A stretch of 64,000 nt of DNA from an uncultured Chloroflexia bacterium (GTDB taxonomy: Bacteria > Chloroflexota > Chloroflexia > QHBQ01 > JADMIH01). Shown piece after piece: positions 1-64,000 of the stretch. The position numbers and the translations under genes were made by a program. The notes beneath the pieces are model-generated. The model saw only the letters and a program-made list of their open reading frames with translations, had not been told where the DNA came from and searched no databases. The stretch's first letter is position 1. Each line of letters begins with the position of its first letter. The stretch covers positions 160,001 to 224,000 of the forward strand of contig CAWCNY010000006.1 of assembly GCA_963797095.1 (NCBI GenBank), given 5' to 3'.

Positions 1-2
1 GG

Positions 3-287
3 GCGCGGGTGCGCGAGCGGCTTGGCTGGGCAACAGCGCCTGAAACGGTGGCGGTAGCTCAGATCCCGCCAGTGCCCGGCCCGTATCCGACTGCCGCCCC
101 GGTTGGCCCTACGGCAACCCCGGTTCCGGCGGGACAGGGTGGGGCAATCCAGCAGTTTGACCGTGGGATGATGGTCTATGCTGGCCCTGTGCTGAAGAAG
201 ATCTTCGTTCTGTACAACGATAATGGATACGGCTACTACGATATCAAGAAGTGGGCTGTGTTCGACGATACGTTCACTGGACCGTAG
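3..287 (+). CDS. C-terminal part of a secreted/surface protein (Chloroflexota QxFxxGxM repeat type), partial at window edge
   Basis: Open frame from the window start; RERLGWATAPE and QQFDRGMM motifs with a Pro/Thr linker. Confidence 0.65.
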   Translation, partial: ARVRERLGWATAPETVAVAQIPPVPGPYPTAAPVGPTATPVPAGQGGAIQQFDRGMMVYAGPVLKKIFVLYNDNGYGYYDIKKWAVFDDTFTGP

Positions 288-361
288 GGGAGGGGCTTTT
301 TAGAACCAGATTGCACTCATTTGCTACTGACACCCTCTGTCAGGTAATGGACTTAAAAGCA

Positions 362-402
362 AAGATCGGCGGACCCCTGTGAGGTGATCTGCCGATCCTT
401 TT
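362..402. terminator. Probable bidirectional intrinsic terminator between convergent CDS and tmRNA
   Basis: GATCGGCGGA...TCTGCCGATC hairpin with an A-run on the left and a T-run on the right. Confidence 0.65.
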
Positions 403-749
403 TGGTGGAGCTGAGGAGATTCGAACTCCTGTCTAGAGAGCTCAGCCAGAGATATACTACAAGCTTATTCTGCGTTTTGAGTTTCGCTCATCGTCCCTCC
501 ACAGACGGAGTGGCGAATTGCTATCCTGCTGGTCTTAGACCGCCCTCAACAGGCATCGGAGCGGTAGCGCCCTGGTCTGTGTCGCCCGGGTCCCGCCACC
601 CAGGGTTAGGCGGGTCGGACGTCGCCACTAGGCAGCAGCGAGTGCGTAATTCTTGTTGCCGTTTATGGCTTTGTCCCCAGTTTAACGAGGCAAGGACACC
701 TCGGCTTGCAATCTCTTAACTTCCTTCCCTATCGAAACCATTCAGCCCC
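403..749 (-). ncRNA. ssrA: tmRNA; predicted tag (A)GNKNYALAAA*
   Basis: 5' GGGGCTGAATGGTTTCGA, 3' T-arm GGAGTTCGAATCTCC and CAGCTCCACCA end, internal tag frame ending ALAAA-TAG, directly downstream of smpB. Confidence 0.96.
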
Positions 750-794
750 ATGTGGTTATTGAGTACTTTGTACTGCTTATGTATGTAGTACGCA

Positions 795-1301
795 TTACTC
801 TTCGTAACGGTTGCGCTCGCGGAGTGCCCGCGCCACTTCTCGGTCGGCGTCGCGCTCGGCCAGGGCATCGCGTTTGTCGTAGAGCTTCTTGCCCCTGGCT
901 ACTGCCAGTTCAAGCTTGGCGCGCCCTCGCGTGAAGTGTATGTTGAGCGGAACCAGAGTTAGACCTTTCTGCTCCACTTTGCTCCTGAGATAGTCGATCT
1001 CGTTGCGGTGAAGCAGCAGCTTGCGCCTGCGCATCGGCTCGTGGTTGAAGTGGGTGCCTGCCTGCGGCCAGGTGGAGATGTGTGCATTGAGCAGCCACGC
1101 CTCCCCGCCTTCGACCCTCACGTATGCCTCGCCGATGTTGGCTCGCCCGGCCCTCACACTCTTGATCTCGGAGCCTACCAGGGCGATTCCCGCCTCGATG
1201 GTCTCTTCGATTGAGTAGTTGTGCCGCGCCTTGCGATTGTCGATCAAGGGAGCATTTCCCCTGCCTCCATCGCTTTTGCGAGCGCCCTGCCTGTTGGTCA
1301 T
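795..1301 (-). CDS. smpB: SsrA-binding protein SmpB
   Basis: NRKARHNY, EAGIALVGSEIKS, RRKLLLHRNEI and GKKLYDKR motifs. Confidence 0.97.
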   Translation of the reverse strand: MTNRQGARKSDGGRGNAPLIDNRKARHNYSIEETIEAGIALVGSEIKSVRAGRANIGEAYVRVEGGEAWLLNAHISTWPQAGTHFNHEPMRRRKLLLHRNEIDYLRSKVEQKGLTLVPLNIHFTRGRAKLELAVARGKKLYDKRDALAERDADREVARALRERNRYEE

Positions 1302-1323
1302 ACATATATATTATACCAAAAAC

Positions 1324-2316
1324 CTACTTCTTCATCACCTTCATCACGTCCTCCGCGAAGTGTTGCAAGGTATCGAGCCGCGTGAGGTCGTTGCGGAAGT
1401 AGATCACGAAATAGTCTATGCCCGCGTCCCTGATCTGCTCCAGGTGATCAACCGTTTCCGCCGCCGTGCCTGTGAACATCCTTTCCTTGTACTCCTCTAG
1501 CCCGATGTCTCGACCCTGAGCTTTGGACATCTTAGCCCTCATATCTGCGGAAGCCTGTTCGGGTGTTTCGCCGGGTCCGACAAGGGTTACAAAGACGTGG
1601 GCCGTCTTGAGTATGGAGTCGTAATCGCGCCCGAGTGTCTCGCAGTGCTCGCGTAGAGCCGCTACTTTCCTTGCATACTCCTGCGGGTGGCGCACAGATA
1701 TATTGCAGGCGTCGCCCCATTTCGCCACCAGCTTGAGGGTTACACGCTCGCCGCTTCCGCCTATCCAGAGGGGGATGTGGGGCTTTTGCACCCCTTTCGG
1801 CTCGTTGATCGCGCCTTCTACCCGGTAGTACTTGCCCTCGAAGGTGGCATACGGCTCGGTCCACATGGCCCTGATTATCTGCAAAGCCTCGTTGAGCATG
1901 CGCAGGCGCTCAGGGCCATCGGGGAAATCGTAGCCGAATGCTTTGAACTCTTCTTCGTACCAGCCTGCACCGATGCCGAAGTCTAGTCTACCGTGGCTCA
2001 TAACATCTACGGTTGATGCCATCTTCGCCAGCAGGGCGGGGTTGCGGTAGTTGTTGCAGGTGACCATCTGGCCGATGCGGATTCGGGTGGTGTCTCGCGC
2101 CAGCCCTGCGGTCGCCATCCAGCATTCGAAGGTCGTTTCCAACTCCTGGGTGGGGACGGTGTGGAAGTGGTCGTATACCCACACCGAATCGTAGTCGAGA
2201 CGCTCCGCCTCCTGGGCGAAGTGCGTCATCCACTCGTACTTTTCAATAGGATCAGCTATCTTTACCAGGTCCAACCGCCAACCTTGCGGAGTGATAACAC
2301 CAAACTTGGGAACCAT
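1324..2316 (-). CDS. LLM-class (luciferase-like) probably F420-dependent oxidoreductase
   Basis: WVYDHF, YRNPALLAKMASTVD, GIGAGW and PLWIGGSGE motifs. Confidence 0.9.
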   Translation of the reverse strand: MVPKFGVITPQGWRLDLVKIADPIEKYEWMTHFAQEAERLDYDSVWVYDHFHTVPTQELETTFECWMATAGLARDTTRIRIGQMVTCNNYRNPALLAKMASTVDVMSHGRLDFGIGAGWYEEEFKAFGYDFPDGPERLRMLNEALQIIRAMWTEPYATFEGKYYRVEGAINEPKGVQKPHIPLWIGGSGERVTLKLVAKWGDACNISVRHPQEYARKVAALREHCETLGRDYDSILKTAHVFVTLVGPGETPEQASADMRAKMSKAQGRDIGLEEYKERMFTGTAAETVDHLEQIRDAGIDYFVIYFRNDLTRLDTLQHFAEDVMKVMKK

Positions 2317-2375
2317 TACACTCTCCTTGCTATTCTGATCAGGCTTTCTTCACGATAAAAGAAGCGACATACCAT

Positions 2376-3707
2376 TTAGACCTTCTGTTTTACAATGGGT
2401 GCTCGACGCGATGCTATTTGCTTTGCCCAGTACAGCACCACCCATGCCATGAACAGTGCCACAGCGATCCCGGTCGCGGGAAGCGCTGCCAGCACTACCT
2501 CACCGGGAGACGCCACCTGCAACCCGATTCCCCAGTTGTTCACCAGACCGGCAGGTGCAGCCACACCGCCTGCCATAGCATCCACAGCAGGTTGTGCTAC
2601 CCATTCCACGGTCCATTGTGGGTAGATTGCGCTTATCCCCAGTAGAACCAGCGTTGCAGTTGCGACCGTTCCGGCTCTATCCTGCTCACCTCCTTTCGTT
2701 GCCCATTGTGCAAGACCTGCCACGAATATTATGATGGGTAGCCCCGCAACACCTGGCAAGCCATAACCTGCCGCCAGCGCCCCGTGGGAGAGCAGCCAAA
2801 GCCCTGCCAAACTCCCAGCCACCACTACAGCGCCAAAATATGAATTCCAATTAGGGTGGTGCCCCATTGCAGCGAGGACCGCAGCCAATGACAGCACCAG
2901 CACAGCCCCTAATCCTGCTACGGGGGATAGGGTTGCCAATCCGAAGGCCGCGACGCTCAGTCCAGCGAATACTTGCCCAGGAGTGGCCTTCCACCCACTG
3001 GTGCTTACGGTCACCCAGGCGATTGCGAGCAGTGCCACCATTCCCATTAGTGCCAGCGTCCATGTGCCCCAGGCATCCCAGCGACCACCGACGAGCATCT
3101 TCGACAATATGAAAGGCGCACCGGCTCCATACAGCGCCATCAAGCCTGGAGATTTGCCATCGCTCCACGCGGTTGAAAGCCCCAGCTGCACAAGAACTGC
3201 AATGCCTATGAGGAGGGTTGCTATCAGAGGCCATTCCCGCAGCGCCCCCCCCGCAGGAGGCGCGAATGGCCCTAGCCATCCGATTGCTGCCACCAACACG
3301 AGAAGCCCGGGTCCGTGCACCATGATGGCGAGCTTCAATCTCTCACGGCTGTTGGTTATTCCGGGGCCCAGCCATAATGCAAGCCCTGCTAGTTCCCAAC
3401 TCGCGACAAATATGAGAGGATCTCGCGAGTAAGCCATCCCTAGCAAGCCCAATAGTATCAAGCTGCTGAGTAGTCCCCGATCCTTCGCATCTGCACCCGA
3501 CCCAAAAATCAGGCCCGCCAGCGCCAGGCTCCAGATGACCCCGAATATGAGAGATAGGCCGTCAACCCTGAGCAGGATCGGCCCGCCATTCCAAAAGGCG
3601 ACATCTACAGCCTGGTTCCCTGCGATGAGAGGCAGGAAGAAGATCAACTGCAAGGCGGCTATCACCAGAATAATGCCGCTAATAACAAGAGGCACGACTT
3701 TTGTCAT
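2376..3707 (-). CDS. Polytopic membrane protein, divergent proton-conducting antiporter-subunit-like (MrpD/NuoM/N-type)
   Basis: About 12-14 hydrophobic segments; LRVDGLS and D(P)LIFVASWEL resemble the N-terminal antiporter motifs. Confidence 0.55.
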   Translation of the reverse strand: MTKVVPLVISGIILVIAALQLIFFLPLIAGNQAVDVAFWNGGPILLRVDGLSLIFGVIWSLALAGLIFGSGADAKDRGLLSSLILLGLLGMAYSRDPLIFVASWELAGLALWLGPGITNSRERLKLAIMVHGPGLLVLVAAIGWLGPFAPPAGGALREWPLIATLLIGIAVLVQLGLSTAWSDGKSPGLMALYGAGAPFILSKMLVGGRWDAWGTWTLALMGMVALLAIAWVTVSTSGWKATPGQVFAGLSVAAFGLATLSPVAGLGAVLVLSLAAVLAAMGHHPNWNSYFGAVVVAGSLAGLWLLSHGALAAGYGLPGVAGLPIIIFVAGLAQWATKGGEQDRAGTVATATLVLLGISAIYPQWTVEWVAQPAVDAMAGGVAAPAGLVNNWGIGLQVASPGEVVLAALPATGIAVALFMAWVVLYWAKQIASRRAPIVKQKV

Positions 3708-3730
3708 GCCTTCATTATGCCATAGATGCC

Positions 3731-3953
3731 GGTGGTCGGTGGTCGGTGGTCGGTGGTCGGTGGTCGGTGGTCGGTGGTCGGTGGTCGGTGGTCGGTGGTC
3801 GGTGGTCGGTGGTCGGTGGTCGGTGGTCGGTGGTCGGTGGTCGGTGGTCGGTGGTCGGTGGTCGGTGGTCGGTGGTCGGTGGTCGGTGGTCGGTGGTCGG
3901 TGGTCGGTGGTCGGTGGTCGGTGGTCGGTGGTCGGTGGTCGGTGGTCGGTGGT
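3731..3953. repeat. Perfect heptamer tandem repeat (GGTGGTC)x31 plus a partial unit
   Basis: Read directly; intergenic between the EamA gene and the membrane-protein gene. Confidence 0.98.
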
Positions 3954-3978
3954 GAGGTTGGTAGATTATGCCTGCGTT

Positions 3979-4941
3979 TTACTTGTTTCTTGCGAGCACT
4001 ACGATAGCTACCCCCAGCAGAATAACCGGCATAGCTACCAACCCAACCCGGGTTACTGTCTCGCCACCCAAACCGACGCCGAGGGCCACCGCCACCACGG
4101 GGTTCACATACGCGTAGCTCGTCGCCAGGGAAGGGCGCACTTTCTGAAGCAAATAGCTGTAGGCACTGAAAGCCACAATCGACCCGAATACTACGAGATA
4201 CAGGAAAGCCAATGCTGAGTCTAGATCCGGCATTGTTGTGAGCAACTCGCCGCTGACCAGCCCTAGCAGGAATAGCGCAGTTCCACCGCCTATCATCTCG
4301 GTCGCGCTTGCCATCATGCCCTTCGGCAGCGGCAAGTACCGGCTCCATACCGACCCCAAAGCCCAGCTAGCCGTAGCAAACAGCAGGGCTAGCGCGGCCC
4401 AGGGGTTGGCTTGCATATCGCCTTCAAGATTGAGCAGCGCCACGCCACCGAACCCCAGGAGCAACCCGACCCACTCGATCCTGCCGGGCCAGCGACCCCA
4501 CAGACCGGCAAACAACGCGGCGAAAATAGGAACTATTGCTACGGCAAGCGCTGCCAATCCCGATGCCACCCACTGCTCGGCGAATGTCACAAGCCCGTTG
4601 CCACCCAGGAGCAAGAGACACCCCACCAGCGTTGCCGCTCCCCATTGCTTGAGACTCGGCCATGCCTCGCCACGTAGCTTGACATACGCAAGTAGGAGCG
4701 ACCCGCCCAGTAGGAAGCGAGACCCAGCCATCAAGAAAGGCGGAATACCGCCAATCGCTATACGTATGGCAAAGTAGGTCGATCCCCAGATCACATAAAT
4801 AGCGAGCAGCGCGAGTGCGACCCCCAGATTGTTGTTTGACAAACCTCGCGTCTTTTCGGCTTCGTGTGCCTGTGCTCGCGCTCTGATCTCAACAGGTGTG
4901 GCAGCGGGTGCCACCGTTCCCATCCCGGCTCTGGCGCTCAT
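3979..4941 (-). CDS. EamA/DMT family transporter (YedA-like)
   Basis: YVIWGSTYFAI, YLVVFGSIVAFSAY and SYAYVNPVVAV motifs, about 10 TM; start could also be GTG at 4977. Confidence 0.92.
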   Translation of the reverse strand: MSARAGMGTVAPAATPVEIRARAQAHEAEKTRGLSNNNLGVALALLAIYVIWGSTYFAIRIAIGGIPPFLMAGSRFLLGGSLLLAYVKLRGEAWPSLKQWGAATLVGCLLLLGGNGLVTFAEQWVASGLAALAVAIVPIFAALFAGLWGRWPGRIEWVGLLLGFGGVALLNLEGDMQANPWAALALLFATASWALGSVWSRYLPLPKGMMASATEMIGGGTALFLLGLVSGELLTTMPDLDSALAFLYLVVFGSIVAFSAYSYLLQKVRPSLATSYAYVNPVVAVALGVGLGGETVTRVGLVAMPVILLGVAIVVLARNK

Positions 4942-5051
4942 AAGCTTCTTATCTCCAGACTGCCCCGGCCCAACCACTCAACTGTTCGTTCCGGAACCCG
5001 GTAGCTGTTAAACGCAGTAGGAGCTAATCCGGTAGGATCAACCCCTACATT

Positions 5052-5109
5052 TATTGTAAATATTAGCTGCGTTTGTTAGCTATTGTAAATATTAGCTGCG
5101 TTTGTTAGC
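5052..5109. repeat. 29-bp tandem duplication TATTGTAAATATTAGCTGCGTTTGTTAGC x2
   Basis: Read directly, upstream of the EamA gene. Confidence 0.9.
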
Positions 5110-5150
5110 AGCAATACTCGCGAGACTAACGGTTCTTATCAAGCAGCGTC

Positions 5151-5285
5151 TTACGCTACCTTGCCGTACCACTCTTTGCGGCGTTCCCATTCGGGGCTAT
5201 CAAGCCCTTCCCGGCTATCCGCACCCCATATCCATGCAGCTACGGCCAGCGCCAGCACCATTGCAATAAAGACGATCAATTCCAC
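5151..5285 (-). CDS. 44-aa single-TM small protein (MELIVFIAMVLALAVAAWIWGADSREGLDSPEWERRKEWYGKVA)
   Basis: GGGAGG RBS before GTG, hydrophobic helix, WGADSR motif; below the ORF-track length cutoff. Confidence 0.75.
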   Translation of the reverse strand: MELIVFIAMVLALAVAAWIWGADSREGLDSPEWERRKEWYGKVA

Positions 5286-5422
5286 TTTGAGCCTCCCTTC
5301 GAGACAACCGCCAACTTCCTACTAGCGTTTATCTCTTTCTACTTATATAATACAAGGTGAAACGGCAAATTTGAATACATACATAGAAGTATTTAGTACT
5401 CCTGACTTTGGAGTAGAAGGTA

Positions 5423-5905
5423 GTGGGACCTATGTACTATCAACTTGAAAGTGTACTGGATGCCACTGGTTGGCAGATTCTTGAGGCCCTCCAGGAGGAT
5501 GCGCGCATCTCATTTACCGAGCTTGGAAAGCGTGTCGGCATGTCTCCACCCGCTGTGGCCGAGCGCGTGCGCCGCCTTGAGGAGTGCGGCATTATCACCG
5601 GTTATAGCGCCCAGGTGAACCTGGAAAAGGCGGGCTTTCCGATCACTGCTTTCATACGCCTCAACGCCGGTGAAGACTGCCAGGGGATGGGCACTACCCT
5701 CGCCCACAATATCCCTGAGATGCTTGAATGCTACCGAGTCACCGGGACCGACGACTACATCATGAAAATAACCTCTGCCTCCGTCGCCGCTCTTGAAGAC
5801 TTGATCGACCGGGTGGCGAGCTATGGTTCCTGTATAACCTCCCTGGTGCTCTCTACTCCGCTGCACGGGCGCATCATTCGCAGGGGCCTGGGGCAGGAAT
5901 CCTGA
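5423..5905 (+). CDS. Lrp/AsnC family transcriptional regulator
   Basis: LQEDARISFTELGKRVGMSPPAVAERVRRLE HTH and ECYRVTGTDDY; divergent from the EamA unit. Confidence 0.95.
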   Translation: MGPMYYQLESVLDATGWQILEALQEDARISFTELGKRVGMSPPAVAERVRRLEECGIITGYSAQVNLEKAGFPITAFIRLNAGEDCQGMGTTLAHNIPEMLECYRVTGTDDYIMKITSASVAALEDLIDRVASYGSCITSLVLSTPLHGRIIRRGLGQES

Positions 5906-5963
5906 ACCCTGGACTTGAAGGGTCGTAGTTCGTTCCTCCAGGTCCAGGGTTCGGACTCGAAGA

Positions 5964-7074
5964 TCAGCTGAAGCTTTCTCCTTCGCGGGTAAGCAAAGCC
6001 TGCTTGCGCTCGACGCCCCACTTGTAGCCGCCCAGCGAACCGTCCTCGCGCACTACCCTGTGGCAGGGTATCACGAGTGCCACATGATTGGCCCCACATG
6101 CTTGCGCAACCGCGCGTACCGCCTTCGGATTGCCCACCGCCTCTGCTACCTGTGAGTAAGAGCGCGTGCTTCCGTAGGGTATGCCACGGATGACGCTCCA
6201 TACACTCTCCTGGAACGGCGTGCCGTGTATGTCCAGGGGCAGGCTGCTGTCGAGATAAGGCTTTCGTTCATCGATCTGGCACAGAATGGGTTGCGCCCAC
6301 TTCGCCATTTTCGCATCGTCTCTTTCGATGTGAGCAGCTGGGTACTCGGCGCGCAGGCTTGCGGCCAACGCTTCGTCCGAATCGCCCAGTTGCACCGCGC
6401 ACAGCCCACGCTCGGTTGCTGCTACCAACACTTTTCCCAGCGCGCTTTTTGCTATCGTATATCGCACGTCCATCCCTGAACCTCCCTGCCGGTATGCTCC
6501 GGGCGTCATCCCCATTTGTGTTCCGGCGTTCCCGTAGAGGTGGTTCGCCGACCCATAACCTGCGTCGTACATCGCCTCAGTCACGTTATCTCCTTCACGG
6601 AGGCTTGTCTTCAGTCGCTCCAATCGCAATGCCGCCGTATACTGGCGGGGCGTAACGCCCATTACTCGCTTGAACACACGCTGCAAGTGGTAGGGGCTGA
6701 TTCCTATGGCATCACCAAGCGCCTGAAGTGTGATTACGTCGCCCGCGCCCTCGTCCAGGCTCGCCTCGATCAAGCGGCTGACCTTCTCCGCTATTTCCAT
6801 CCCCGGCTCCGGCTTGAACTCGTCGGTTTGGGTGGCATCGCAGGCAAGCCCGGAAGCCTTTGGCCTCGGCCTCCTCCGGTCTGGCGAAAAAGAGCACTTG
6901 CTCTCGCCTGGGCCGCCTGGATGGGCAGCCTGGCCTGCAGTAGACGCCCGTCGAGCGCACCGCATACACGAATTGTCCATCCATGGCGATCTCTCTATCT
7001 AGCACGGCTTGCCAATATTTGCCTTCGTCCATCTTGCTCTCCGTTTTATTTTCCGCAGCCTCTAGCTCTCTCAT
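5964..7074 (-). pseudogene. ada: Ada bifunctional regulator / O6-methylguanine-DNA methyltransferase, with a +1 frameshift near 6825
   Basis: Zn domain (STGVYCRPGCPSR...FRACLRCHP) in one frame; AraC HTH and IPCHRV active site in another. Confidence 0.9.
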
Positions 7075-7270
7075 GTATCCATAATAGTGCATCCAACGTT
7101 TCTGGCGCTATCCGATTCTTGCGCTTCAAACTTGTGTTGCACGTGGATCATGAAGGATTTGTTTGTCGGGGAATACGAAGGAACGTAAGTGGTGCGAACG
7201 GCACTCACAATTGGCGATGGTATTGCATAAGGATTGTGAGCCGCAGTCATCGCGGAGTGCTTGTTCTTAC

Positions 7271-7351
7271 GCCCCTACGGGGCTATGGCATTTTCCTGGG
7301 CTTTACCGCAGGGCTTACGCCCTGGGCTACTCTCTTACGTCCCTACGGGAC
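7271..7351. repeat. REP/REPIN-like palindrome cluster
   Basis: Three hairpins: GCCCCTACGGGGC, CAGGGCTTACGCCCTG, GTCCCTACGGGAC. Confidence 0.7.
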
Positions 7352-7457
7352 TAAATGGGATGGGGATGGCGTACGAGCAGGATACCATTAAGAGTGTCCG
7401 CACCTGGGCCATCTCGGTGGATTTATACGGCAGCATTGCCCCTTGTGGGTGCCCCTA

Positions 7458-7525
7458 CTGTACCAAAGTACACCCCCAAAACGTGTCCCGTTTTGCCCCA
7501 CCAATGGCTCTTAGTTAATGAGGGT
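7458..7525. repeat. Dispersed ~60-bp repeat, copy 1 (inverted copy at about 29403-29468)
   Basis: CTGTACCAAAGTACACCCC(C)AAAAC.TGTCC.GTTTTGCCC.ACCAATG.CTC.TAGT shared by both copies. Confidence 0.85.
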
Positions 7526-7632
7526 GCTAGTATGAGGTTGGTAGCGTAGACCCAGTCGCCTTCTGCCCCCACCAATGGCTCTTCGTTGATTAGGGCAATA
7601 GTGTTGTTCGCTAGTGGGTCACTACAGGTTTG

Positions 7633-8667
7633 CTAAGGGGTGAGGATGTCGGAAACGGTGACTACGCTGTAGCCCATTTCTTGTAGCTTGTCGAGGATGC
7701 GTGGCAAGGCTTCGGCTGACGCCTGTGAGCCGAAGTGCTGGAGAATGATCGCGCCGTCGAGGTTGAAATTGGGGGTGTTAGTCACTCTGTTGAAGATGAA
7801 ATCGGGTGTTTTCGGCTCACCCACCGAGTTGAGGGAATCAAGCGTCCAGTAGATCGACCTGTAGCCTTGCGCTACCGTTACGTTCAGCACATGGTTGTTG
7901 CGCGATCCGTATGGGGGTCTCCAGTAGGGCTTGGTGGTTACTCCGGTCAAGTTGTAGAGGATCCTTTCTGTGCGGGCCAACTCGTTTGTAAGTTCGTCGT
8001 CGGTGAGGGTGAGCGAATCGCGGTGTGAGTAGGTGTGGTTGGCGATCTCATGCCCATCCGCAACCGCTTGCTTTACACCCTCAGGGTACTGCTCCGCGAA
8101 CTTACCTGTGAAGAACATCGTAATATGTATGTTCCTCTGTCTTAGCGCGGCCAACACGGAGGGCATAGCGTCGTCTGGGCCGCCGGCATCGAAGGTAAGA
8201 GCAACACGCTTCTTCCCAGGATAGCCCCTGACAACCTCACTCCAACCGCCTGCGGGCGCAGGCTCTGCCGTGGGGGTTGGTGCGAGGGGCCTGGTCGCGG
8301 TCGGGGTCGCAATCTCTATCTCTTCTTCAGCGGTCGCAGTTGGTTCTACTAACGCCTGTGTGGGTTGGGGTGTGGCGACTGCCTCAGGTGTGTTGGTTGG
8401 CTCTTCGATGAAGGTTGGGGTTGGCGCAGGCGTATCGGTGGCGGTGGGCGTGGCGGTGCTTGTCGGCGTGGAGGTGGGTGGCAACTCGGTTGGCGATGGC
8501 GGGACTATGGTAGCCGTGTCTGTAAGGAGCGGCGTGTCGGTTGGGGTGGGGTTGGGCGTGGATGTGGGTGCAATTTCAGTAGGTGTGGGCAAGGCGCTCA
8601 CATTGCACCCCCAGGAAATAACCAGCAATCCGAACAGCAGCAAGACGATGGCGGCAACGCGTTTCAT
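7633..8667 (-). CDS. Polysaccharide deacetylase (NodB/CE4) lipoprotein with Pro/Thr linker
   Basis: Lipobox-like ISWGC; ALTFDAG, HEIANHTYSH, WRPPYG and GAIILQH motifs. Confidence 0.92.
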   Translation of the reverse strand: MKRVAAIVLLLFGLLVISWGCNVSALPTPTEIAPTSTPNPTPTDTPLLTDTATIVPPSPTELPPTSTPTSTATPTATDTPAPTPTFIEEPTNTPEAVATPQPTQALVEPTATAEEEIEIATPTATRPLAPTPTAEPAPAGGWSEVVRGYPGKKRVALTFDAGGPDDAMPSVLAALRQRNIHITMFFTGKFAEQYPEGVKQAVADGHEIANHTYSHRDSLTLTDDELTNELARTERILYNLTGVTTKPYWRPPYGSRNNHVLNVTVAQGYRSIYWTLDSLNSVGEPKTPDFIFNRVTNTPNFNLDGAIILQHFGSQASAEALPRILDKLQEMGYSVVTVSDILTP

Positions 8668-8718
8668 GGCCGGATGATAGCACACCCTACCCTGTGGAAA
8701 GCCTGTTCATAAATGGCG

Positions 8719-8742
8719 GAAGCGGCCCAAAAGGACCGCTTC
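8719..8742. terminator. Hairpin downstream of tRNA-Val
   Basis: GAAGCGG-CC...GG-CCGCTTC stem; T-tract is weak. Confidence 0.45.
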
Positions 8743-8747
8743 GTAAG

Positions 8748-8821
8748 TGGGTATGATAGGACTCGAACCTATGACCTTTCGGATGTGAACCGAACGCTCT
8801 AACCGACTGAGCTACACACCC
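8748..8821 (-). tRNA. tRNA-Val(CAC), CCA not encoded
   Basis: GGGTGTGTAGCTCAGTCGGTTAGAGCG, anticodon arm TTCGG-TTCACAT-CCGAA, GGTTCGAGTCC T-arm. Confidence 0.96.
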
Positions 8822-8949
8822 GTGCCCCACATTATAACAACTGCCTACCCGGTTTGCAAGCCGGAGAAATCGAACTAACGGAGAGGATCAGGGAGACCTT
8901 TGAACGGCGGCAGGCAGCTTGGCTTGCGCTCTCTGCCAATCTATGGGGT

Positions 8950-10128
8950 CTATTCGACGACTTCCAGATCAACTGTTGGGACGCGCATCTGCTGGCCGTT
9001 TGCCAGCTTCACATCGGCGGTAGGTGATACGACGCCCGACTGGGCCGAGCGCGGGCCCGCCGGTAGACCGGTGACCTGCGCCGTCTGCCCAAGGTAGCCC
9101 TGGGAAAGTAGCCTCACTATAGTACCCACCGCTAGCTTCGGCCCGATCTCCTCCGGCTTACGCACGGCTGTGGTGCGTGCCAGTGGGATGATTACTTCAG
9201 GTCGCGCCAGACCGCCGCGCAGGCGCGTCGTCCCGTCCACCGCGATTTCCTGCCCGTCGTAGCCAGCGATTGTTTCAAACACGCGCTTGCACATGGGCGC
9301 AAACCCGAAACCTTCCGTGATTATCAAGACAAAGTCGGGTGGCACGCCCAACTCGCCGCCGACTCCGGGCGGTGGAAAATCCCATCCCTTGCTTTCCCCC
9401 GAGGCCACGCCCATTCTCCAGGCTTCCAGCCCGCCGTAGCCCAGGAAGTTTGCAAGCTCGCCCGAACTCATACTGCCGACGATTGCGCCCCGTGCCCCAA
9501 GCTCGATCAACCGTCGTAGGGCGTCGGCGTTTACATCGCTGCCACCGAGCACGATGGAATAGGCAACCCTGGCATCGAGCCTATCGCGCGCGATAGGCTC
9601 GTCTTCGGCTGTTACCATGACCTTGAGGACACCGTGTTGCTCGCCGCCTACTCCAAATATGCCCCTCACCAGGTTGGCGGGTGTTTCCACGATAGCGCCG
9701 TAATGAGGTATCAGGTCGGTCACGATCCCTTTGAGGTGGGCGCGGACGCTGACAGGCTCGGCGGGTGTGGTTATCAGCCCTATTCCGGTGGCCGCGTCGA
9801 AGCCGGTGAAGGTGCCCGCTACAGGCGCCCGCGACACTCGCGACCCCATGCCCGCCCGTTGCGCCAATACTCCAGCCTGCTCAACCTGGGTTCCTGGGCT
9901 GACCAGAAGGCGTTTGGCGGTTGCCGCGGGGGACAGGTCCAGGTCGGCGGCGATGTCTACGCTTACTGGTTCGGACGCGAGGGTGCTCTGGGCAACGATA
10001 TCGCCCGGCTCGACGCGCGCACCCGCACGGACCAGCACTTCGCCGGGCACGGGGAGTCGCCTCTCCCGCCTTAGAAGAATGTTGGTGGCTATAGTGGGTT
10101 GGGGAATGGGGTAGTAGGGGCTGGCCAT
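8950..10128 (-). CDS. Conserved hypothetical soluble protein with barrel-sandwich-hybrid-like motifs and a KOW-like C-terminus
   Basis: GEVLVRAGARVEPGDIVA, LLVSPGTQVEQ, RAPVAG and VGTIVRLL motifs; TAATG overlap with the upstream gene. Confidence 0.8.
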   Translation of the reverse strand: MASPYYPIPQPTIATNILLRRERRLPVPGEVLVRAGARVEPGDIVAQSTLASEPVSVDIAADLDLSPAATAKRLLVSPGTQVEQAGVLAQRAGMGSRVSRAPVAGTFTGFDAATGIGLITTPAEPVSVRAHLKGIVTDLIPHYGAIVETPANLVRGIFGVGGEQHGVLKVMVTAEDEPIARDRLDARVAYSIVLGGSDVNADALRRLIELGARGAIVGSMSSGELANFLGYGGLEAWRMGVASGESKGWDFPPPGVGGELGVPPDFVLIITEGFGFAPMCKRVFETIAGYDGQEIAVDGTTRLRGGLARPEVIIPLARTTAVRKPEEIGPKLAVGTIVRLLSQGYLGQTAQVTGLPAGPRSAQSGVVSPTADVKLANGQQMRVPTVDLEVVE

Positions 10129-12090
10129 TATTCTATCCCTTCGACCGGAGGAGCTTCGATACCGGGCATGGCGTCGAAGGCCGCCCACCATCGCCTGGCC
10201 TGGTCCATACGCGCCTCAGGGTTTTCGGGGAACTCCAGCGGCCTCCCTCTGGCGTCCACGATCAGGCCCACAAGCCCGCCTTTCACCTCTTGTCCCGCCT
10301 GGGTCTTGAGGGCTTTGCCCGGCTCCCCGCTCCCGACCCGGAAGCCTGACGACGGCTTGACCGTGAGGGGCGCACGCTCGTCCGGCCTTAAAGGGATCAC
10401 GCTGATGCTTCCGTATGGCACTTCTACCGTCTCAGCGTCGCCGGATTTGCGTTCAACAGTTACCGTGACGGCGGTGCGAGATTCATCCGGCAATCTGCCG
10501 TCTTCCTGCGATTCGGTATCGGCCTGCACCACCAGCGCTGTGCCGAGCCACACCAGGCAATCGCGGTCGAATATGTATGAGGCGGCGGCCAGATGATGGT
10601 GGGCCAGATTGCCCAGCGCGGGGAGCAGCAGCGTTGTGTCTACCGCCAGTTCGACGGACCCCAGACCCTCCGCGAATGGTTGGAGGGCATCGAGCATGAG
10701 AAGGGCGGCCTGTCCCGGCCGGGGGGTGTAACCTAACAAACCTCCTGTGCCGATCAAGAGATCGTAACGTGGAGCACCTTCGCCGTAACCGCGCTGCAAG
10801 TCTTCCTGGGCTGCGAGGAGGGCTTCGCGAGCCAGAGCGTGCTCGATAGCCAGGTCGCGGGCCGTCTGGGGGAGCAACTGTGGCCTCACCAGCTTGTTCA
10901 GCACCCAATCAAGTAGCTCGTCCTCTGCCATCGCGAAAGGAAGCCACCGCAGCACGTTCGCCAGACCCCGCTCGGCGAGGAGATTGCCCACGCCGTAAGC
11001 AAGGCCTGTGTCGCCCCGGATGATGGCCGAGTTCGCGTTCGGCGTTCGCCAGGTAGAGTGATGTAGCGCTTGCTCCCACGTCCGCGATCAATGTTTCGCG
11101 CCCGTAGTGGGCGTACAGATAGCGCGCGATGAGCCTGATGCTTTCGGCGGTGGGCACTACCGCCCCCTCGATCCAGCGCGATAGCACAGGGTATCCGGGT
11201 AGTTGCGGCACCCGCCGCTCGCGATAGAGTCCCGCCATCATCTCCTCGGCTGGACCTGTCTGTTCAATGGTCAGGCCGGGGCGCAGGTTAGCTACAGCTC
11301 GTACCTCAACCACCGATTTGAGCGTCTCGGATACTGCGTCCTGGGCCGCCGAATTGCCTGCGTAGATGGCGGTGGGCGTGCCTGGGGCTTGCTTGTTGAC
11401 CCTGGCCGCACGCTCGGCGCGGCTCGCTTGCTCACGTGAGGCCCCGGCCACTACTTTCGCCAAACGCACCAGTGGCGCTACCGGGCCGCCCTCGATGCCG
11501 CCTGCGATCAATACTACCTCCGGCGGCATGGCAAGCAGTTTGTCCATCTGCTCCTGTAGCCAGGCGGTGGATGCCTTGCTCAGAAGGGCATCGTCTTCGC
11601 TGGGTATTTCCTTTACGCCTTCGTCTAAAGTGATGTGTGCTACGATATGGGTGTATGCGCTCTCGGCTGCCTGTAACGCGCTAGGCTCCGAAATGTCGCT
11701 GCTGACAGCAGCAACTGCCACTCGCAAGGCGGGGGCCGCACTGGACGTGGCTATGAAGAGGTCCAGCCCGCTCCCATCCCTGCGCTGCGGCACTATGAGT
11801 CTGTTTTCTTCGGTCAGCTTTCGGCCTGTGATGCCCTCAAGCTCGCGCACTGCGTTGTAGACTCCGGCGGTTACGTCGTTGTAGGGAGCTTCGGCGGTTG
11901 TGAGGGCGGATGCCCGCGCCACGAAGCGGTATTCGTCGCCTACCACGTCGAACAGTGCGGCGCGCGTATTCAGTGAGCCGATGTCGACCGCCAGGATAGC
12001 GCCGACGGTCGCGACTGTGGGCGCCCCCTCCTGCTGTTCTGCTATCACAGCCTGCGGGCCGGTATTCTCCAACTTACCGATGTTGCTCAT
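10128..12090 (-). CDS. GlmL/MutL (glutamate mutase L)-like ASKHA actin-fold ATPase, with a +1 frameshift near 11035
   Basis: AVDIGSLNT, TSSAAPAL, IAGGIEGG, ADVGASATS and DLLIGTGG motifs spread over two overlapping frames. Confidence 0.8.
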
Positions 12091-12145
12091 AAATCACTCT
12101 TACTGGAGGTAAAGCTCAGGCAATTGTGCCTGGCTGTGAGGTCCT

Positions 12146-12814
12146 CTACAACTGCCACAATCTTTGTACTAATTCCACGAGGGACACCAGGCGCTCGATC
12201 AGAGCGGCATAGAAAGTGGTGGCGAGGGAGCCGAGTATAGCCCCGAAAGCGAGCACCAGCACCCATCGCCCCACTATCGAAAGCTGTTGTACAGGCATGG
12301 GCCTGGCGCCGTCGGCTCGTGCTCCGAAAGCGAAATACGACAAAGCGCACACTACCCCCGCCACCAAGACTATGTTACCCACCAGCGCCGCGAGAGAGGC
12401 AGGGTCGCTGCTTATGGTTACCAGACGCATGGTGTCGAGGGCCTGCGGTACGATTGCCCCGGCCAATGCGCCACCGAGCGCCAGCGATGCACCTACTACC
12501 ACTACGAGGTTGAGGCCAAAGGACGCAGGCCACGCGCCAGGATAGGCGATCCTTAAGAGCAGCAGCAGGCCGAGCGCCACGGGCACCATCCCAAGCCACC
12601 TGTCGGCGGCAGGGGTTCCCTCAGCGGGCACGATTATGCGCGCTATCTGTGGGGCGACCACCTGCGTCAGCACCACCAGCGATACGTATCCGACGGACAC
12701 GCCTACCAGCAGGCTTTGGGCTATCTTCCACAGGGGGTTCGCCCCTAGCAGATAGCTGAACACCATCAATGTAAGCAGCCCGGCTACAATTGCGCCGATC
12801 AGATTAGCATCCAT
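12146..12814 (-). CDS. Hypothetical 6-TM membrane protein of the GlmL-like operon
   Basis: Hydrophobic; FSYLLGANPLW, LLVGVSVGY and GRWVLVLAFGAILG motifs. Confidence 0.85.
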   Translation of the reverse strand: MDANLIGAIVAGLLTLMVFSYLLGANPLWKIAQSLLVGVSVGYVSLVVLTQVVAPQIARIIVPAEGTPAADRWLGMVPVALGLLLLLRIAYPGAWPASFGLNLVVVVGASLALGGALAGAIVPQALDTMRLVTISSDPASLAALVGNIVLVAGVVCALSYFAFGARADGARPMPVQQLSIVGRWVLVLAFGAILGSLATTFYAALIERLVSLVELVQRLWQL

Positions 12815-12829
12815 CGCTTTTGGGACCTA

Positions 12830-14728
12830 TCATCCTCTTCTCATTATTCTTCTCGCACCCTGTGCCAGAAATGCCGACACGATTACAAGTGCCGCCAGCA
12901 GCGCGGCTACCGATTGCGCGTTCAGGCGCGTGGTCAGCTCCACGGTCTTTGTAAGTACGCCACCGCCCAGGCCATTTTCCTCCAACTGCTGCATATAGGC
13001 ATATGCTCCGGTCGTGCCGCTCACAACTGCCTGCAACCCGGCCCCTGGCACCTGCAAATATGGCCTTGCCAATGGCTCAAGCCCTTGCGGGATAGCTGCC
13101 ACCACCGGCACGTTAGTGCGAGATGCCACCTGCTCGATCCAGTTTCTCATCTCGGCTTCCGTCCCGGCCAGGTCTACTATCAGCGCGAAGTCCTCCACTT
13201 TGTTGAGCGCACCACCAGCCGTCAACTGGTAGCTGTCGACCGGCCTGCTATTGATGTAATCGAGGGGAAGCAGCGCCTTGAAGTTGCCTACGAGTGTGCG
13301 CAGTGCTGCTTCGCTTCCGGGCAAGTAGCCGAGCACAAGGTAGTCTGTGCCGTACTCATATTCGTACCCCGGCTCAGTCTTGAGGGCATCTGTGACCTCT
13401 TGTGCGAAGCCCGGACCCTGGGGCACTGTGCTCACAGTCACGAATGAAAGATGCCGCCACATGATATGCTGCATGACAGCCTGCGACATAATCGACATCT
13501 CCGCCGACCTGCCGGCATCCCAGTCGTATACGACCAGCACCGGCCTGTCGAGCGGCACCGAATCGATAGCTTTATAGAATTCGATAGCCCCGGGTGCATT
13601 CACCGCAGGAGTGTTGCCGAAGGGCGGCCTGACTATCACAACTGCCAGCAGCGCGGCCAGAATCACGAGGTAGATCACTCCGTTGGGGAAGAGCCATTGC
13701 CTGACTTTGCTGCGACTTGCCTGCGCGCTCATGCGTGTTGCCTGGGCCGCCAGCGCCCGGCGGCTCCGCACCACGGGCATCGGGACCACGCGCCGTGTTG
13801 ATTCGGGCGCGGGAGGTTGCAGTAGTTGAGCCAGCGTCTCTACAGAACCGGGCCTGGGTGCCTTCACAGGGATGTTGCGCGAGGCTATCCCGGCCATATC
13901 TTCTTCGAGGGTGAAATTAGCAGGTGGGGCTGTGACGGTCCGGCCTTGTACGGGTATGGCTGCCGGTTGTGTTGGTGCGTCCTGTGTTATCGCGCCTGAG
14001 CCTTCGCCGCCCATATTGCGCACGAAATCGGGCAGTTGTTCGCTGGCGTCAGCCTCGGCGGGAGGAGCGAAAGGCTCTATCCCTTCGATACCCAGGTCGG
14101 CCAGTTCCGTGCTCCGCAATTCCTGCGAAGGCACCGATTGCAGCGTTTCCTGCACGGTTACATTGCCGAGCCAGGGTGGCAGGCCCGGCGGTGCATTATC
14201 GGCCTCTTCGTCTTCGGGCGTTTCGCCTGCCTCTGTCCCACCTTCTGTGGAGCTTGCCGCCTCTTCGTCTGCGCCTTTGTGCGCCCAGGGCATAATATGC
14301 GCAAGCTCCTCAGGCTCGTACCCTCCCTCGGGTGCTATAGGGCTGGACGAAGGCTCAAGTATGCTTACCACCCAGTTGGGCGGTGGGGCATCAGGGGCCT
14401 CGGCTTCTTTACCAGGTTCTGCGGCTTCCGCCGCATCTTCTGTGGAGCCTGGAGATGGAGAGGCGGCCTCAGATTCTTCTGCCAATTCAGTCCCCGTATT
14501 TTCGGTCTTACCGGCGATTTCAGGTTGGGCCGCAGCGTTAACTTTCTCAGGGCCAAGTCCGGTGGTTGGCAATACAGCTTTTTCATTGACCGCCTGGAGC
14601 CAGGGGAGGTCCATAAACTCATGGTCGTGTTCTTCGCCTTCCTGGCGAGGCAAGGCAGCGCCGCACCGGGCGCAAAATCGCCCTGTGTTGCGGTTAGTAG
14701 CCCCACAATTTTGACAGATTACATCCAT
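12830..14728 (-). CDS. Zinc-ribbon + acidic disordered region + TM-domain-TM protein
   Basis: CQNCG...FCARCG at the N-terminus, about 300 aa of E/A/P-rich sequence with PPW motifs, then TM, an alpha/beta domain and a C-terminal TM. Confidence 0.85.
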   Translation of the reverse strand: MDVICQNCGATNRNTGRFCARCGAALPRQEGEEHDHEFMDLPWLQAVNEKAVLPTTGLGPEKVNAAAQPEIAGKTENTGTELAEESEAASPSPGSTEDAAEAAEPGKEAEAPDAPPPNWVVSILEPSSSPIAPEGGYEPEELAHIMPWAHKGADEEAASSTEGGTEAGETPEDEEADNAPPGLPPWLGNVTVQETLQSVPSQELRSTELADLGIEGIEPFAPPAEADASEQLPDFVRNMGGEGSGAITQDAPTQPAAIPVQGRTVTAPPANFTLEEDMAGIASRNIPVKAPRPGSVETLAQLLQPPAPESTRRVVPMPVVRSRRALAAQATRMSAQASRSKVRQWLFPNGVIYLVILAALLAVVIVRPPFGNTPAVNAPGAIEFYKAIDSVPLDRPVLVVYDWDAGRSAEMSIMSQAVMQHIMWRHLSFVTVSTVPQGPGFAQEVTDALKTEPGYEYEYGTDYLVLGYLPGSEAALRTLVGNFKALLPLDYINSRPVDSYQLTAGGALNKVEDFALIVDLAGTEAEMRNWIEQVASRTNVPVVAAIPQGLEPLARPYLQVPGAGLQAVVSGTTGAYAYMQQLEENGLGGGVLTKTVELTTRLNAQSVAALLAALVIVSAFLAQGARRIMRRG

Positions 14729-14732
14729 AAGG

Positions 14733-14772
14733 CGTGACGAGTGACGAGTGACGAGTGACGAGTGACGAGTGA
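14733..14772. repeat. Heptamer repeat (GTGACGA)x5 within the operon
   Basis: Read directly. Confidence 0.9.
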
Positions 14773-14809
14773 TTATCGCTTACTGCTTATTTCTGGTGTT
14801 GATCGTTTG

Positions 14810-15448
14810 TCATTCCAGGTATGGCCTGTCGAAGCCGAGCAGTATGCGCAGGCTCAACCCGATTGCGCCGAAGGCTACTCCCAGGATGATAGCACGTATG
14901 CCCGCTAGCACCGGGTAGTCCAGCAGCCAATCTTTGATGCTTACCAGTACATCGAGCGGTGGCGCGGCTGCGAAAGGTGCCTGGCCGAGCACCACCACCA
15001 CTGCTACCAGCAACAGGACTGTGGCCTCCCGGCTCTTGAGCCGCATCGACCGGAACAAGGCGGTCGTCAGGAAGAACGCGAGCAAACTGAACAGTGCCGC
15101 ACCAAGGGGCTGGTATATCCACTTGAATATCCAGGCCACAGTGTCGGTTCCTGGGCTGCCTCCGATCAATCCCAGCGCCAGTACTGCTATCGCGCTTCCC
15201 ACCAGGATCAAGCTATAGAGCCAATCGGTTTCGCGCTTCAAGACGCGACCTATATGCACCTTCATGAGGTTGCCCAATCCGACCAGCAAGGCGAATCCAA
15301 CCAGCACCGCCACCCATTGTGCCAGCATCCCGCCCCAATCGGAGAATGTGCCCCGTGTGAAGAAGCCCACGATACTGATCACCCCGGCGACATACGCCAG
15401 GCCCAGGTTGAGTATCAGTATTGCGGTGGATGTGATGCGGTTTGACAT
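14810..15448 (-). CDS. Hypothetical 5-6 TM membrane protein of the GlmL-like operon
   Basis: IYQPLGAALFSLLAF and AGIRAIILGVAFG...LRILLG.DRPY motifs. Confidence 0.85.
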   Translation of the reverse strand: MSNRITSTAILILNLGLAYVAGVISIVGFFTRGTFSDWGGMLAQWVAVLVGFALLVGLGNLMKVHIGRVLKRETDWLYSLILVGSAIAVLALGLIGGSPGTDTVAWIFKWIYQPLGAALFSLLAFFLTTALFRSMRLKSREATVLLLVAVVVVLGQAPFAAAPPLDVLVSIKDWLLDYPVLAGIRAIILGVAFGAIGLSLRILLGFDRPYLE

Positions 15449-15499
15449 GGATGGTGATAGGTGATAGGTGATACGTGAACAAGTGATCACGTTTACGGG

Positions 15500-16330
15500 T
15501 TACGGGATAATACTTACAACCTCATTCCAGTTGATGCCTAGCAGGTTCCCGATTATGAACCCCAGCACTATCAAGATAATAAGCACCCAGCGCAGGCCAT
15601 CCTGGGCCAGTAAGGAGGCTGTGTGTGTGGTCCTGCGTTCAAGGTAGGCCCCTGAGGCGAATATCTCTTCGCCGATCAGGGTGTGGTCGGCGCTAATGCT
15701 GATCAGGGCTAAAGCCTGGTGGTCTGATGCTCCAATGATCTGTTGCGCGCCGTTTCTGCGCTGTACTTCGGTCAGGATCAATACTTCAGGCCCAAACTGC
15801 CCCACCATTACGGCGCTCGAAATCTTCTGCCCCTCGACCACCTCGGTGGCTCCCGCCACGTAGGCCAGCGGGTCGGCATGTGTCAGGAAGCGTGCTTCGC
15901 TACCCTCGTTCTCTGCTGACCACCCGGACCTGCTTGCCCCGCGTCTGAGCGCATTGTCTGTCAGCGCGTAAGCCACTGCATCATTGGTGGTGGCCTGCAC
16001 AGGAGCGCCCGTGATCGCACTCACCCGCGCCATAAACTCGACCACCGCCATGCCTGCCAGGGTGGCCGCACTCCCCACACCCTGAGTGCCCACGCTTCCC
16101 GTCCCAGGAGATATGTGCACCGCTCGACCTGTCTCAGCCGATAAGGCCAATCCTTCATTGGCTGCTTCGTACCCCGCGATTGGGCGGAGCGTGTAGGCTG
16201 ATGCTGTCTTTGTTGTTGCTTTCTGGCCCCATCCCGACCGCCACAGGTATATCAAGAAGAGCACCAGGAAGAGCACCAACCCGCCCAGCATGACAAGTAA
16301 GGCGCTCCCGTAAGCAGGCTCGACGCTCAT
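15500..16330 (-). CDS. DUF6754-like membrane protein
   Basis: TM, LRPIAGY, AETGRAVHISPG, TLIGEEIFASGAYL, ASLLAQD..RW and a C-terminal TM. Confidence 0.8.
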   Translation of the reverse strand: MSVEPAYGSALLVMLGGLVLFLVLFLIYLWRSGWGQKATTKTASAYTLRPIAGYEAANEGLALSAETGRAVHISPGTGSVGTQGVGSAATLAGMAVVEFMARVSAITGAPVQATTNDAVAYALTDNALRRGASRSGWSAENEGSEARFLTHADPLAYVAGATEVVEGQKISSAVMVGQFGPEVLILTEVQRRNGAQQIIGASDHQALALISISADHTLIGEEIFASGAYLERRTTHTASLLAQDGLRWVLIILIVLGFIIGNLLGINWNEVVSIIP

Positions 16331-16689
16331 CGCTCTTTGTCCTCCGCAGCCATTTCGGACTGATCCGAAAAGTCGCTCAGGTAGGCCTCCAGCTTGCCAA
16401 GACCATCATCACTCTCCAACAGCCGGGCTACGCTGCCGATAGAAGTTGTGCTCCTTCGTGATAATGGCCCCAGCGCACCCAGGAACGGCTCCAGCGCCCA
16501 AGCGAATTGCCCAGCTATCCAGTGCAAAGGTTTCAAGGCATCAAGCGCTACCCGCGCCGTCCCTCCCATGCCTGCGCGGTTTATAGCTTGCGCAAGCCTG
16601 TATGCTTCACTGTTAGGTTGTTCTCCTGATATGGAGCGTGTGGGCTTTTCGTTGCCTGGAGTGGCTGCCAAGAGTTCCCGTCCTTTCAT
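16327..16689 (-). CDS. Hypothetical protein, first gene of the operon
   Basis: ATGA overlap with the DUF6754-like gene; LDALKPLHWIAGQF motif. Confidence 0.75.
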   Translation of the reverse strand: MKGRELLAATPGNEKPTRSISGEQPNSEAYRLAQAINRAGMGGTARVALDALKPLHWIAGQFAWALEPFLGALGPLSRRSTTSIGSVARLLESDDGLGKLEAYLSDFSDQSEMAAEDKER

Positions 16690-16788
16690 GGGCTGGGGAG
16701 TGGAGTCACATTATAGCTATGCGCAGCTACTATGGTCAAGAAATCACATTAAGTTCCTCGAATGTGGAAAACAATATTAAATTTTAAG

Positions 16789-16818
16789 AAGGACGACGGC
16801 GCGTGCGCCGTCGTCCTT
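16789..16818. terminator. Intrinsic terminator of the S8 peptidase gene
   Basis: Perfect stem AAGGACGACGGCGC...GCGCCGTCGTCCTT. Confidence 0.8.
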
Positions 16819-16839
16819 GTTGTTGCCAGGTCGCGGAGA

Positions 16840-19800
16840 CTATCGTTCGGTGGTAGCACAACCTGGGAAGAATGTGTTGGCCACTATCTTGGAGGCTTGC
16901 CCTCTCGTCGCATTGGCTCCTGGCCTGAAGTATGGCAGGTTGGCAGGGCCTACACATGGCTCTCCCACTCCTCCACATGCGTACCCGTTCATGATGCCCC
17001 GGTCCGTCAGCCTCCATATCCAGTCGTAGAAGGTTGACCCTGGCAGTACGTCCTGGAACTGCTGGTCTCCTACCGGGTCCGAGTACCCCGCTGCCTCTGA
17101 CACTATCTTGGACAGTTGTCCTCTCGTCACGTTGGCATTCGGTCTGAAGTACGGCAGGTTCCCTGGGCCTACACATGGCTCTCCTGGTCCTCCACATGGG
17201 TACCCTGCGATGATGTCGCGGCTGGCCAGCCTCCCTATGAAGTCGTAGAAGGTTGAACCGAGTGGCACATCCTCGAAGCGCTGGGGACCTGGGTCATCAT
17301 TGTAGCCAGCTGAGTTGGACACTATCTTGGACAGTTGTCCTCTCGTCACGTTGTTGTTGGGGCGGAAGCATGGGTTGCCGCTCTCGCACCCTGAGGTGTA
17401 ACCGTTGATGATGCCCCTACATGCCATGCAGGTGATGTAGTCGTAGAAGGTAGAGCCTGGGGGCACGTCAGTGAAGGTGATGGAGCAAGCTGTGGGGGTG
17501 GCGGTTGGTGGCACAGGTGTGTTGGTAGGCTCAGTAATGGGAGTATTGGTAGGCTCAGTAATGGGAGTATTGGTAGGCTCAGTAATGGGAGTATCGGTGG
17601 GAGGCACAGGCGTGTCGGTGGGTGGTACAGGTGTGTCGGTGGGGGTAGCTGTAGGCTCGGCACATGGTGTGATCGATGGAGGAGTGCCCATCGTGAAGCG
17701 GAAAGCGGTGTTGCTGCCCAACCTGCCCGGCTGGTTGAAGGAAAGCTGGATCGCAGATGTGCCGTTGTCGTCCTCGATACCTGCGGTTGAGCTATAGCCA
17801 TATCCAAACGCGGCATCCAGGTCTTCATAGACTATGGTGATACGATTGGTGGTTTCTTCAAGCTGTACCTCGAACGTGATTGGATCGTTTAGGCTCCCGC
17901 CTCCGTTCGTACCAGCTACGTCTCGCCACTCGATGACGAACGTACAATTCGGTGCGCTGCCTGATACCCCTGTGTAGACGTCACCATACGCGATGGCACG
18001 CGGGTCCACAGCCAGGTCGTCCCAATATGGATAGATGGCATTGTTGGGGTAGTTGTAATTGGAGGTGTGGGTAGTAGGGCCGGGGTTGGGTATTCCGGTG
18101 TTGGCCCACATCCTGGCGAAAGTGAAATCCTTAAACGTCAGGAAGCCATTGGTGCTGACGTTGAGGGTCGTATATGTGCCCGTGTAGTAGTTGAAGGCGA
18201 ATGGCAGCGTTACCGCCGAGTATCCATCTTCGTAATCATCGAACGTCAGAGCGGTTGTGCCTGCTATCCAGTTGGGCGTTGGCATATCTACGACGTATGT
18301 GCTGTCATAAGCCGGGCCGAATGTGAAGTCATGTGTCATAGCCGCGCCGACATTTACGACATCTACAATTGGCTGGTAACCTGCGCCCGCATCGGCTGTG
18401 AACGTGTAGGTTCCGGCGGGTAGGTTCACGCTGTACATTCCGCTAACCGGGTTGTTTTGCACAACCAACGATGCAGGCGGGTCGATAGTCACCGTGCCGG
18501 ACAAAGGCGCGCAAGAGCCGTTCTCGAAGAGATAACCTGATACCGCAAAGGTCGGTAGAGGTGTGAGGCTGACGTTGAGCACCGGGCTTGTATCGGTGAG
18601 CCAACTCTGCCCGCTGAGATTGGCGGTCTGGTATCCGAATGCCGATACGGTTACATCATAGGTACCTGCCAGCACAGTCATGCTGTAAGCGCCGCTGGCG
18701 TGCGTCACTACCGAGTAGGTATCGCCGTCGCTTGTTCGCTGAGCGGTAACATGAGCTCCCTCGATTGCGGAGCCATCGCTCACGGTGCCGCTGACATGCG
18801 GGCCGTGTACCGCCATTTCGATAGCGGTATCAGCCTGCACAAGACCCCAACCATAGTTGTTGTTAGGGCGTGCGCCCCAGGATGCCTGGAAGTAGGCGGT
18901 GCGGGTCAGAATGCCCATTACGTCTGTGTACGTAAGCGAAGGGTTGGCCGACAGGACGAGAGCCATCACGCCTGATACGTGAGGCGTTGCCATAGATGTG
19001 CCTGAGATCGAACCGTAGGTGTTGCCGGGGAAGCTGGAGCGCACGTTTACGCCTGGTGCGTTTACGTCCGGCTTGACAACTCCTCCCCAGCACGAAGGTC
19101 CACGGCTGGAGAAACTGGCGATGGTCAGGTTCGAGGCGTTAATAGCGCCGACGCCGATCAGGAATGGATATCCACCAGGGGAGCCGACTGTTCCGGCTGA
19201 GGGCCCCGCGTTGCCGTTGGCGAACGACGGCATAATACCTGCGTCGATCCAGGCTTGCATGATGAGCCAGCTATCGGTGTTCCAACATTCGTTGTCGCCC
19301 CATGAGTTAGTGACGATATTGGGCCGGAGGTCGGGGCGGCGGTTCTCTCCATTGAGATCCCAGGGCGCAAGCATAAAGTCTTCCGCAGGGGTGATCTCTT
19401 CGTTACCCGACGAGCCGCCACCAATGCCGGTAGGGAAGACCTTGGCGGCGATCCACTTGGCGTGCGGTGCTACACCAATCTGATTGGTCAGGGTGGGATC
19501 TTCGCCCAACACCGTGCCCATTGTATGCGTACCGTGTCCATTGTCATCGTATGGTACAGGTGAAGGAGTGGCATCTGCGCGGGCATCCCACCAGTTGTAA
19601 TTGTGGTCATAGGAGCCATCGCCCAGGTAGCCCCTGTACTGGCGGAATAGGGCTTCGTGTGTATAGTCAACCCCGGTATCGATACTTCCTACGACTATAC
19701 CCTGGCCGAAGTAACCCTCGGCCCATGCCTGGGGTGCATGTACCGTCTGCACGCCTAATTCGACGGTGTCGGGAGAGTTGGAATCGACCACACTGGACGT

Positions 19801-20427
19801 ATCAACGGACCCGGCCTCCATGCTCGATGCCGTGTCATCCATCAGATAGTAGCGGTGATCGGCTTCAATGTACGCCACATCGTTCAGGCGGCCCAAAGCG
19901 CGCGCTGCCGCTTCGTTACCGTGGACGAAAATGGCGTTGATAATGGTGAACTGGCTCACTTTGCCGTTGATATTGCCCAATCCCTGCTGGCGCGCCACCT
20001 CTTGCATTACACGCGGCTGGGTGGCCTGTGCTGTGCGCTGAAGCAGATCGAGTACGTAGCTACCTTTGTCGTTCCAGCTATTGATGCTGTTAGCAGTGTC
20101 GGCTTGAGCTTTCAGATAGACCATAAAGCCCACAGTGCTGTTGCCCGCAGAATCAAGCTGTCCTCTGAGCTTGTTACTGATTTTGGTGGCCGGATCGAAG
20201 CTGATCTCCGGCTGCGTGAGCCACCAGTTACCGCGCAATGGTATACCGGCCAGCGCGGGATCTGCCAGTGCGGGGTCTGACTGAGTTGTACCGGCAGTGC
20301 TGCTGCTTGCGGCTGCTGTGCCGGTAGGATAGGCGGCCTGTGCGTTCCAGGGCCGCCAGGCGAGTGCGGCGAGGGCAAACAACGCGATGCCCAGGCCGAT
20401 CATTAGGTAGATGCGCCTTCTTTGCAT
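16840..20427 (-). CDS. Secreted S8 subtilisin-family peptidase (bacillopeptidase F-like) with Ig-like domains and C-terminal SLH-like repeats
   Basis: Signal peptide; catalytic triad motifs IDTGVD, HGTHTMG, GTSMATPH; PT linker; three FxDV..TRGQ repeats. Confidence 0.95.
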   Translation of the reverse strand: MQRRRIYLMIGLGIALFALAALAWRPWNAQAAYPTGTAAASSSTAGTTQSDPALADPALAGIPLRGNWWLTQPEISFDPATKISNKLRGQLDSAGNSTVGFMVYLKAQADTANSINSWNDKGSYVLDLLQRTAQATQPRVMQEVARQQGLGNINGKVSQFTIINAIFVHGNEAAARALGRLNDVAYIEADHRYYLMDDTASSMEAGSVDTSSVVDSNSPDTVELGVQTVHAPQAWAEGYFGQGIVVGSIDTGVDYTHEALFRQYRGYLGDGSYDHNYNWWDARADATPSPVPYDDNGHGTHTMGTVLGEDPTLTNQIGVAPHAKWIAAKVFPTGIGGGSSGNEEITPAEDFMLAPWDLNGENRRPDLRPNIVTNSWGDNECWNTDSWLIMQAWIDAGIMPSFANGNAGPSAGTVGSPGGYPFLIGVGAINASNLTIASFSSRGPSCWGGVVKPDVNAPGVNVRSSFPGNTYGSISGTSMATPHVSGVMALVLSANPSLTYTDVMGILTRTAYFQASWGARPNNNYGWGLVQADTAIEMAVHGPHVSGTVSDGSAIEGAHVTAQRTSDGDTYSVVTHASGAYSMTVLAGTYDVTVSAFGYQTANLSGQSWLTDTSPVLNVSLTPLPTFAVSGYLFENGSCAPLSGTVTIDPPASLVVQNNPVSGMYSVNLPAGTYTFTADAGAGYQPIVDVVNVGAAMTHDFTFGPAYDSTYVVDMPTPNWIAGTTALTFDDYEDGYSAVTLPFAFNYYTGTYTTLNVSTNGFLTFKDFTFARMWANTGIPNPGPTTHTSNYNYPNNAIYPYWDDLAVDPRAIAYGDVYTGVSGSAPNCTFVIEWRDVAGTNGGGSLNDPITFEVQLEETTNRITIVYEDLDAAFGYGYSSTAGIEDDNGTSAIQLSFNQPGRLGSNTAFRFTMGTPPSITPCAEPTATPTDTPVPPTDTPVPPTDTPITEPTNTPITEPTNTPITEPTNTPVPPTATPTACSITFTDVPPGSTFYDYITCMACRGIINGYTSGCESGNPCFRPNNNVTRGQLSKIVSNSAGYNDDPGPQRFEDVPLGSTFYDFIGRLASRDIIAGYPCGGPGEPCVGPGNLPYFRPNANVTRGQLSKIVSEAAGYSDPVGDQQFQDVLPGSTFYDWIWRLTDRGIMNGYACGGVGEPCVGPANLPYFRPGANATRGQASKIVANTFFPGCATTER

Positions 20428-20598
20428 TTATTTCTCCTTCTCTCTAAAGGACAATGGGTTTTTGTGCCCAGAGGCAATGGGCGAGGCGAATAGAATTATA
20501 GCAGGGCACTCGTAGTGAGTCAACCCCGCTATAAATTGAATTTATACTAAACTGCCAGATCTGTAGAAAAATATTTTAGGTTGGCATGGATAGTAATT

Positions 20599-23500
20599 TT
20601 ACGGGTTGCACCCTGGGAAGAACGTATTACTAACGATCTTGCTTGTCTGCCCGCGCGTCACTGTGCCGTTTGGCCTGAAATATGGCCTGTCATCGGGCGA
20701 TACGCAAGGCTCGCCCGGCCCACCGCATGGGTAGCCGCTCATCACGCTTCTGCTGACCAGTCTCTCCGTGAAAGTGTAGAAAGTGGCGCCGGGCGGCACA
20801 TCCTCGAAGGTCTGGCCGCTTACCGTTTCATTGAAGTTCGCGGCATTGCTGACGATCTTGGTTGTTTGCCCTCTTGTAGAGGAGCTGTTTGGCCTGAAAT
20901 ATGGCCTGTCATCGGGCGATACGCAAGGCTCGCCCGGCCCACCGCATGGGTAGCCGCTCATCACGCTTCTGCTGACCAGTCTCTCCGTGAAAGTGTAGAA
21001 AGTGGCGCCGGGCGGCACATCCTCGAAGGTTTGACCTGATACAGAGTCGTTGAAGCCAGCCGCCTCGGATACAATTTTGGTGAGTTGCCCCCTGGTTACA
21101 GGATTATTCGGCCTGAAATAAGGAAGGTTGTCCGGTGCGATGCATGGCTCGCCCGGCCCACCACAGGGGTAGCCCGATAGTATGCCCTGGCACGCAAGGC
21201 AGCGCACGAAGGTATAGAAGGTGCTGCCAGCAGGCACGTCCTGGAACCCGATTGGGCAGGAGCCGGGCGTGGATGTGGCTCGCGGCGTGTTCGTCGCCGT
21301 CACGGGCGGGGTCGCAGTGGGCGTTGGAGGTTGCAGCCCGCCGCTGCATACTATGGCTTCGTTGCTTTCCACATAGCTGCCATTCCACCCGCCAATCGCC
21401 AGCAGCGAATAGCTGTTCGGGCTGTAGGTGGCTGCCAGCGTGCGCCGCGCAGTATTCAAGCTGGATATAGGCTCCCAGCTATCGGTCAGCGGGTTGTATC
21501 TTTCAGCCGTGTTGGTGTAGTCCAGATAGCCGCCGCCTACCGCGTAGAGGAAGCCTCCGCACCCCGGCGTGCCGGTATCCAGGCCTACCACGGCCACTCC
21601 GCCCCTCGGGAGGTTCATCGGCTGAACTGTGCTCCAGCTATTGGTGGCAGGGTTGTATGCTTCCACTGTCGAGAGGTCGGTAAAGCCTCCAGGGATCCCT
21701 CCAGCCGCGTATATCAGCCCGTCCAGAGCGGCGGCACCCAGGTACACGCGTGCGGTGGGCATCGGCGCTTTGGTCTGCCAGCGGCTACCAGCGGGCCGCG
21801 TCGGGTCATATTCGTAGACGGTATTCTTCGCCTGCAAAGTGTCGTCCGAGCCTCCGATCACATAGAGTTTGCTATTGTACACGGCCACTCCCGCCCCGAA
21901 GCGTGGGGCGGGCAATGGGTCGCTGGTGAGCGTCTCTACGCGGTTTTGCAGGGGGTAGTATACCTGCAACAGGTTCTTAGTGGAGGCGGTATCGCCGCTA
22001 TAGCCGCCGGGGATGTAGATGGCGCTGCCGATCACCCCGGCCCCTACATTGCTCACGCCGGTGTTCAAGGAAGCACGCTGCGTCCAGGTGTTAGCCAGCG
22101 GGTCGTACTCCATAATTGGCATGTTGGTGTTGCCGTTGTTGTACTCGCCACCGAGCGCGTATATGCGCCCGTTGGGCACGAACGCCACCGCCGCCTCGCG
22201 GCTGCGCGGCAACAGCATGTCGGCCTTACGAACCCACACTCCTGCCGTGGTGGTCATGACGGTCTGCCCGAAGAACTGTCCAGGGCTGGGTAGCTGCCCG
22301 GATGCGTTCAAGGTAAGCACATCGCTGGCTCCCAGCGTCGCCCCCGAGGGCACGAACACGGTTACTGTAACAGGAGTGGATGCGTCGGGTGAGAGATTGC
22401 TGGTTACGGCCGGGGTTACGCTGGCGGACCAATCGACACCTTCCAGTGACATATCGAAATAGTTATCTTGCCCGCTCTTATTTATCAGGCTTGTTGTGAA
22501 GGTTACCGGGCTGCCGTAATCTCCGGCCCTCGTTTGTCCCGGCGGTGCAAAATCGACCCCTTCCGTGCTTACCGTGGTGGTTATCAAGGCGGTATCTGTG
22601 AAGGTACCGGGCGTGGGCAGGTCGGAGCTTACATCGACGCGTGCCGTATCCACTTCACCGAGGGGAGTGCCCGGCGGTATTTGCACCTGCACGGTTATGT
22701 CGGTTTTGCCACCGCTCGGTATCAAGCCTGTATTCGCGGGGCTGACGGTGGTGGTCCACACTCCGGAAGCCGCCGACAGCGCGAAGGAATTGTTTATGCC
22801 TGTGGCGTTCACCACAGATTCCGTGTATACGACGCTAGCGCCGGGCGCTCCGCCTCCCGCCCTGGTGCCGGGTTGCAAGAATACATCCTGCTGCACCCTG
22901 TAGCGTATCGCCCGCGACGGCGACAGGTCATCCACATAGCAGAGATAGGCAAGCCCTACACTACCATCAGCATTCTGAATACCTACCACGCCCTTCGATC
23001 CTGCGACGCCCGTCCCGTTGAGGGTCTGGTATTGGAAGACAATGTCGCCGTTTTCGTAGATAAGTGTTTCGATGGTGGCGCGCACGTTCGGGTTGCCGTA
23101 CTCGTAGACATTACGCCACTCGACCACGTAGATACGGTTGGGGGCAGTGCCGATTATGTCTGTGTAGACTCCGCCTTGTACAGTGTCGGTAATGAGGGGC
23201 ACGATGAAATCGTACCAGAGGGGGGCCACCATGGCTTTCGGCACGTATTGACTGATAGAGGGCACACATTCAAAACTCTTCCCCGGCCAGTAGTCGTTTG
23301 GCAACCCGAAATGTACATTGCCGTTAGTTGAAACGTGTGCCTGAGTATAATTCACGCCATAGAAGTTGAACACAAACGGGAGCGTGTAAGTCACGACGCC
23401 GTCATCATAGGGATAGGTGGGATCGCCGGTGCGCACCAGGGTCCATGCGCCGTCGCCTATACGCTGGGTGGCCTCAACCCAGTTGTAGACCGGCCCTCCA

Positions 23501-23853
23501 GGGTCGCGGTCGTCGCTGAATACGTATCCGAACTCATCCGGTCCACCCTGCCTGTCGGGGTATGTGCGGTCGGGTTGAGGGTGATCTCCCGTCTCATATG
23601 GAGGGGGCACGGACGACTTGCCGGTCGGGAGGATCGCCTGGGCGCTCTGCCCGGTCGAGGCCGCCATTTGCGAACGTGTGGGTATTTTGTGACCAGCCTG
23701 TGCCATCTCCAGCGCCAGTGACATTGTGATCGCGCTGAGCATGAGCAGCCCGAAAAATATGATAGCGCCCCTTTTCATGCCCATATTGACCTGCCCATAT
23801 GCAAACACAGGCTTGTCATCATGAGGAAAGTCGCGGCGTGTGCTGGATCGCAT
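20599..23853 (-). CDS. Secreted Kelch-repeat protein with Ig-like domains and SLH-like tail
   Basis: Signal/TM segment, about six IYALGG...YDP..W kelch repeats, three CGGPGEPC SLH-like repeats; start uncertain (23778-23853). Confidence 0.9.
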   Translation of the reverse strand: MRSSTRRDFPHDDKPVFAYGQVNMGMKRGAIIFFGLLMLSAITMSLALEMAQAGHKIPTRSQMAASTGQSAQAILPTGKSSVPPPYETGDHPQPDRTYPDRQGGPDEFGYVFSDDRDPGGPVYNWVEATQRIGDGAWTLVRTGDPTYPYDDGVVTYTLPFVFNFYGVNYTQAHVSTNGNVHFGLPNDYWPGKSFECVPSISQYVPKAMVAPLWYDFIVPLITDTVQGGVYTDIIGTAPNRIYVVEWRNVYEYGNPNVRATIETLIYENGDIVFQYQTLNGTGVAGSKGVVGIQNADGSVGLAYLCYVDDLSPSRAIRYRVQQDVFLQPGTRAGGGAPGASVVYTESVVNATGINNSFALSAASGVWTTTVSPANTGLIPSGGKTDITVQVQIPPGTPLGEVDTARVDVSSDLPTPGTFTDTALITTTVSTEGVDFAPPGQTRAGDYGSPVTFTTSLINKSGQDNYFDMSLEGVDWSASVTPAVTSNLSPDASTPVTVTVFVPSGATLGASDVLTLNASGQLPSPGQFFGQTVMTTTAGVWVRKADMLLPRSREAAVAFVPNGRIYALGGEYNNGNTNMPIMEYDPLANTWTQRASLNTGVSNVGAGVIGSAIYIPGGYSGDTASTKNLLQVYYPLQNRVETLTSDPLPAPRFGAGVAVYNSKLYVIGGSDDTLQAKNTVYEYDPTRPAGSRWQTKAPMPTARVYLGAAALDGLIYAAGGIPGGFTDLSTVEAYNPATNSWSTVQPMNLPRGGVAVVGLDTGTPGCGGFLYAVGGGYLDYTNTAERYNPLTDSWEPISSLNTARRTLAATYSPNSYSLLAIGGWNGSYVESNEAIVCSGGLQPPTPTATPPVTATNTPRATSTPGSCPIGFQDVPAGSTFYTFVRCLACQGILSGYPCGGPGEPCIAPDNLPYFRPNNPVTRGQLTKIVSEAAGFNDSVSGQTFEDVPPGATFYTFTERLVSRSVMSGYPCGGPGEPCVSPDDRPYFRPNSSSTRGQTTKIVSNAANFNETVSGQTFEDVPPGATFYTFTERLVSRSVMSGYPCGGPGEPCVSPDDRPYFRPNGTVTRGQTSKIVSNTFFPGCNP

Positions 23854-24293
23854 ATCAAGGGTCACTCCTCTAGTGGCTGGCCGGGCAAAGGGAGGCTTGC
23901 TCGCGGTATCTAATTGTCGCGAAAGGTATGCTGCTTTGTCAAATGGACGGAGGACGAAAGACAATGGACAGTTATCGGAATGTCCTTCTAACGCTTTAAC
24001 GTTTCAGTTTTACATTCATTACCATTTCTTGCTTCATGCTGGAGTACGGCAATTAGCCCAGCGTTATTTACGTAGCACATTACGTAATTCGGGTGATGGT
24101 TCCCTGGAAGTAAGCCGTTATACTGGCGCGTACCGAAATGTACCGGTGGGATGTAGACCAAATACCTATTTACCCCTCCCACCATCCGCCTTTACAGTGA
24201 GGTAGACGCCCGGCGCGGGCTGGGCGCGGCGCGTTTTGCGCTTCTATATCAAATTTGCATCAAATTTGCGCTTCTATATCAAATGGGAAGATA

Positions 24294-25412
24294 ATGATCA
24301 TGTTTGACCTCAAACTCACTTACCGTTCACGCTCGGCTTCGATCATGCTGGCCCTGTCGTTGCTGACTTCGGTCTTCTTTGTCGCGGACGCAAGCGCCCA
24401 GACGGGTAGCAAGAACGGCGGTACCAATCCCACCCCTGACCCCATAAGCGCAGGGGCACTACCCGACGCACAAGATGCGCCTCTTACCTGTGCGCCGCCT
24501 TTCAGCGACGTGCACACTTCCGATTTCTACTTCGACAGCGTGCGTTACCTCTTCTGCTCGGGCGCGATCGGCGGCTACTCGGACAACACCTTCAGGCCGG
24601 GCAGCCCCACATCGAGGGGACAGTTTTCGAAGATTATCGTGATGGCGATGGGTTGGCCTTTACTGAACCCATCTTCGCCAACGTTCAATGATGTGCTGCC
24701 CGGCAGTCCATTCTATACATATGTAGAGACCGCTGCTTCGCACGGCATCATATCGGGTTACGGCAATGGCTCCTTCGGCCCCGGCGATCCTGTTTCGCGC
24801 GGGCAACTTGTCAAGATGGTGGTGCTGTCGGAAGGTTGGGCTCTGGTCAACCCGTCCTCGCCTACTTTCAGCGATGTGAGGCCAGGCAGCCCCTTCTACG
24901 CCTACGTGGAGACGGCCACCGCCCATGGGGTTATCGAGGGCTATCCGGATGGCACCTTCAAGCCGAGCGCGGGCACCACTCGCGGGCAGGTGTCCAAGGT
25001 TATTTATTACGCACGTACCAGCGCGATCACATCGCTGGAACAGCAGACGATGGACCTGATCAACGCCAGGCGTGTGGCTATGGGACTTGTGGCCCTTCGT
25101 TACGATGCGGCTCTGCATCGCGCCACCCTCAGGCATGTGAACGACATCGGGCCTCAGGGTTTGTGCCAGCACGACGGCACCGACGGCAGCTCGCCGTGGG
25201 ACAGGGCCTCGGAGGCGGGCTATACAGGCTTCGCGATGGGCGAGGTGGTGGGATGCGGGTATCCGACGCCACAGGCGATAGTTGACGGATGGTGGAACAG
25301 CCCCGGCCACTACGCCGTGCTCACGTCGCCGGACGCCCGTGCCATCGGCTGTGCCTGGTGGGTGAACAGCGCGGGCTACGGCTGGCAGGCGTGCCTCACC
25401 GGGAACCCGTGA
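24294..25412 (+). CDS. SLH-domain + CAP (SCP) domain surface protein
   Basis: Three FSDV...F.P...SRGQ repeats; INARR, HDGTDGSSP, GEVVG and WWNSPGH motifs. Confidence 0.92.
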   Translation: MIMFDLKLTYRSRSASIMLALSLLTSVFFVADASAQTGSKNGGTNPTPDPISAGALPDAQDAPLTCAPPFSDVHTSDFYFDSVRYLFCSGAIGGYSDNTFRPGSPTSRGQFSKIIVMAMGWPLLNPSSPTFNDVLPGSPFYTYVETAASHGIISGYGNGSFGPGDPVSRGQLVKMVVLSEGWALVNPSSPTFSDVRPGSPFYAYVETATAHGVIEGYPDGTFKPSAGTTRGQVSKVIYYARTSAITSLEQQTMDLINARRVAMGLVALRYDAALHRATLRHVNDIGPQGLCQHDGTDGSSPWDRASEAGYTGFAMGEVVGCGYPTPQAIVDGWWNSPGHYAVLTSPDARAIGCAWWVNSAGYGWQACLTGNP

Positions 25413-25513
25413 ACCTCTAGTTCAAACTCCTTTATTCTTTGGTTCAGATATTGAACCCTCGCGGCGCGACGGGCGTATCAAGAATTGCTACCGGCAATAA
25501 GGAGCAATCAGCC

Positions 25514-26014
25514 ATGAATACGCAAGTCCGCCGCGAACCTGTTGGGCCAGGGGAGGAGTCGGTGTGGGACTATCCACGCCCGCCGAGGCTCGAAGCAACA
25601 AGCAGGCATGTTGAAGTGATCTTCAACGGCGTCAGAATCGCCGATAGCTATCGAGCCTTTCGCGTGCTCGAAACGAGCCACCCGCCCGTCTATTACATCC
25701 CCGCCGAGGACGTGAGGATGGTGTTTCTTACGCTCACCGAACGCAGCACCTACTGTGAGTGGAAGGGTGGTGCGACCCACTACACTATCACTGTCGATGA
25801 AGAGTCGGTGCCGGATGGGGCGTGGGCATACCTTACTCCAATCGCGGGTTTTGGGGAGATCGCGGGGTATATCGCATTTTACCCGGCGCTGATGGATGCC
25901 TGCCTGGTGGATGGCGAGCAGGTTCGCGCACAGCCTGGTGGCTACTACGGAGGCTGGATCACTCATGAAGTGAAAGGGCCATTCAAGGGAGAGCCTGGGA
26001 CGGTTGGATGGTAG
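25514..26014 (+). CDS. DUF427 family protein
   Basis: ESVWDYPRPP, LETSHPPVYYIP, CEWKG and YYGGWIT motifs; AAGGAG RBS. Confidence 0.92.
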   Translation: MNTQVRREPVGPGEESVWDYPRPPRLEATSRHVEVIFNGVRIADSYRAFRVLETSHPPVYYIPAEDVRMVFLTLTERSTYCEWKGGATHYTITVDEESVPDGAWAYLTPIAGFGEIAGYIAFYPALMDACLVDGEQVRAQPGGYYGGWITHEVKGPFKGEPGTVGW

Positions 26015-26112
26015 CGGGGTGGCGTGGGCTGTGAAAGTTGTATATGTGAAAGTTGTATAATTGGACATAGCCCAGCGCCCGCGGTTATCGAGATAGGAAC
26101 AGGCAGGAATAG

Positions 26113-27027
26113 ATGCGCGTAACTCTTTATACAGAGCCGAATTGCCCGGAGTGCGACGAGGTCCGTCTGCTTCTCAACCAGTTGGCCGGAAAGCATGATC
26201 TGGCTGTCACCGAAGTGTCTGCCGGCCCTGACGGGGTACACCCACCTGTGGTGCAGGTGGAGGATGTGCGGGTTGGGCGGCTGGTAAGCCCCATAACGGA
26301 ACCTGAGCTGCACGCTTACCTTCATGTGGCGGAGGTTGCCGTGAAGGATGGTGCATTTCCGTATGTACCCGCGGCCCCCGGTTCCGGCTCGATATTATCG
26401 GTGTACCAGGAGACAACTCTTGATAGAGTGGCGCGTTTTCTTGGCCGCAACTGGCTGAAGTTCATGGCGGTAGGGCTTGGCATCTTTTCGATACTGCCCT
26501 GGCTCGCGCCTATATTCGCGGCGCTTGGGTGGTGGGGTGTCGCCGACCCGATCTATACAGTGTATGCGATCCAGTGCCACCAACTTCCCGAGCGCGAGGC
26601 GCACATTTTTGGGTATGAGGTGTGCCAGTGCTGGCGGTGCAACGCCCTGTATGGCGGGATGTTTATCTTCTCGCTTGTATTTATGGGCACGCGCAACAAA
26701 GATTTGGCGCTGTTCAAATGGATGAAGAAGCCGCTCCCCGCGTGGGTCTTCATACTGTTCCTGGTGCCGATGGCAATCGACGGTTTTACGCACATGTTTG
26801 GACTGCGCGAGCCGTCCGACCCCGGCGTGCCTGCTGTGTTCGGGTCTTTTCTGATAGGCTCGCAGATGTTTTCGCTCAACTGGATCCTCAGGATCGTGAC
26901 GGGCTTGTTGGCCGCTGTGGCCTCGATATGGTTCAGCTTGCCCCGTATGCAGAGGGCGATGGACGAGGCCGAAGCGTTGAGGACCATGTACCTGAGGTCA
27001 TCTGTTATGCGTCAAAGTCAAACGTGA
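26113..27027 (+). CDS. Glutaredoxin-like (CPEC) domain fused to a DUF2085 membrane domain
   Basis: LYTEPNCPEC at the N-terminus; CHQLPER, CQCWRC and PMAIDG motifs. Confidence 0.85.
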   Translation: MRVTLYTEPNCPECDEVRLLLNQLAGKHDLAVTEVSAGPDGVHPPVVQVEDVRVGRLVSPITEPELHAYLHVAEVAVKDGAFPYVPAAPGSGSILSVYQETTLDRVARFLGRNWLKFMAVGLGIFSILPWLAPIFAALGWWGVADPIYTVYAIQCHQLPEREAHIFGYEVCQCWRCNALYGGMFIFSLVFMGTRNKDLALFKWMKKPLPAWVFILFLVPMAIDGFTHMFGLREPSDPGVPAVFGSFLIGSQMFSLNWILRIVTGLLAAVASIWFSLPRMQRAMDEAEALRTMYLRSSVMRQSQT

Positions 27028-27103
27028 TGCCTGGGGACTAATGACGAGTGACTAGTGACGAGTGGGCAATAGTCATGTGTCACGTAACATGTGAAGGGTG
27101 CTT

Positions 27104-27679
27104 ATGGGGATCAACTGGGAGCTTGACCACAAATACGCATTTGAGCGCGCTCGGTTGGAGCGGCGCGATTTGCTGGTGGATTTCAGTAAGAATCCTTGAG
27201 CGGGCTGCGACCGCCTGGATGCCGTGACGTATCCTGACCCCGAGGTGGCTTCTAATATTGAGGCTAATTTCCTCCCTGTCAAGGTCTACATTAATAACCG
27301 GGACGATTGGGCTCTGTTTCGTGCCCATCATGTTATCTGGACACCCACAATCGGGTTTATGGACCGCAACGGGGCGTTGCATCACCAATCGGTTGGGTAT
27401 CTGCCTGCGGGCGAGTTTCTTACCACGCTACGGATCGGGAAGGCGCGTTGTTTGATGGCGTGGACTCGGCTCAACGAGGCGGTCAATGAGTTGGAGGCGG
27501 CAGCCGCCACAGGCGATGCACTGGCTCCTGAGGCGCTGTACTGGCTTGGGATAACGCATTACCTGGCCCGCAGGGAGACCACAGGGATGTGGGATGCGTG
27601 GGAGCGCCTGCAAGCCCGGTATCCTGATAGCGTGTGGGCCAAACGGATCTATCCGCGCTATCCGGGGCCGGGCATTTGA
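27104..27679 (+). CDS. Thioredoxin-fold selenoprotein candidate (UxxC) with C-terminal TPR-like helices
   Basis: ATG at 27104 reads MGINWELD...LLVDFSKNP-TGA-AGCDRLDAVTYPDPEV; TGA at 27197-27199 is in frame with ORF 27224-27679; hairpin just downstream. Confidence 0.85.
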
Positions 27680-27774
27680 GAGGGTGCGTAGACCAGTAGT
27701 TATGTTGCAGCGTGAACCAGGCTCCTTCGAGCGGTGTGTAGTCGGGTATTGCTATATTGAAGGAGCACTCAGCT

Positions 27775-28458
27775 ATGGAATTATCCAGGCACTTTCTGCC
27801 CCGCCCTCCGATGGAGCTTGATGCTGTGACGGTTGCAGCATTTGAACTGCTGTACAATGACATCCTTGTGCATGGTCAGGGCGAGCCAATCCGGTATGAC
27901 TTAGCCGCGCCGAAGTGGCAGTTCCTTTCCTATCTGACAGATACCAAAGAGATTCTTATGCATGGGTCGGGTAATGCAGATATTGAGGAGTTTGAGCCGC
28001 GCAAATCGGATGACTCTACCGAGTTCGGCAATCGGCGCGCTGTATATGCCAGCTCGGATGCTATCTGGGCGATGTTCTTTGCTGTTGTCGATAGACACAG
28101 CAGGCCGACTGCTACTATGAACGTGGCGTTTCGAGTAATGGAGACTGATGGCACAAAGGGTATGTCTTATTACTTCTTCTCGCTCGATAAGGACGCACTC
28201 GCGCTGAGGCCCTGGTGGGAGGGCACCATGTATATCTTGCCGCGCGATAGCTTTGAGCAGGAAGCGCCTGAGCTATACCAGGGGGTAATGCTGGAAAGCG
28301 CGCACTGGGCCAGCCTGGTGCCTGTGAAGCCGGTGGGGAAACTGTTGGTGGAACCGGAAGATTTCCCTTTCCTTAATAGGATCGTGCCGCACGACCAGGC
28401 GCTTATTAATGAGCGGGCTAAGAAGGACCCCGAAGGGTTTCCGTGGCTGGATGATTAG
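27775..28458 (+). CDS. Hypothetical protein
   Basis: AAGGAG RBS; HGS...FEPR...AVYASSD..WAMFFA motif in a long ORF. Confidence 0.8.
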   Translation: MELSRHFLPRPPMELDAVTVAAFELLYNDILVHGQGEPIRYDLAAPKWQFLSYLTDTKEILMHGSGNADIEEFEPRKSDDSTEFGNRRAVYASSDAIWAMFFAVVDRHSRPTATMNVAFRVMETDGTKGMSYYFFSLDKDALALRPWWEGTMYILPRDSFEQEAPELYQGVMLESAHWASLVPVKPVGKLLVEPEDFPFLNRIVPHDQALINERAKKDPEGFPWLDD

Positions 28459-28487
28459 AGGGGCGGGATGTGGGTAGGGATTGAGGC

Positions 28488-29204
28488 TCAGTCTCTGACC
28501 CATATTTTGGCGGCGAGATCTTCGGGTAGGGTTACAGTTCGTTCTTGATGGGCGTGGTCGCCCCTTGGGGTGATGTGTACGTCGAGGGTGCGGTCCTGCT
28601 GGTTCTGGGAGAGGATGGATAGCTTCGCGCCGGGCATGATGTCCATCTCGCCTAGCTGGGTGAGGATGGCGGTTTCGTCCTCGACCACCTCGGAGATGAG
28701 GAGCACCTTCATCTGTTTGCCTTCGGGGACCGCGTTGAGGCGGGCGGCTTTTTGCTCGCGCAGATACTCGGTGGTGTTGAAGTTGCCGACCGGGATGGGG
28801 TTGCCGTGGGGACAGGTGCGCGGGTTTTTGAGGAGCAGCATGAGGTGGGCCTCTATCTCGGCGGACATGCCGCGCTCCATGTTGTGGGCTTCTTCGTGGG
28901 CTTTGACCCAATCCATACCGAGGACATCGACCAGAAAGCGCTCGGCGAGGCGATGCTGGCGCAGGAGAACCTCGGCTTCGGACTTGCCCTGGTCGGTAAG
29001 CTCTATGCCCTCGCCCTGGCGGCCCCGGCCCCGGCCCGGCATCCTGATCAGGCCGTCCTTTCGCATGCGGTCGAGGGTCTGGGCGACGTTGGCCGGGGAG
29101 ACGCCGAACTTCTCGGCGAGGCGGGCACCCACTACGGGGTCGCCCTCCATTGTGAGGTTGTAGATGGTTTCCAGGTATTCGCGTGTTACGGGTGTAGTGG
29201 ACAT
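28488..29204 (-). CDS. DtxR/MntR family metal-dependent repressor with FeoA-like C-terminal domain
   Basis: EYLETIY, RQHRLAERFL, HEEAHNME and CPHGNPIP motifs. Confidence 0.94.
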   Translation of the reverse strand: MSTTPVTREYLETIYNLTMEGDPVVGARLAEKFGVSPANVAQTLDRMRKDGLIRMPGRGRGRQGEGIELTDQGKSEAEVLLRQHRLAERFLVDVLGMDWVKAHEEAHNMERGMSAEIEAHLMLLLKNPRTCPHGNPIPVGNFNTTEYLREQKAARLNAVPEGKQMKVLLISEVVEDETAILTQLGEMDIMPGAKLSILSQNQQDRTLDVHITPRGDHAHQERTVTLPEDLAAKIWVRD

Positions 29205-29402
29205 CGAGGTGTCCTTTCGTGCCGTTTGTGCCGGCAATGTTGCAGCCTTTATGTGTAGAGCAGTGCCAGTATAGCCTGCGTGGATACCCTTGTCAAAAGG
29301 GTAGGAGCGGATTCGAGGGCGTGTAGGATGTAGACTTTCGGGTGTACAAGTGCGTATTTTTGTGGGATTTCGGGGTCTCCGGTTGTCAGGTGGTTGGACT
29401 TG

Positions 29403-29468
29403 CCCCCGTATACTATGAGGCATTGGTAGGGCAAAACTGGACAGGTTTTGGGGTGTACTTTGGTACAG
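29403..29468. repeat. Dispersed ~60-bp repeat, copy 2 (inverted relative to 7458-7525)
   Basis: Reverse complement matches the copy at 7458 with few mismatches. Confidence 0.85.
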
Positions 29469-29544
29469 TCTTTTTAGTGCGGAATGCGGAATGCAGAGTG
29501 CGGAGTGGTGGGGTTGGCGGTGGTATTGGGAAGGAGGGTGATTG

Positions 29545-30351
29545 ATGGTTGGTGTTGATTATTTGGAAGTTCATAGGCGCGAGCGGGTGGATTTGCTGGA
29601 GCGGGCGATTGGTTTGCTTGAGGGCGATGATAGGATCGATGCGGCCTGGCTGCATGGCTCTATGGGGAGGGGAACGGAGGACGATTGGAGCGATATTGAC
29701 CTGTGGATCGTGGTGGCAGATGAGGCATGGGATGCTGTGGCGGGGGAGCGGGGGGAGTTTGTGAAGCGGGTCGGGGAACTGCTGCTTGTTGTGGAAGCGC
29801 CGCAGAACGCGCCTCAGGGTGGGGCTTATTTGCTGGCGATGTATGCCGGTGTGCAGGGTCCGCATATCCTCGATTGTTCATGGCAGCCGCGGTCGCTGGC
29901 TAGGAGAGGGGCGGATACGCGGGTGTTGTTCGATAGGGTGGTGATCGTGGAGGCAGAGGGGAGGGCGGAACTCTCGGAGGAGGAGCGTTTGGAGGGGGCC
30001 AGGCACCAGGTGGGTTTCTTCTGGATGATGGTGGCGATTGTGGGGAAGTATATCGCGCGGCGGGAGGCGTGGGAGGTGCTGGGGCTGTTGCGGTTTGTTT
30101 GGTCGGTGGTCAGGGAGTTTGAGTGGCTGGTGGGTGAGAGAGAGGTGCGGCCAAGATTTCGAGATGCGCCATCGTTCGCGCCGCCTGTTGATGTTGATGG
30201 GCAACTGGCGGCTTTGCGGGAGTTGGTTGGTGAGGTGGAGGCGTTGGTTGGGCGAACTCCCGCTCTGCACGATGCGGTGACGGTACAAGCGGCTGCGCAG
30301 ATCTATACATATCTTGATATAGTGAAAGAGACTATCCGCACTTCAGCCTAG
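29545..30351 (+). CDS. Pol-beta-type nucleotidyltransferase domain protein (aminoglycoside/lincosamide nucleotidyltransferase-like)
   Basis: HGSMGRG.EDDWSDIDL motif; AAGGAGG RBS. Confidence 0.85.
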   Translation: MVGVDYLEVHRRERVDLLERAIGLLEGDDRIDAAWLHGSMGRGTEDDWSDIDLWIVVADEAWDAVAGERGEFVKRVGELLLVVEAPQNAPQGGAYLLAMYAGVQGPHILDCSWQPRSLARRGADTRVLFDRVVIVEAEGRAELSEEERLEGARHQVGFFWMMVAIVGKYIARREAWEVLGLLRFVWSVVREFEWLVGEREVRPRFRDAPSFAPPVDVDGQLAALRELVGEVEALVGRTPALHDAVTVQAAAQIYTYLDIVKETIRTSA

Positions 30352-30423
30352 ACAGGCTGTTTGAGCGCTGAAAAGGTTCTATCCTAAAGTCTTGGCATGA
30401 GCTTCCAGAGTCCGCTCTTCCAC

Positions 30424-30498
30424 TCTGGCATAGAGGCAATTGGTCTGTTCTGGCATAGAGGCAATTGGTCTGTTCTGGCATAGAGGCAATTGGTCTGT
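30424..30498. repeat. 25-bp tandem repeat x3 (TCTGGCATAGAGGCAATTGGTCTGT)
   Basis: Read directly; lies inside the 3' end of the PIN pseudogene. Confidence 0.92.
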
Positions 30499-30704
30499 GC
30501 CCATCCCACCATAAAGTCCTCATTAGCATCGATCCAGATAATTGTTCGTATCTCTTCTATTTCCTTCGATGCTTTTGCGAAAAGCGTCTGTGCCTCTCTG
30601 TCCAACGAGAAGAGTGTTTCATCTGCCAGGATTGCAGCTTTAATGAGATGCATGTCTTCCTGTGCTTCCTGAAGTTGCCGTGCCCCTAAATTGCAAGCTT
30701 CTAG

Positions 30705-32497
30705 TATTACAGTGACACTTAGGCAGCCATCATCTGCTTAGTTGAAGAGCTAAGAAGGGACACCACCTGAGGCCAAATGCCAGCCTTACGCCAGTCGTGA
30801 TAGCGAGAGTAGACCGTATGCCAGCCGCCAAAGTCAGCAGGTGTCTCTCGCCACGCCGCTCCCGTTGCCATCACCCACAAGATACCTGCCAGCAGTCGCC
30901 GTTCGGCGTCTACCTTGCGCCAGGGGCGTGGTTGGCGGGCTGGTAGCAAGGGTGCTATCTGCTCCCACAACTCATCTGTCAGTTCGCCGAGCCCCGGCAG
31001 CACGGGTGCCTGAAGGGTGCAAGACGCGTGTAAGGGCAGGGACAGGAGCAAGGTCAGGTATGTGTCCCTTGGCTCGACCACACCACACCATCTAGCTTGG
31101 CGGCGCTTGATATGGCACCGTTTGGCACTCGCCTGATGCTTGCGCCGCCAGTAAGACCAATGCTGCCTGTGCTCTCGTTCATATTCGGGTTCTGCAAGGG
31201 CATTGTGCAGGCGTCGTACTTCCGGTACGGTGAGGGGTAGTAGGTTGGCTGTATCCGCACTAGCCTCACTAAGAGTGCTAACAGCGGTACCTGAAGACGT
31301 ATTTGTCCGGATTACCATTAGATAGGCGTAGGCGAGCAAGGCCAGCGTCACGTGCCGGTACCACCCCGCCCATGTGCGCACTTGATAGTGGTCCAGCCCA
31401 ACCTCCCCTTTGGCCTGCTCAAAGCACGTTTCAATTACCCAGCGACGACCAGCTACTTGCACCAACTGCTCCAGGGTAGTCGTTGCGGGTGCATAAGCAT
31501 GGTAATATGCTCGTTCCGCAGGGCAGGTAAGGCTGCGACGAGCAACGAGCCAGTGCGCATGTCCCGGGCTGCTCTGGTATGGCAGTTGTAGCCACGTCCA
31601 CTCATACAAACGCTCACCCTGACTACCCTCCCCTGCCGACAGGGGCACCCAGGCGTCCTCGGCCACCTGTCCCACCAAGTCGGCCCTTCTACCGATTGCC
31701 CCTGTGTCCAGATAGGAGTGTTGGATAGTATAGCCAGCACATACCACAGCCCATGCGTCTCCAACCACAGGCGCAATTCGGTAGTGCTGTAAACCGTGTC
31801 GGCAGCAACCCAACGGGCTGGAATCTGCGCACCGAGAGCACGCCCCAGCATATGCTGAGCAAGGGAGGGCTTGGAGGCAAAGGCATGATCCTCGGGCACC
31901 TTCGCACGCCGGCATCTGGCCGGGTCTTGCGTCCATTCTTCGGGCAGGTACAGGGCACGATCAATCAGGGCTGCACCACGAGGCGAGGCATAGGCCAGAA
32001 AGACGCCAATCTGCTGGTTCTCAATACGACCGGCAGTTCCACTGTACTGGCGGGCTACGCCTGCAGAGTAACAACCCTTCTTCAGGAAGCCAGTTTCATC
32101 AAGGACCAATATCCCGTCAGGGTGCCCTAACTGCTCAATGACGTAGGTGCGCAACTCATCGCGAACTGCGTCCGCGTCCCAGTGGGCGCTGTTGAGGAGG
32201 CGTTGCATACCTTGTGGCCCGCTTTCGTGCATAATCTCAGCCAATTGCCAGCTATTCTTACGCTCGGCCCCGCTTAGCAGGCCGAGCAGGTAGCGTCGTA
32301 CTCGGCAGCGCGTTTCGGAACGTCTGAAATGGTCGAATAGGTGCTGGTGGAGGTAGTCCAAGGTCTTGTCCCATATCTTCCATATGTCGGAATTACTGCT
32401 TTCGGTCTGGTCAGTCGTGCCACTTGTGTTGCTCACGGAAGCCACTCCCTGTTTGAGAGTAGCCTACCAAATGCCTCCAATAAGTGTCACTGTAATA
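30705..32497 (-). mobile_element. IS701-family insertion sequence; transposase 30719-32445 with a frameshift near 31695
   Basis: 17-bp perfect TIRs TATTACAGTGACACTTA, CTAG duplication (30701-30704 and 32498-32501), DETGFLKKG..SAGVARQYSG and IETCFEQAKGEVGLD motifs. Confidence 0.93.
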
Positions 32498-32785
32498 CTA
32501 GACGGGCATCCATACGATCTAGCTCCGCCAGGTTCAGTGTCTCCACGCGCCTACGAGCTCTCATTTCAGTTAGCCAACGACGCGCAAAGGGCGACATTTC
32601 AGCAGCCCATTCAACGAGTAGTTCGTTGGAAAGGACGATGCGATAATGCTTTCGGCGGACGACTTCCAGAAATTGGTGGCAGTTGTGTGCTCGAACATCC
32701 AGCGCGCGGAGTGCTACCTGCGGAGTATGCAATTGAGGCGTCAATGACCAGACGCACAGCCCCAGCTCCTGCTCTTGGCATCTGC

Positions 32786-33410
32786 TTATTTAGTTGTGCT
32801 AAGTAGGGATGCATCCAGGAAATCCGATTGAGTTTGTAGTTCTGTTTCCCCGAAATCTTCCGGCCATTCACCGAATGTGCCTGCTTCGTCCAGTGTTGCA
32901 GTGGAGATTTTTGTGTCACCGATTTTGGGGTTGCGCGTGAACCAATACAGGATTACGTCATCGGGATTTAGCTCGCCTTTAGCTACGAGAGTTTGGATGC
33001 CGAGCAAGAGGATGGAGTTGTGGGTTTCGGCGACTACTTTCACGCCGCGACGTGCTGCTGCTGCCAGTATTTCGGCTATTTTCGATTGTGCGCGTGGGTG
33101 GAGGTGGACTTCTGGCTGTTCGATGCATACGGTTTGGCCCGGTTCCGCGACGAGAAGCACGATCAGGACAGGCAGGATTTGCGAGACACTAAAGCCTACA
33201 TCTATGACATTGACAAGATCCGTTGATTTTCCGCTGTCAACTGGCAGTTTATTGATCAAGATCCTTACTTGAGCGGCTGTAACTCGTTCCGCAACAACTC
33301 CTGAATTGAGGCCTAATGCTGATAGATTGGAATTAAGCTCATCGATTCTATCTTGTCTCCCAAGCGCTTGCCATTGAAGCAGAATACTCCCTGTGTAATC
33401 GTTGGAAAAA
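32786..33410 (-). pseudogene. C-terminal half of an ABC/AAA ATPase (AAA_21 / DUF3696-like)
   Basis: DVGFSVSQILP signature, IEQPEVHLHP Walker B, VAETH and G...WPEDF motifs; frame open up to the ISL3 remnant. Confidence 0.85.
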
Positions 33411-33977
33411 GCGGTGGCAGGCGGGCGGTTCAGGAGCCTGTCGGACCAGGCGTAGGATGGTGGTCTGGCTGGTGAGCAGCCCCAGTTTGCGGCTGAGTTC
33501 GAGCTCCAGCTTCGCCGCCGAGGGCCAAGCCTAATTGCTGGCAGATGCTGTGTAAGCGTTGTGTCTTGCGAGCACGGGGAGCAGCCAGATCAGGCAAGCG
33601 CTCGGCGAAAACCCGGCGTGGGCAGGCGGAGTTGGGACAGAAGAGGCGTCGTGTGTGCAGTTGCAGGCGAACGGTGAGGTTGGCTAGAGGTAGGTCGGCA
33701 AGGGTGCGCTGGTAGTGGCTATGGCGGCGATTGGTGAATTGTTGGCAAAGTGGGCAAGGCACCTGAGCAGGGTTGTAGCGACGACCAGAGTGATGCCGCT
33801 GGGAGCAGTGCGAACCTCGTGCAGACACAGCTGAGTGGCAGCAGGGAATACAGCAGGGAACAACGAGTCGGAAAGCATGATGAGTTTTCTAGGAGCAGGG
33901 GTTGGACAAAAGGTGCTCACTACATTCTACGACACCCCGGTACCACCATCCACTTTCACCAGAAACGGCGGAGAACC
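33411..33977 (-). mobile_element. Truncated, frameshifted ISL3-family element (left end plus zinc-finger region)
   Basis: GGTTCT terminus at 33977; CPLC..HSHYQRTLADLP and FCPNSACPRRVFAERL motifs. Confidence 0.85.
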
Positions 33978-34093
33978 AATCCCGTCCTGCAATTCACAGG
34001 GTAGCACAGCGATGTTAAGACGCTCAAAGCGTGACGATGGAGATTTCGCGCTCTCAGTTCTGACGCTTCCCGAGTGACACACTCACTTACAGG

Positions 34094-34282
34094 GTGCCGG
34101 CTGCCCCCACTGCGCATCTGCTGACAAACCTTGCGCCAAAGGCCGACTACTCGGTGAGTGCGGCTGTGAGCGACGGGAACCTGATGGTGACTATAATGCC
34201 CGGCAGCGGCTTCACAACTGACGCGGCAGGTGTGCTTTACCTGTCCACAGACGCCCAGGGAAAGGTGACATCAGGGCCTTAG
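34094..34282 (+). pseudogene. Probable C-terminal remnant of a secreted protein
   Basis: Beta-rich protein-like sequence with no convincing start, next to the ISL3 end. Confidence 0.35.
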
Positions 34283-34545
34283 ACGCGCTGTCGGCCCGGT
34301 TCCGTGAAGCACGTACGGACGTGGCAGGTCCGACGAGGTCGGGAAGGCGTCGCCCTGCGACCACGAGAGATAACCCGGTCAAAAGCCGGCACAAGGAGCA
34401 CCAGACTAAGATTTCGCCCTCTGGGAGCGATGAAGACTACTGGCACATGCGCGAGTTCCTGCGCGAAGTCTTTGTGCTCAACACCCTCTACCGGTGAGCA
34501 CGCATGGCGCGGTCCCTGCTCTTTCGACAAAGAGAAGCTGTGACC

Positions 34546-37455
34546 CTAGGCAATTTCCACAGCCCCTTCCATAGACATCGCTCTACCCTGCGCGAATGCC
34601 TCCCTGAATGCTTCTTCGGCTAACTGCTCGCGAGCAGCCTCCAAAGCCGCGAGATGTGCAATGTGGTCCTCGTGCGGCCACTCCATATGTAGCTCCTCCA
34701 TGAGTGCATCTGCCGCTCCAAGCAACTTTGCCCCGCGGAGTGTTTCGACCGTGTTTGCGCTCATTCGGGTTGCCATTCCGCCTATTCTGGCCAGGCTCAA
34801 GGCAACGCCGGCTTTATCGTCCACATCCACTTTGATCTGCAGGCCCCTCCGGTAGAGGGAGTGCGCTTCCTCGTACTCCCCCTCCCTGTATGCTGCGCTG
34901 CCGAGGATGATGAGGGTACTGCCGGCTCCTTTCATGTCACCAAGCTCCTGCTGAATGGCCAGACTCTCCTCAAGGACCCCACGCGCTGAGAGGTCACCCC
35001 GGTCTTGCAGCAGATCTCCCAGTTCGCGCAGTACCTCCCCAACGCTTCCTTTCTGGCCCAGTTCCCTGAATATCGCAACACTCTCCTCCAGCAACTTGCG
35101 TGCTCCCTCAGTGTCGCCCTCCTTGCGCGCAACCGACCCCAGGTAGCCGAGCGAATCGGCTACACCCGCCCTGTCACCGAGAGAGCGGTGTAGAGCGAGG
35201 CTTTCTTCAAACAATGCGCGCGCCTCTGCATAATTCCCTCCGTCCTGTGCGACGAGCCCCAGGAAATTCAGTGCGGAAGCCATGCCCGCCTGGTTGCCGA
35301 GCGAGCGGTGTAGCGCAATGGCTTCCTCGAACAGCGAGCGTGCCGCCAGGGAGTCTCCCTGGTCTCGAGTGACCAGACCCAGATTGTTGAGCACGATGGC
35401 TATGCCTGTGTTGTTGCCGAGCAGCCTCAGCAATGCAAGGCTCTCCTCGAACAGCGCCCGCGCTGCTGTTTGGTCCTCAAAAGAGCGCGCCAGGATGCCC
35501 AACACGTTGAGTGTGCTGGCGATGGCCGCGGTATCCCCCAGCTCCCGACCGAGTGCCAGGCTCTCTTCTAACACGGTGCGCGCGCCTGCATAATCTCCCA
35601 GAGCGCGCATTACCAGGCCCAAATAGGTGAGCGAGCGGGCAATAGCCCTTTTGTCTCCAAGTTGCCGGTTCAGAGCGAGGCTCTCTTCCAGCAGCGGGCG
35701 CGCCGCGATATGGTCCCCCTGCTGCCAGGCGAGGTTGCCGGACGCGTACAGAGCGCGCGCCCTCATAGTTGTGGGCGCGGAGTGGCCCTGGGCAAGAGCA
35801 CGTGCCAGCCATTCTCGCCCCTCGCCTGCATAACCGCGCACCCACCAGAAGCGCCATAGAGCAGCCCCCAAACGTAATGCGATCTCCACGTTCCCTCCCG
35901 GGCTGAGAGACCACGCGAGCGCCGCTCGAATATTCCCGTGTTCTCTCTCCAGCTTGCTGAGCCATTGAGACTGCTCCTCCCCTGACAGAAGAGGCTCCGC
36001 TTCCTCGGCTAATCGCACGAACAGGAGCGCATGCTTATGCTCAACGACCTGCGCCTGCGACCCTGTTTGCCCGAGTGGCCCATCTTCCTGCAGCTTCTCC
36101 CTGGCGTACTCATGTATGGCTTCCAGCATACCGAAGCGGCTCTCCATATCTTCCCCGCCGCTCTCTCGCCTCACCAGGTTCTTCTCTTCCAGCGACCTCA
36201 GAAGTTCCAGAGCGGACGCCGAGTTGTACTTGGAACCAGGATCGCGCTCGTCCCAAATCGCTTCCGCCGCATCGAGGGTAAACCCGCCTACGAACACGCC
36301 GAGGATGCGAAATAGCCTCTGCTCGTCGCTGTTCAGCAGGCCGTAACTCCATTCGATCGCGCTCCGCAGGGTGCGCTGCCGGTGAGGGAGGTCACGACTT
36401 CCACCCGCCAGCAACTTGAGCGGCTTTTCCAAAGCTGCCCGCATCTCCCGGAGCGAGAGGTACTTAGCATTACCGGCAGCCAGCTCAATCGCCAGCGGCA
36501 ACCCCTCTAGTCCCGCACAGATAGCCGCAATCTCTCCGGCGTTTTCCTCTGTAAGTGTAAAGTCGGGGTCAACTGCCTGGGCGCGCTCCACAAATAGCTC
36601 CACAGATGCGTAGCCCGCCAGTGCTTCGGGATCCGGTAGTTGCGCTTGCGCTTTGCCGGGCGTGCCGAGGGGAGGTACCACGTAGCGCCGCTCGCCTCTA
36701 ACATGGAGAGCCTCGCGGCTTGTGGTGAGCACCTTGAGCCACGGGCACGCCTCCAGCAGCCGCACCACCCGGGGCGCGGCGTCGAGCAGATGCTCGAAAT
36801 TGTCGAGTACCAGTAGCAGCCGGCGCTCGCTAAGGTGCTCGAAGAGCGCATCCTCAATCGATTGAGTAGACTCGGGACTCAGTTCGAGCGCGTGCGCTAT
36901 CGTGTCCCACAGCAGATCGGGGTCACTCACGGGGGCAAACTCTACCAGAAACACCCCATCATCAAAGTTGCCTACCAGATCGGATGCTACCTGCAACGCG
37001 AGCCTGGTCTTGCCGATGCCAGGAGCGCCCGTAAGGGTAAGCAAACGCACCTTGGTTTGCAGAATAAGGCTTCGGGCCCTGTGGGTGTCAGTTTCGCGCC
37101 CCACCAGCGAGGTTAGAGTGGTAGGGAGATTGGCAAGCCCGCTGTGGGCCGCGCGCCATGGGGCGTGAGCCGCAATCTCGCTCGCCCGCGTGGCAAGCGT
37201 CGGTGACCGGCGCGCAAAGGCTACAAAGGCTTCCATCTCGTCGGCGGGGGTATGCAGTTGCTCGGCTATCAGCGCAGCGATCTGGCGCGAGGGCCGGCGC
37301 TCACCTGCTTCGATCTTTAGCAAGGTGATCGTTGAGCAGCCGATAAGCTCTGCGAATTGCGTCGACCCGATTCCTCGCTGCTGGCGCGTCTGTTTCAGCC
37401 ATCTCCCGAAAGTGATGCCAATAGCGTTGCCGGCGTTCGCTTTGCCATCGCTCAT
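34546..37455 (-). CDS. XRE-HTH + STAND (NB-ARC-like) ATPase + TPR regulator
   Basis: FGRWLKQTR HTH, GAPGIGKT, LLVLDNFEH, GLPLAIELAA and about 9 TPR repeats. Confidence 0.94.
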   Translation of the reverse strand: MSDGKANAGNAIGITFGRWLKQTRQQRGIGSTQFAELIGCSTITLLKIEAGERRPSRQIAALIAEQLHTPADEMEAFVAFARRSPTLATRASEIAAHAPWRAAHSGLANLPTTLTSLVGRETDTHRARSLILQTKVRLLTLTGAPGIGKTRLALQVASDLVGNFDDGVFLVEFAPVSDPDLLWDTIAHALELSPESTQSIEDALFEHLSERRLLLVLDNFEHLLDAAPRVVRLLEACPWLKVLTTSREALHVRGERRYVVPPLGTPGKAQAQLPDPEALAGYASVELFVERAQAVDPDFTLTEENAGEIAAICAGLEGLPLAIELAAGNAKYLSLREMRAALEKPLKLLAGGSRDLPHRQRTLRSAIEWSYGLLNSDEQRLFRILGVFVGGFTLDAAEAIWDERDPGSKYNSASALELLRSLEEKNLVRRESGGEDMESRFGMLEAIHEYAREKLQEDGPLGQTGSQAQVVEHKHALLFVRLAEEAEPLLSGEEQSQWLSKLEREHGNIRAALAWSLSPGGNVEIALRLGAALWRFWWVRGYAGEGREWLARALAQGHSAPTTMRARALYASGNLAWQQGDHIAARPLLEESLALNRQLGDKRAIARSLTYLGLVMRALGDYAGARTVLEESLALGRELGDTAAIASTLNVLGILARSFEDQTAARALFEESLALLRLLGNNTGIAIVLNNLGLVTRDQGDSLAARSLFEEAIALHRSLGNQAGMASALNFLGLVAQDGGNYAEARALFEESLALHRSLGDRAGVADSLGYLGSVARKEGDTEGARKLLEESVAIFRELGQKGSVGEVLRELGDLLQDRGDLSARGVLEESLAIQQELGDMKGAGSTLIILGSAAYREGEYEEAHSLYRRGLQIKVDVDDKAGVALSLARIGGMATRMSANTVETLRGAKLLGAADALMEELHMEWPHEDHIAHLAALEAAREQLAEEAFREAFAQGRAMSMEGAVEIA

Positions 37456-37804
37456 GCTGAATCCTCATCTGTTGGTGCAGGCTGTAGCGCGTCGGGCTCA
37501 GACATTTCCTGTATAGCGCGGCCCATCTCAACCCTGCTTACAATAGTAGCAGCTATTAAGTCCGGGCGCAATAAGAGACCGACCGGCTTTTCAATAGCAC
37601 GCGAGAAATCGTGCGATGAGAATGGTTGCGGGCCAGGAGCCCGGTAGCAAAGCTTTTTTTGTATAGCTTTAGTATAGGGCATTCTGGGAGTAACGCCTCT
37701 ATCATTAGAGGAGATGTCCCTATGCTTCTCCCACGCAGTGGAGGCAGCCCATCTCATAAATCTACGCCACAAGCACACTTTAGGAGAGAGGAACGGCAAG
37801 AGCT

Positions 37805-38080
37805 ATGTCGCCAAAGCATCGCACCAACCGTAACGACCTCTTTCTTGTGCGCTTCTGGCTCGAAGATATGAGCAGCGAGTCTGAGGGGCAGAGCGGGTGG
37901 GGAGGCAGGATCCAACGGGCGGTGAGCGGCGAGAGCCATGAGTTCAACGATTGGGATGCGCTGGTAAAGGTGCTGCAGGCGATGCTCGCAGCGACCTCGC
38001 CTGACTTTCTAATAGGCGGACTGCAGGAAACGAGCGACAATCCTGCATCAGAATCAGACAAAAGAGGAGAACAGTCATGA
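37805..38080 (+). CDS. Small hypothetical protein (FLVRFW...WxGxI...SGE...F motif)
   Basis: Divergent from the STAND regulator; ATGA overlap with the next gene. Confidence 0.75.
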   Translation: MSPKHRTNRNDLFLVRFWLEDMSSESEGQSGWGGRIQRAVSGESHEFNDWDALVKVLQAMLAATSPDFLIGGLQETSDNPASESDKRGEQS

Positions 38081-39702
38081 AAGCAACGATCGGCAAACGC
38101 GGTATTCTGCACCTGGCGGCGCTCGCTCTCCTGGTGTGCGCACTGGGAACGGGTCAAGGCAGCGTCCATGCGGCCTCTTCGCGCTACTTCCCGGAGACAG
38201 GCAAGACGGTGAATGACCCCTTCCTCTCTTACTGGACGGGGCACGGCGGGCTTGCCCAGCAGGGCTACCCTATCACCGATGCTTACAACGAAAAGAACGA
38301 CGCCGACGGCAAGACCTACTTGACGCAGTACTTCGAGCGTGCGCGCTTCGAGTACCACCCGGAGAACGCCGACCCTAAATTCCAGGTGCTGCTTGGCCTG
38401 CTCGGTAAAGAGGCGCTGGCGGCGAAGGATGCCGACCCGCCCGCCGCCTCCACGCGGACGGTGCCGGGCGAAGGCAGCAAAACCTTCCCGGAGACAGGCA
38501 AGACAGTTACCGGGCTCTTCCTCTCTTACTGGAACACGCACGGAGGGCTGGAGCAGCAAGGGTACCCGATCACCGATGCTTATGAAGAGGTGAACGACGC
38601 CGACGGGCAGACTTACTTGACACAGTACTTCGAGCGTGCGCGCTTCGAGTACCACCCGGAGAACGCCGACCCTAAATTCCAGGTGCTGCTTGGCCTGGTG
38701 GGGCGGGAGATATATGGCCTCAAGCAAGCCACGGGTGGCACGGGTGGCACGGGTGGCACGGGAGGCACAGGTGGTACGGGTGGTGGCGGAACTACCAATC
38801 CCGAGCCAACAGTTCCCCCTGTGCCGGCAGTTCCCCCCGAGCCGACAACTCCCCAGAATTCCCTGAGCGTCCCCGGGTGGACCCACATCGCAGTGGCCAC
38901 CAACAACGTCGTCTTCTTCTACAACTCGATCAACGGGCATGGGGCCGCCGCGCGGCTGAACCCCGACGGCTCGCTGACTGTATTGCAGAGATTCCCCGAC
39001 CAGGCCACCGGCAACGGCGCTTTCGACCCCGGTTGGGACATTATCACCCCTGGGCCTTACAATTACTTATTCTTCTACCGGCGTGACAGCGGTGCTGCTA
39101 CTGATTGCCTCATGGGTGATAACGGTATCATCGTGCAGTGTGGGAATTTCGGCTTCGAGAAGTACTGGACGGACATCGCCATTGATAGGCAAACCGGCAT
39201 TATGCGGATTTACAGCAGTACGGACGGTGTCCTAAACACCGCCAAGTTAAACCCGAACGGCAGCATCACCAACCTCTCGTCAGGGACCAACTATATCAAG
39301 GCGTCGCGCCTGGTGGTTCCGATAGGCAATCGCATGTGGATCAGCTACGATACTAAGACCAAAGAAGGGGCGACGTTTACCATAGACGAGACCACCGGCT
39401 CGTCAAATCGCCTCCAGGGGGTCCCTGACTTAGGCGTGCCCTGGTCGATTATCGCTTCCAATCAGAGCACGATAGGCTTCTACAGCGCGAGTAGCCAGGT
39501 AACGCTCATAGGGTCTACGGCACTTGATGGCTCCATTATCAAGTTGAAAAGCTACGCCGCTCCGAGCACCCTTACCCAGATCGCGTCAGCGCTAAACGGG
39601 CCCTACATTAGCTATTCAAGTTCCACCGGCGATCTGGATATAGACAGGATAGCAGGGGATGGTACTGCGACAAAATTGCAGCAGTACAAATCTGAGAAAT
39701 AG
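38077..39702 (+). CDS. Secreted protein with two YFPETG/QYFERARFE repeats, a GGT linker and a beta-propeller-like C-terminus
   Basis: Signal peptide, near-identical repeats, repeated W..I....N..FFY units. Confidence 0.88.
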   Translation: MKATIGKRGILHLAALALLVCALGTGQGSVHAASSRYFPETGKTVNDPFLSYWTGHGGLAQQGYPITDAYNEKNDADGKTYLTQYFERARFEYHPENADPKFQVLLGLLGKEALAAKDADPPAASTRTVPGEGSKTFPETGKTVTGLFLSYWNTHGGLEQQGYPITDAYEEVNDADGQTYLTQYFERARFEYHPENADPKFQVLLGLVGREIYGLKQATGGTGGTGGTGGTGGTGGGGTTNPEPTVPPVPAVPPEPTTPQNSLSVPGWTHIAVATNNVVFFYNSINGHGAAARLNPDGSLTVLQRFPDQATGNGAFDPGWDIITPGPYNYLFFYRRDSGAATDCLMGDNGIIVQCGNFGFEKYWTDIAIDRQTGIMRIYSSTDGVLNTAKLNPNGSITNLSSGTNYIKASRLVVPIGNRMWISYDTKTKEGATFTIDETTGSSNRLQGVPDLGVPWSIIASNQSTIGFYSASSQVTLIGSTALDGSIIKLKSYAAPSTLTQIASALNGPYISYSSSTGDLDIDRIAGDGTATKLQQYKSEK

Positions 39703-39714
39703 TCAATAATCACA

Positions 39715-39760
39715 TTCGTTGCTGCGAGGCCGACTTACTCACGGCTTACGCAGCAACGAA
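39715..39760. terminator. Long hairpin after the secreted-protein gene
   Basis: TTCGTTGCTGCG.GGCCG...CGGCT.CGCAGCAACGAA. Confidence 0.55.
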
Positions 39761-39771
39761 GGACGTACGAT

Positions 39772-40610
39772 GGTTGCGTCAAAAAGTGGTGCCGGGGCGG
39801 TGGCAGGGTTGTACATCGGTTACCTTACCGTGATCAGACTGTGCAGATAAGGATTGCGGAAGTGTCAGAAATGAAAGCACGCAACCTCTCTGGTGATAAC
39901 CAATCCGCTCGAACCAAGCATCAACCCTGGCTTTCGTATGCTATCAGGCTGCCATCAGCATGGTTTGCAGGGCAGCATATCATTGTCGGAACATTCGGCG
40001 TTGTTCCGACAACGGCACTGTTTCCTTGGGCCTGGCGCGATAGCGGAAGTACTGTCGGTCGCTGCTCCTCATACGCACTGCAAAACCGAGATGCAGCATC
40101 AAATTGCCAAAGCCTCTCATCGGGTAGTCTCCGTCCTTCGTCGACTTTACGGCCCAGAATCCGGCGTATCGCACGAGGGTAGTAGCGCATGCCCATCGGT
40201 GGTTACTCGGGTCGGTCTGTGGCCGACGCCTTCCCTCGCTTGGGAGAAGAACCGCTTGGCTGCCTCCATGTCTCGATGCTCAGAAAGCATAGAGTCGACC
40301 AGATTGCCATCTCGGTCTATCGCCCGGTAGAGGTAGCACCACTTGCCATTGACCTTGACGTATGTTTCGCCGCAATACCATGATACCCCATGATTTGCCT
40401 GCCTTGCCTCTGCGCCTGGCACGCAGTTGCTGTGTGATGAGTGGTGCGAAGCGTGCGTCCCAGTCGCGCACTGCCTCGTGGGTGAATTCGAAGCCTCGGG
40501 ATAAGAACATCTCCGACAAGTGCCGCAGGGAAAGCTTGTATCGGAGCCTCCATAGGACAACGAGAAGGACGATGTCTGTCGGGAACTATGGAGTAGGGGC
40601 GCTGACGCTC
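39772..40610 (-). mobile_element. Degraded IS6-family element
   Basis: ETYVKVNGKWCYLYRAIDRDGNLVD, RVTTDGH and MFLSRGFEFTHEAVRDW in different frames; boundaries approximate. Confidence 0.85.
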
Positions 40611-40779
40611 CTGGATGTGGGCCACATATTGCTCATGTGGCCCGTGATCTCGGTGGCGGGCGGGGCGCTCGGAAAGCTCGTCCTGGGTGAGGCCTAACCT
40701 TAGTGCTCTCCAAGTTCAGGGAACAATCAAAGGAGACGTTCTGCGCCAGGTCCGCATGGATTGCTATTGCAGAGCAGCA

Positions 40780-42042
40780 CGCAGTGCTCCCTGCGAAGCA
40801 GCGTCAGATGTCCACCTAACCGGTTCACACGCTCCTCAATGCCACGAAGCCCCAACCGCCTCTGTCCTCGGATGTAGTGGCCTCAAAGCCGACGCCATCA
40901 TCGCTGATTTCAAGGGTTACATTAGGCCCGTCCTGGCGCAAGGACACAGTCGCACGAGAAGCATGGGCATGTTTGAGGATGTTATTGAGTGCTTCCTGTG
41001 CAATCCGATAGAGTGCCTGCTCGACCTTTGAAGAAAGCTGGTTTGCACCCCGCACGATAAGTTTTGTTTCCAGGTTACTACGCGCTTCAACAGCCTCGAG
41101 ACGCGAGTGCAGAGCGGCAACGAGACCCTCCTGTTCCAGGACCGGCGGGCGCAGCTCGAAGATAAGTACTCTCATCTCCTGCAATGTTTCCAGGGCCGTA
41201 CTCTGCAGCATCGACAGATGCTCTTTCACCAGTGCTGTATCACCCGAGGCAAGGAGCCTGGTAGCCGCTTCGGCATAAAGGCTGATGCCGTATAGGGCCT
41301 GCGTTACAGAGTCGTGCAGATCTCGAGCGATGCGCTGGCGCTCTTCGAGTATGGTTTTCCCCTGGATGGCGTTTACGAGCCGGGCGTTTTCAATGGCCAG
41401 AGTGGTCTGGTCGCTCAACACCCGTATCCACTCAAGTTCTTCAGTCGAAAACTGGCGCGGTTCCTCGTAATAGAGAGTGATCGCTCCATACACCTGATCT
41501 GTGATGATAATGGGGATCGATACAAATGCCCGGTATCGGCGTGTCAGCCGTAAGAAAGACCCTGTTATGCTCAGAGGATGTGAGGCTTGAGTCTCTTCGT
41601 GACCGGGTGTGATTAACCCAGCGGTATTCGAGATTGCCAGCGGCTCACGCTTCAACAAGACCTCACCAATCGGTCCACTATCAACTGACAGATCCAAAGC
41701 GGCGATCTCTGCGTCCAGGCCGTGTGAGGCGTGCACGCGAAGAGAGGAGTCGCTACGGTCGAGCCTGTAGATAGAGCCGCCATCGGTATCAAACAGTCGA
41801 CACGCCTGGGCAATAATATAGTTGAGCACGTCGTCCAGCGTGCAGTTGGAGTTCAGGATCGTCAGTATCTCATGCAGTCCTTGAGCAACGCGCTGGCGAT
41901 GCGAAGTCTCCCGGGCTTGACCTTCTATTTGCTCACCGAACATCTGGTAATCCAAAGTCCTTGCGTAGCTGAACATACTGCCCTCGTTGGCGATAGAGCG
42001 TAAGAGGGTATCTAATATGCCTCCATTTTGATCAATGTCCAA
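40780..42042 (-). pseudogene. GAF-domain HisKA_3 sensor kinase with a frameshifted, truncated C-terminus
   Basis: ERQRIARDLHDSVTQ, LYRIAQEALNNILKHA and ISDDGVGF; LGLRGIEERV lies in the -1 frame and the final G-box is absent. Confidence 0.85.
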
Positions 42043-42069
42043 TCACGTCTTAGAAGTTACACATTACCT

Positions 42070-42122
42070 ATTGACACGTGTCAATGGAGAGATTATAATG
42101 GAGTTATTGACACGTGTCAATA
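42070..42122 (+). promoter_or_regulatory. Consensus sigma70 promoter with two perfect palindromic LacI-type operators
   Basis: TTGACA (42071)-17 bp-TATAAT (42094); ATTGACACGTGTCAAT at 42070-42085 and TATTGACACGTGTCAATA at 42105-42122. Confidence 0.88.
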
Positions 42123-42263
42123 GGCAGACGGGATCAATTTTGAGGCAATTTTGAGGGTGTTTGGCTGCGCTACCTCACAAATTGTGATAAAGTCGTTGTC
42201 AAATAAGACAAAGTTGTAGAGCAGGAAGCGCACTCGGTAGCTCTCTTTTTAGTTTATGCAAGG

Positions 42264-43304
42264 ATGAACAAGATGATAGAAAATCATAAACCCCCTACCA
42301 GTGCTGATGTCGCTCGCTTGGCAGGTGTTTCTCGAACAACGGTCTCTTATGTGCTGAATGACACACCCAACTTGAGCTTGAAACAGGAGACTCGAGAACG
42401 TGTGCTGGCGGCTGCGAGGGCGCTGAATTACCAGCTGCAGCCGGCGGCACGGGCTTTGCGCAAAGGCCAGAGCGATGACATATATTTCGTAGTGGATCGC
42501 CCGCTTACGCTCTATTTCAGAGACCTGATCCGGTCTTATCATCGCCGAGCCAGGGAACTGGGATACAACCTGATCGTGTGCTTCAACGATGATATTTCCC
42601 CGGAGACCAGGCGGAATTTTCTGCTGCGCCTCTTTTCCAACCGTCCGGCAGGCGTTATCACCTCTGGATACACAATCTCTCAGGAGATAATTGACCTGGC
42701 CAAGAGCAAAGGCTCCGGACCTCTTATCGCCCTGGGGACGGTACAGCCAGACGACGGGCACTCATATAACCAGCTTATATGTGATGGTACAACGCTGGCA
42801 ATCGAGCACCTGCTAGAGCGCGGACATCGAGCTATTGGTGTGATAGCCCCTCAACCAAGTTACCTGGCGACACTTGTAGAGACTCGGGTTAGCGCAGCGC
42901 GAGAGGCCCTGGATACTCTGGGAATAGGAGAGATCTGCATCTTGTCTGCAGCCTCATCTGCGCTCGATGACGTTCGGTGGGTCGCGCAGGAGTTGCGTGA
43001 TAATCCTTCACGCCCAAGCGCTATATTTGGTTTCAATGACGAGTACTGTTTCCCAATGCTGAGGGCTTTGCACGAACAAGGTTTTCGAGTGCCGCAAGAT
43101 ATAGCTCTCATCGGCACCGATGACCTCGATTTTGGCCAGATTACCATGCCGAGCCTGACCACAGTGAGCTATGATATCCAGGCAATCGGCGCACGAACCA
43201 TCGACCTGATCGATGCTCGTCTGCGCTCGGGTGACGATGTCTCGACTGCTCTCCCGTTCCCTCCGTTGCCACCTCCAAGGCTTATCGTTCGCGAGTCCAC
43301 CTAG
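42264..43304 (+). CDS. LacI family transcriptional regulator
   Basis: TSADVARLAGVSRTTVSYVLN, LLERGHRAIG and VPQDIALIGTDD motifs. Confidence 0.95.
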   Translation: MNKMIENHKPPTSADVARLAGVSRTTVSYVLNDTPNLSLKQETRERVLAAARALNYQLQPAARALRKGQSDDIYFVVDRPLTLYFRDLIRSYHRRARELGYNLIVCFNDDISPETRRNFLLRLFSNRPAGVITSGYTISQEIIDLAKSKGSGPLIALGTVQPDDGHSYNQLICDGTTLAIEHLLERGHRAIGVIAPQPSYLATLVETRVSAAREALDTLGIGEICILSAASSALDDVRWVAQELRDNPSRPSAIFGFNDEYCFPMLRALHEQGFRVPQDIALIGTDDLDFGQITMPSLTTVSYDIQAIGARTIDLIDARLRSGDDVSTALPFPPLPPPRLIVREST

Positions 43305-43699
43305 GTGGTGAGTAGGCTTCCGGCCTACGATTGGGCGGAAGGAACAGATAGGAGGCTATTGGAGGAAGTGTCAGGAGTGGGAGCACAGGGTTCCCTGTCG
43401 GCACCCCTCATGCCTTGCTTATGGGTTACCCACGCTGTTAGGCGGCCACCAGCATGTCTTGCAGGGCACCAAATCGCTGCCGAAACATGCAGCGCTGTAC
43501 GGCCGGTATGGTTTCCTTTTCCTCTTGACCTTGATGTAAATGCCAGTCGGAAGCGGCGCTTACCCACGGTTTCCCGAAGGTGCTCGATCCGCATCCGCTG
43601 GGCCAAACCCGGCATGTACCTTTCGGTTTTCCAGGCTCTCACCTCAACCATCAGAGCATGCTTCATGCGCGCTGTGCAACCTCATACTCGCCCCCTCCA

Positions 43700-44600
43700 T
43701 TCCGAATCCACCGCTCAGCGACGGCACTCGCCCGAGGCGCTCGATAGGGCGTTCGGATAATCTCCACCCTTCTCACACAAAGAGTGTGTCGAATCTCACT
43801 GTGAATATCGCGTCCCGGTCTCTGATCAAGAAACATATCCGCTTCTTCTCGTCTTGCAAGGTCCAGGTTAGCTGCCGTGCCTGTTGAGTGACCCAGACTG
43901 CTGTAGGATGTGACGTGCAGCCGGTGAAGTGTACACGCCTGCTACCTAGCTCGATGAAAAAGAACAAGTAAATGGTCCTCAACCAAGCTGTTTCTACCGT
44001 GAAGAAGTCACAAGCCAGCATTTGCTGCCTATAGTGTCCGACGAACATGCGCCAACTGTGCTGCCTTGCTTAGCTCGCTGAGGAACAGGTGGCACTTGAT
44101 GGCGTTTGAGGATATCCCTAATCGTTGAGCGCCCGACGGTGTAGCCGAGTTTGAGCAACTCGCCTTGCAACTTGCCGTAGCCCCAGGGTGGATTCTTGAG
44201 TCAGCCGCAGTAGTAACGCTACAAGTTCAGGATCAGTACTTGGTCGACTGCCGGTTCGTCTCCTGGTAAAGATCCATTTGCGACGAACGAGATCACGGCG
44301 CCATTTGAGAACGGTGTCCGGCTTGAACAAACGCAGCACTTCGTCCAACCTCGTTTTGCTATCACGATAAGGAAGGTGAGTTAGGCGGCAAGAACAGCGA
44401 GACCAAGCTTCTCCCAACGCGAGATGCGCAGTGTGGCAGGATGGTGACGTTGTAAGGTGCTTAGCTGCTGGCGGAGCAGCAGTGTTTCGAGATGCTTCTG
44501 CCGATCAGTACGAGTGCGGCTAACGAAGTAGTCGAGAAGTAAGGAAAAGCGTCGCGCGACAATGAAGTAGAACATGAACTCGAGCACTGCATGTAACATG
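43700..44600 (-). mobile_element. Degraded integrase-core (rve) transposase gene
   Basis: LACDFFTVET, LIRDRD and RAPRANAVAERWIR across several frames. Confidence 0.8.
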
Positions 44601-44679
44601 CCGAGGAGCTGTGCAATCGAGGAGAAAACGATCCAGGAGTGCTTTCTGCGACTTCAGATAGGGTTTCCGCACTATACAG

Positions 44680-46509
44680 GATACCGCTGGCGAACCCTGG
44701 CTCAGAGGCTTGCAGTCGTAGCGACACGTCGAAATGTCTGTCTGCTGGCTAATCGCGCAAATGCTGATATGCGCGTACGAGCTACTTCCCGCCCCTCTAA
44801 CCACTCCACCAAGCGCACCAGATTTATCCCTACCGCTATCAGGATGTGCTGTAGTGCTGTCTTTGCTATCCCGATATACCGACTTTGCCGCAACCCTCCA
44901 AGGCGCACTCCTTGACTTAGCGTTCCTTCTACACCCGACCGCCGCTTGTACTCCTCCTTGAATTGAGTGCTCTGCTGTTCCACCCTCTGTGCTAGCATCG
45001 CCATATGCTCTACTTTTGGTCGCAACGTCAGCGCCCTCCCTGCTCGCGGCGATTTGGTACACTCCTCCCGTACCAGGCAACCCCGACACGTTGCCCGCGC
45101 AAACGCCACATGGATCGCCTCCTTTCCGTACCCGGTATGCGTTGGCGTCCACACGCTGCTTTGCTGCCCGGCAGGGCACCTTACCTTCTGTGCCTCCCAA
45201 TCCACCGCAAAACAGCCCGCCGCATACCCTTTACCGGCTTGCGCTTGCCAACTACTGTCATCAGGTAGCGGTCCCACTAATCGCACCTCGTACTGCTCCT
45301 TACTGGCTACTAATCGGGCAGAGTCGACGTAGCCAGCATCAACCAGGTGTTCAGTTGGTAACAGATCGCGTTCTTTCAGCGCCTGGTGGATCGGTTCTAA
45401 TGATGCCTCATCCGTGGCGGTGGCCGAGGTGGTTTCTACGTGGGTGATCAGATGGGGTGTATCATCATCACAAGTCTCGGTGATATGAACCTTATAGCCA
45501 ACCCAACGCTTTTCCCGTTTGTTGCCGGTGCGGGCCTCAACATCATAAGGCGAGACAATCAACAAACCGGCAGGGGGTAGGTCATCCACTTCCCGCCAAC
45601 GCACGATTCCATCCTTGTCTGGAGCATGGAATTGCTGCAACCAAACCGCTCGCAAAACCTCTACCTGGGGCAGCCATCGTAAGCCCCTCGGCGCCCCTTC
45701 AGCATAGATCGCACTCAGCAAGCGTACCCCATCAGCACCGATTATGGTGGCCATCGCTCTTCTGGCTTCTTTGCCTTTTGGTAGGTGATAGTCACTGGCG
45801 CGATGGCTGTAGCGCTCGACCCACTCGGGCTCGATAAGGGGGCCAAGCCAGTGGGGGTCTGCCTCTGCCAACTCATTGAGAGCTGAGCGCATGGTTTCAA
45901 CACAATTGACCAGACGGCCCACCGATCGTACCGCCGCTAGTACGTGAGTGGAGTCAGTGCGAGCACGCCCCCTTGCTTTGAGTAATCCTCGATCTTGTAG
46001 CGCTTCGAGCAGGGTATCAAGCAAGCGCATTTCGAGGCCACCAGCGATTAGGCGGGTGCGAAACTCGGACAAAACAGAGCTATCAAAGCCAGGATGGTGC
46101 AGCGGAAGGGCAAGAGCATATTTCCAAGCGAGGTGTCCGCGCACGGCGTCGGCGGCTTGTTCATCGCTCAGACCTTCCATGAACTGGAAGACAGTGACGA
46201 GGGCGAGGCGAGCGGGATCAAGGGCGGGCTGGCCAGTAGTCGAGAAGAGAGATGCAAACTGAGAATTAGCATAGAGCAAGCTGAACTCATCGGCGATGCG
46301 CATCAAGGGATGGCCTTTAGGGAAGGAAGCACGAGCAGCTTGCTCGGTATCTTGGGGAATGAAGTAGACGACAGGCGAGCGCAGGGACATGGGTGAACTC
46401 CTAATGTTGTGAAGGCAAGGGTCGGCTGACCGATATTACTCCAAACAGCTCGGTTTGCCAAGCACTCTGTGGCTAGGATTGCTCTCAGTGAGGGTTCGCC
46501 AGCGGTATC
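44680..46509 (-). mobile_element. Intact IS1182-family element
   Basis: 19-bp perfect TIRs GATACCGCTGGCGAACCCT; TATACAG direct repeats at 44673-44679 and 46510-46516. Confidence 0.93.
44702..46390 (-). CDS. IS1182 family transposase
   Basis: FDSSVLSEFR, RTDSTHV, WVGYKVHITETCD, HLVDAGY and YKRRSGVEGT motifs; uninterrupted 562 aa. Confidence 0.93.
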   Translation of the reverse strand: MSLRSPVVYFIPQDTEQAARASFPKGHPLMRIADEFSLLYANSQFASLFSTTGQPALDPARLALVTVFQFMEGLSDEQAADAVRGHLAWKYALALPLHHPGFDSSVLSEFRTRLIAGGLEMRLLDTLLEALQDRGLLKARGRARTDSTHVLAAVRSVGRLVNCVETMRSALNELAEADPHWLGPLIEPEWVERYSHRASDYHLPKGKEARRAMATIIGADGVRLLSAIYAEGAPRGLRWLPQVEVLRAVWLQQFHAPDKDGIVRWREVDDLPPAGLLIVSPYDVEARTGNKREKRWVGYKVHITETCDDDTPHLITHVETTSATATDEASLEPIHQALKERDLLPTEHLVDAGYVDSARLVASKEQYEVRLVGPLPDDSSWQAQAGKGYAAGCFAVDWEAQKVRCPAGQQSSVWTPTHTGYGKEAIHVAFARATCRGCLVREECTKSPRAGRALTLRPKVEHMAMLAQRVEQQSTQFKEEYKRRSGVEGTLSQGVRLGGLRQSRYIGIAKTALQHILIAVGINLVRLVEWLEGREVARTRISAFARLASRQTFRRVATTASL

Positions 46510-46799
46510 TATACAGGTGAGTTCTTCGACTACTGGCAGAAGCACGGCGGTCTAGCTCAACAAGGTTATCCGATCTCGGACGAGTTTCAGGAGGTGTCGC
46601 CGCTCGACGGCAAGATTTACACAGTACAATACTTCGAGCGTGCTGTGTTCGAGGCTCATCCGGAGAATCAATCTCCCTATAATGTGCTCTTGAGCCAGTT
46701 GGGCACCTTCCGCTACAAAGAAACCTATCAGAAACCCTGACTCAATTAGAATCTCCGGGCACAAGAATCCGACTGGAGTTGTCAACTGTGCGTACAGTG

Positions 46800-47085
46800 C
46801 CGCCGTGAACAACACAGGTGCCGAGATAAGCCCCGGCACCGGCCCTGCCAATGCGGGCACGCTCACGATCAACTGCCCATATACACAGAGCGGCGACGGC
46901 TCGATAAGGCTCGAGCTTGGCGGCTCCACGCCCGGCTCGGGCTACGATCAGGTGGTGGTGAATGGAGCGGCCACGTTGGGAGGGGCCCTTAGCGTTACCG
47001 CTATCCACGGCTTCACCCCTCCCGTCAACAGCCACTTCAACGTCATGACCTACCAGTCTCATACGGGTAGCTTCGCCAGCATGTC
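46800..47085 (+). pseudogene. Fragment of an autotransporter-passenger-like secreted protein
   Basis: ISPG...GTLTI..YTQ...LELGG..PGSGYDQVVVNGAATLGGAL; no proper start or end. Confidence 0.55.
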
Positions 47086-47420
47086 GAGGCCTAACTGGAG
47101 TTCTTTTGCACCGTGTGACAGTAATTGGTTGCCCAGAGTGAATCTTATGTTTGGCCCATCAAGCCATAGAACGCCAGGATCAAACGGTGCTTCCAGGGTC
47201 TGCTTCATTAGCAAGTGTGGCTGCATAATGAGCAAGAGTGGCTGCATAATGCTCGACTTACCAGAACTGTTCGCACCAGCGAGGATTGTAAGCGGTTTTA
47301 CTTGGATGCTCTGCTCTTTGGGTATTGATTTGTATCCACCTACCCGATGCGGTTCATGCCCGCTCTCATGTTTTCAGGCGAATTCGACCCGTTTGTATGC
47401 CGATGGTTCCTGGTAGCCAT
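47085..47420 (-). pseudogene. N-terminal half of an ABC/AAA ATPase (Walker A), probable partner of 32786-33410
   Basis: VGGYKSI...PLTILAGANSSGKSSIMQPLLL..MKQTLE; frameshift near 47343 and a 21-bp internal duplication. Confidence 0.82.
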
Positions 47421-47559
47421 AATGCATTGAACCTGTTTGGGATCCCGTCCGATAAAGTCGATACTTCTGATAGGATTGTATCAGTTTTATAGCCTCCATA
47501 CAACGAACAAGGGTCAGACCAACATGAGTCTGGCCCTTGTTCGTTGTATACTTCGTGTC

Positions 47560-49851
47560 TTACCGCAATATCCGCATGGTCTCGGCTACGACGCTGTCGG
47601 GGGAGGGCATTACTGCTTTTTCGCCAGCGGGGCCGTAGGATACGCGGGTGAACTTGGGGTTGACGCGGCCGATGGGACCGTGGAGGTGGTGCCACCAGTC
47701 GGAGGCTGCTTCGGAGGCTACCGAGGAGCCGAAGCCGCCCATGGCGCGGTCTTCGTCGGCTATGAGGAGATGGCCCGTCTTGATGATCGACCGGCGGATG
47801 GTCTCGCGGTCGTAGCCTGCGTCTACCGTGCGAAGGTCGATCACCTCGGCGCTGATGCCGTACTGCCTCTCAAGGGTCTCGGCCGCGACCATCGTGCGCG
47901 GCCAGAGGTTGCCGTAGGTGACGATGGTGATGTCGGTGCCCTGGCGAGCCACCCGGGCCGTGCCGAGGGGTACGCGATAGTCGGGGCCGGGGTAGTAGGA
48001 GCGCGAGGGCTTGGCTTCGTAGAGCGATTTAGGCTCTAGGAAGACGACCGGGTCGCCTGAGATGAGGGCTTCGCGCAGGAGGCCGACGGCGTCGGAGCCT
48101 AGCGAGGGGACGACTATGCGGAGGCCGGGGTAGTGGGCAATGGGGCCGACGGCGGCCTCGGAGTGCCAGATCGCGCCAGCGCCGCCGAGGTAGTCGCCGT
48201 AGGCCACGCGGATAACCATCGGGCAGGCGAAGATGCCGTTGGAGCGCCACCTGAGGGTAGCGATCTCGTCAACAAGCTGCTGCCAGCCGGGGTGAATGTA
48301 GTCGCGGAACTGCACCTCAACGAGAGGAAGGTAGCCTGCCAGCGAATAGCCCATGGCGGTGCCGAGGATGGTGGCTTCGGCTAGAGCGGAGTTCCACACG
48401 CGGTCGGGGAAGGCCTTGCCGACGCCCCTGGTGACGTGGAACACGCCGCCCTTGCCCTTGAGCTTGCCGGTGGGGTCTGGAACCGGGTAATCGGCCACGT
48501 CTTCGCCGAAGATGACGATGCGCTCGTCCTTCTCCATCTCCTCCATGATGGCCCTGGTGATCAGGTCGCGCATGGGGATAGGCTCGGTGCTGGTGTCCTC
48601 TTTGAGGAGGTTGGCTTCGCCCTCGACGAAGCGGGCCACGCGCAGGTCGTAGGGGGTGGAAGTGACGTGCCACTTGATGGTGTCAGGGTCGAGCTTTGGC
48701 TCGGCAACCGCTACCTCGGAGGCTTTGCGGATCTCGCCGACCACCAGCGCGTCGAGCGCCTTGAGCTTATCTTCGTCCACGCCGTTGTCGGTGAGGAGGG
48801 ACTTCATGCTGACCAGGGGGTCGCGGAGGGACTCGGCCGCGAGGTCCTCGGCACTCCTGTAATAGGCCTGGGTGTCGGCTGAGGAGTGGCTGAGAGGGCG
48901 TGTGACGTGGGCGTGGATCAGGACGGGGCCTTTGCCTGCGCGGAGGTGCTCGGCGGCTTTTCGGGCGGTTCTGAAGGCCTCCAGGAAGTTGGTACCGTCG
49001 ATCTCCATCACTTCGAGGTGATTGTCGGGGCCGATATGCGAGTAGCGGCTGTAGAGCCTGGCCGCGTTGCCGCCGGGGATGTTCACGCTGACGGGGGTGG
49101 AAATGGCCCATTCGTCGTCTTCGACCACGAAGAGGATAGGGGCCATGAAGCGGACGGCATCGCGGACCGCCTCTTCGACCTCGCCTTCGGAGGTGGTGCC
49201 GTCACCGACGGAGGTATAGACGAAAGCGTCGTCTTTGCCTGCCCTGGCGCTCAGGCTGAATTTCTTGCCAAGCTTCTTCTCCAGCTTCAGGCCCTCGGCA
49301 TAGCCGGAGGCAGGAAGGCATTGCGAGCCGGTCATGGTGGAGCCGGTAGGGAAGTTGAAATCGACGGAGCCGAAGTGGCTGGACATCTGGCGGCCACCGG
49401 ACATGGGGTCGTAGCGGGAGGCTACGCTCTGGCGGGTGATGTCTTCCATGCGGATGCCGGACCAGAGGGCAAGGGCCTGGTCGCGGTAGTAGGGGAGCTT
49501 GGCGTCGTCGGAGCGCATGTGGTGGGCGATGGCGACGTTGATCGCCTCTTTGCCTGCGCCCGCGATGGAGAACCAGAGGTTGCCGGTGCGCTGGAGGAGG
49601 CCCTGCATGTGGTCGATCTCGCGGGAGGTGCGCATGGCGGCGTACATCGCCAGTAGATCATGGACTGAGAGACCTTCGAGGTCTTTGCGCTTTTTGTCGC
49701 GACCTTTGGGTTGGTCGCCGAAAATCTGATTTACCAGATTGTAATAATAAGCTCGGCGCTCAATGAGAAGTTCTTCGGGGTTGGCTGCCCGGGTGCCGGC
49801 GTCACCACCCTGCTCCTTTGTCTGGCGAGTATCTGTTTTGTAATCAATCAA
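47560..49851 (-). CDS. Fused alpha/beta 2-oxoacid dehydrogenase E1 (branched-chain/pyruvate type)
   Basis: PYYRD, GDGTTSEG, HSSAD, FGEDVA..GGVF and VVFLEPK motifs; GGAGG before TTG 49851. Confidence 0.93.
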   Translation of the reverse strand: MIDYKTDTRQTKEQGGDAGTRAANPEELLIERRAYYYNLVNQIFGDQPKGRDKKRKDLEGLSVHDLLAMYAAMRTSREIDHMQGLLQRTGNLWFSIAGAGKEAINVAIAHHMRSDDAKLPYYRDQALALWSGIRMEDITRQSVASRYDPMSGGRQMSSHFGSVDFNFPTGSTMTGSQCLPASGYAEGLKLEKKLGKKFSLSARAGKDDAFVYTSVGDGTTSEGEVEEAVRDAVRFMAPILFVVEDDEWAISTPVSVNIPGGNAARLYSRYSHIGPDNHLEVMEIDGTNFLEAFRTARKAAEHLRAGKGPVLIHAHVTRPLSHSSADTQAYYRSAEDLAAESLRDPLVSMKSLLTDNGVDEDKLKALDALVVGEIRKASEVAVAEPKLDPDTIKWHVTSTPYDLRVARFVEGEANLLKEDTSTEPIPMRDLITRAIMEEMEKDERIVIFGEDVADYPVPDPTGKLKGKGGVFHVTRGVGKAFPDRVWNSALAEATILGTAMGYSLAGYLPLVEVQFRDYIHPGWQQLVDEIATLRWRSNGIFACPMVIRVAYGDYLGGAGAIWHSEAAVGPIAHYPGLRIVVPSLGSDAVGLLREALISGDPVVFLEPKSLYEAKPSRSYYPGPDYRVPLGTARVARQGTDITIVTYGNLWPRTMVAAETLERQYGISAEVIDLRTVDAGYDRETIRRSIIKTGHLLIADEDRAMGGFGSSVASEAASDWWHHLHGPIGRVNPKFTRVSYGPAGEKAVMPSPDSVVAETMRILR

Positions 49852-50179
49852 TGAAATGCCTCCATCAGCCTGGATTATGGCTGGTGGAGGCGGCAAAGGA
49901 CGCTATACGAGACGTGACTCTATAGGGACAACGACCCTTTAACCGGCACCAGCCTGATGGGAACTGTACCTGGTATGTTGTGCCTGTCAATGACGCCGTT
50001 GTCACCGCAACTGTGCTCTTATTATAGCGCATTAGATGGGGTGCGCGTCAAGATGCAAATCTATTGACAAACTATGCCTACGGTGGTAACGTAGCTACAC
50101 AGTTGGCCCTTATGTGGGGTTTTCAGCGTTGCATTCTCAAAGCCTCTCTCTGTGCAAGCCAAAACGATTGGAGCCGGCC

Positions 50180-51739
50180 ATGATCGAGAGCTTAATAGCG
50201 AGTGACTTTGAGCTTAATACACTCGATGATGTAGTCTCTTGCTTTAGCACTCTGGAGCGGAAGTTCAATGAGAAGCAAGATAAGCGCGCTATTTTCACAA
50301 CTGCTTACCTTACGATAACCAGGGCTATGAAAGAGGCGATAGAGGCGAGGCGCTTTGGAGATGATGAGTGGGTGGATATCTATCTCCGGAGTTTTGCGCG
50401 CCTGTATATGGAGGCTCTGCGCGCCTATGAAGAGGGGAACATGGAGCGTGTGCCTCGGGCCTGGCGGGTGGCTTTCGACCTCGCGGCGGCGCGCGAAGGG
50501 CTGGTTATCCAGCATCTCGTACTTGGTATCAATGCTCATGTGAATCACGATCTGCCATTCGCGCTGGTCAATGCGGGTATTGATCCGGATCGTCCCAGGC
50601 GGTATGACGACCATACCTCTGTGAACCTGGTGCTGGGTGCCACGCTCGATGCGCTGCAAGACCATGTGGAGCGGCTTTATTCACCTGTGCTGAGGCTGTT
50701 CGATAATATATTGGGCAGGTGGGACGACGAGTTCTCGTTTATGATGGTGAGGAACGCGCGCGAAAATGCGTGGCAGGCCTGCTTGCAATTGGTGGGGGCG
50801 CAGAGTGATGATGAGCGTGAGGTGGCGAGGCAGCAGGTGAACGAGGCTTCCGGCGCGCTGGCTGAAATGATAGTGCGTCCATTAAGTAACGTCAGCACTC
50901 TGTTTAAGTCCCTGTGCTCCCTGGAAGATCATAGTCCGGTCGGGCTGCTTATGCGGCTGCCTAAGCCGGATGAACACACCTATGCGGAGGAGGACTTGCT
51001 GCCGTCGCTCGACAGGCTTCATGAACGACTGGATGAGGTGATCGAGAAGTACGATGGGGCGGGCAGCGAAATGGCCGTATTTCCTACTTTCTACAGGATG
51101 TGGCTGCACATGCTTTCCTCCGCAGTGAAGGAAGGTATGTTTGCAGATCCTGAATGGATAATTCAGCTGGAGCTTTGGTGTGCGAGTAGCTATTTGCGCG
51201 CGCTCTCGGATTTCGATAGCGGAGAGGTATATGAGATACCGCACGGTTGGGTGTTGGCCCTTTATGCCGCTTATGACGCAGAGGCCACGATCCCGCAGCA
51301 TTTGATGCTTTCGATCAATGCCCGCATGAACCACGATGTACCGCTGCTCATGCGGTCGGGGGCGATTGCTATGCGTGGGGATAGAGAGCGCCATGGCGAC
51401 TTTGAGGGGTGGCGGCGACTTTACGATACAACGATCGAGTACATGGGGGCCAACCTGGTGCGGAAGTACAGGCAAGCGGCTGAACTGCTTGATATGAGTG
51501 TTGAGTTCCCGGAAAGATTGCTCGACCTGGATTTTCTTGAGGACGTCGAGTTCATAGCCTCAGCGGAAGCGGGCCTATCTGAGAAACGTGAGGATGGGGG
51601 TGTGGAGGAAATCGCCATAGGCGCGGCGGTGCGTGCCCATGAGATCCTGACGCGCCAGCATATCAGCTCGCCGGAGCTCACGGTGGCACTCAAGAAGATA
51701 GAGGCACAGTACGCAGGCAAATGGTCGGATTGGATTTAA
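50180..51739 (+). CDS. Protein with two tandem DUF5995-like domains
   Basis: LGINAHVNHDLP and a second LSINARMNHDVP; F...Y...T...F.D..W repeated. Confidence 0.8.
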   Translation: MIESLIASDFELNTLDDVVSCFSTLERKFNEKQDKRAIFTTAYLTITRAMKEAIEARRFGDDEWVDIYLRSFARLYMEALRAYEEGNMERVPRAWRVAFDLAAAREGLVIQHLVLGINAHVNHDLPFALVNAGIDPDRPRRYDDHTSVNLVLGATLDALQDHVERLYSPVLRLFDNILGRWDDEFSFMMVRNARENAWQACLQLVGAQSDDEREVARQQVNEASGALAEMIVRPLSNVSTLFKSLCSLEDHSPVGLLMRLPKPDEHTYAEEDLLPSLDRLHERLDEVIEKYDGAGSEMAVFPTFYRMWLHMLSSAVKEGMFADPEWIIQLELWCASSYLRALSDFDSGEVYEIPHGWVLALYAAYDAEATIPQHLMLSINARMNHDVPLLMRSGAIAMRGDRERHGDFEGWRRLYDTTIEYMGANLVRKYRQAAELLDMSVEFPERLLDLDFLEDVEFIASAEAGLSEKREDGGVEEIAIGAAVRAHEILTRQHISSPELTVALKKIEAQYAGKWSDWI

Positions 51740-51826
51740 TGCACTGAGTTATCCCCTACTTCCTAGCCCGGCTCAGGCGCACATATTTGCACACATGTTT
51801 AGCTTTTAACATAGGAGGTAACTTGA

Positions 51827-52399
51827 ATGCGAATGCTTGACAGCCATCCGTTTGGACTGCCTCGTTCCGGGCTGACCATGGTTGTTTGGGGCCTGGCGCT
51901 TCTTGTGGCGGGGGTAGTGAGCCAGTGGGTAAGCCTGCCCTATCCCGGTGGGTTCCTTGCGCTGTGGGGGGGTGCTACCGTGGTGGGCCTCGTTTTCCAG
52001 GGGCTGTGCCAGGCAAAGTACCAGCCTCTCAACTTCTACGTGTGGGTGAGCGCCATCGGCATTGGTTGGCTGTTCACTCTGTACGTGGTCTACAGTAACG
52101 GCAACCTGTATCCTGAGATCACGCCCGTGTGGTTCCTTTTGCTCGGCCTTGCTTATACACACACCGGGATGAAGATAAGCAATCGCTTTTATGCGCTCGC
52201 GGGCTTGCACTTCGTGCTGGCGATCATTTTTGAGCTGGTTGGTCGTGGCGTGATAACCGCAGATTTCCTGGTTGTCAATGGCGCGATTGTCTTTGGAGTG
52301 CTTGCCGGTACTAGTCTTTTGGTCGGCTCGGTTTACGCTCGTGTGCCGCTCAAGAGGCGACGTACGCCGCCCGATAGGAAGCTGTCAATGGAAACCTGA
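51827..52399 (+). CDS. Hypothetical 6-TM membrane protein
   Basis: AGGAGGT RBS and hydrophobic segments. Confidence 0.8.
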   Translation: MRMLDSHPFGLPRSGLTMVVWGLALLVAGVVSQWVSLPYPGGFLALWGGATVVGLVFQGLCQAKYQPLNFYVWVSAIGIGWLFTLYVVYSNGNLYPEITPVWFLLLGLAYTHTGMKISNRFYALAGLHFVLAIIFELVGRGVITADFLVVNGAIVFGVLAGTSLLVGSVYARVPLKRRRTPPDRKLSMET

Positions 52400-52513
52400 T
52401 AATGCCGAATTGTGGCCGTGAGTTATTGTATACTTACAAACGACAAAAGGCGGGCGGCAAGAAAGAAGGAGCGCAGCAAGGATATGATCATCACGGATAT
52501 GACGGAGGTTTAG

Positions 52514-52843
52514 ATGGCATACCGCGGTCGTGGTCTGGAGACGAGAGATATGAAGGCAGACGAGATCGCCCCGGACAGTTGCAAGACGGGGGTAGTGAAC
52601 GGTAAACAGGTGGCGATATTCAATATCGAGGGCACGTTGTACGCCACGCAGGCTGAGTGCACGCACCGGGGCGGCCCTCTGTGCGAGGGGTCTATCTGGG
52701 GCGGGGTGGTGACTTGCCCGTGGCACGGCTCCGAGTTCAATATCAAGACGGGCGAGGTGATTGAGGGTCCCGCAGATAAGCCGCTCCAGACGTACGAGGT
52801 CAGCGTGGAGGACGGCAAGATTGTTTTGAGGAGTGAGGAGTGA
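52514..52843 (+). CDS. Rieske [2Fe-2S] ferredoxin
   Basis: CTH...CPWH ligands and GPA motif. Confidence 0.93.
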   Translation: MAYRGRGLETRDMKADEIAPDSCKTGVVNGKQVAIFNIEGTLYATQAECTHRGGPLCEGSIWGGVVTCPWHGSEFNIKTGEVIEGPADKPLQTYEVSVEDGKIVLRSEE

Positions 52844-52936
52844 CGCGTGAGGAGTGACAAGTGACGCGTGACAAGTGACGCGTGTTCCTGGTTTCTGGTT
52901 CCTGGTTTTGGCTACTCGTCACTCGTCAGAATAGAT

Positions 52937-54094
52937 ATGACAGTTTCTTACTGGCAGGACAAATCTAGCGAGCACCTTATTGAGTGCGATGCGTGCGTGG
53001 TTGGGGCGGGCATTATCGGGCTGTATGTGGCCCGGTTGCTGGCATGGCAGGGACGGCGCACGATCGTGCTTGAGGGGCGGCACGTGGCTGCGGGGGCTTC
53101 GGGGCGGAATGCCGGGATGGTGCTGACAGGGGCGGCTCACCATTACTACGAAGCTATACGCATGTATGGGCGTGATATCGCGCGTGAGTTATGGAATATG
53201 AGCCTGCACAACCGCGAGATCGTGCGCGGGCTGTCGGAGGAGTTTGGCACGCCTTACGATGCTTGCGGGTCGCTGCTGCTGGCGCTTGATGATACGGAAG
53301 CGGAGGACCTTGAGCGCACGGCAGGTGCTATGCTCGATGATGGGATCACGGTGAAGTTCACGCACAAAGACCCGACCAAGAGGGGGTTCGCGGCTGCTAT
53401 CATCCAGCCTGGGGACGCTGGGATACACCCGGCGCGGTTTGCCGAGGCGCTGGCAGCCACTTGCGGGGCCGAACTGTGGGAGCAGTCGGAGGTGTTCGGG
53501 TGGGAGACGCTGCCCGATGGAAGGCTGGGGGTACGGTCGCGGCGGGTCACGGTGCGGTGCGAGATGATGGCGCTATGCACCAACTCTTATGCGCCGCTGA
53601 TGCACCCCTATTTTGTTGGGAAGGTGCAGCCGACACGCGGGCAGGCGTTCGTCACCGAGCCGATCGGGCATAGGGTGTTGAACCAGCTTTGCTACGCCGA
53701 TTACGGGTATGAGTATTTCCGGCAGTTGCCCGATGGGCGGTTCTTTCTGGGCGGGTGGCGTCACCACTTCCGCGATATGGAGGTGGGGTACGAGGATCGC
53801 ACTACGGAGGAGGTGCAAGGCGGGCTGAGAGGGTTTATGCAGAGGTATTTCCCGGATGTTGCGCAGGCGCGGATCTCGCACAAGTGGTCGGGCACTATGG
53901 GGTTTAGCGCGGACGCTATTCCGCTGGTGGGATCGCTGCCGGATGAGCCGAATGTGTTCTTCGCGGTGGGGTTCACGGGGCATGGGCTGGGGTTTGGGTT
54001 GGCGACCGCCGAGCGGTTGGCGGCGCGGATGCTGTACGGGCATGAGTTGGGGTTTTTGGATGCGCGGAGATTGGACGCGCCTGCTGAAGTGTGA
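52937..54094 (+). CDS. FAD-dependent oxidoreductase (DAO/PuuB-like)
   Basis: VVGAGIIG, GASGRNAG and GFTGHG motifs. Confidence 0.92.
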   Translation: MTVSYWQDKSSEHLIECDACVVGAGIIGLYVARLLAWQGRRTIVLEGRHVAAGASGRNAGMVLTGAAHHYYEAIRMYGRDIARELWNMSLHNREIVRGLSEEFGTPYDACGSLLLALDDTEAEDLERTAGAMLDDGITVKFTHKDPTKRGFAAAIIQPGDAGIHPARFAEALAATCGAELWEQSEVFGWETLPDGRLGVRSRRVTVRCEMMALCTNSYAPLMHPYFVGKVQPTRGQAFVTEPIGHRVLNQLCYADYGYEYFRQLPDGRFFLGGWRHHFRDMEVGYEDRTTEEVQGGLRGFMQRYFPDVAQARISHKWSGTMGFSADAIPLVGSLPDEPNVFFAVGFTGHGLGFGLATAERLAARMLYGHELGFLDARRLDAPAEV

Positions 54095-54109
54095 TGAGGG
54101 ACGAGTGAG

Positions 54110-55117
54110 ATGAGTGCGGGGAATATGTCGGGGTGGCCGCAGGAGCTTGTGGATGTAGCGAAGAATTATGTTACTTGCGAGTTTGCTACGCTTACAAAGC
54201 GCAATACGCCTGTGACGTGGCCGCTTACCCCTTATTTGGGGGAGGATGGACGGACGGTCGATGTTTCGACGGGGTTGTCTTATCCGGCGAAGGCCGAGCG
54301 GGCACGGCGCAATCCGAAGGTGGGGGTGTTGTTCTCCGACCCGGTGGGATCGGGGTTGGAGAAGCCGCCTGTGGTGCTGGTACAGGGGCTGGCTACTGTG
54401 CGCGACCGCGATTTGCAGGCCGGATCTGACCGCTATGTGCGGCTCAATTTTGAGAAGTTACCGGAGACTTATAAGGGGCAGCCCGCGTTCGTGTTGAAGC
54501 GCCAGCAGTGGTATTTCACTCGCGCCTGGATACTGGTGACGCCGCTGAAGGTGATGTGGTGGCCGGGCGGGGATGCGGAAGTAAGCCCGGAGATTTGGAA
54601 CGCGCCGGAAGGGACGGTTGCGCCGCCTTCGGACCCTCCACCTTCGGGGCCTGCGCCCAAGCCGTGGAATAAGGAAGCCCCAGATTGGCATAAGGGGGCA
54701 GAGTTCGTGATGGCGAAGTTGGGTTTGCCTGTGCTGACGGTGGTGGACCGGGAGAGTGGATTCCCGGTGCCTTTTCGCGCTAAGGGCGTGAGGCTGACGT
54801 CTGAGGGTTTTAGCCTGGAGATGGCGAAGGGAATGCCTGTGGAGGCATCAGGGCCTGCTTGCCTGACCTTCCACGGTCACCCCGAAGTGTTTGTCAGCCA
54901 GCAGAACACGTCGTTTGTGGGCGAGGCTGTGGCCGGCGATGGGGGAGCTAGTTTCAGGGTTGAAAGGCAGTTGGGCGATTTCAGCCTGGGCACGTCAAAG
55001 CTGTCGGCGGCTGTGAATTTTGTGGTCGCGGGTTTTCGGCTGCGCCCGCACTTGCGCCGGGAGCTTGAACGCCGGGGTCAGCCGATGCCTAGGGTTAATT
55101 TGCCTGGTAGTCGGTAG
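54110..55117 (+). CDS. Pyridoxamine 5'-phosphate oxidase-like split-barrel protein
   Basis: CEFATL...PVTWP and K...ARRNPKV motifs, with an apparent second barrel. Confidence 0.75.
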   Translation: MSAGNMSGWPQELVDVAKNYVTCEFATLTKRNTPVTWPLTPYLGEDGRTVDVSTGLSYPAKAERARRNPKVGVLFSDPVGSGLEKPPVVLVQGLATVRDRDLQAGSDRYVRLNFEKLPETYKGQPAFVLKRQQWYFTRAWILVTPLKVMWWPGGDAEVSPEIWNAPEGTVAPPSDPPPSGPAPKPWNKEAPDWHKGAEFVMAKLGLPVLTVVDRESGFPVPFRAKGVRLTSEGFSLEMAKGMPVEASGPACLTFHGHPEVFVSQQNTSFVGEAVAGDGGASFRVERQLGDFSLGTSKLSAAVNFVVAGFRLRPHLRRELERRGQPMPRVNLPGSR

Positions 55118-55213
55118 TCGGTAGTCGGAGGAGGTAGTTCCAAGTTCCTGGTTCCAAGTTCCAAGTTCCTGGTTCCTGAGTTCTGATTGTTGAATACCGA
55201 CTACCGACTACCG
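55107..55213. repeat. Nested heptamer-repeat palindrome between convergent genes
   Basis: (GTAGTCG)x3 ... (GTTCCAA/GTTCCTG)x6 ... (CCGACTA)x2 in inverted orientation. Confidence 0.85.
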
Positions 55214-55216
55214 TTG

Positions 55217-55855
55217 TTACGCCCTTACCAGCGGGGTGTCTACCAGGTGCTCGGCTATGAACCAGACCTGTAGCTCGTTGGTGCGGAGCACGTCGCTCAT
55301 TAGCAGGTCGTTGGTGCCCCAATCCTTGTTCTTCTCGGTGTCCTCTATTGCCTCGCGCACTTCGGAGATGATGGTTTCGTGGGCGTCCAGAAGGCGGGAG
55401 ATCATGGCGGGTACTTCCTCGCGACCATTTGGGGGGCGTCCGATCCTGGTGATCTCGGCCACATGGCGCGGGTCGGCTATGGCGATGCCTCCGAGGAGTT
55501 GCACGCGCTCGGCGAGCATGTCCACCAGTTCAAGCTGCTCACCTGCGTGCTTGTCGAAGAGGAGATGCAACTGGTAGAAGGTATGGCCCGTAACGAGCCA
55601 GTGATGCTTCTTGTAGAGATTGTAGAGGATGATGGTGTCGGCCAGCACCTGGTTCAGGAGGTCGCAACTCTGGGATCTCGCTTTTTGGGGCAGGGCGATA
55701 GGCAGGTCACGAAGGGTGCCATAGCGCTGTATCTCTTTGCTTGACTGGTCCAGCAGGGGTTGGGCGTCGTTGACGTGCCTGTTGGGGCCGCTGCCTACAC
55801 CTTCTCGGGTGCGTGCGCCATCGTTTGTGGTGGTCTTAGTGTTTCTCGTAGCCAC
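55217..55855 (-). CDS. dps: Dps family DNA protection / ferritin-like protein
   Basis: KKHHWLVTG, FYQLHLLFD, DMLAERVQLLGG and VWF motifs. Confidence 0.93.
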   Translation of the reverse strand: MATRNTKTTTNDGARTREGVGSGPNRHVNDAQPLLDQSSKEIQRYGTLRDLPIALPQKARSQSCDLLNQVLADTIILYNLYKKHHWLVTGHTFYQLHLLFDKHAGEQLELVDMLAERVQLLGGIAIADPRHVAEITRIGRPPNGREEVPAMISRLLDAHETIISEVREAIEDTEKNKDWGTNDLLMSDVLRTNELQVWFIAEHLVDTPLVRA

Positions 55856-56082
55856 TTCAGTACTCCCTCTTTCACAATTATTCTTCTCGCTTTGAAGTTC
55901 CAATTCCTGGCGCATGGGAGCTAGACTGAAGAGGCTGTAGAACGTAGTGGTGTGGCGGCCTCTTCCAACCTAGCAGGGTGTAAGAAGCAAATAGCGTGCC
56001 AATGGGGCCAGTAGGGTGAAATTATCCACATTTGCGCCAGGCTTTACCAACCCCTTATAATTGAATAGAGGCTCATTTCTGC

Positions 56083-56637
56083 ATGATCACATTGACAACT
56101 ATTATCGCGGTGTTGCGTGGGGGCACCGTGACGATGGCCGGGGACGGCCAGGTCACCATCGGCGACGTGGTGATGAAACATTCAGCCCGCAAGATCCGCA
56201 CGTTGTACAAAGGTCATGTGTTGGCGGGCTTCGCGGGTGCTGTGGCTGACGCGCTCGCTTTATTCGAGAAGTTTGAATCCCAGCTTGAACGCAACAAAGG
56301 CAACCTGAGGAAGAGCGCCGTCGATCTCACGAAGGAGTGGCGCACCGACAGGTATTTGCGCCGCCTGGAGGCGCAACTGCTCGTAGCCGACCCCGATGGG
56401 CTGCTCGTGCTGTCGGGTGACGGTGAGGTGATAGAGCCTGATGACGGGGTTGCTGCCATAGGCTCAGGCTCGCCGTATGCGCTGGCCGCCGCTCGCGCCC
56501 TGTTGAAGCATACCGAGCTAGGTGCGGAGGAGATAGCACGCTCGGCAATGCAGATCGCCGGAGATCTGGATATATATACGAATAGCAATATAGCGTTTTT
56601 TACGCTTCCAAATGGCTCGGTGACGAGTGACGAATAA
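56083..56637 (+). CDS. hslV: ATP-dependent protease subunit HslV
   Basis: [33 protein letters not shown] and AIGSG motifs. Confidence 0.97.
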
Positions 56638-56680
56638 AGTGGTCACTCGTCAAAGAAAACTAGCAAGCGAGGTATAAGCG

Positions 56681-58183
56681 ATGCAAGACCTCACACCCCG
56701 CCAGATCGTGGCGGAACTTGACAAGTATATAGTAGGACAGGACGCCGCCAAGCGGGCGGTGGCCGTGGCCTTGCGCAACCGTGTGCGGCGCGAACGTGTT
56801 TCCGAGGATATGCGTGACGAGATCACACCCAAGAACATGATGATGATCGGGCCGACCGGCGTGGGCAAGACTGAGATCGCCCGGCGCGTGGCAAAACTCA
56901 TCGACGCACCTTTTGTCAAGGTGGAGGCAACCAAATTCACCGAGGTGGGGTACGTGGGCCGCGATGTCGACTCGATCGTGCGCGACCTTGCGGAGTCGGC
57001 ATTCAGGCTGGAGTACGATAACAGGCTGGCCGAGGTGCGCGCCCGCGCCGAGGTGCTTGCCAACGAGCGTATCATCAACTACCTGCTGGAGCAGAGAGCC
57101 GATCTGCATAGCGGCAAGCGGTCGCGGCAGGCGCGGGCCAAGCTACAGGCCCAGGCGCAGGCAGGCGGTGAGGCAATCGCCGTGGCCGAAGAGGCTCCAA
57201 TGCCGAATCCGGGGCCGGTAGCAGTGGAATCTGCTCAGCAACCTGTATCCGAGCGTGCCCTCAAGATCCAACGCCGCAAGTTGACTCGGCTGCTGTCCGA
57301 GCACAAGCTGGACGAGGAGCAAATCGAGATAGACGCCGGTGATGGCGACCTGGGTGATGATTTGAGCGGGGTGCTTGAGTTTTCGCCGGGAATGTCGGCT
57401 GAAGAAATGAGCGACTCGTTCAATGAGTTCCTGGATGGGTATAGATCTATCCAGTCGGATATCAGGAATTTCTCGGCGCGAAAGCGGATGAGGCGGGTGT
57501 CGGTGCGCGAGGCGCAGAGGATATTGACGGAAGAGGAGTTGAGCAAATTGCTCGATATGGATACCATTGTGGACAATGCGATTCGTAGAGCCGAGCAATC
57601 GGGCGTGGTGTTCATAGACGAGTTGGACAAGCTGGCGGGTCCTCCGAGCGAGACCGGACCGGATGTATCGGGGATGGGCGTGCAGCGCGATCTCCTTCCT
57701 ATTGTAGAGGGATCGACTGTGCAGACGCGCTATGGACCGCTGAAGACCGACCATGTGCTGTTCATCGCGGCAGGAGCGTTCCACTCGGCCAAGCCTTCGG
57801 ACCTGATACCGGAGCTTCAGGGCCGGTTCCCGTTGCGGGTTGAGCTTGGGAGCCTGAACCGGGCGCAATTGACCTCGATCCTGACCGAGCCTCAGAACTC
57901 GCTCACACGGCAGTACGAGGCGTTGCTCGAAACCGAGGATGTAAAATTAGAGTTCACCGATGATGGGCTTAAGCGGATCGCCGAGGTGGCATCGGACTTG
58001 AACGAACGCGGGGAGGATATCGGGGCGCGCCGCCTGCACACACTGATGGAGCAGGTGTTGGAGGAGGTGGCGTTCAACGCCGAGGACTTCGCCGGCAAGA
58101 CGATAGTGGTGGATAGCGAGTATGTGGATAGCCGCGTCAAGACTATCGTCCTTGACGAGGACCTGAGCAGGTTCATACTCTAG
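56681..58183 (+). CDS. hslU: ATP-dependent protease ATPase subunit HslU
   Basis: LTPRQIV.ELDKYIVGQ, GPTGVGKTEIARR, GYVGRDV and GVQRDLLP motifs. Confidence 0.97.
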   Translation: MQDLTPRQIVAELDKYIVGQDAAKRAVAVALRNRVRRERVSEDMRDEITPKNMMMIGPTGVGKTEIARRVAKLIDAPFVKVEATKFTEVGYVGRDVDSIVRDLAESAFRLEYDNRLAEVRARAEVLANERIINYLLEQRADLHSGKRSRQARAKLQAQAQAGGEAIAVAEEAPMPNPGPVAVESAQQPVSERALKIQRRKLTRLLSEHKLDEEQIEIDAGDGDLGDDLSGVLEFSPGMSAEEMSDSFNEFLDGYRSIQSDIRNFSARKRMRRVSVREAQRILTEEELSKLLDMDTIVDNAIRRAEQSGVVFIDELDKLAGPPSETGPDVSGMGVQRDLLPIVEGSTVQTRYGPLKTDHVLFIAAGAFHSAKPSDLIPELQGRFPLRVELGSLNRAQLTSILTEPQNSLTRQYEALLETEDVKLEFTDDGLKRIAEVASDLNERGEDIGARRLHTLMEQVLEEVAFNAEDFAGKTIVVDSEYVDSRVKTIVLDEDLSRFIL

Positions 58184-58192
58184 AAGGGGCTA

Positions 58193-58240
58193 TTATAAAG
58201 AACAAAGGAGGCGGCTTGGCCGCCTCCTTTGTTCTTTATA
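58193..58240. terminator. Long inverted-repeat terminator after hslU
   Basis: TATAAAGAACAAAGGAGGCGGC...GCCGCCTCCTTTGTTCTTTATA. Confidence 0.9.
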
Positions 58241-58263
58241 GGTCACTGCTATGGCCGCTTAAC

Positions 58264-58305
58264 TATGGCAAAACCGTTGACAAACCTTGATCCGTACTCT
58301 ATTAT
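58264..58305 (+). promoter_or_regulatory. Promoter with CarH-type direct-repeat operator candidate
   Basis: TTGACA (58277)-17 bp-TATTAT; AAACCGTTGAC/AAACCTTGAT repeats overlap the -35. Confidence 0.6.
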
Positions 58306-58354
58306 AGGTTGAGATGATTATGGGTTGAGATGGACGCTTAGAGTGGTGGTACCT

Positions 58355-59347
58355 TTGGATTCTCAGCGAAACGCCCCGGTATACAACATTAAAGCAGTGG
58401 TGAGGTTGACAGGTGTGCCTGCCGACACGCTTCGTCGATGGGAGAGCCGTTATGGTGTTGTCGTGCCTCAGCGCACCGATAGCGGGTATAGGCTCTATTC
58501 ACAGCACGATGTGGATACGATTCTGTGGTTGAAGGGCAAGCTGGAGGATGGCCTTTCGATCAGCAGCGCCTGCGAGATGTTGCGCCAGATGGGCAGAGAG
58601 CCATATCACGAGGGTGGGACCAATGTGGCTGTTGGTGCCTCAGGTAGCAATCGTGACACCATTGCGCAGGATGTGAGCGCGCCTGTGCGCTCGGTCGAAG
58701 CATTGCGTGAGGAGTTGCTGGATGGGTTCCGCTCTGTAGATGAGGAGCGGGCAGGACGTGTGCTGAACGAGGCGATTGGCCTCTACCCTGTTGATGATGT
58801 GTGCCTGGATATTATTCAGCCTGCGCTGGTGGAGATTGGCGAGTTGTGGCTGGAAGGCAAAGTGTCGGTGGCGGTTGAGCATTTTGCTTCGTCCTTCGTG
58901 CGGTCGAGGCTGGCTAACCTGTTCCACTCAAGCCCGCATAGTCTTTATGGGCCTCTGGTACTGGTGGGGTGCGCCCCTGAGGAATATCACGAACTTGGAG
59001 CTATGTTCCTGGCGTTGTTCCTGAGGCGGGCGGGGTTTCGGGTGGTTTATCTGGGCCAGAATGTGCCGCTGGAGAGTTTGCGTGGTATGATACAGACCAT
59101 GAAGCCGGATGGGGTTTGTATTTCAGCCACGCGTGCCGAGACTGCGTCTTCCCTCTACCAGTTGAGTGAGCTAATAGATGCGGCGACGAATGAGGGTGGA
59201 TATACACCTGTCATCGCCTACGGTGGGCGGGCGTTCAATAAGTCACCCGATATCACGGAGCGCCTGGGTGGCATTTACCTGGGCAAGGACGCACGAGCGG
59301 CGGTGCAGAAACTGTCGGAGAGCCTGCACCCCGGACGAGTTCACTAA
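58355..59347 (+). CDS. MerR-family cobalamin-binding regulator (CarH/LitR type)
   Basis: TLRRWESRYG..P.RT.SGYRLY HTH, Wx9EH, EYHELG and YLG motifs. Confidence 0.92.
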   Translation: MDSQRNAPVYNIKAVVRLTGVPADTLRRWESRYGVVVPQRTDSGYRLYSQHDVDTILWLKGKLEDGLSISSACEMLRQMGREPYHEGGTNVAVGASGSNRDTIAQDVSAPVRSVEALREELLDGFRSVDEERAGRVLNEAIGLYPVDDVCLDIIQPALVEIGELWLEGKVSVAVEHFASSFVRSRLANLFHSSPHSLYGPLVLVGCAPEEYHELGAMFLALFLRRAGFRVVYLGQNVPLESLRGMIQTMKPDGVCISATRAETASSLYQLSELIDAATNEGGYTPVIAYGGRAFNKSPDITERLGGIYLGKDARAAVQKLSESLHPGRVH

Positions 59348-59349
59348 AG

Positions 59350-60294
59350 ATGGCTAACTCCACGATTTTGTACGCTTGCACCCACGATGGGCTGGCGATA
59401 TTCAATAAGCCTGGCACGCTGCCTGAGTGGCTGCCTCCCCGCATGGTGCTGAAGGGGCAGGAGGTGACTTCTGCGTGGGCCGAGCCGGGGCCTCCTATTC
59501 GGGTGCTGGCGGCTGTGGACGGCTCGATCATGGCGAGCGAGAACGGGGGCAGGACGTGGGAGGCGGCAGGGCCTAAAGTCGCGGGCAGAGCTTCGACTTT
59601 TATGTCGATCTTCTATGTGGCCGATGCGGAGACGTTGTTTGCTGTGCAGTATGACGGTGGGTTGTGGAAGTCGGTGGACGGCGGGGGCAGCTGGGGGAAA
59701 CTGGCTTCGCTACCTGCCGAGGGGTGCGTGCTGGCGCTGGAGCCCGCTGCGGGAGCGGTGGGGGAGTTCTATGCGCTGGTGGGCGAGAGCGAGGGGACGG
59801 CGCTGTACGTGGGCAACCCTGATAGCGGGCGGTGGACGGCGGTGGGTGATGATGGCTTGCGCGACCTTGAACTGGTTACGATTGGGCAGGCCGGGGATCA
59901 GGGTTTGTACGGCCTCACGCCTTCGGGCATTGTGGGCATTGAGGCGGGAGAGGAAGCAGGGCGGGTGGCGATCACGCCGCGAGGCGCTGCGCCGGGGGAC
60001 GGGCAGGCGCTGGCGGTGATACCGGGCGCGGTTTCTATGCACCCGGCACTGGTGGTGGGTACTCAGGCGGGAATTGGGGTCAGCCCGGATGGTGGGCTTA
60101 CTTGGAACACGCCGGGATTGCCTCATGGTGGGGGCGTGACGGTGTTCGCACGCGATCCTGAGCGGCGGGACAGGTTGTATGCGGCGGTTGGTGGGGGTTA
60201 TTTGCTGGAGAGCGGCAACCGGGGCGCAGACTGGCAGGAGATCAATGCGAAGCCTGTGGGGCCTGTTGGGTATTTGTTCGTCTTGCGGATTTAG
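59350..60294 (+). CDS. BNR/Asp-box beta-propeller protein
   Basis: SENGGRTW, SVDGGGSW, SPDGGLTW and SGNRGADW motifs. Confidence 0.85.
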   Translation: MANSTILYACTHDGLAIFNKPGTLPEWLPPRMVLKGQEVTSAWAEPGPPIRVLAAVDGSIMASENGGRTWEAAGPKVAGRASTFMSIFYVADAETLFAVQYDGGLWKSVDGGGSWGKLASLPAEGCVLALEPAAGAVGEFYALVGESEGTALYVGNPDSGRWTAVGDDGLRDLELVTIGQAGDQGLYGLTPSGIVGIEAGEEAGRVAITPRGAAPGDGQALAVIPGAVSMHPALVVGTQAGIGVSPDGGLTWNTPGLPHGGGVTVFARDPERRDRLYAAVGGGYLLESGNRGADWQEINAKPVGPVGYLFVLRI

Positions 60295-60356
60295 CATCCT
60301 GTTTCAATAGGTGAGTCGCGTCTCGCCCCTACAAGTATGAGAGTGTATATTGCGGG

Positions 60357-61730
60357 CTATTTTCTGCGGGTGAGACCGCGGCTTACGGGTTCGCCATGGG
60401 GGCTTAGGAGCCACTCTTTGTCTGTGATGAGGCGGACGCCGCGCTCGTAGGTGAAATAGTTGAAGGCCCAGTTGATCAGGACGATCACGCGGTTGCGGAA
60501 GCCCACCAGGTACATCAGGTGGATGAAGAGCCAGCCGAACCAGGCTAGGCGCCCGCTCAGCTTAAACCCGAAGGCATCGAGTACGGCGGCCCGCCTGCCG
60601 ATGGTTGCCATGGTGCCTTTGTCGAAGTAGCGGAAGGCGCGCACCTTGCGGCCTCTGGTGCGGGCGAGGATGTTCTTGGCGGCCCACTTGCCCTGCTGGA
60701 TGGCTACGGGGGCAAGCATCGGGTAAGCCTGATTGTCTTTGTAGCCTTCGAGGTAGGCCATATCGCCGATCACGAACACTTCGGGATGGTCGGGAATGTT
60801 GAGGGTGGGGAGGATCTTCACCCTACCGCCTTTTGCGCTATCTGCCTGGAGGGCATTTGCTAGCTCGGCGGCCTTCACGCCTGCCGCCCAGACTACCACG
60901 CTTGCCTGTAACTCTTCGCCACCCTTGAAGGTGATGCGGCTATTGTTGACCGACTCCACGGGAGCCTGGAGTTTTAGCTCGACGCCCATGCTCTGGAGGC
61001 GCTTTTTGGCGGCTGCCTGGAGAGAATCGGGGAAGGCCGCAAGGATGCGGTCGGTGGCCTCTACGAGGATCACGCGGGCCTGGGCAATATCGAGCATGGG
61101 GTAGTCCCTGCGGAGCACATGCTGGATCAGTTCGCGGAAAGCGCCCGCAAGCTCCACACCTGTTGGGCCGCCTCCGATTATCACGAGGGTCATCAGGTCG
61201 CGCCTGCGCTGCGGGTCGTGCTCGTGGACCGCCTGCTCGAAATTGTAGAGGAGGCGGTTGCGGAGTCGCTCGGCCTCGTCGATATCTTTGAGGCCGTAGG
61301 TTTGCCAGGCGAGTGCGTCGTTGCCGAAGTAGTTGTTGGCGCTGCCCGCTGCCACTACGAGATAATCATAAGAATAGGTAGATGTGTCGGTGTAGACCAG
61401 GCGCTTGTCGAGATCGATGCGCTCGACGTTTGCCATCTGGAAATCGACGTTTTCATATTTGCGGAAAATGGCGCGCACCGGGTAGGCGATAGCTTCCTCT
61501 TCTAGTCCGGCGGTGGCTACCTGGTAGAGGAGGGGCCAGAAGCCGTGGTAGTTGTTGCGGTCAAGGATAAGCACATCAACGTCTTTGTTACCCAGCTCGC
61601 GCGCGGCGTTGATGCCGCCGAAGCCCGCGCCGATGACTAGCACGCGAGGGCGCGTGGTGCGCTTTGCCTCAACAGTTTCCGGCGTTTGCGCTACAATATC
61701 GCGTGTGGGTCTTTCGATTGTGGTATTCAT
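60357..61730 (-). CDS. ndh: Type II NADH dehydrogenase
   Basis: GAGFGG, PLLYQVAT, GGGPTGVELAG, VFVIGD and YFDKGTMATIGR motifs. Confidence 0.9.
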   Translation of the reverse strand: MNTTIERPTRDIVAQTPETVEAKRTTRPRVLVIGAGFGGINAARELGNKDVDVLILDRNNYHGFWPLLYQVATAGLEEEAIAYPVRAIFRKYENVDFQMANVERIDLDKRLVYTDTSTYSYDYLVVAAGSANNYFGNDALAWQTYGLKDIDEAERLRNRLLYNFEQAVHEHDPQRRRDLMTLVIIGGGPTGVELAGAFRELIQHVLRRDYPMLDIAQARVILVEATDRILAAFPDSLQAAAKKRLQSMGVELKLQAPVESVNNSRITFKGGEELQASVVVWAAGVKAAELANALQADSAKGGRVKILPTLNIPDHPEVFVIGDMAYLEGYKDNQAYPMLAPVAIQQGKWAAKNILARTRGRKVRAFRYFDKGTMATIGRRAAVLDAFGFKLSGRLAWFGWLFIHLMYLVGFRNRVIVLINWAFNYFTYERGVRLITDKEWLLSPHGEPVSRGLTRRK

Positions 61731-61803
61731 TTTGATGCCTCCGTTACCCGAAGGTGGGTTATCCCGTATACTTTAACGATGTTTCCACCTCCAATTCAAT
61801 AAT

Positions 61804-61821
61804 ACGTGAAATATTTCACAA
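61804..61821. promoter_or_regulatory. Rex operator candidate upstream of ndh
   Basis: ACGTGAAATATTTCACAA versus Rex consensus TTGTGAA-N4-TTCACAA. Confidence 0.7.
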
Positions 61822-61844
61822 AGTCAATACATCTTGAGAAGGAT

Positions 61845-62642
61845 ATGAATGTGATCAGCATGAATGGGACCGGGCCAAGCTACAACGGCCCGGCGATAGC
61901 ATCGCAGGGGTTGCGTAAAACGTACGGCCAATTCCTGGCGGTGAAAGATTTGAACCTGGCGATCAGGCAAGGTGAGATAGTGGGCTTCCTGGGACCGAAC
62001 GGCGCGGGCAAGACCACCACGCTCAAGATGCTGACCGGGCTGCTGAAGCCGACGGCGGGCACGGCACAGATCATGGGCCACGATATTCAGAACGATTCTG
62101 TGGCCGCTAAATCGCAACTCGGGTATGTGCCGGACACGCCCAATCTATACGGCAAATTGAGCGGCTGGGAGTTTTTGCGCTTCATGGCGCGATTGTACAG
62201 AGTGCCGACCGAGCAGGCCGAGCGGCGTGCGGGTGAGCTATTGCGGCTGTTCGAGCTTTATGACGCAGCGTCGGATATGGTCGAGGGGTACAGCCACGGC
62301 ATGCAGCAGAAGATGGCGCTGGCGGGGGCGTTGATACACGACCCGAAGGTGCTGTTCCTGGACGAGCCGACGGTGGGACTCGATCCGCGCTCGGCGCGCT
62401 TGATCAAGGATTTGTTGGTGCAGTTGCGCGACCGGGGAGCGGCGGTGTTCTTTTCGACGCATATCCTGGAGATCGCGGAGCGAATGTGCGACCGCGTGAT
62501 GATCATCAACAATGGAGAGATCGTAGCGGCAGGCACGATGGCCGAACTGAGGCAGATGCGGGGCGAAGGCTCGCTCGAAGACATATTCTTGAGTGTGACG
62601 GGCGGGGCGGAATACGCCGAGATCGCGGATGTGTTGAAGTGA
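61845..62642 (+). CDS. ABC transporter ATP-binding protein (ABC-2 exporter type)
   Basis: GPNGAGKT, YSHGMQQK, LFLDEP and STH motifs. Confidence 0.95.
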   Translation: MNVISMNGTGPSYNGPAIASQGLRKTYGQFLAVKDLNLAIRQGEIVGFLGPNGAGKTTTLKMLTGLLKPTAGTAQIMGHDIQNDSVAAKSQLGYVPDTPNLYGKLSGWEFLRFMARLYRVPTEQAERRAGELLRLFELYDAASDMVEGYSHGMQQKMALAGALIHDPKVLFLDEPTVGLDPRSARLIKDLLVQLRDRGAAVFFSTHILEIAERMCDRVMIINNGEIVAAGTMAELRQMRGEGSLEDIFLSVTGGAEYAEIADVLK

Positions 62643-62649
62643 TTGTGAG

Positions 62650-64000
62650 ATGAAGATCCTATTTTCGGATACATGGTTGTTGATATCGCTGCGCTGGCAT
62701 ATTACCTGGAACACGTTCAGGCACCGGAATGTGGCCGCGCAGATATTCTCGTTGCTGGGTGGCCTGTTGGTTGCGGCGCTGGTCGGGTTTGGTTTCGCAG
62801 GGTTAGGTTTTGGGCTTGGGGTGGTATTGACGGCATTGCCCGACCCGGACCTGGCGGCGCTGTTGCCTGGCGCATTGCTGACGGTGCTTTCGCTGATCAT
62901 GCTGTTGACAAGCTTCGGGGTGGCGCTTGGCACGCTTTTCCTCGCGAACGACCTTGAATTGCTGATGGCCGCGCCCGTGGATAGGCGCGCGGTGTTCCTG
63001 AGCAAGCTGCTGGATGGTATGGTTCCAAACTACGGTATCCTGGTGGCGATGGCGCTGCCTGCGCTCACGACGTTCGGGATCGCGCAGGGGTGGGGACCTC
63101 TCTATTACCTGCTGGTGCTATTGACGCTGGTGGTGCTGCCGTTGCTGCCCGCAGGGCTTGGCGCGCTGCTGGTGCTGCTGGTGGCGCGGGTGGCACCTGT
63201 GCGCAGGCTGAGGGAGATACTGGGCTTCGTGGGCGCGTTGTTCGGTATAAGCTGCGGCCTGATCTCACAGACCCTGCGTTTCTGGCTGCCCGACATGGTG
63301 GAACAACCAGGCTCGCCGCCGCCTGACCCGCAGGCCCTGTTGGACAGCGTGCGCGGCTGGGCGAGCGTGCCGATACCGACCTTGATGGCGGGGCGCGGGC
63401 TGGCCTCGGCGGGGCTGGGCGACTGGGGCATGCTGGTGGTATCGTATGGCGGGTTCTTCGTGCTGACGGTTGGGTTCTTCGTGGGGTGCGTGTGGGTGGC
63501 AGACCGGTTGTATGCTGCGGGCTGGGTGCGGATGCAGAGCAGCGGAAGCGCCAAGCGCGGCAAAGCGCGGTCGGCGAAGGCCGCCGCCAACGCGGGCTGG
63601 CTGGGGAGCGCCCCTGCCTGGTTTGCCATCGCTCTGAAGGATTGGAAGGTCATCCCGCGTGACCTGCGCAATTTCGCGCAATTGCTGGCTCCTATTGCGC
63701 TGCTGCCGTTCGTCTTTTTCGGGATCATCGCGGGCAACGACAGCACTAGGAGCGGGCCTAACCGCAACCCGCTGGAGGGGGCCGATCAGTTATCTCAGGG
63801 CGCGGTTGGTGTGTTTTTGGCGGCCGGTATTCTGGTGGCAGTGCTGTTTGTGTTCGGGAGAGTGGCCGAGACAAGCGTCAGTATAGAGGGGAAATCGTGG
63901 TGGCTGATGAAGGCCGCGCCGATATCGCCCTGGGAGGTGCTGCTGGGCAAGTTCGTGGCAGCAGCTATCCCCTATGTAATAGTAAGCCTGGTATTTATGG
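62650..64000 (+). CDS. ABC exporter permease, partial at window edge
   Basis: ATG 62650 open to the end; many TM segments, DLELLMAAP and EGKSWWLMKAAP motifs. Confidence 0.88.
   Translation, partial: MKILFSDTWLLISLRWHITWNTFRHRNVAAQIFSLLGGLLVAALVGFGFAGLGFGLGVVLTALPDPDLAALLPGALLTVLSLIMLLTSFGVALGTLFLANDLELLMAAPVDRRAVFLSKLLDGMVPNYGILVAMALPALTTFGIAQGWGPLYYLLVLLTLVVLPLLPAGLGALLVLLVARVAPVRRLREILGFVGALFGISCGLISQTLRFWLPDMVEQPGSPPPDPQALLDSVRGWASVPIPTLMAGRGLASAGLGDWGMLVVSYGGFFVLTVGFFVGCVWVADRLYAAGWVRMQSSGSAKRGKARSAKAAANAGWLGSAPAWFAIALKDWKVIPRDLRNFAQLLAPIALLPFVFFGIIAGNDSTRSGPNRNPLEGADQLSQGAVGVFLAAGILVAVLFVFGRVAETSVSIEGKSWWLMKAAPISPWEVLLGKFVAAAIPYVIVSLVFM

Follow-up and report, generated by a model that had tools for sequence, protein, structure and literature searches.

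The described proteins closest to the ATPase studied here are those of the GlmL/MutL family (PF13941; NF040745, NF040744 and TIGR01319), which have an ASKHA fold, profiles of ~450–460 aa and a mutase as genomic neighbor. Two other systems invite comparison on architectural grounds: FtsA, an actin-fold ATPase at the membrane that binds the FtsZ tail, and the MreB-RodZ-MreC-MreD module, in which an actin-fold ATPase is combined with small polytopic proteins. In RodZ, an N-terminal domain in the cytoplasm is followed by a disordered linker, a TM helix and a domain on the outside. The FtsZ tail is also bound by ZipA and SepF, and the E. coli tail (DYLDIPAFLRKQAD) is described in PMC4117426 as binding FtsA, ZipA, MinC, ZapD, ClpX and SlmA. 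Here we describe a gene cluster that no paper found in the literature searched describes, as an earlier reading from the sequence alone (the sequence-only reading) had anticipated; it is a conserved system of Chloroflexota-type bacteria, previously unstudied in that literature.

The window, a stretch of 64,000 nucleotides from an uncultured Chloroflexia bacterium, carries seven closely packed minus-strand genes (g1–g7) at 8950–16689 in its ORF list (Table 1). The sequence-only reading had described seven co-directional genes with ATGA/TAATG overlaps or short gaps, and both the ORFs and the overlaps were read directly in the sequence: ATGA joins g1 and g2, TAATG joins g6 and g7, and the remaining gaps from g2 through g6 are ~51, 81, 15 and 55 nt by our start calls. 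The g3 ORF extends to 15490, and its start is probably at 15448, giving 212 aa as in eight of the nine closest relatives. Similarly, the g7 ORF spans 8950–10191, and 10128 is its probable start, giving 392 aa in line with relatives of 390–393 aa. Promoter-like sites were no more frequent across the region than in shuffles (3 versus 2.7), so that only the position of the site upstream of g1 is suggestive. The description given by the sequence-only reading was confirmed in part: the gene order and domains hold, but the ATPase is not encoded by one open gene.

Table 1. Features of the cluster and its flanks in the window.
Feature	Coordinates	Strand	Remarks
Promoter-like site TTGACC-18-TATAAT	16710..16739	-	11/12 match; in 150-nt gap upstream of g1
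g1, small protein, 120 aa	16327..16689	-	no family
g2, DUF6754 protein, 276 aa	15500..16330	-	TM, ~200-aa domain, TM
g3, polytopic membrane protein, 212 aa	14810..15448	-	~6–7 TM segments, no family
g4, zinc-ribbon scaffold, 632 aa	12830..14728	-	zinc ribbon, acidic disordered region, TM, alpha/beta domain, TM
g5, polytopic membrane protein, 222 aa	12146..12814	-	~6–7 TM segments, no family
g6, MutL/GlmL-fold (ASKHA) ATPase gene	10128..12090	-	~140-aa C-terminal extension; interrupted by 1-base insertion
g7, soluble protein, 392 aa	8950..10128	-	barrel-sandwich hybrid, alpha/beta domain, KOW/SH3-like barrel
Terminator-like hairpin	8861-8843		between g7 and tRNA-Val(CAC)
tRNA-Val(CAC) gene	8747..8821	-	downstream boundary of unit

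The g6 gene consists of two ORFs in different frames. The ORF at 10909–12090 matched positions 1–263 of the 450 positions of Pfam MutL (E 1.4e-45, 156.4 bits against a cut-off of 27), and the ORF at 10128–10991 matched positions 296–450 (E 2.1e-13, 50.3 bits against the same cut-off) and contained the extension. Comparison with two relatives revealed that a single extra base at ~11032–11033 splits the gene, which indicates that g6 has here been recently inactivated or mis-assembled. The sequence-only reading, which took the GlmL-like ATPase for the product of a single gene, had missed the insertion. Intact relatives are ~620–690 aa, longer than the GlmL profiles because of insertions and the 140-aa C-terminal extension with its RGRP block. 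Across 46 diverse aligned relatives, no sequence departs from the phosphate-1 D-x-G, phosphate-2 D-x-G and adenosine G-G motifs, nor from the GG-x2-G-x3-D-x-RGRP block that ends the extension. With its nucleotide-binding motifs and scores above the gathering cut-off, g6 belongs to Pfam MutL (PF13941), sharing the ASKHA fold and all three motifs with GlmL/MutL, and is a predicted ATPase. The phosphate-2 loop (DVGASATS) had been regarded as altered; it is a variant of the Chloroflexia lineage, and D-x-G is kept in all 46 relatives. GG follows D-x in this loop in a Thermogemmatispora relative and in the fused protein described below. A sequence search of solved structures with g6 gave no match at E ≤ 1.

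The Pfam match, together with the annotation of relatives as 'glutamate mutase L' in MAG records, would suit a genuine GlmL/MutL accessory protein whose partner, a B12-dependent glutamate or ornithine mutase, has its genes at another place in the genome. However, the NCBIfam scores were 5- to 10-fold under the cut-offs. Against the cut-off of 475 bits for GlmL, the methylaspartate mutase accessory protein (NF040745), the N-terminal ORF scored 62 and the C-terminal ORF 14.8, and their sum is still far under it; the score for the GlmL-related protein Or-4 was 58.5 bits against 600 (NF040744) and the TIGR01319 score 36.3 bits against 204. The 140-aa extension and the different fixed neighbors also argue against such a role. 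No mutase was found among the 42 other ORFs of the window, among 33 immediate neighbors in related loci or, from a set of 138 larger flanking ORFs, among the 100 that measure 420–800 aa (the other 38 are longer), and neither glmS/glmE nor oraS/oraE adjoined g6 in the neighborhoods checked. Whereas the neighbor of GlmL/MutL is a mutase, g6 was never beside one in the loci examined and has g7 as its fixed neighbor. The orphan status claimed earlier for the ATPase was thus upheld for the window and the flanks checked. An accessory role for a distant mutase is extremely improbable, and in the best reading g6 is not a mutase reactivase.

A genome scan gave 548 confirmed relatives, of which 71 loci were examined. 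In 63 of these loci g7 followed downstream of g6 on the same strand, the median distance between the two being 33 nt, and a g4-type zinc-ribbon protein was encoded upstream of g6 in 56. In 27 loci, mostly labelled Ktedonobacteria, the ATPase was accompanied only by g7 and a zinc-ribbon motif protein lacking TM helices; none of the other membrane genes was detected next to the ATPase in these loci, 23 of which had at least 5 kb of upstream sequence. In a fused protein of 995 aa (P0255), a full MutL domain and an RGRP-type extension are combined with the whole of a g7 region. The constant core of the cluster is the MutL-fold ATPase with its ~140-aa extension plus g7, and the invariant partner of the ATPase is g7, not the membrane set.

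According to the sequence-only reading, the ATPase energizes a transport, secretion or envelope-biogenesis machine made of g2, g3, g4 and g5. The conserved synteny on which this depended was found, since the same seven genes stood in the same order as in the window in 20 of the 71 loci. A rearranged set, g6-g7-g2-g3-g4C-x-g5, was seen twice, in loci that bear the labels WS1 and Armatimonadota, and the overlapping stop/start codons suggest co-translation. Nevertheless, the ATPase–g7 pair persisted without the membrane genes in the 27 Ktedonobacteria-type loci, and nine further loci had the ATPase with g7 as the sole cluster gene detected beside it (four loci) or with none of the other six genes detected within at least 2.6 kb on both sides (five loci). 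No transporter or secretion family matched g2, g3, g5 or the g4 domain, and ASKHA ATPases are not known to power transporters. Such a machine is unlikely, and the ATPase is best read as not dedicated to the four membrane proteins. The earlier interpretation stands as regards the orphan ATPase, the conservation of the cluster and its absence from the literature searched, and is not supported as regards the tie to four membrane proteins.

The remaining small and membrane proteins were compared with known families. As expected from the sequence-only reading, g2 is a clear member of DUF6754 (PF20539; E 6.3e-32, 111.2 bits against a cut-off of 27, profile positions 29–248 of 257) with hydropathy segments at residues 3–35 and 238–269. 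The profile was present in all 120 listed of 158 g2 relatives; the family itself has no known function and is mentioned by no paper in the literature searched. The hydrophobic segments of g3 and g5 agree with the two ~6-TM proteins predicted earlier. Pfam searches gave no match in common among 23 g3 homologues and no match for 25 g5 homologues or 22 g1 homologues. The g1 protein has a conserved hydrophobic stretch, P-L-x3-G-x-Q...P, plus an L-E motif; its homologues were present in 23 loci, in two of which (L071 and L064) g1 lies immediately upstream of the ATPase gene. Neither g2/g4 nor g3/g5 are detectable paralogue pairs (hhalign probabilities of 0.8% and 0.7%). By the positive-inside rule, the g2 domain is probably cytoplasmic, and the g2 and g4 domains would lie on opposite sides of the membrane.

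The barrel-sandwich-hybrid-like and KOW-like motifs noted earlier in the soluble protein g7 were recovered by profile matches and agree with an AlphaFold2 model. Among 46 g7 homologues, RnfC_N was matched at E ≤ 0.01 in nine and KOW in ten, and the g7 profile matched the Spt5 KOW domain. The likeness to NusG/Spt5 KOW is at the domain level only, in the C-terminal domain (E 1.2e-7; Foldseek), and that of the N-terminal domain to the RnfC_N or lipoyl-type barrel-sandwich is weak and likewise at the domain level only; the whole g7 chain had no structural match in Foldseek (best E 1.3e-3, TM-score 0.15). A degenerate Rnf/Nqr-like complex, in which g7 would be the RnfC/NqrA-like subunit while g3 and g5 would supply the RnfA/RnfE-like six-helix subunits, would account for the RnfC_N matches and for two polytopic proteins of ~220 aa. 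However, Pfam found no Rnf-Nqr family in 48 g3 and g5 homologues and no Fe-S or flavin family, no NqrA/RnfC chain was among the 50 Foldseek matches listed for g7, and many lineages do without the membrane genes. By these searches, g3, g5 and g7 do not qualify as RnfA/E- or NqrD/E-type and RnfC/NqrA subunits, and we give this explanation hardly any weight.

The g4 protein has the zinc ribbon, acidic stretch and two flanking helices described earlier. Its N-terminus contains a CxxC...CxxC zinc ribbon, for which all Pfam matches were under their cut-offs, and an acidic low-complexity stretch is followed by hydrophobic helices at residues 344–373 and 602–626 around a ~230-aa domain. This alpha/beta domain is probably extracytoplasmic and the disordered region cytoplasmic. 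Residues 331–632 were modelled by AlphaFold2 with a pLDDT of 85, and Foldseek gave only generic Rossmann-like matches. As neither this domain nor g7 has a specific structural match, no envelope function is indicated by them.

The sequence-only reading had overlooked a repeated motif in g4. The zinc-ribbon proteins contain 2–15 copies of (acidic)-[LIVM]-P-x-[W/F]-[L/M]-[R/K], which resembles FtsZ's C-terminal tail, a likeness that consists of a 6–7-residue pattern set against the E. coli tail, which may not be that of the host. In the g4 protein of the window, copies occur at residues ~183 (GLPPWLGNV) and ~232 (EQLPDFVRNM), with looser ones at ~40 and ~146. At least two copies were present in 50 g4-type ORFs versus four other ORFs among 7062. 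The motif is rare in the cluster partners (g6, 1/71; g7, 2/65; g2, 3/24; g5, 2/29) and absent from g1 (0/23) and g3 (0/23). In 26 Ktedonobacteria-type proteins the consensus has seven repeats, and of its P-x-W cores five never vary, within sequence that is otherwise unalignable; in place of TM helices, these proteins have a C-terminal amphipathic helix, KPAKRGF..IR.WF.R.

We tentatively propose, with a probability of about 0.38, that the cluster encodes an actin-fold ATPase module that is tethered to the membrane and docked by a scaffold with a multivalent motif array. This array would recruit and concentrate the ATPase–g7 pair at the membrane, and the actin-fold protein, driven by ATP to assemble or to cycle between conformations, would then organize or remodel an envelope-associated complex, in the way that FtsA works with the FtsZ tail, or MreB with RodZ. 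In the lineage of the window, the scaffold would be an integral membrane protein encoded with the DUF6754 protein, two polytopic proteins and a small hydrophobic protein. Membrane tethering may thus be retained by differing means, two TM helices or a C-terminal helix. Binding of the motifs to a receptor, and any cellular role, are predictions from sequence. GlmL-type relatives are regarded as resembling chaperones, not cytoskeletal proteins, which counts against the module. In some loci labelled Armatimonadota, WS1, Cloacimonadota or 'Firmicutes UBA994', the ATPase occurs, accompanied by g7 or not, and a motif protein is not encoded nearby, indicating that the scaffold is not universal. In one relative (L012), three motif copies are on the tail of the ATPase itself, an arrangement that would suit a receptor distinct from the ATPase at least equally well. 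The broken g6 of the window was also counted against the docked module.

Alternatively, the cluster could regulate division or growth sites by mimicry, the motifs binding the host's genuine receptors of the FtsZ tail (FtsA, SepF or ZipA-like) and g6–g7 modulating the scaffold. In the motif and the FtsZ tail alike, acidic, aliphatic, proline, aromatic, leucine/methionine and basic residues occupy corresponding positions, and in favor of mimicry Chloroflexota carry ftsZ and ftsA, as stated in PMC10608941. On the other hand, no division gene was found in the flanks examined, most copies have tryptophan in place of phenylalanine, and the motif protein is so closely linked to g6 and g7 as to suggest that the cluster itself encodes the receptor. 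We regard mimicry as quite unlikely.

A further reading makes g6 an Hsp70-like or reactivase-like chaperone, whose ASKHA domain and beta-rich C-terminal extension would bind hydrophobic motifs (the LPxW repeats or other clients) and remodel a non-mutase membrane client with g7 as co-factor. This would agree with the place of g6 in the MutL/GlmL branch of ASKHA proteins, whose characterized members are accessory or reactivating proteins. The order of a nucleotide-binding domain and a conserved C-terminal domain may parallel Hsp70, and the motifs are short hydrophobic peptides in disordered sequence. Yet there is no evident client, the motif is far more regular than usual chaperone substrates, and an Atlas search with the C-terminal extension gave no usable match. 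A chaperone of this kind seems doubtful.

Returning to the docked module, its proposed parts can be set against the two actin-fold systems. As with FtsA and the FtsZ tail, an actin-fold ATPase would be located at the membrane, and a short peptide of the acidic-aliphatic-P-x-aromatic-L-basic type, lying within a disordered region, is predicted to mediate binding. The differences are that g6 is assigned by Pfam to MutL, with no FtsA family reported for it, and that FtsZ, a tubulin homologue, has a single motif, whereas the zinc-ribbon scaffold has 2–15 copies. By architectural analogy, the cluster also resembles MreB-RodZ-MreC-MreD in encoding an actin-fold ATPase plus small polytopic proteins, and g4 resembles RodZ in its cytoplasmic N-terminal domain, disordered linker, TM helix and outside domain. 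Unlike that module, g4 has two TM helices, and no Pfam family matched g3 or g5, or g4 above its cut-off. Ktedonobacteria are reported in PMC10608941 to be without mreBCD; in contrast to the MreB-RodZ-MreC-MreD module, they keep the present cluster, in a soluble three-gene version only.

The run of seven minus-strand genes, g1 to g7 in transcription order, proved to be real, as the sequence-only reading had described it, except for a frameshift in g6, the gene of the MutL/GlmL-fold ATPase, that had gone unnoticed. The open reading frames and the stop/start overlaps (ATGA at g1/g2 and TAATG at g6/g7) can be read directly in the window. Since the count of consensus sites in this region does not exceed that in shuffled sequences, the promoter-like and terminator-like signals listed in the table are suggestive by position only.

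Features of the seven-gene run and its borders, numbered within the window
Feature	Position	Strand	Description
g1	16327-16689	minus	ORF, 120 aa
g2	15500-16330	minus	ORF, 276 aa
g3	14810-15490	minus	ORF; likely start 15448, 212 aa
g4	12830-14728	minus	ORF, 632 aa
g5	12146-12814	minus	ORF, 222 aa
g6	10909-12090 + 10128-10991	minus	two overlapping ORFs in different frames
g7	8950-10191	minus	ORF; likely start 10128, 392 aa
Promoter-like site TTGACC-18-TATAAT	16739-16710	minus	just upstream of g1
Terminator-like hairpin	8861-8843	minus	downstream of g7
tRNA-Val gene	8747-8821	minus	downstream of g7

Related loci were collected by scanning one genome per species with an alignment of 15 g6 relatives. 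The scan gave at least 624 matching stretches, and at least 548 of them code for a relative. The 80 best were retained, giving 71 loci, in which genes were called by iterated profile searches with the window proteins against all ORFs of the loci. All seven genes occur in the window order in 20 of the 71 loci, labelled Chloroflexia, Chloroflexota or Anaerolineae; a further locus of the seven-gene type (L009), whose contig ends right after g6, is counted beside these 20. In 27 loci, mostly of Ktedonobacteria, a zinc-ribbon protein lacking transmembrane (TM) helices is followed by g6 and g7, and g1, g2, g3 and g5 were not detected; at least 5 kb of upstream sequence is available for 23 of them. 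Cultured carriers of this three-gene form include Ktedonobacter racemifer, Ktedonospora formicarum, Thermogemmatispora carboxidivorans, and T. tikiterensis. One locus (L033) contains the TM-less zinc-ribbon protein and g6 without g7. The order g6-g7-g2-g3-g4(short form)-x-g5 was found in two loci (L048 and L067; WS1, Armatimonadota), where the protein of the DUF6754 family, to which g2 belongs, is about 415 aa long with extra N-terminal TM segments (L048:12933-14180 and L067:12161-13417) and the g4 counterpart, which lacks zinc ribbon and motifs, has no more than about 280 aa; in L067 a methyltransferase gene lies between g4 and g5. The small gene g1 is located immediately 5' of g6 in two loci (L071 and L064), g6 and g7 stand alone in four, and g6 is the sole cluster gene detected in five, each of which has 2.6 kb or more of sequence on either side of it. 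The other loci are a variant (L013) or are shortened by contig ends. Downstream of g6 and on the same strand, g7 is present in 63 of the 71 loci (median gap 33 nt). The conserved core of the system is the MutL-fold ATPase together with g7, and the further membrane proteins are a lineage-specific set. The earlier proposal that the ATPase serves four membrane proteins agrees with the 20 loci that keep all seven genes, but it is too narrow because g6 and g7 also occur without the membrane set.

The view of g6 as a single gene stood with respect to its product, a MutL-type ATPase, but not with respect to the window DNA, in which one extra base splits it across two frames. The two ORFs match Pfam MutL at positions 1-263 and 296-450 of 450. 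In relatives, g6 encodes one protein of about 620-690 aa; the closest relative (P0002) is 652 aa long and 89% identical. Alignment to relatives showed that the window g6 keeps one frame to '...LANAERE' and the other from 'SAIIRGD...', with the extra base at about 11032-11033 (GCGAAC, as compared with GCG-AT and GGG-AC in relatives). The other six window genes agree in length with their relatives. Programmed frameshifting was rejected, since 61 of the 71 loci encode the g6 relative in one ORF of 570-700 aa and no slippery heptamer was seen at the site. In one related locus on a long contig (L058, cluster at about 4900-12800), g2, g4, g5, and g7 are each split into two ORFs (four of the seven genes), which indicates that indel errors do occur in such assemblies. 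It suggests that the L058 assembly is indel-rich and bears on the reading of the frameshift in the window, where the extra base, as judged from the alignment, would be either a fresh mutation or an assembly error.

Among the cluster proteins, only g6 (Pfam MutL) and g2 (DUF6754, E 6.3e-32) belong to a family; g1, g3, g5, and g7 gave no family match at E<=0.1, and Pfam matches to the N-terminal CxxC...CxxC zinc ribbon of g4 were under their cut-offs. Although the ATPase falls inside Pfam MutL, it lies outside the curated NCBIfam families GlmL (62 bits, cut-off 475), Or-4 (58.5 bits, cut-off 600), and TIGR01319 (36 bits, cut-off 204). No mutase was found among the 42 other ORFs of the window, and no mutase subunit was detected among 33 immediate neighbours in the related loci (Pfam) or in the shorter 100 of the 138 ORFs of 420-800 aa in the flanks (NCBIfam), the other 38 being those of 590-800 aa. 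The sole B12-binding domains in the window are those of a MerR-type regulator (58325-59347, plus strand), which is not related to the cluster and which we take to be CarH-like. With no mutase in the window or the scanned flanks and NCBIfam scores far below threshold, the reading of g6 as a true mutase accessory protein is essentially excluded, and the orphan, non-mutase character first ascribed to the ATPase is upheld. This branch of the actin-fold superfamily carries the annotation 'glutamate mutase L' throughout MAG records; for a large g6-type clade with no mutase link and with its own partner protein and motif scaffold, this label is likely a mis-annotation. A full-text literature search found no paper on this gene system among the matches listed, and none on DUF6754 or PF13941, in agreement with the initial description of the cluster as uncharacterised. 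Overall, the system is uncharacterised and widely distributed, and its motif scaffold was unexpected.

The C-terminal block GG..G...D.RGRP of g6 is invariant in 46 of 46 relatives. A PDB sequence search with the g6 profile gave no matches, and the ESM Atlas gave no usable match to the C-terminal extension. An AlphaFold2 model of g7 built from a 47-sequence alignment (mean pLDDT 86) is tripartite: a beta domain at the N-terminus and a small barrel at the C-terminus, with an alpha/beta domain between them. Foldseek found no whole-chain PDB match for this model (best E 1.3e-3, TM-score 0.15), and its C-terminus matched KOW/SH3-like domains in the PDB. The barrel-sandwich and KOW features noticed by eye were recovered in the model, in a profile match to Spt5 KOW (E 1.2e-7), and in matches among 46 g7 homologues to RnfC_N (nine, two above the gathering score) and KOW (10, four above it). 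An Rnf/Nqr-like complex, to which the RnfC_N matches might point, is essentially excluded. The g7 family is large, with 3927 representative clusters at E<=1e-3 and 1351 at E<=1e-30, and its ESM Atlas matches are solely unnamed clusters or ones with weak RnfC_N/lipoyl labels. The only g6-g7 fusion came from the g7-profile search: among its best 150 matches, a 995-aa library protein (P0255) has a full MutL domain with an RGRP-type extension and, after these, a full g7 region. Its phosphate-2 loop reads DIGGATTD, and its composition is rich in lysine, asparagine, and isoleucine; it may be a fusion of the two neighbours or a read-through artefact. None of eight longer g6 relatives (689-802 aa) found from the ATPase side is fused to g7.

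Usually adjacent to the core is a zinc-ribbon protein with a multivalent motif array. The motif is [LIVM]-P-x-[W/F]-[LMIV]; the next residue is usually R, K or Q, and acidic residues or 'L-I-D-x-x-A' often stand before it. Two or more copies are present in 50 g4-type ORFs versus four other ORFs among 7062, and copy numbers range from two in the closest relatives of the window to 14-15 in L014 and L017. In the other cluster proteins the motif is rare, the exception being an ATPase homologue (L012:6341-8635, plus strand, 764 aa) that has three P-P-W-L copies on its own C-terminal tail. In 26 Ktedonobacteria-type scaffolds the consensus keeps seven repeats, five with an invariant P-x-W core, separated by unalignable proline-/glutamine-rich linkers. 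After the repeats come a conserved block, 'RVPSRPR...AANVFASMLGVAS', and an amphipathic C-terminal 'KPAKRGF..IR.WF.R'. The window g4 has 'GLPPWLGNV', 'EQLPDFVRNM', and two looser copies, and then a TM helix, an alpha/beta domain of ~230 aa (model pLDDT 85), and a second TM helix. This domain gave generic Rossmann-like matches only in the structure search and one chance-level match to the PDB by sequence; matches of g2 to designed 'Bagel' proteins in the PDB were short, of low-complexity type, and taken as chance. The scaffold is anchored to the membrane by TM helices or, presumably, by the amphipathic helix. By the positive-inside rule, the g4 domain is predicted to face outward and the DUF6754 domain of g2 the cytoplasm. 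Neither g3 and g5 (hhalign probability 0.7%) nor g2 and the g4 C-domain (0.8%) are detectable paralogues, BLASTP also being negative for both pairs.

The g4 motif resembles the C-terminal tail of E. coli FtsZ (DYLDIPAFLRKQAD), which is described as binding FtsA, ZipA, MinC, ZapD, ClpX, and SlmA, with I374 and L378 critical (PMC4117426). The motif array would dock the ATPase-g7 pair at the membrane, and ATP-driven cycling of the actin-fold protein would organise or remodel an envelope-linked complex, in the manner of FtsA and the FtsZ tail or of MreB and RodZ. The receptor of the motif may be the ATPase itself or the KOW/SH3-like barrel of g7. A complex prediction for the Thermogemmatispora ATPase, g7, and a 30-residue motif segment, run without controls, scored 0.00, a value that bears on binding in neither direction. 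Given the likeness to the FtsZ tail, a division regulator acting by mimicry is a rival explanation; one report records ftsZ and ftsA as present in Chloroflexota and mreBCD as absent from all Ktedonobacteria genomes (PMC10608941). Further rivals take the ATPase as a transporter motor or as an Hsp70-like chaperone. The most far-reaching reading, at a probability of only about 0.15, is that the MutL-fold protein represents a new family of actin-like proteins that associate with bacterial membranes and whose assembly would be nucleated or tethered by multivalent FtsZ-tail-like peptides on a zinc-ribbon scaffold, comparable to tandem WH2 repeats on eukaryotic actin. In this speculative scheme g7 would be an obligatory co-factor, its KOW/SH3-like barrel possibly the motif receptor, and in Chloroflexia/Anaerolineae an outside domain and three more membrane proteins would be linked to the array across the membrane, making up an envelope-organising machine distinct from the MreB and FtsA systems. 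Docking of the ATPase by the array, if it occurs, would tether an actin-fold protein to the membrane in a new way. Such tethering would be present in Chloroflexota, Armatimonadota, and phyla close to them, about whose envelope and division little is known, and the system would place DUF6754 and four nameless protein families in a functional context for the first time. The cultured three-gene carriers (Ktedonobacter, Thermogemmatispora) make the system open to direct testing.

The flanks of the window cluster (S8 protease, polysaccharide deacetylase, and Ada-like genes) are common to the closest relatives only and are thus placed outside the unit. Directly upstream, at 16840-25412, three adjacent genes, likewise common to the closest relatives only, encode large SLH-domain surface proteins and suggest an S-layer-type anchoring system. 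One is an S8 protease whose tandem linkers are rich in Pro/Thr, another has Kelch repeats, and the third a CAP domain. Between the Ada-like and polysaccharide deacetylase genes, a match to the Rfam small RNA Acido-Lenti-1 (7307-7352, plus strand; 47.2 bits, gathering score 37) was found in this Chloroflexia-like genome. Transposase genes and fragments (DUF4096, ISL3 zinc finger, DDE_Tnp_1_6) at 30719-33828 and 44702-46390, with a C-terminal fragment of an AAA_21 ATPase among them, look like a patch of mobile-element debris. A tmRNA gene (403-749, minus strand; 161 bits; tag peptide GNKNYALAAA) adjoins smpB (795-1301, minus strand) as a standard trans-translation pair, and at 56083-58183 (plus strand) an AAA_2 ATPase comes after a proteasome-type subunit, consistent with an HslV/HslU pair.
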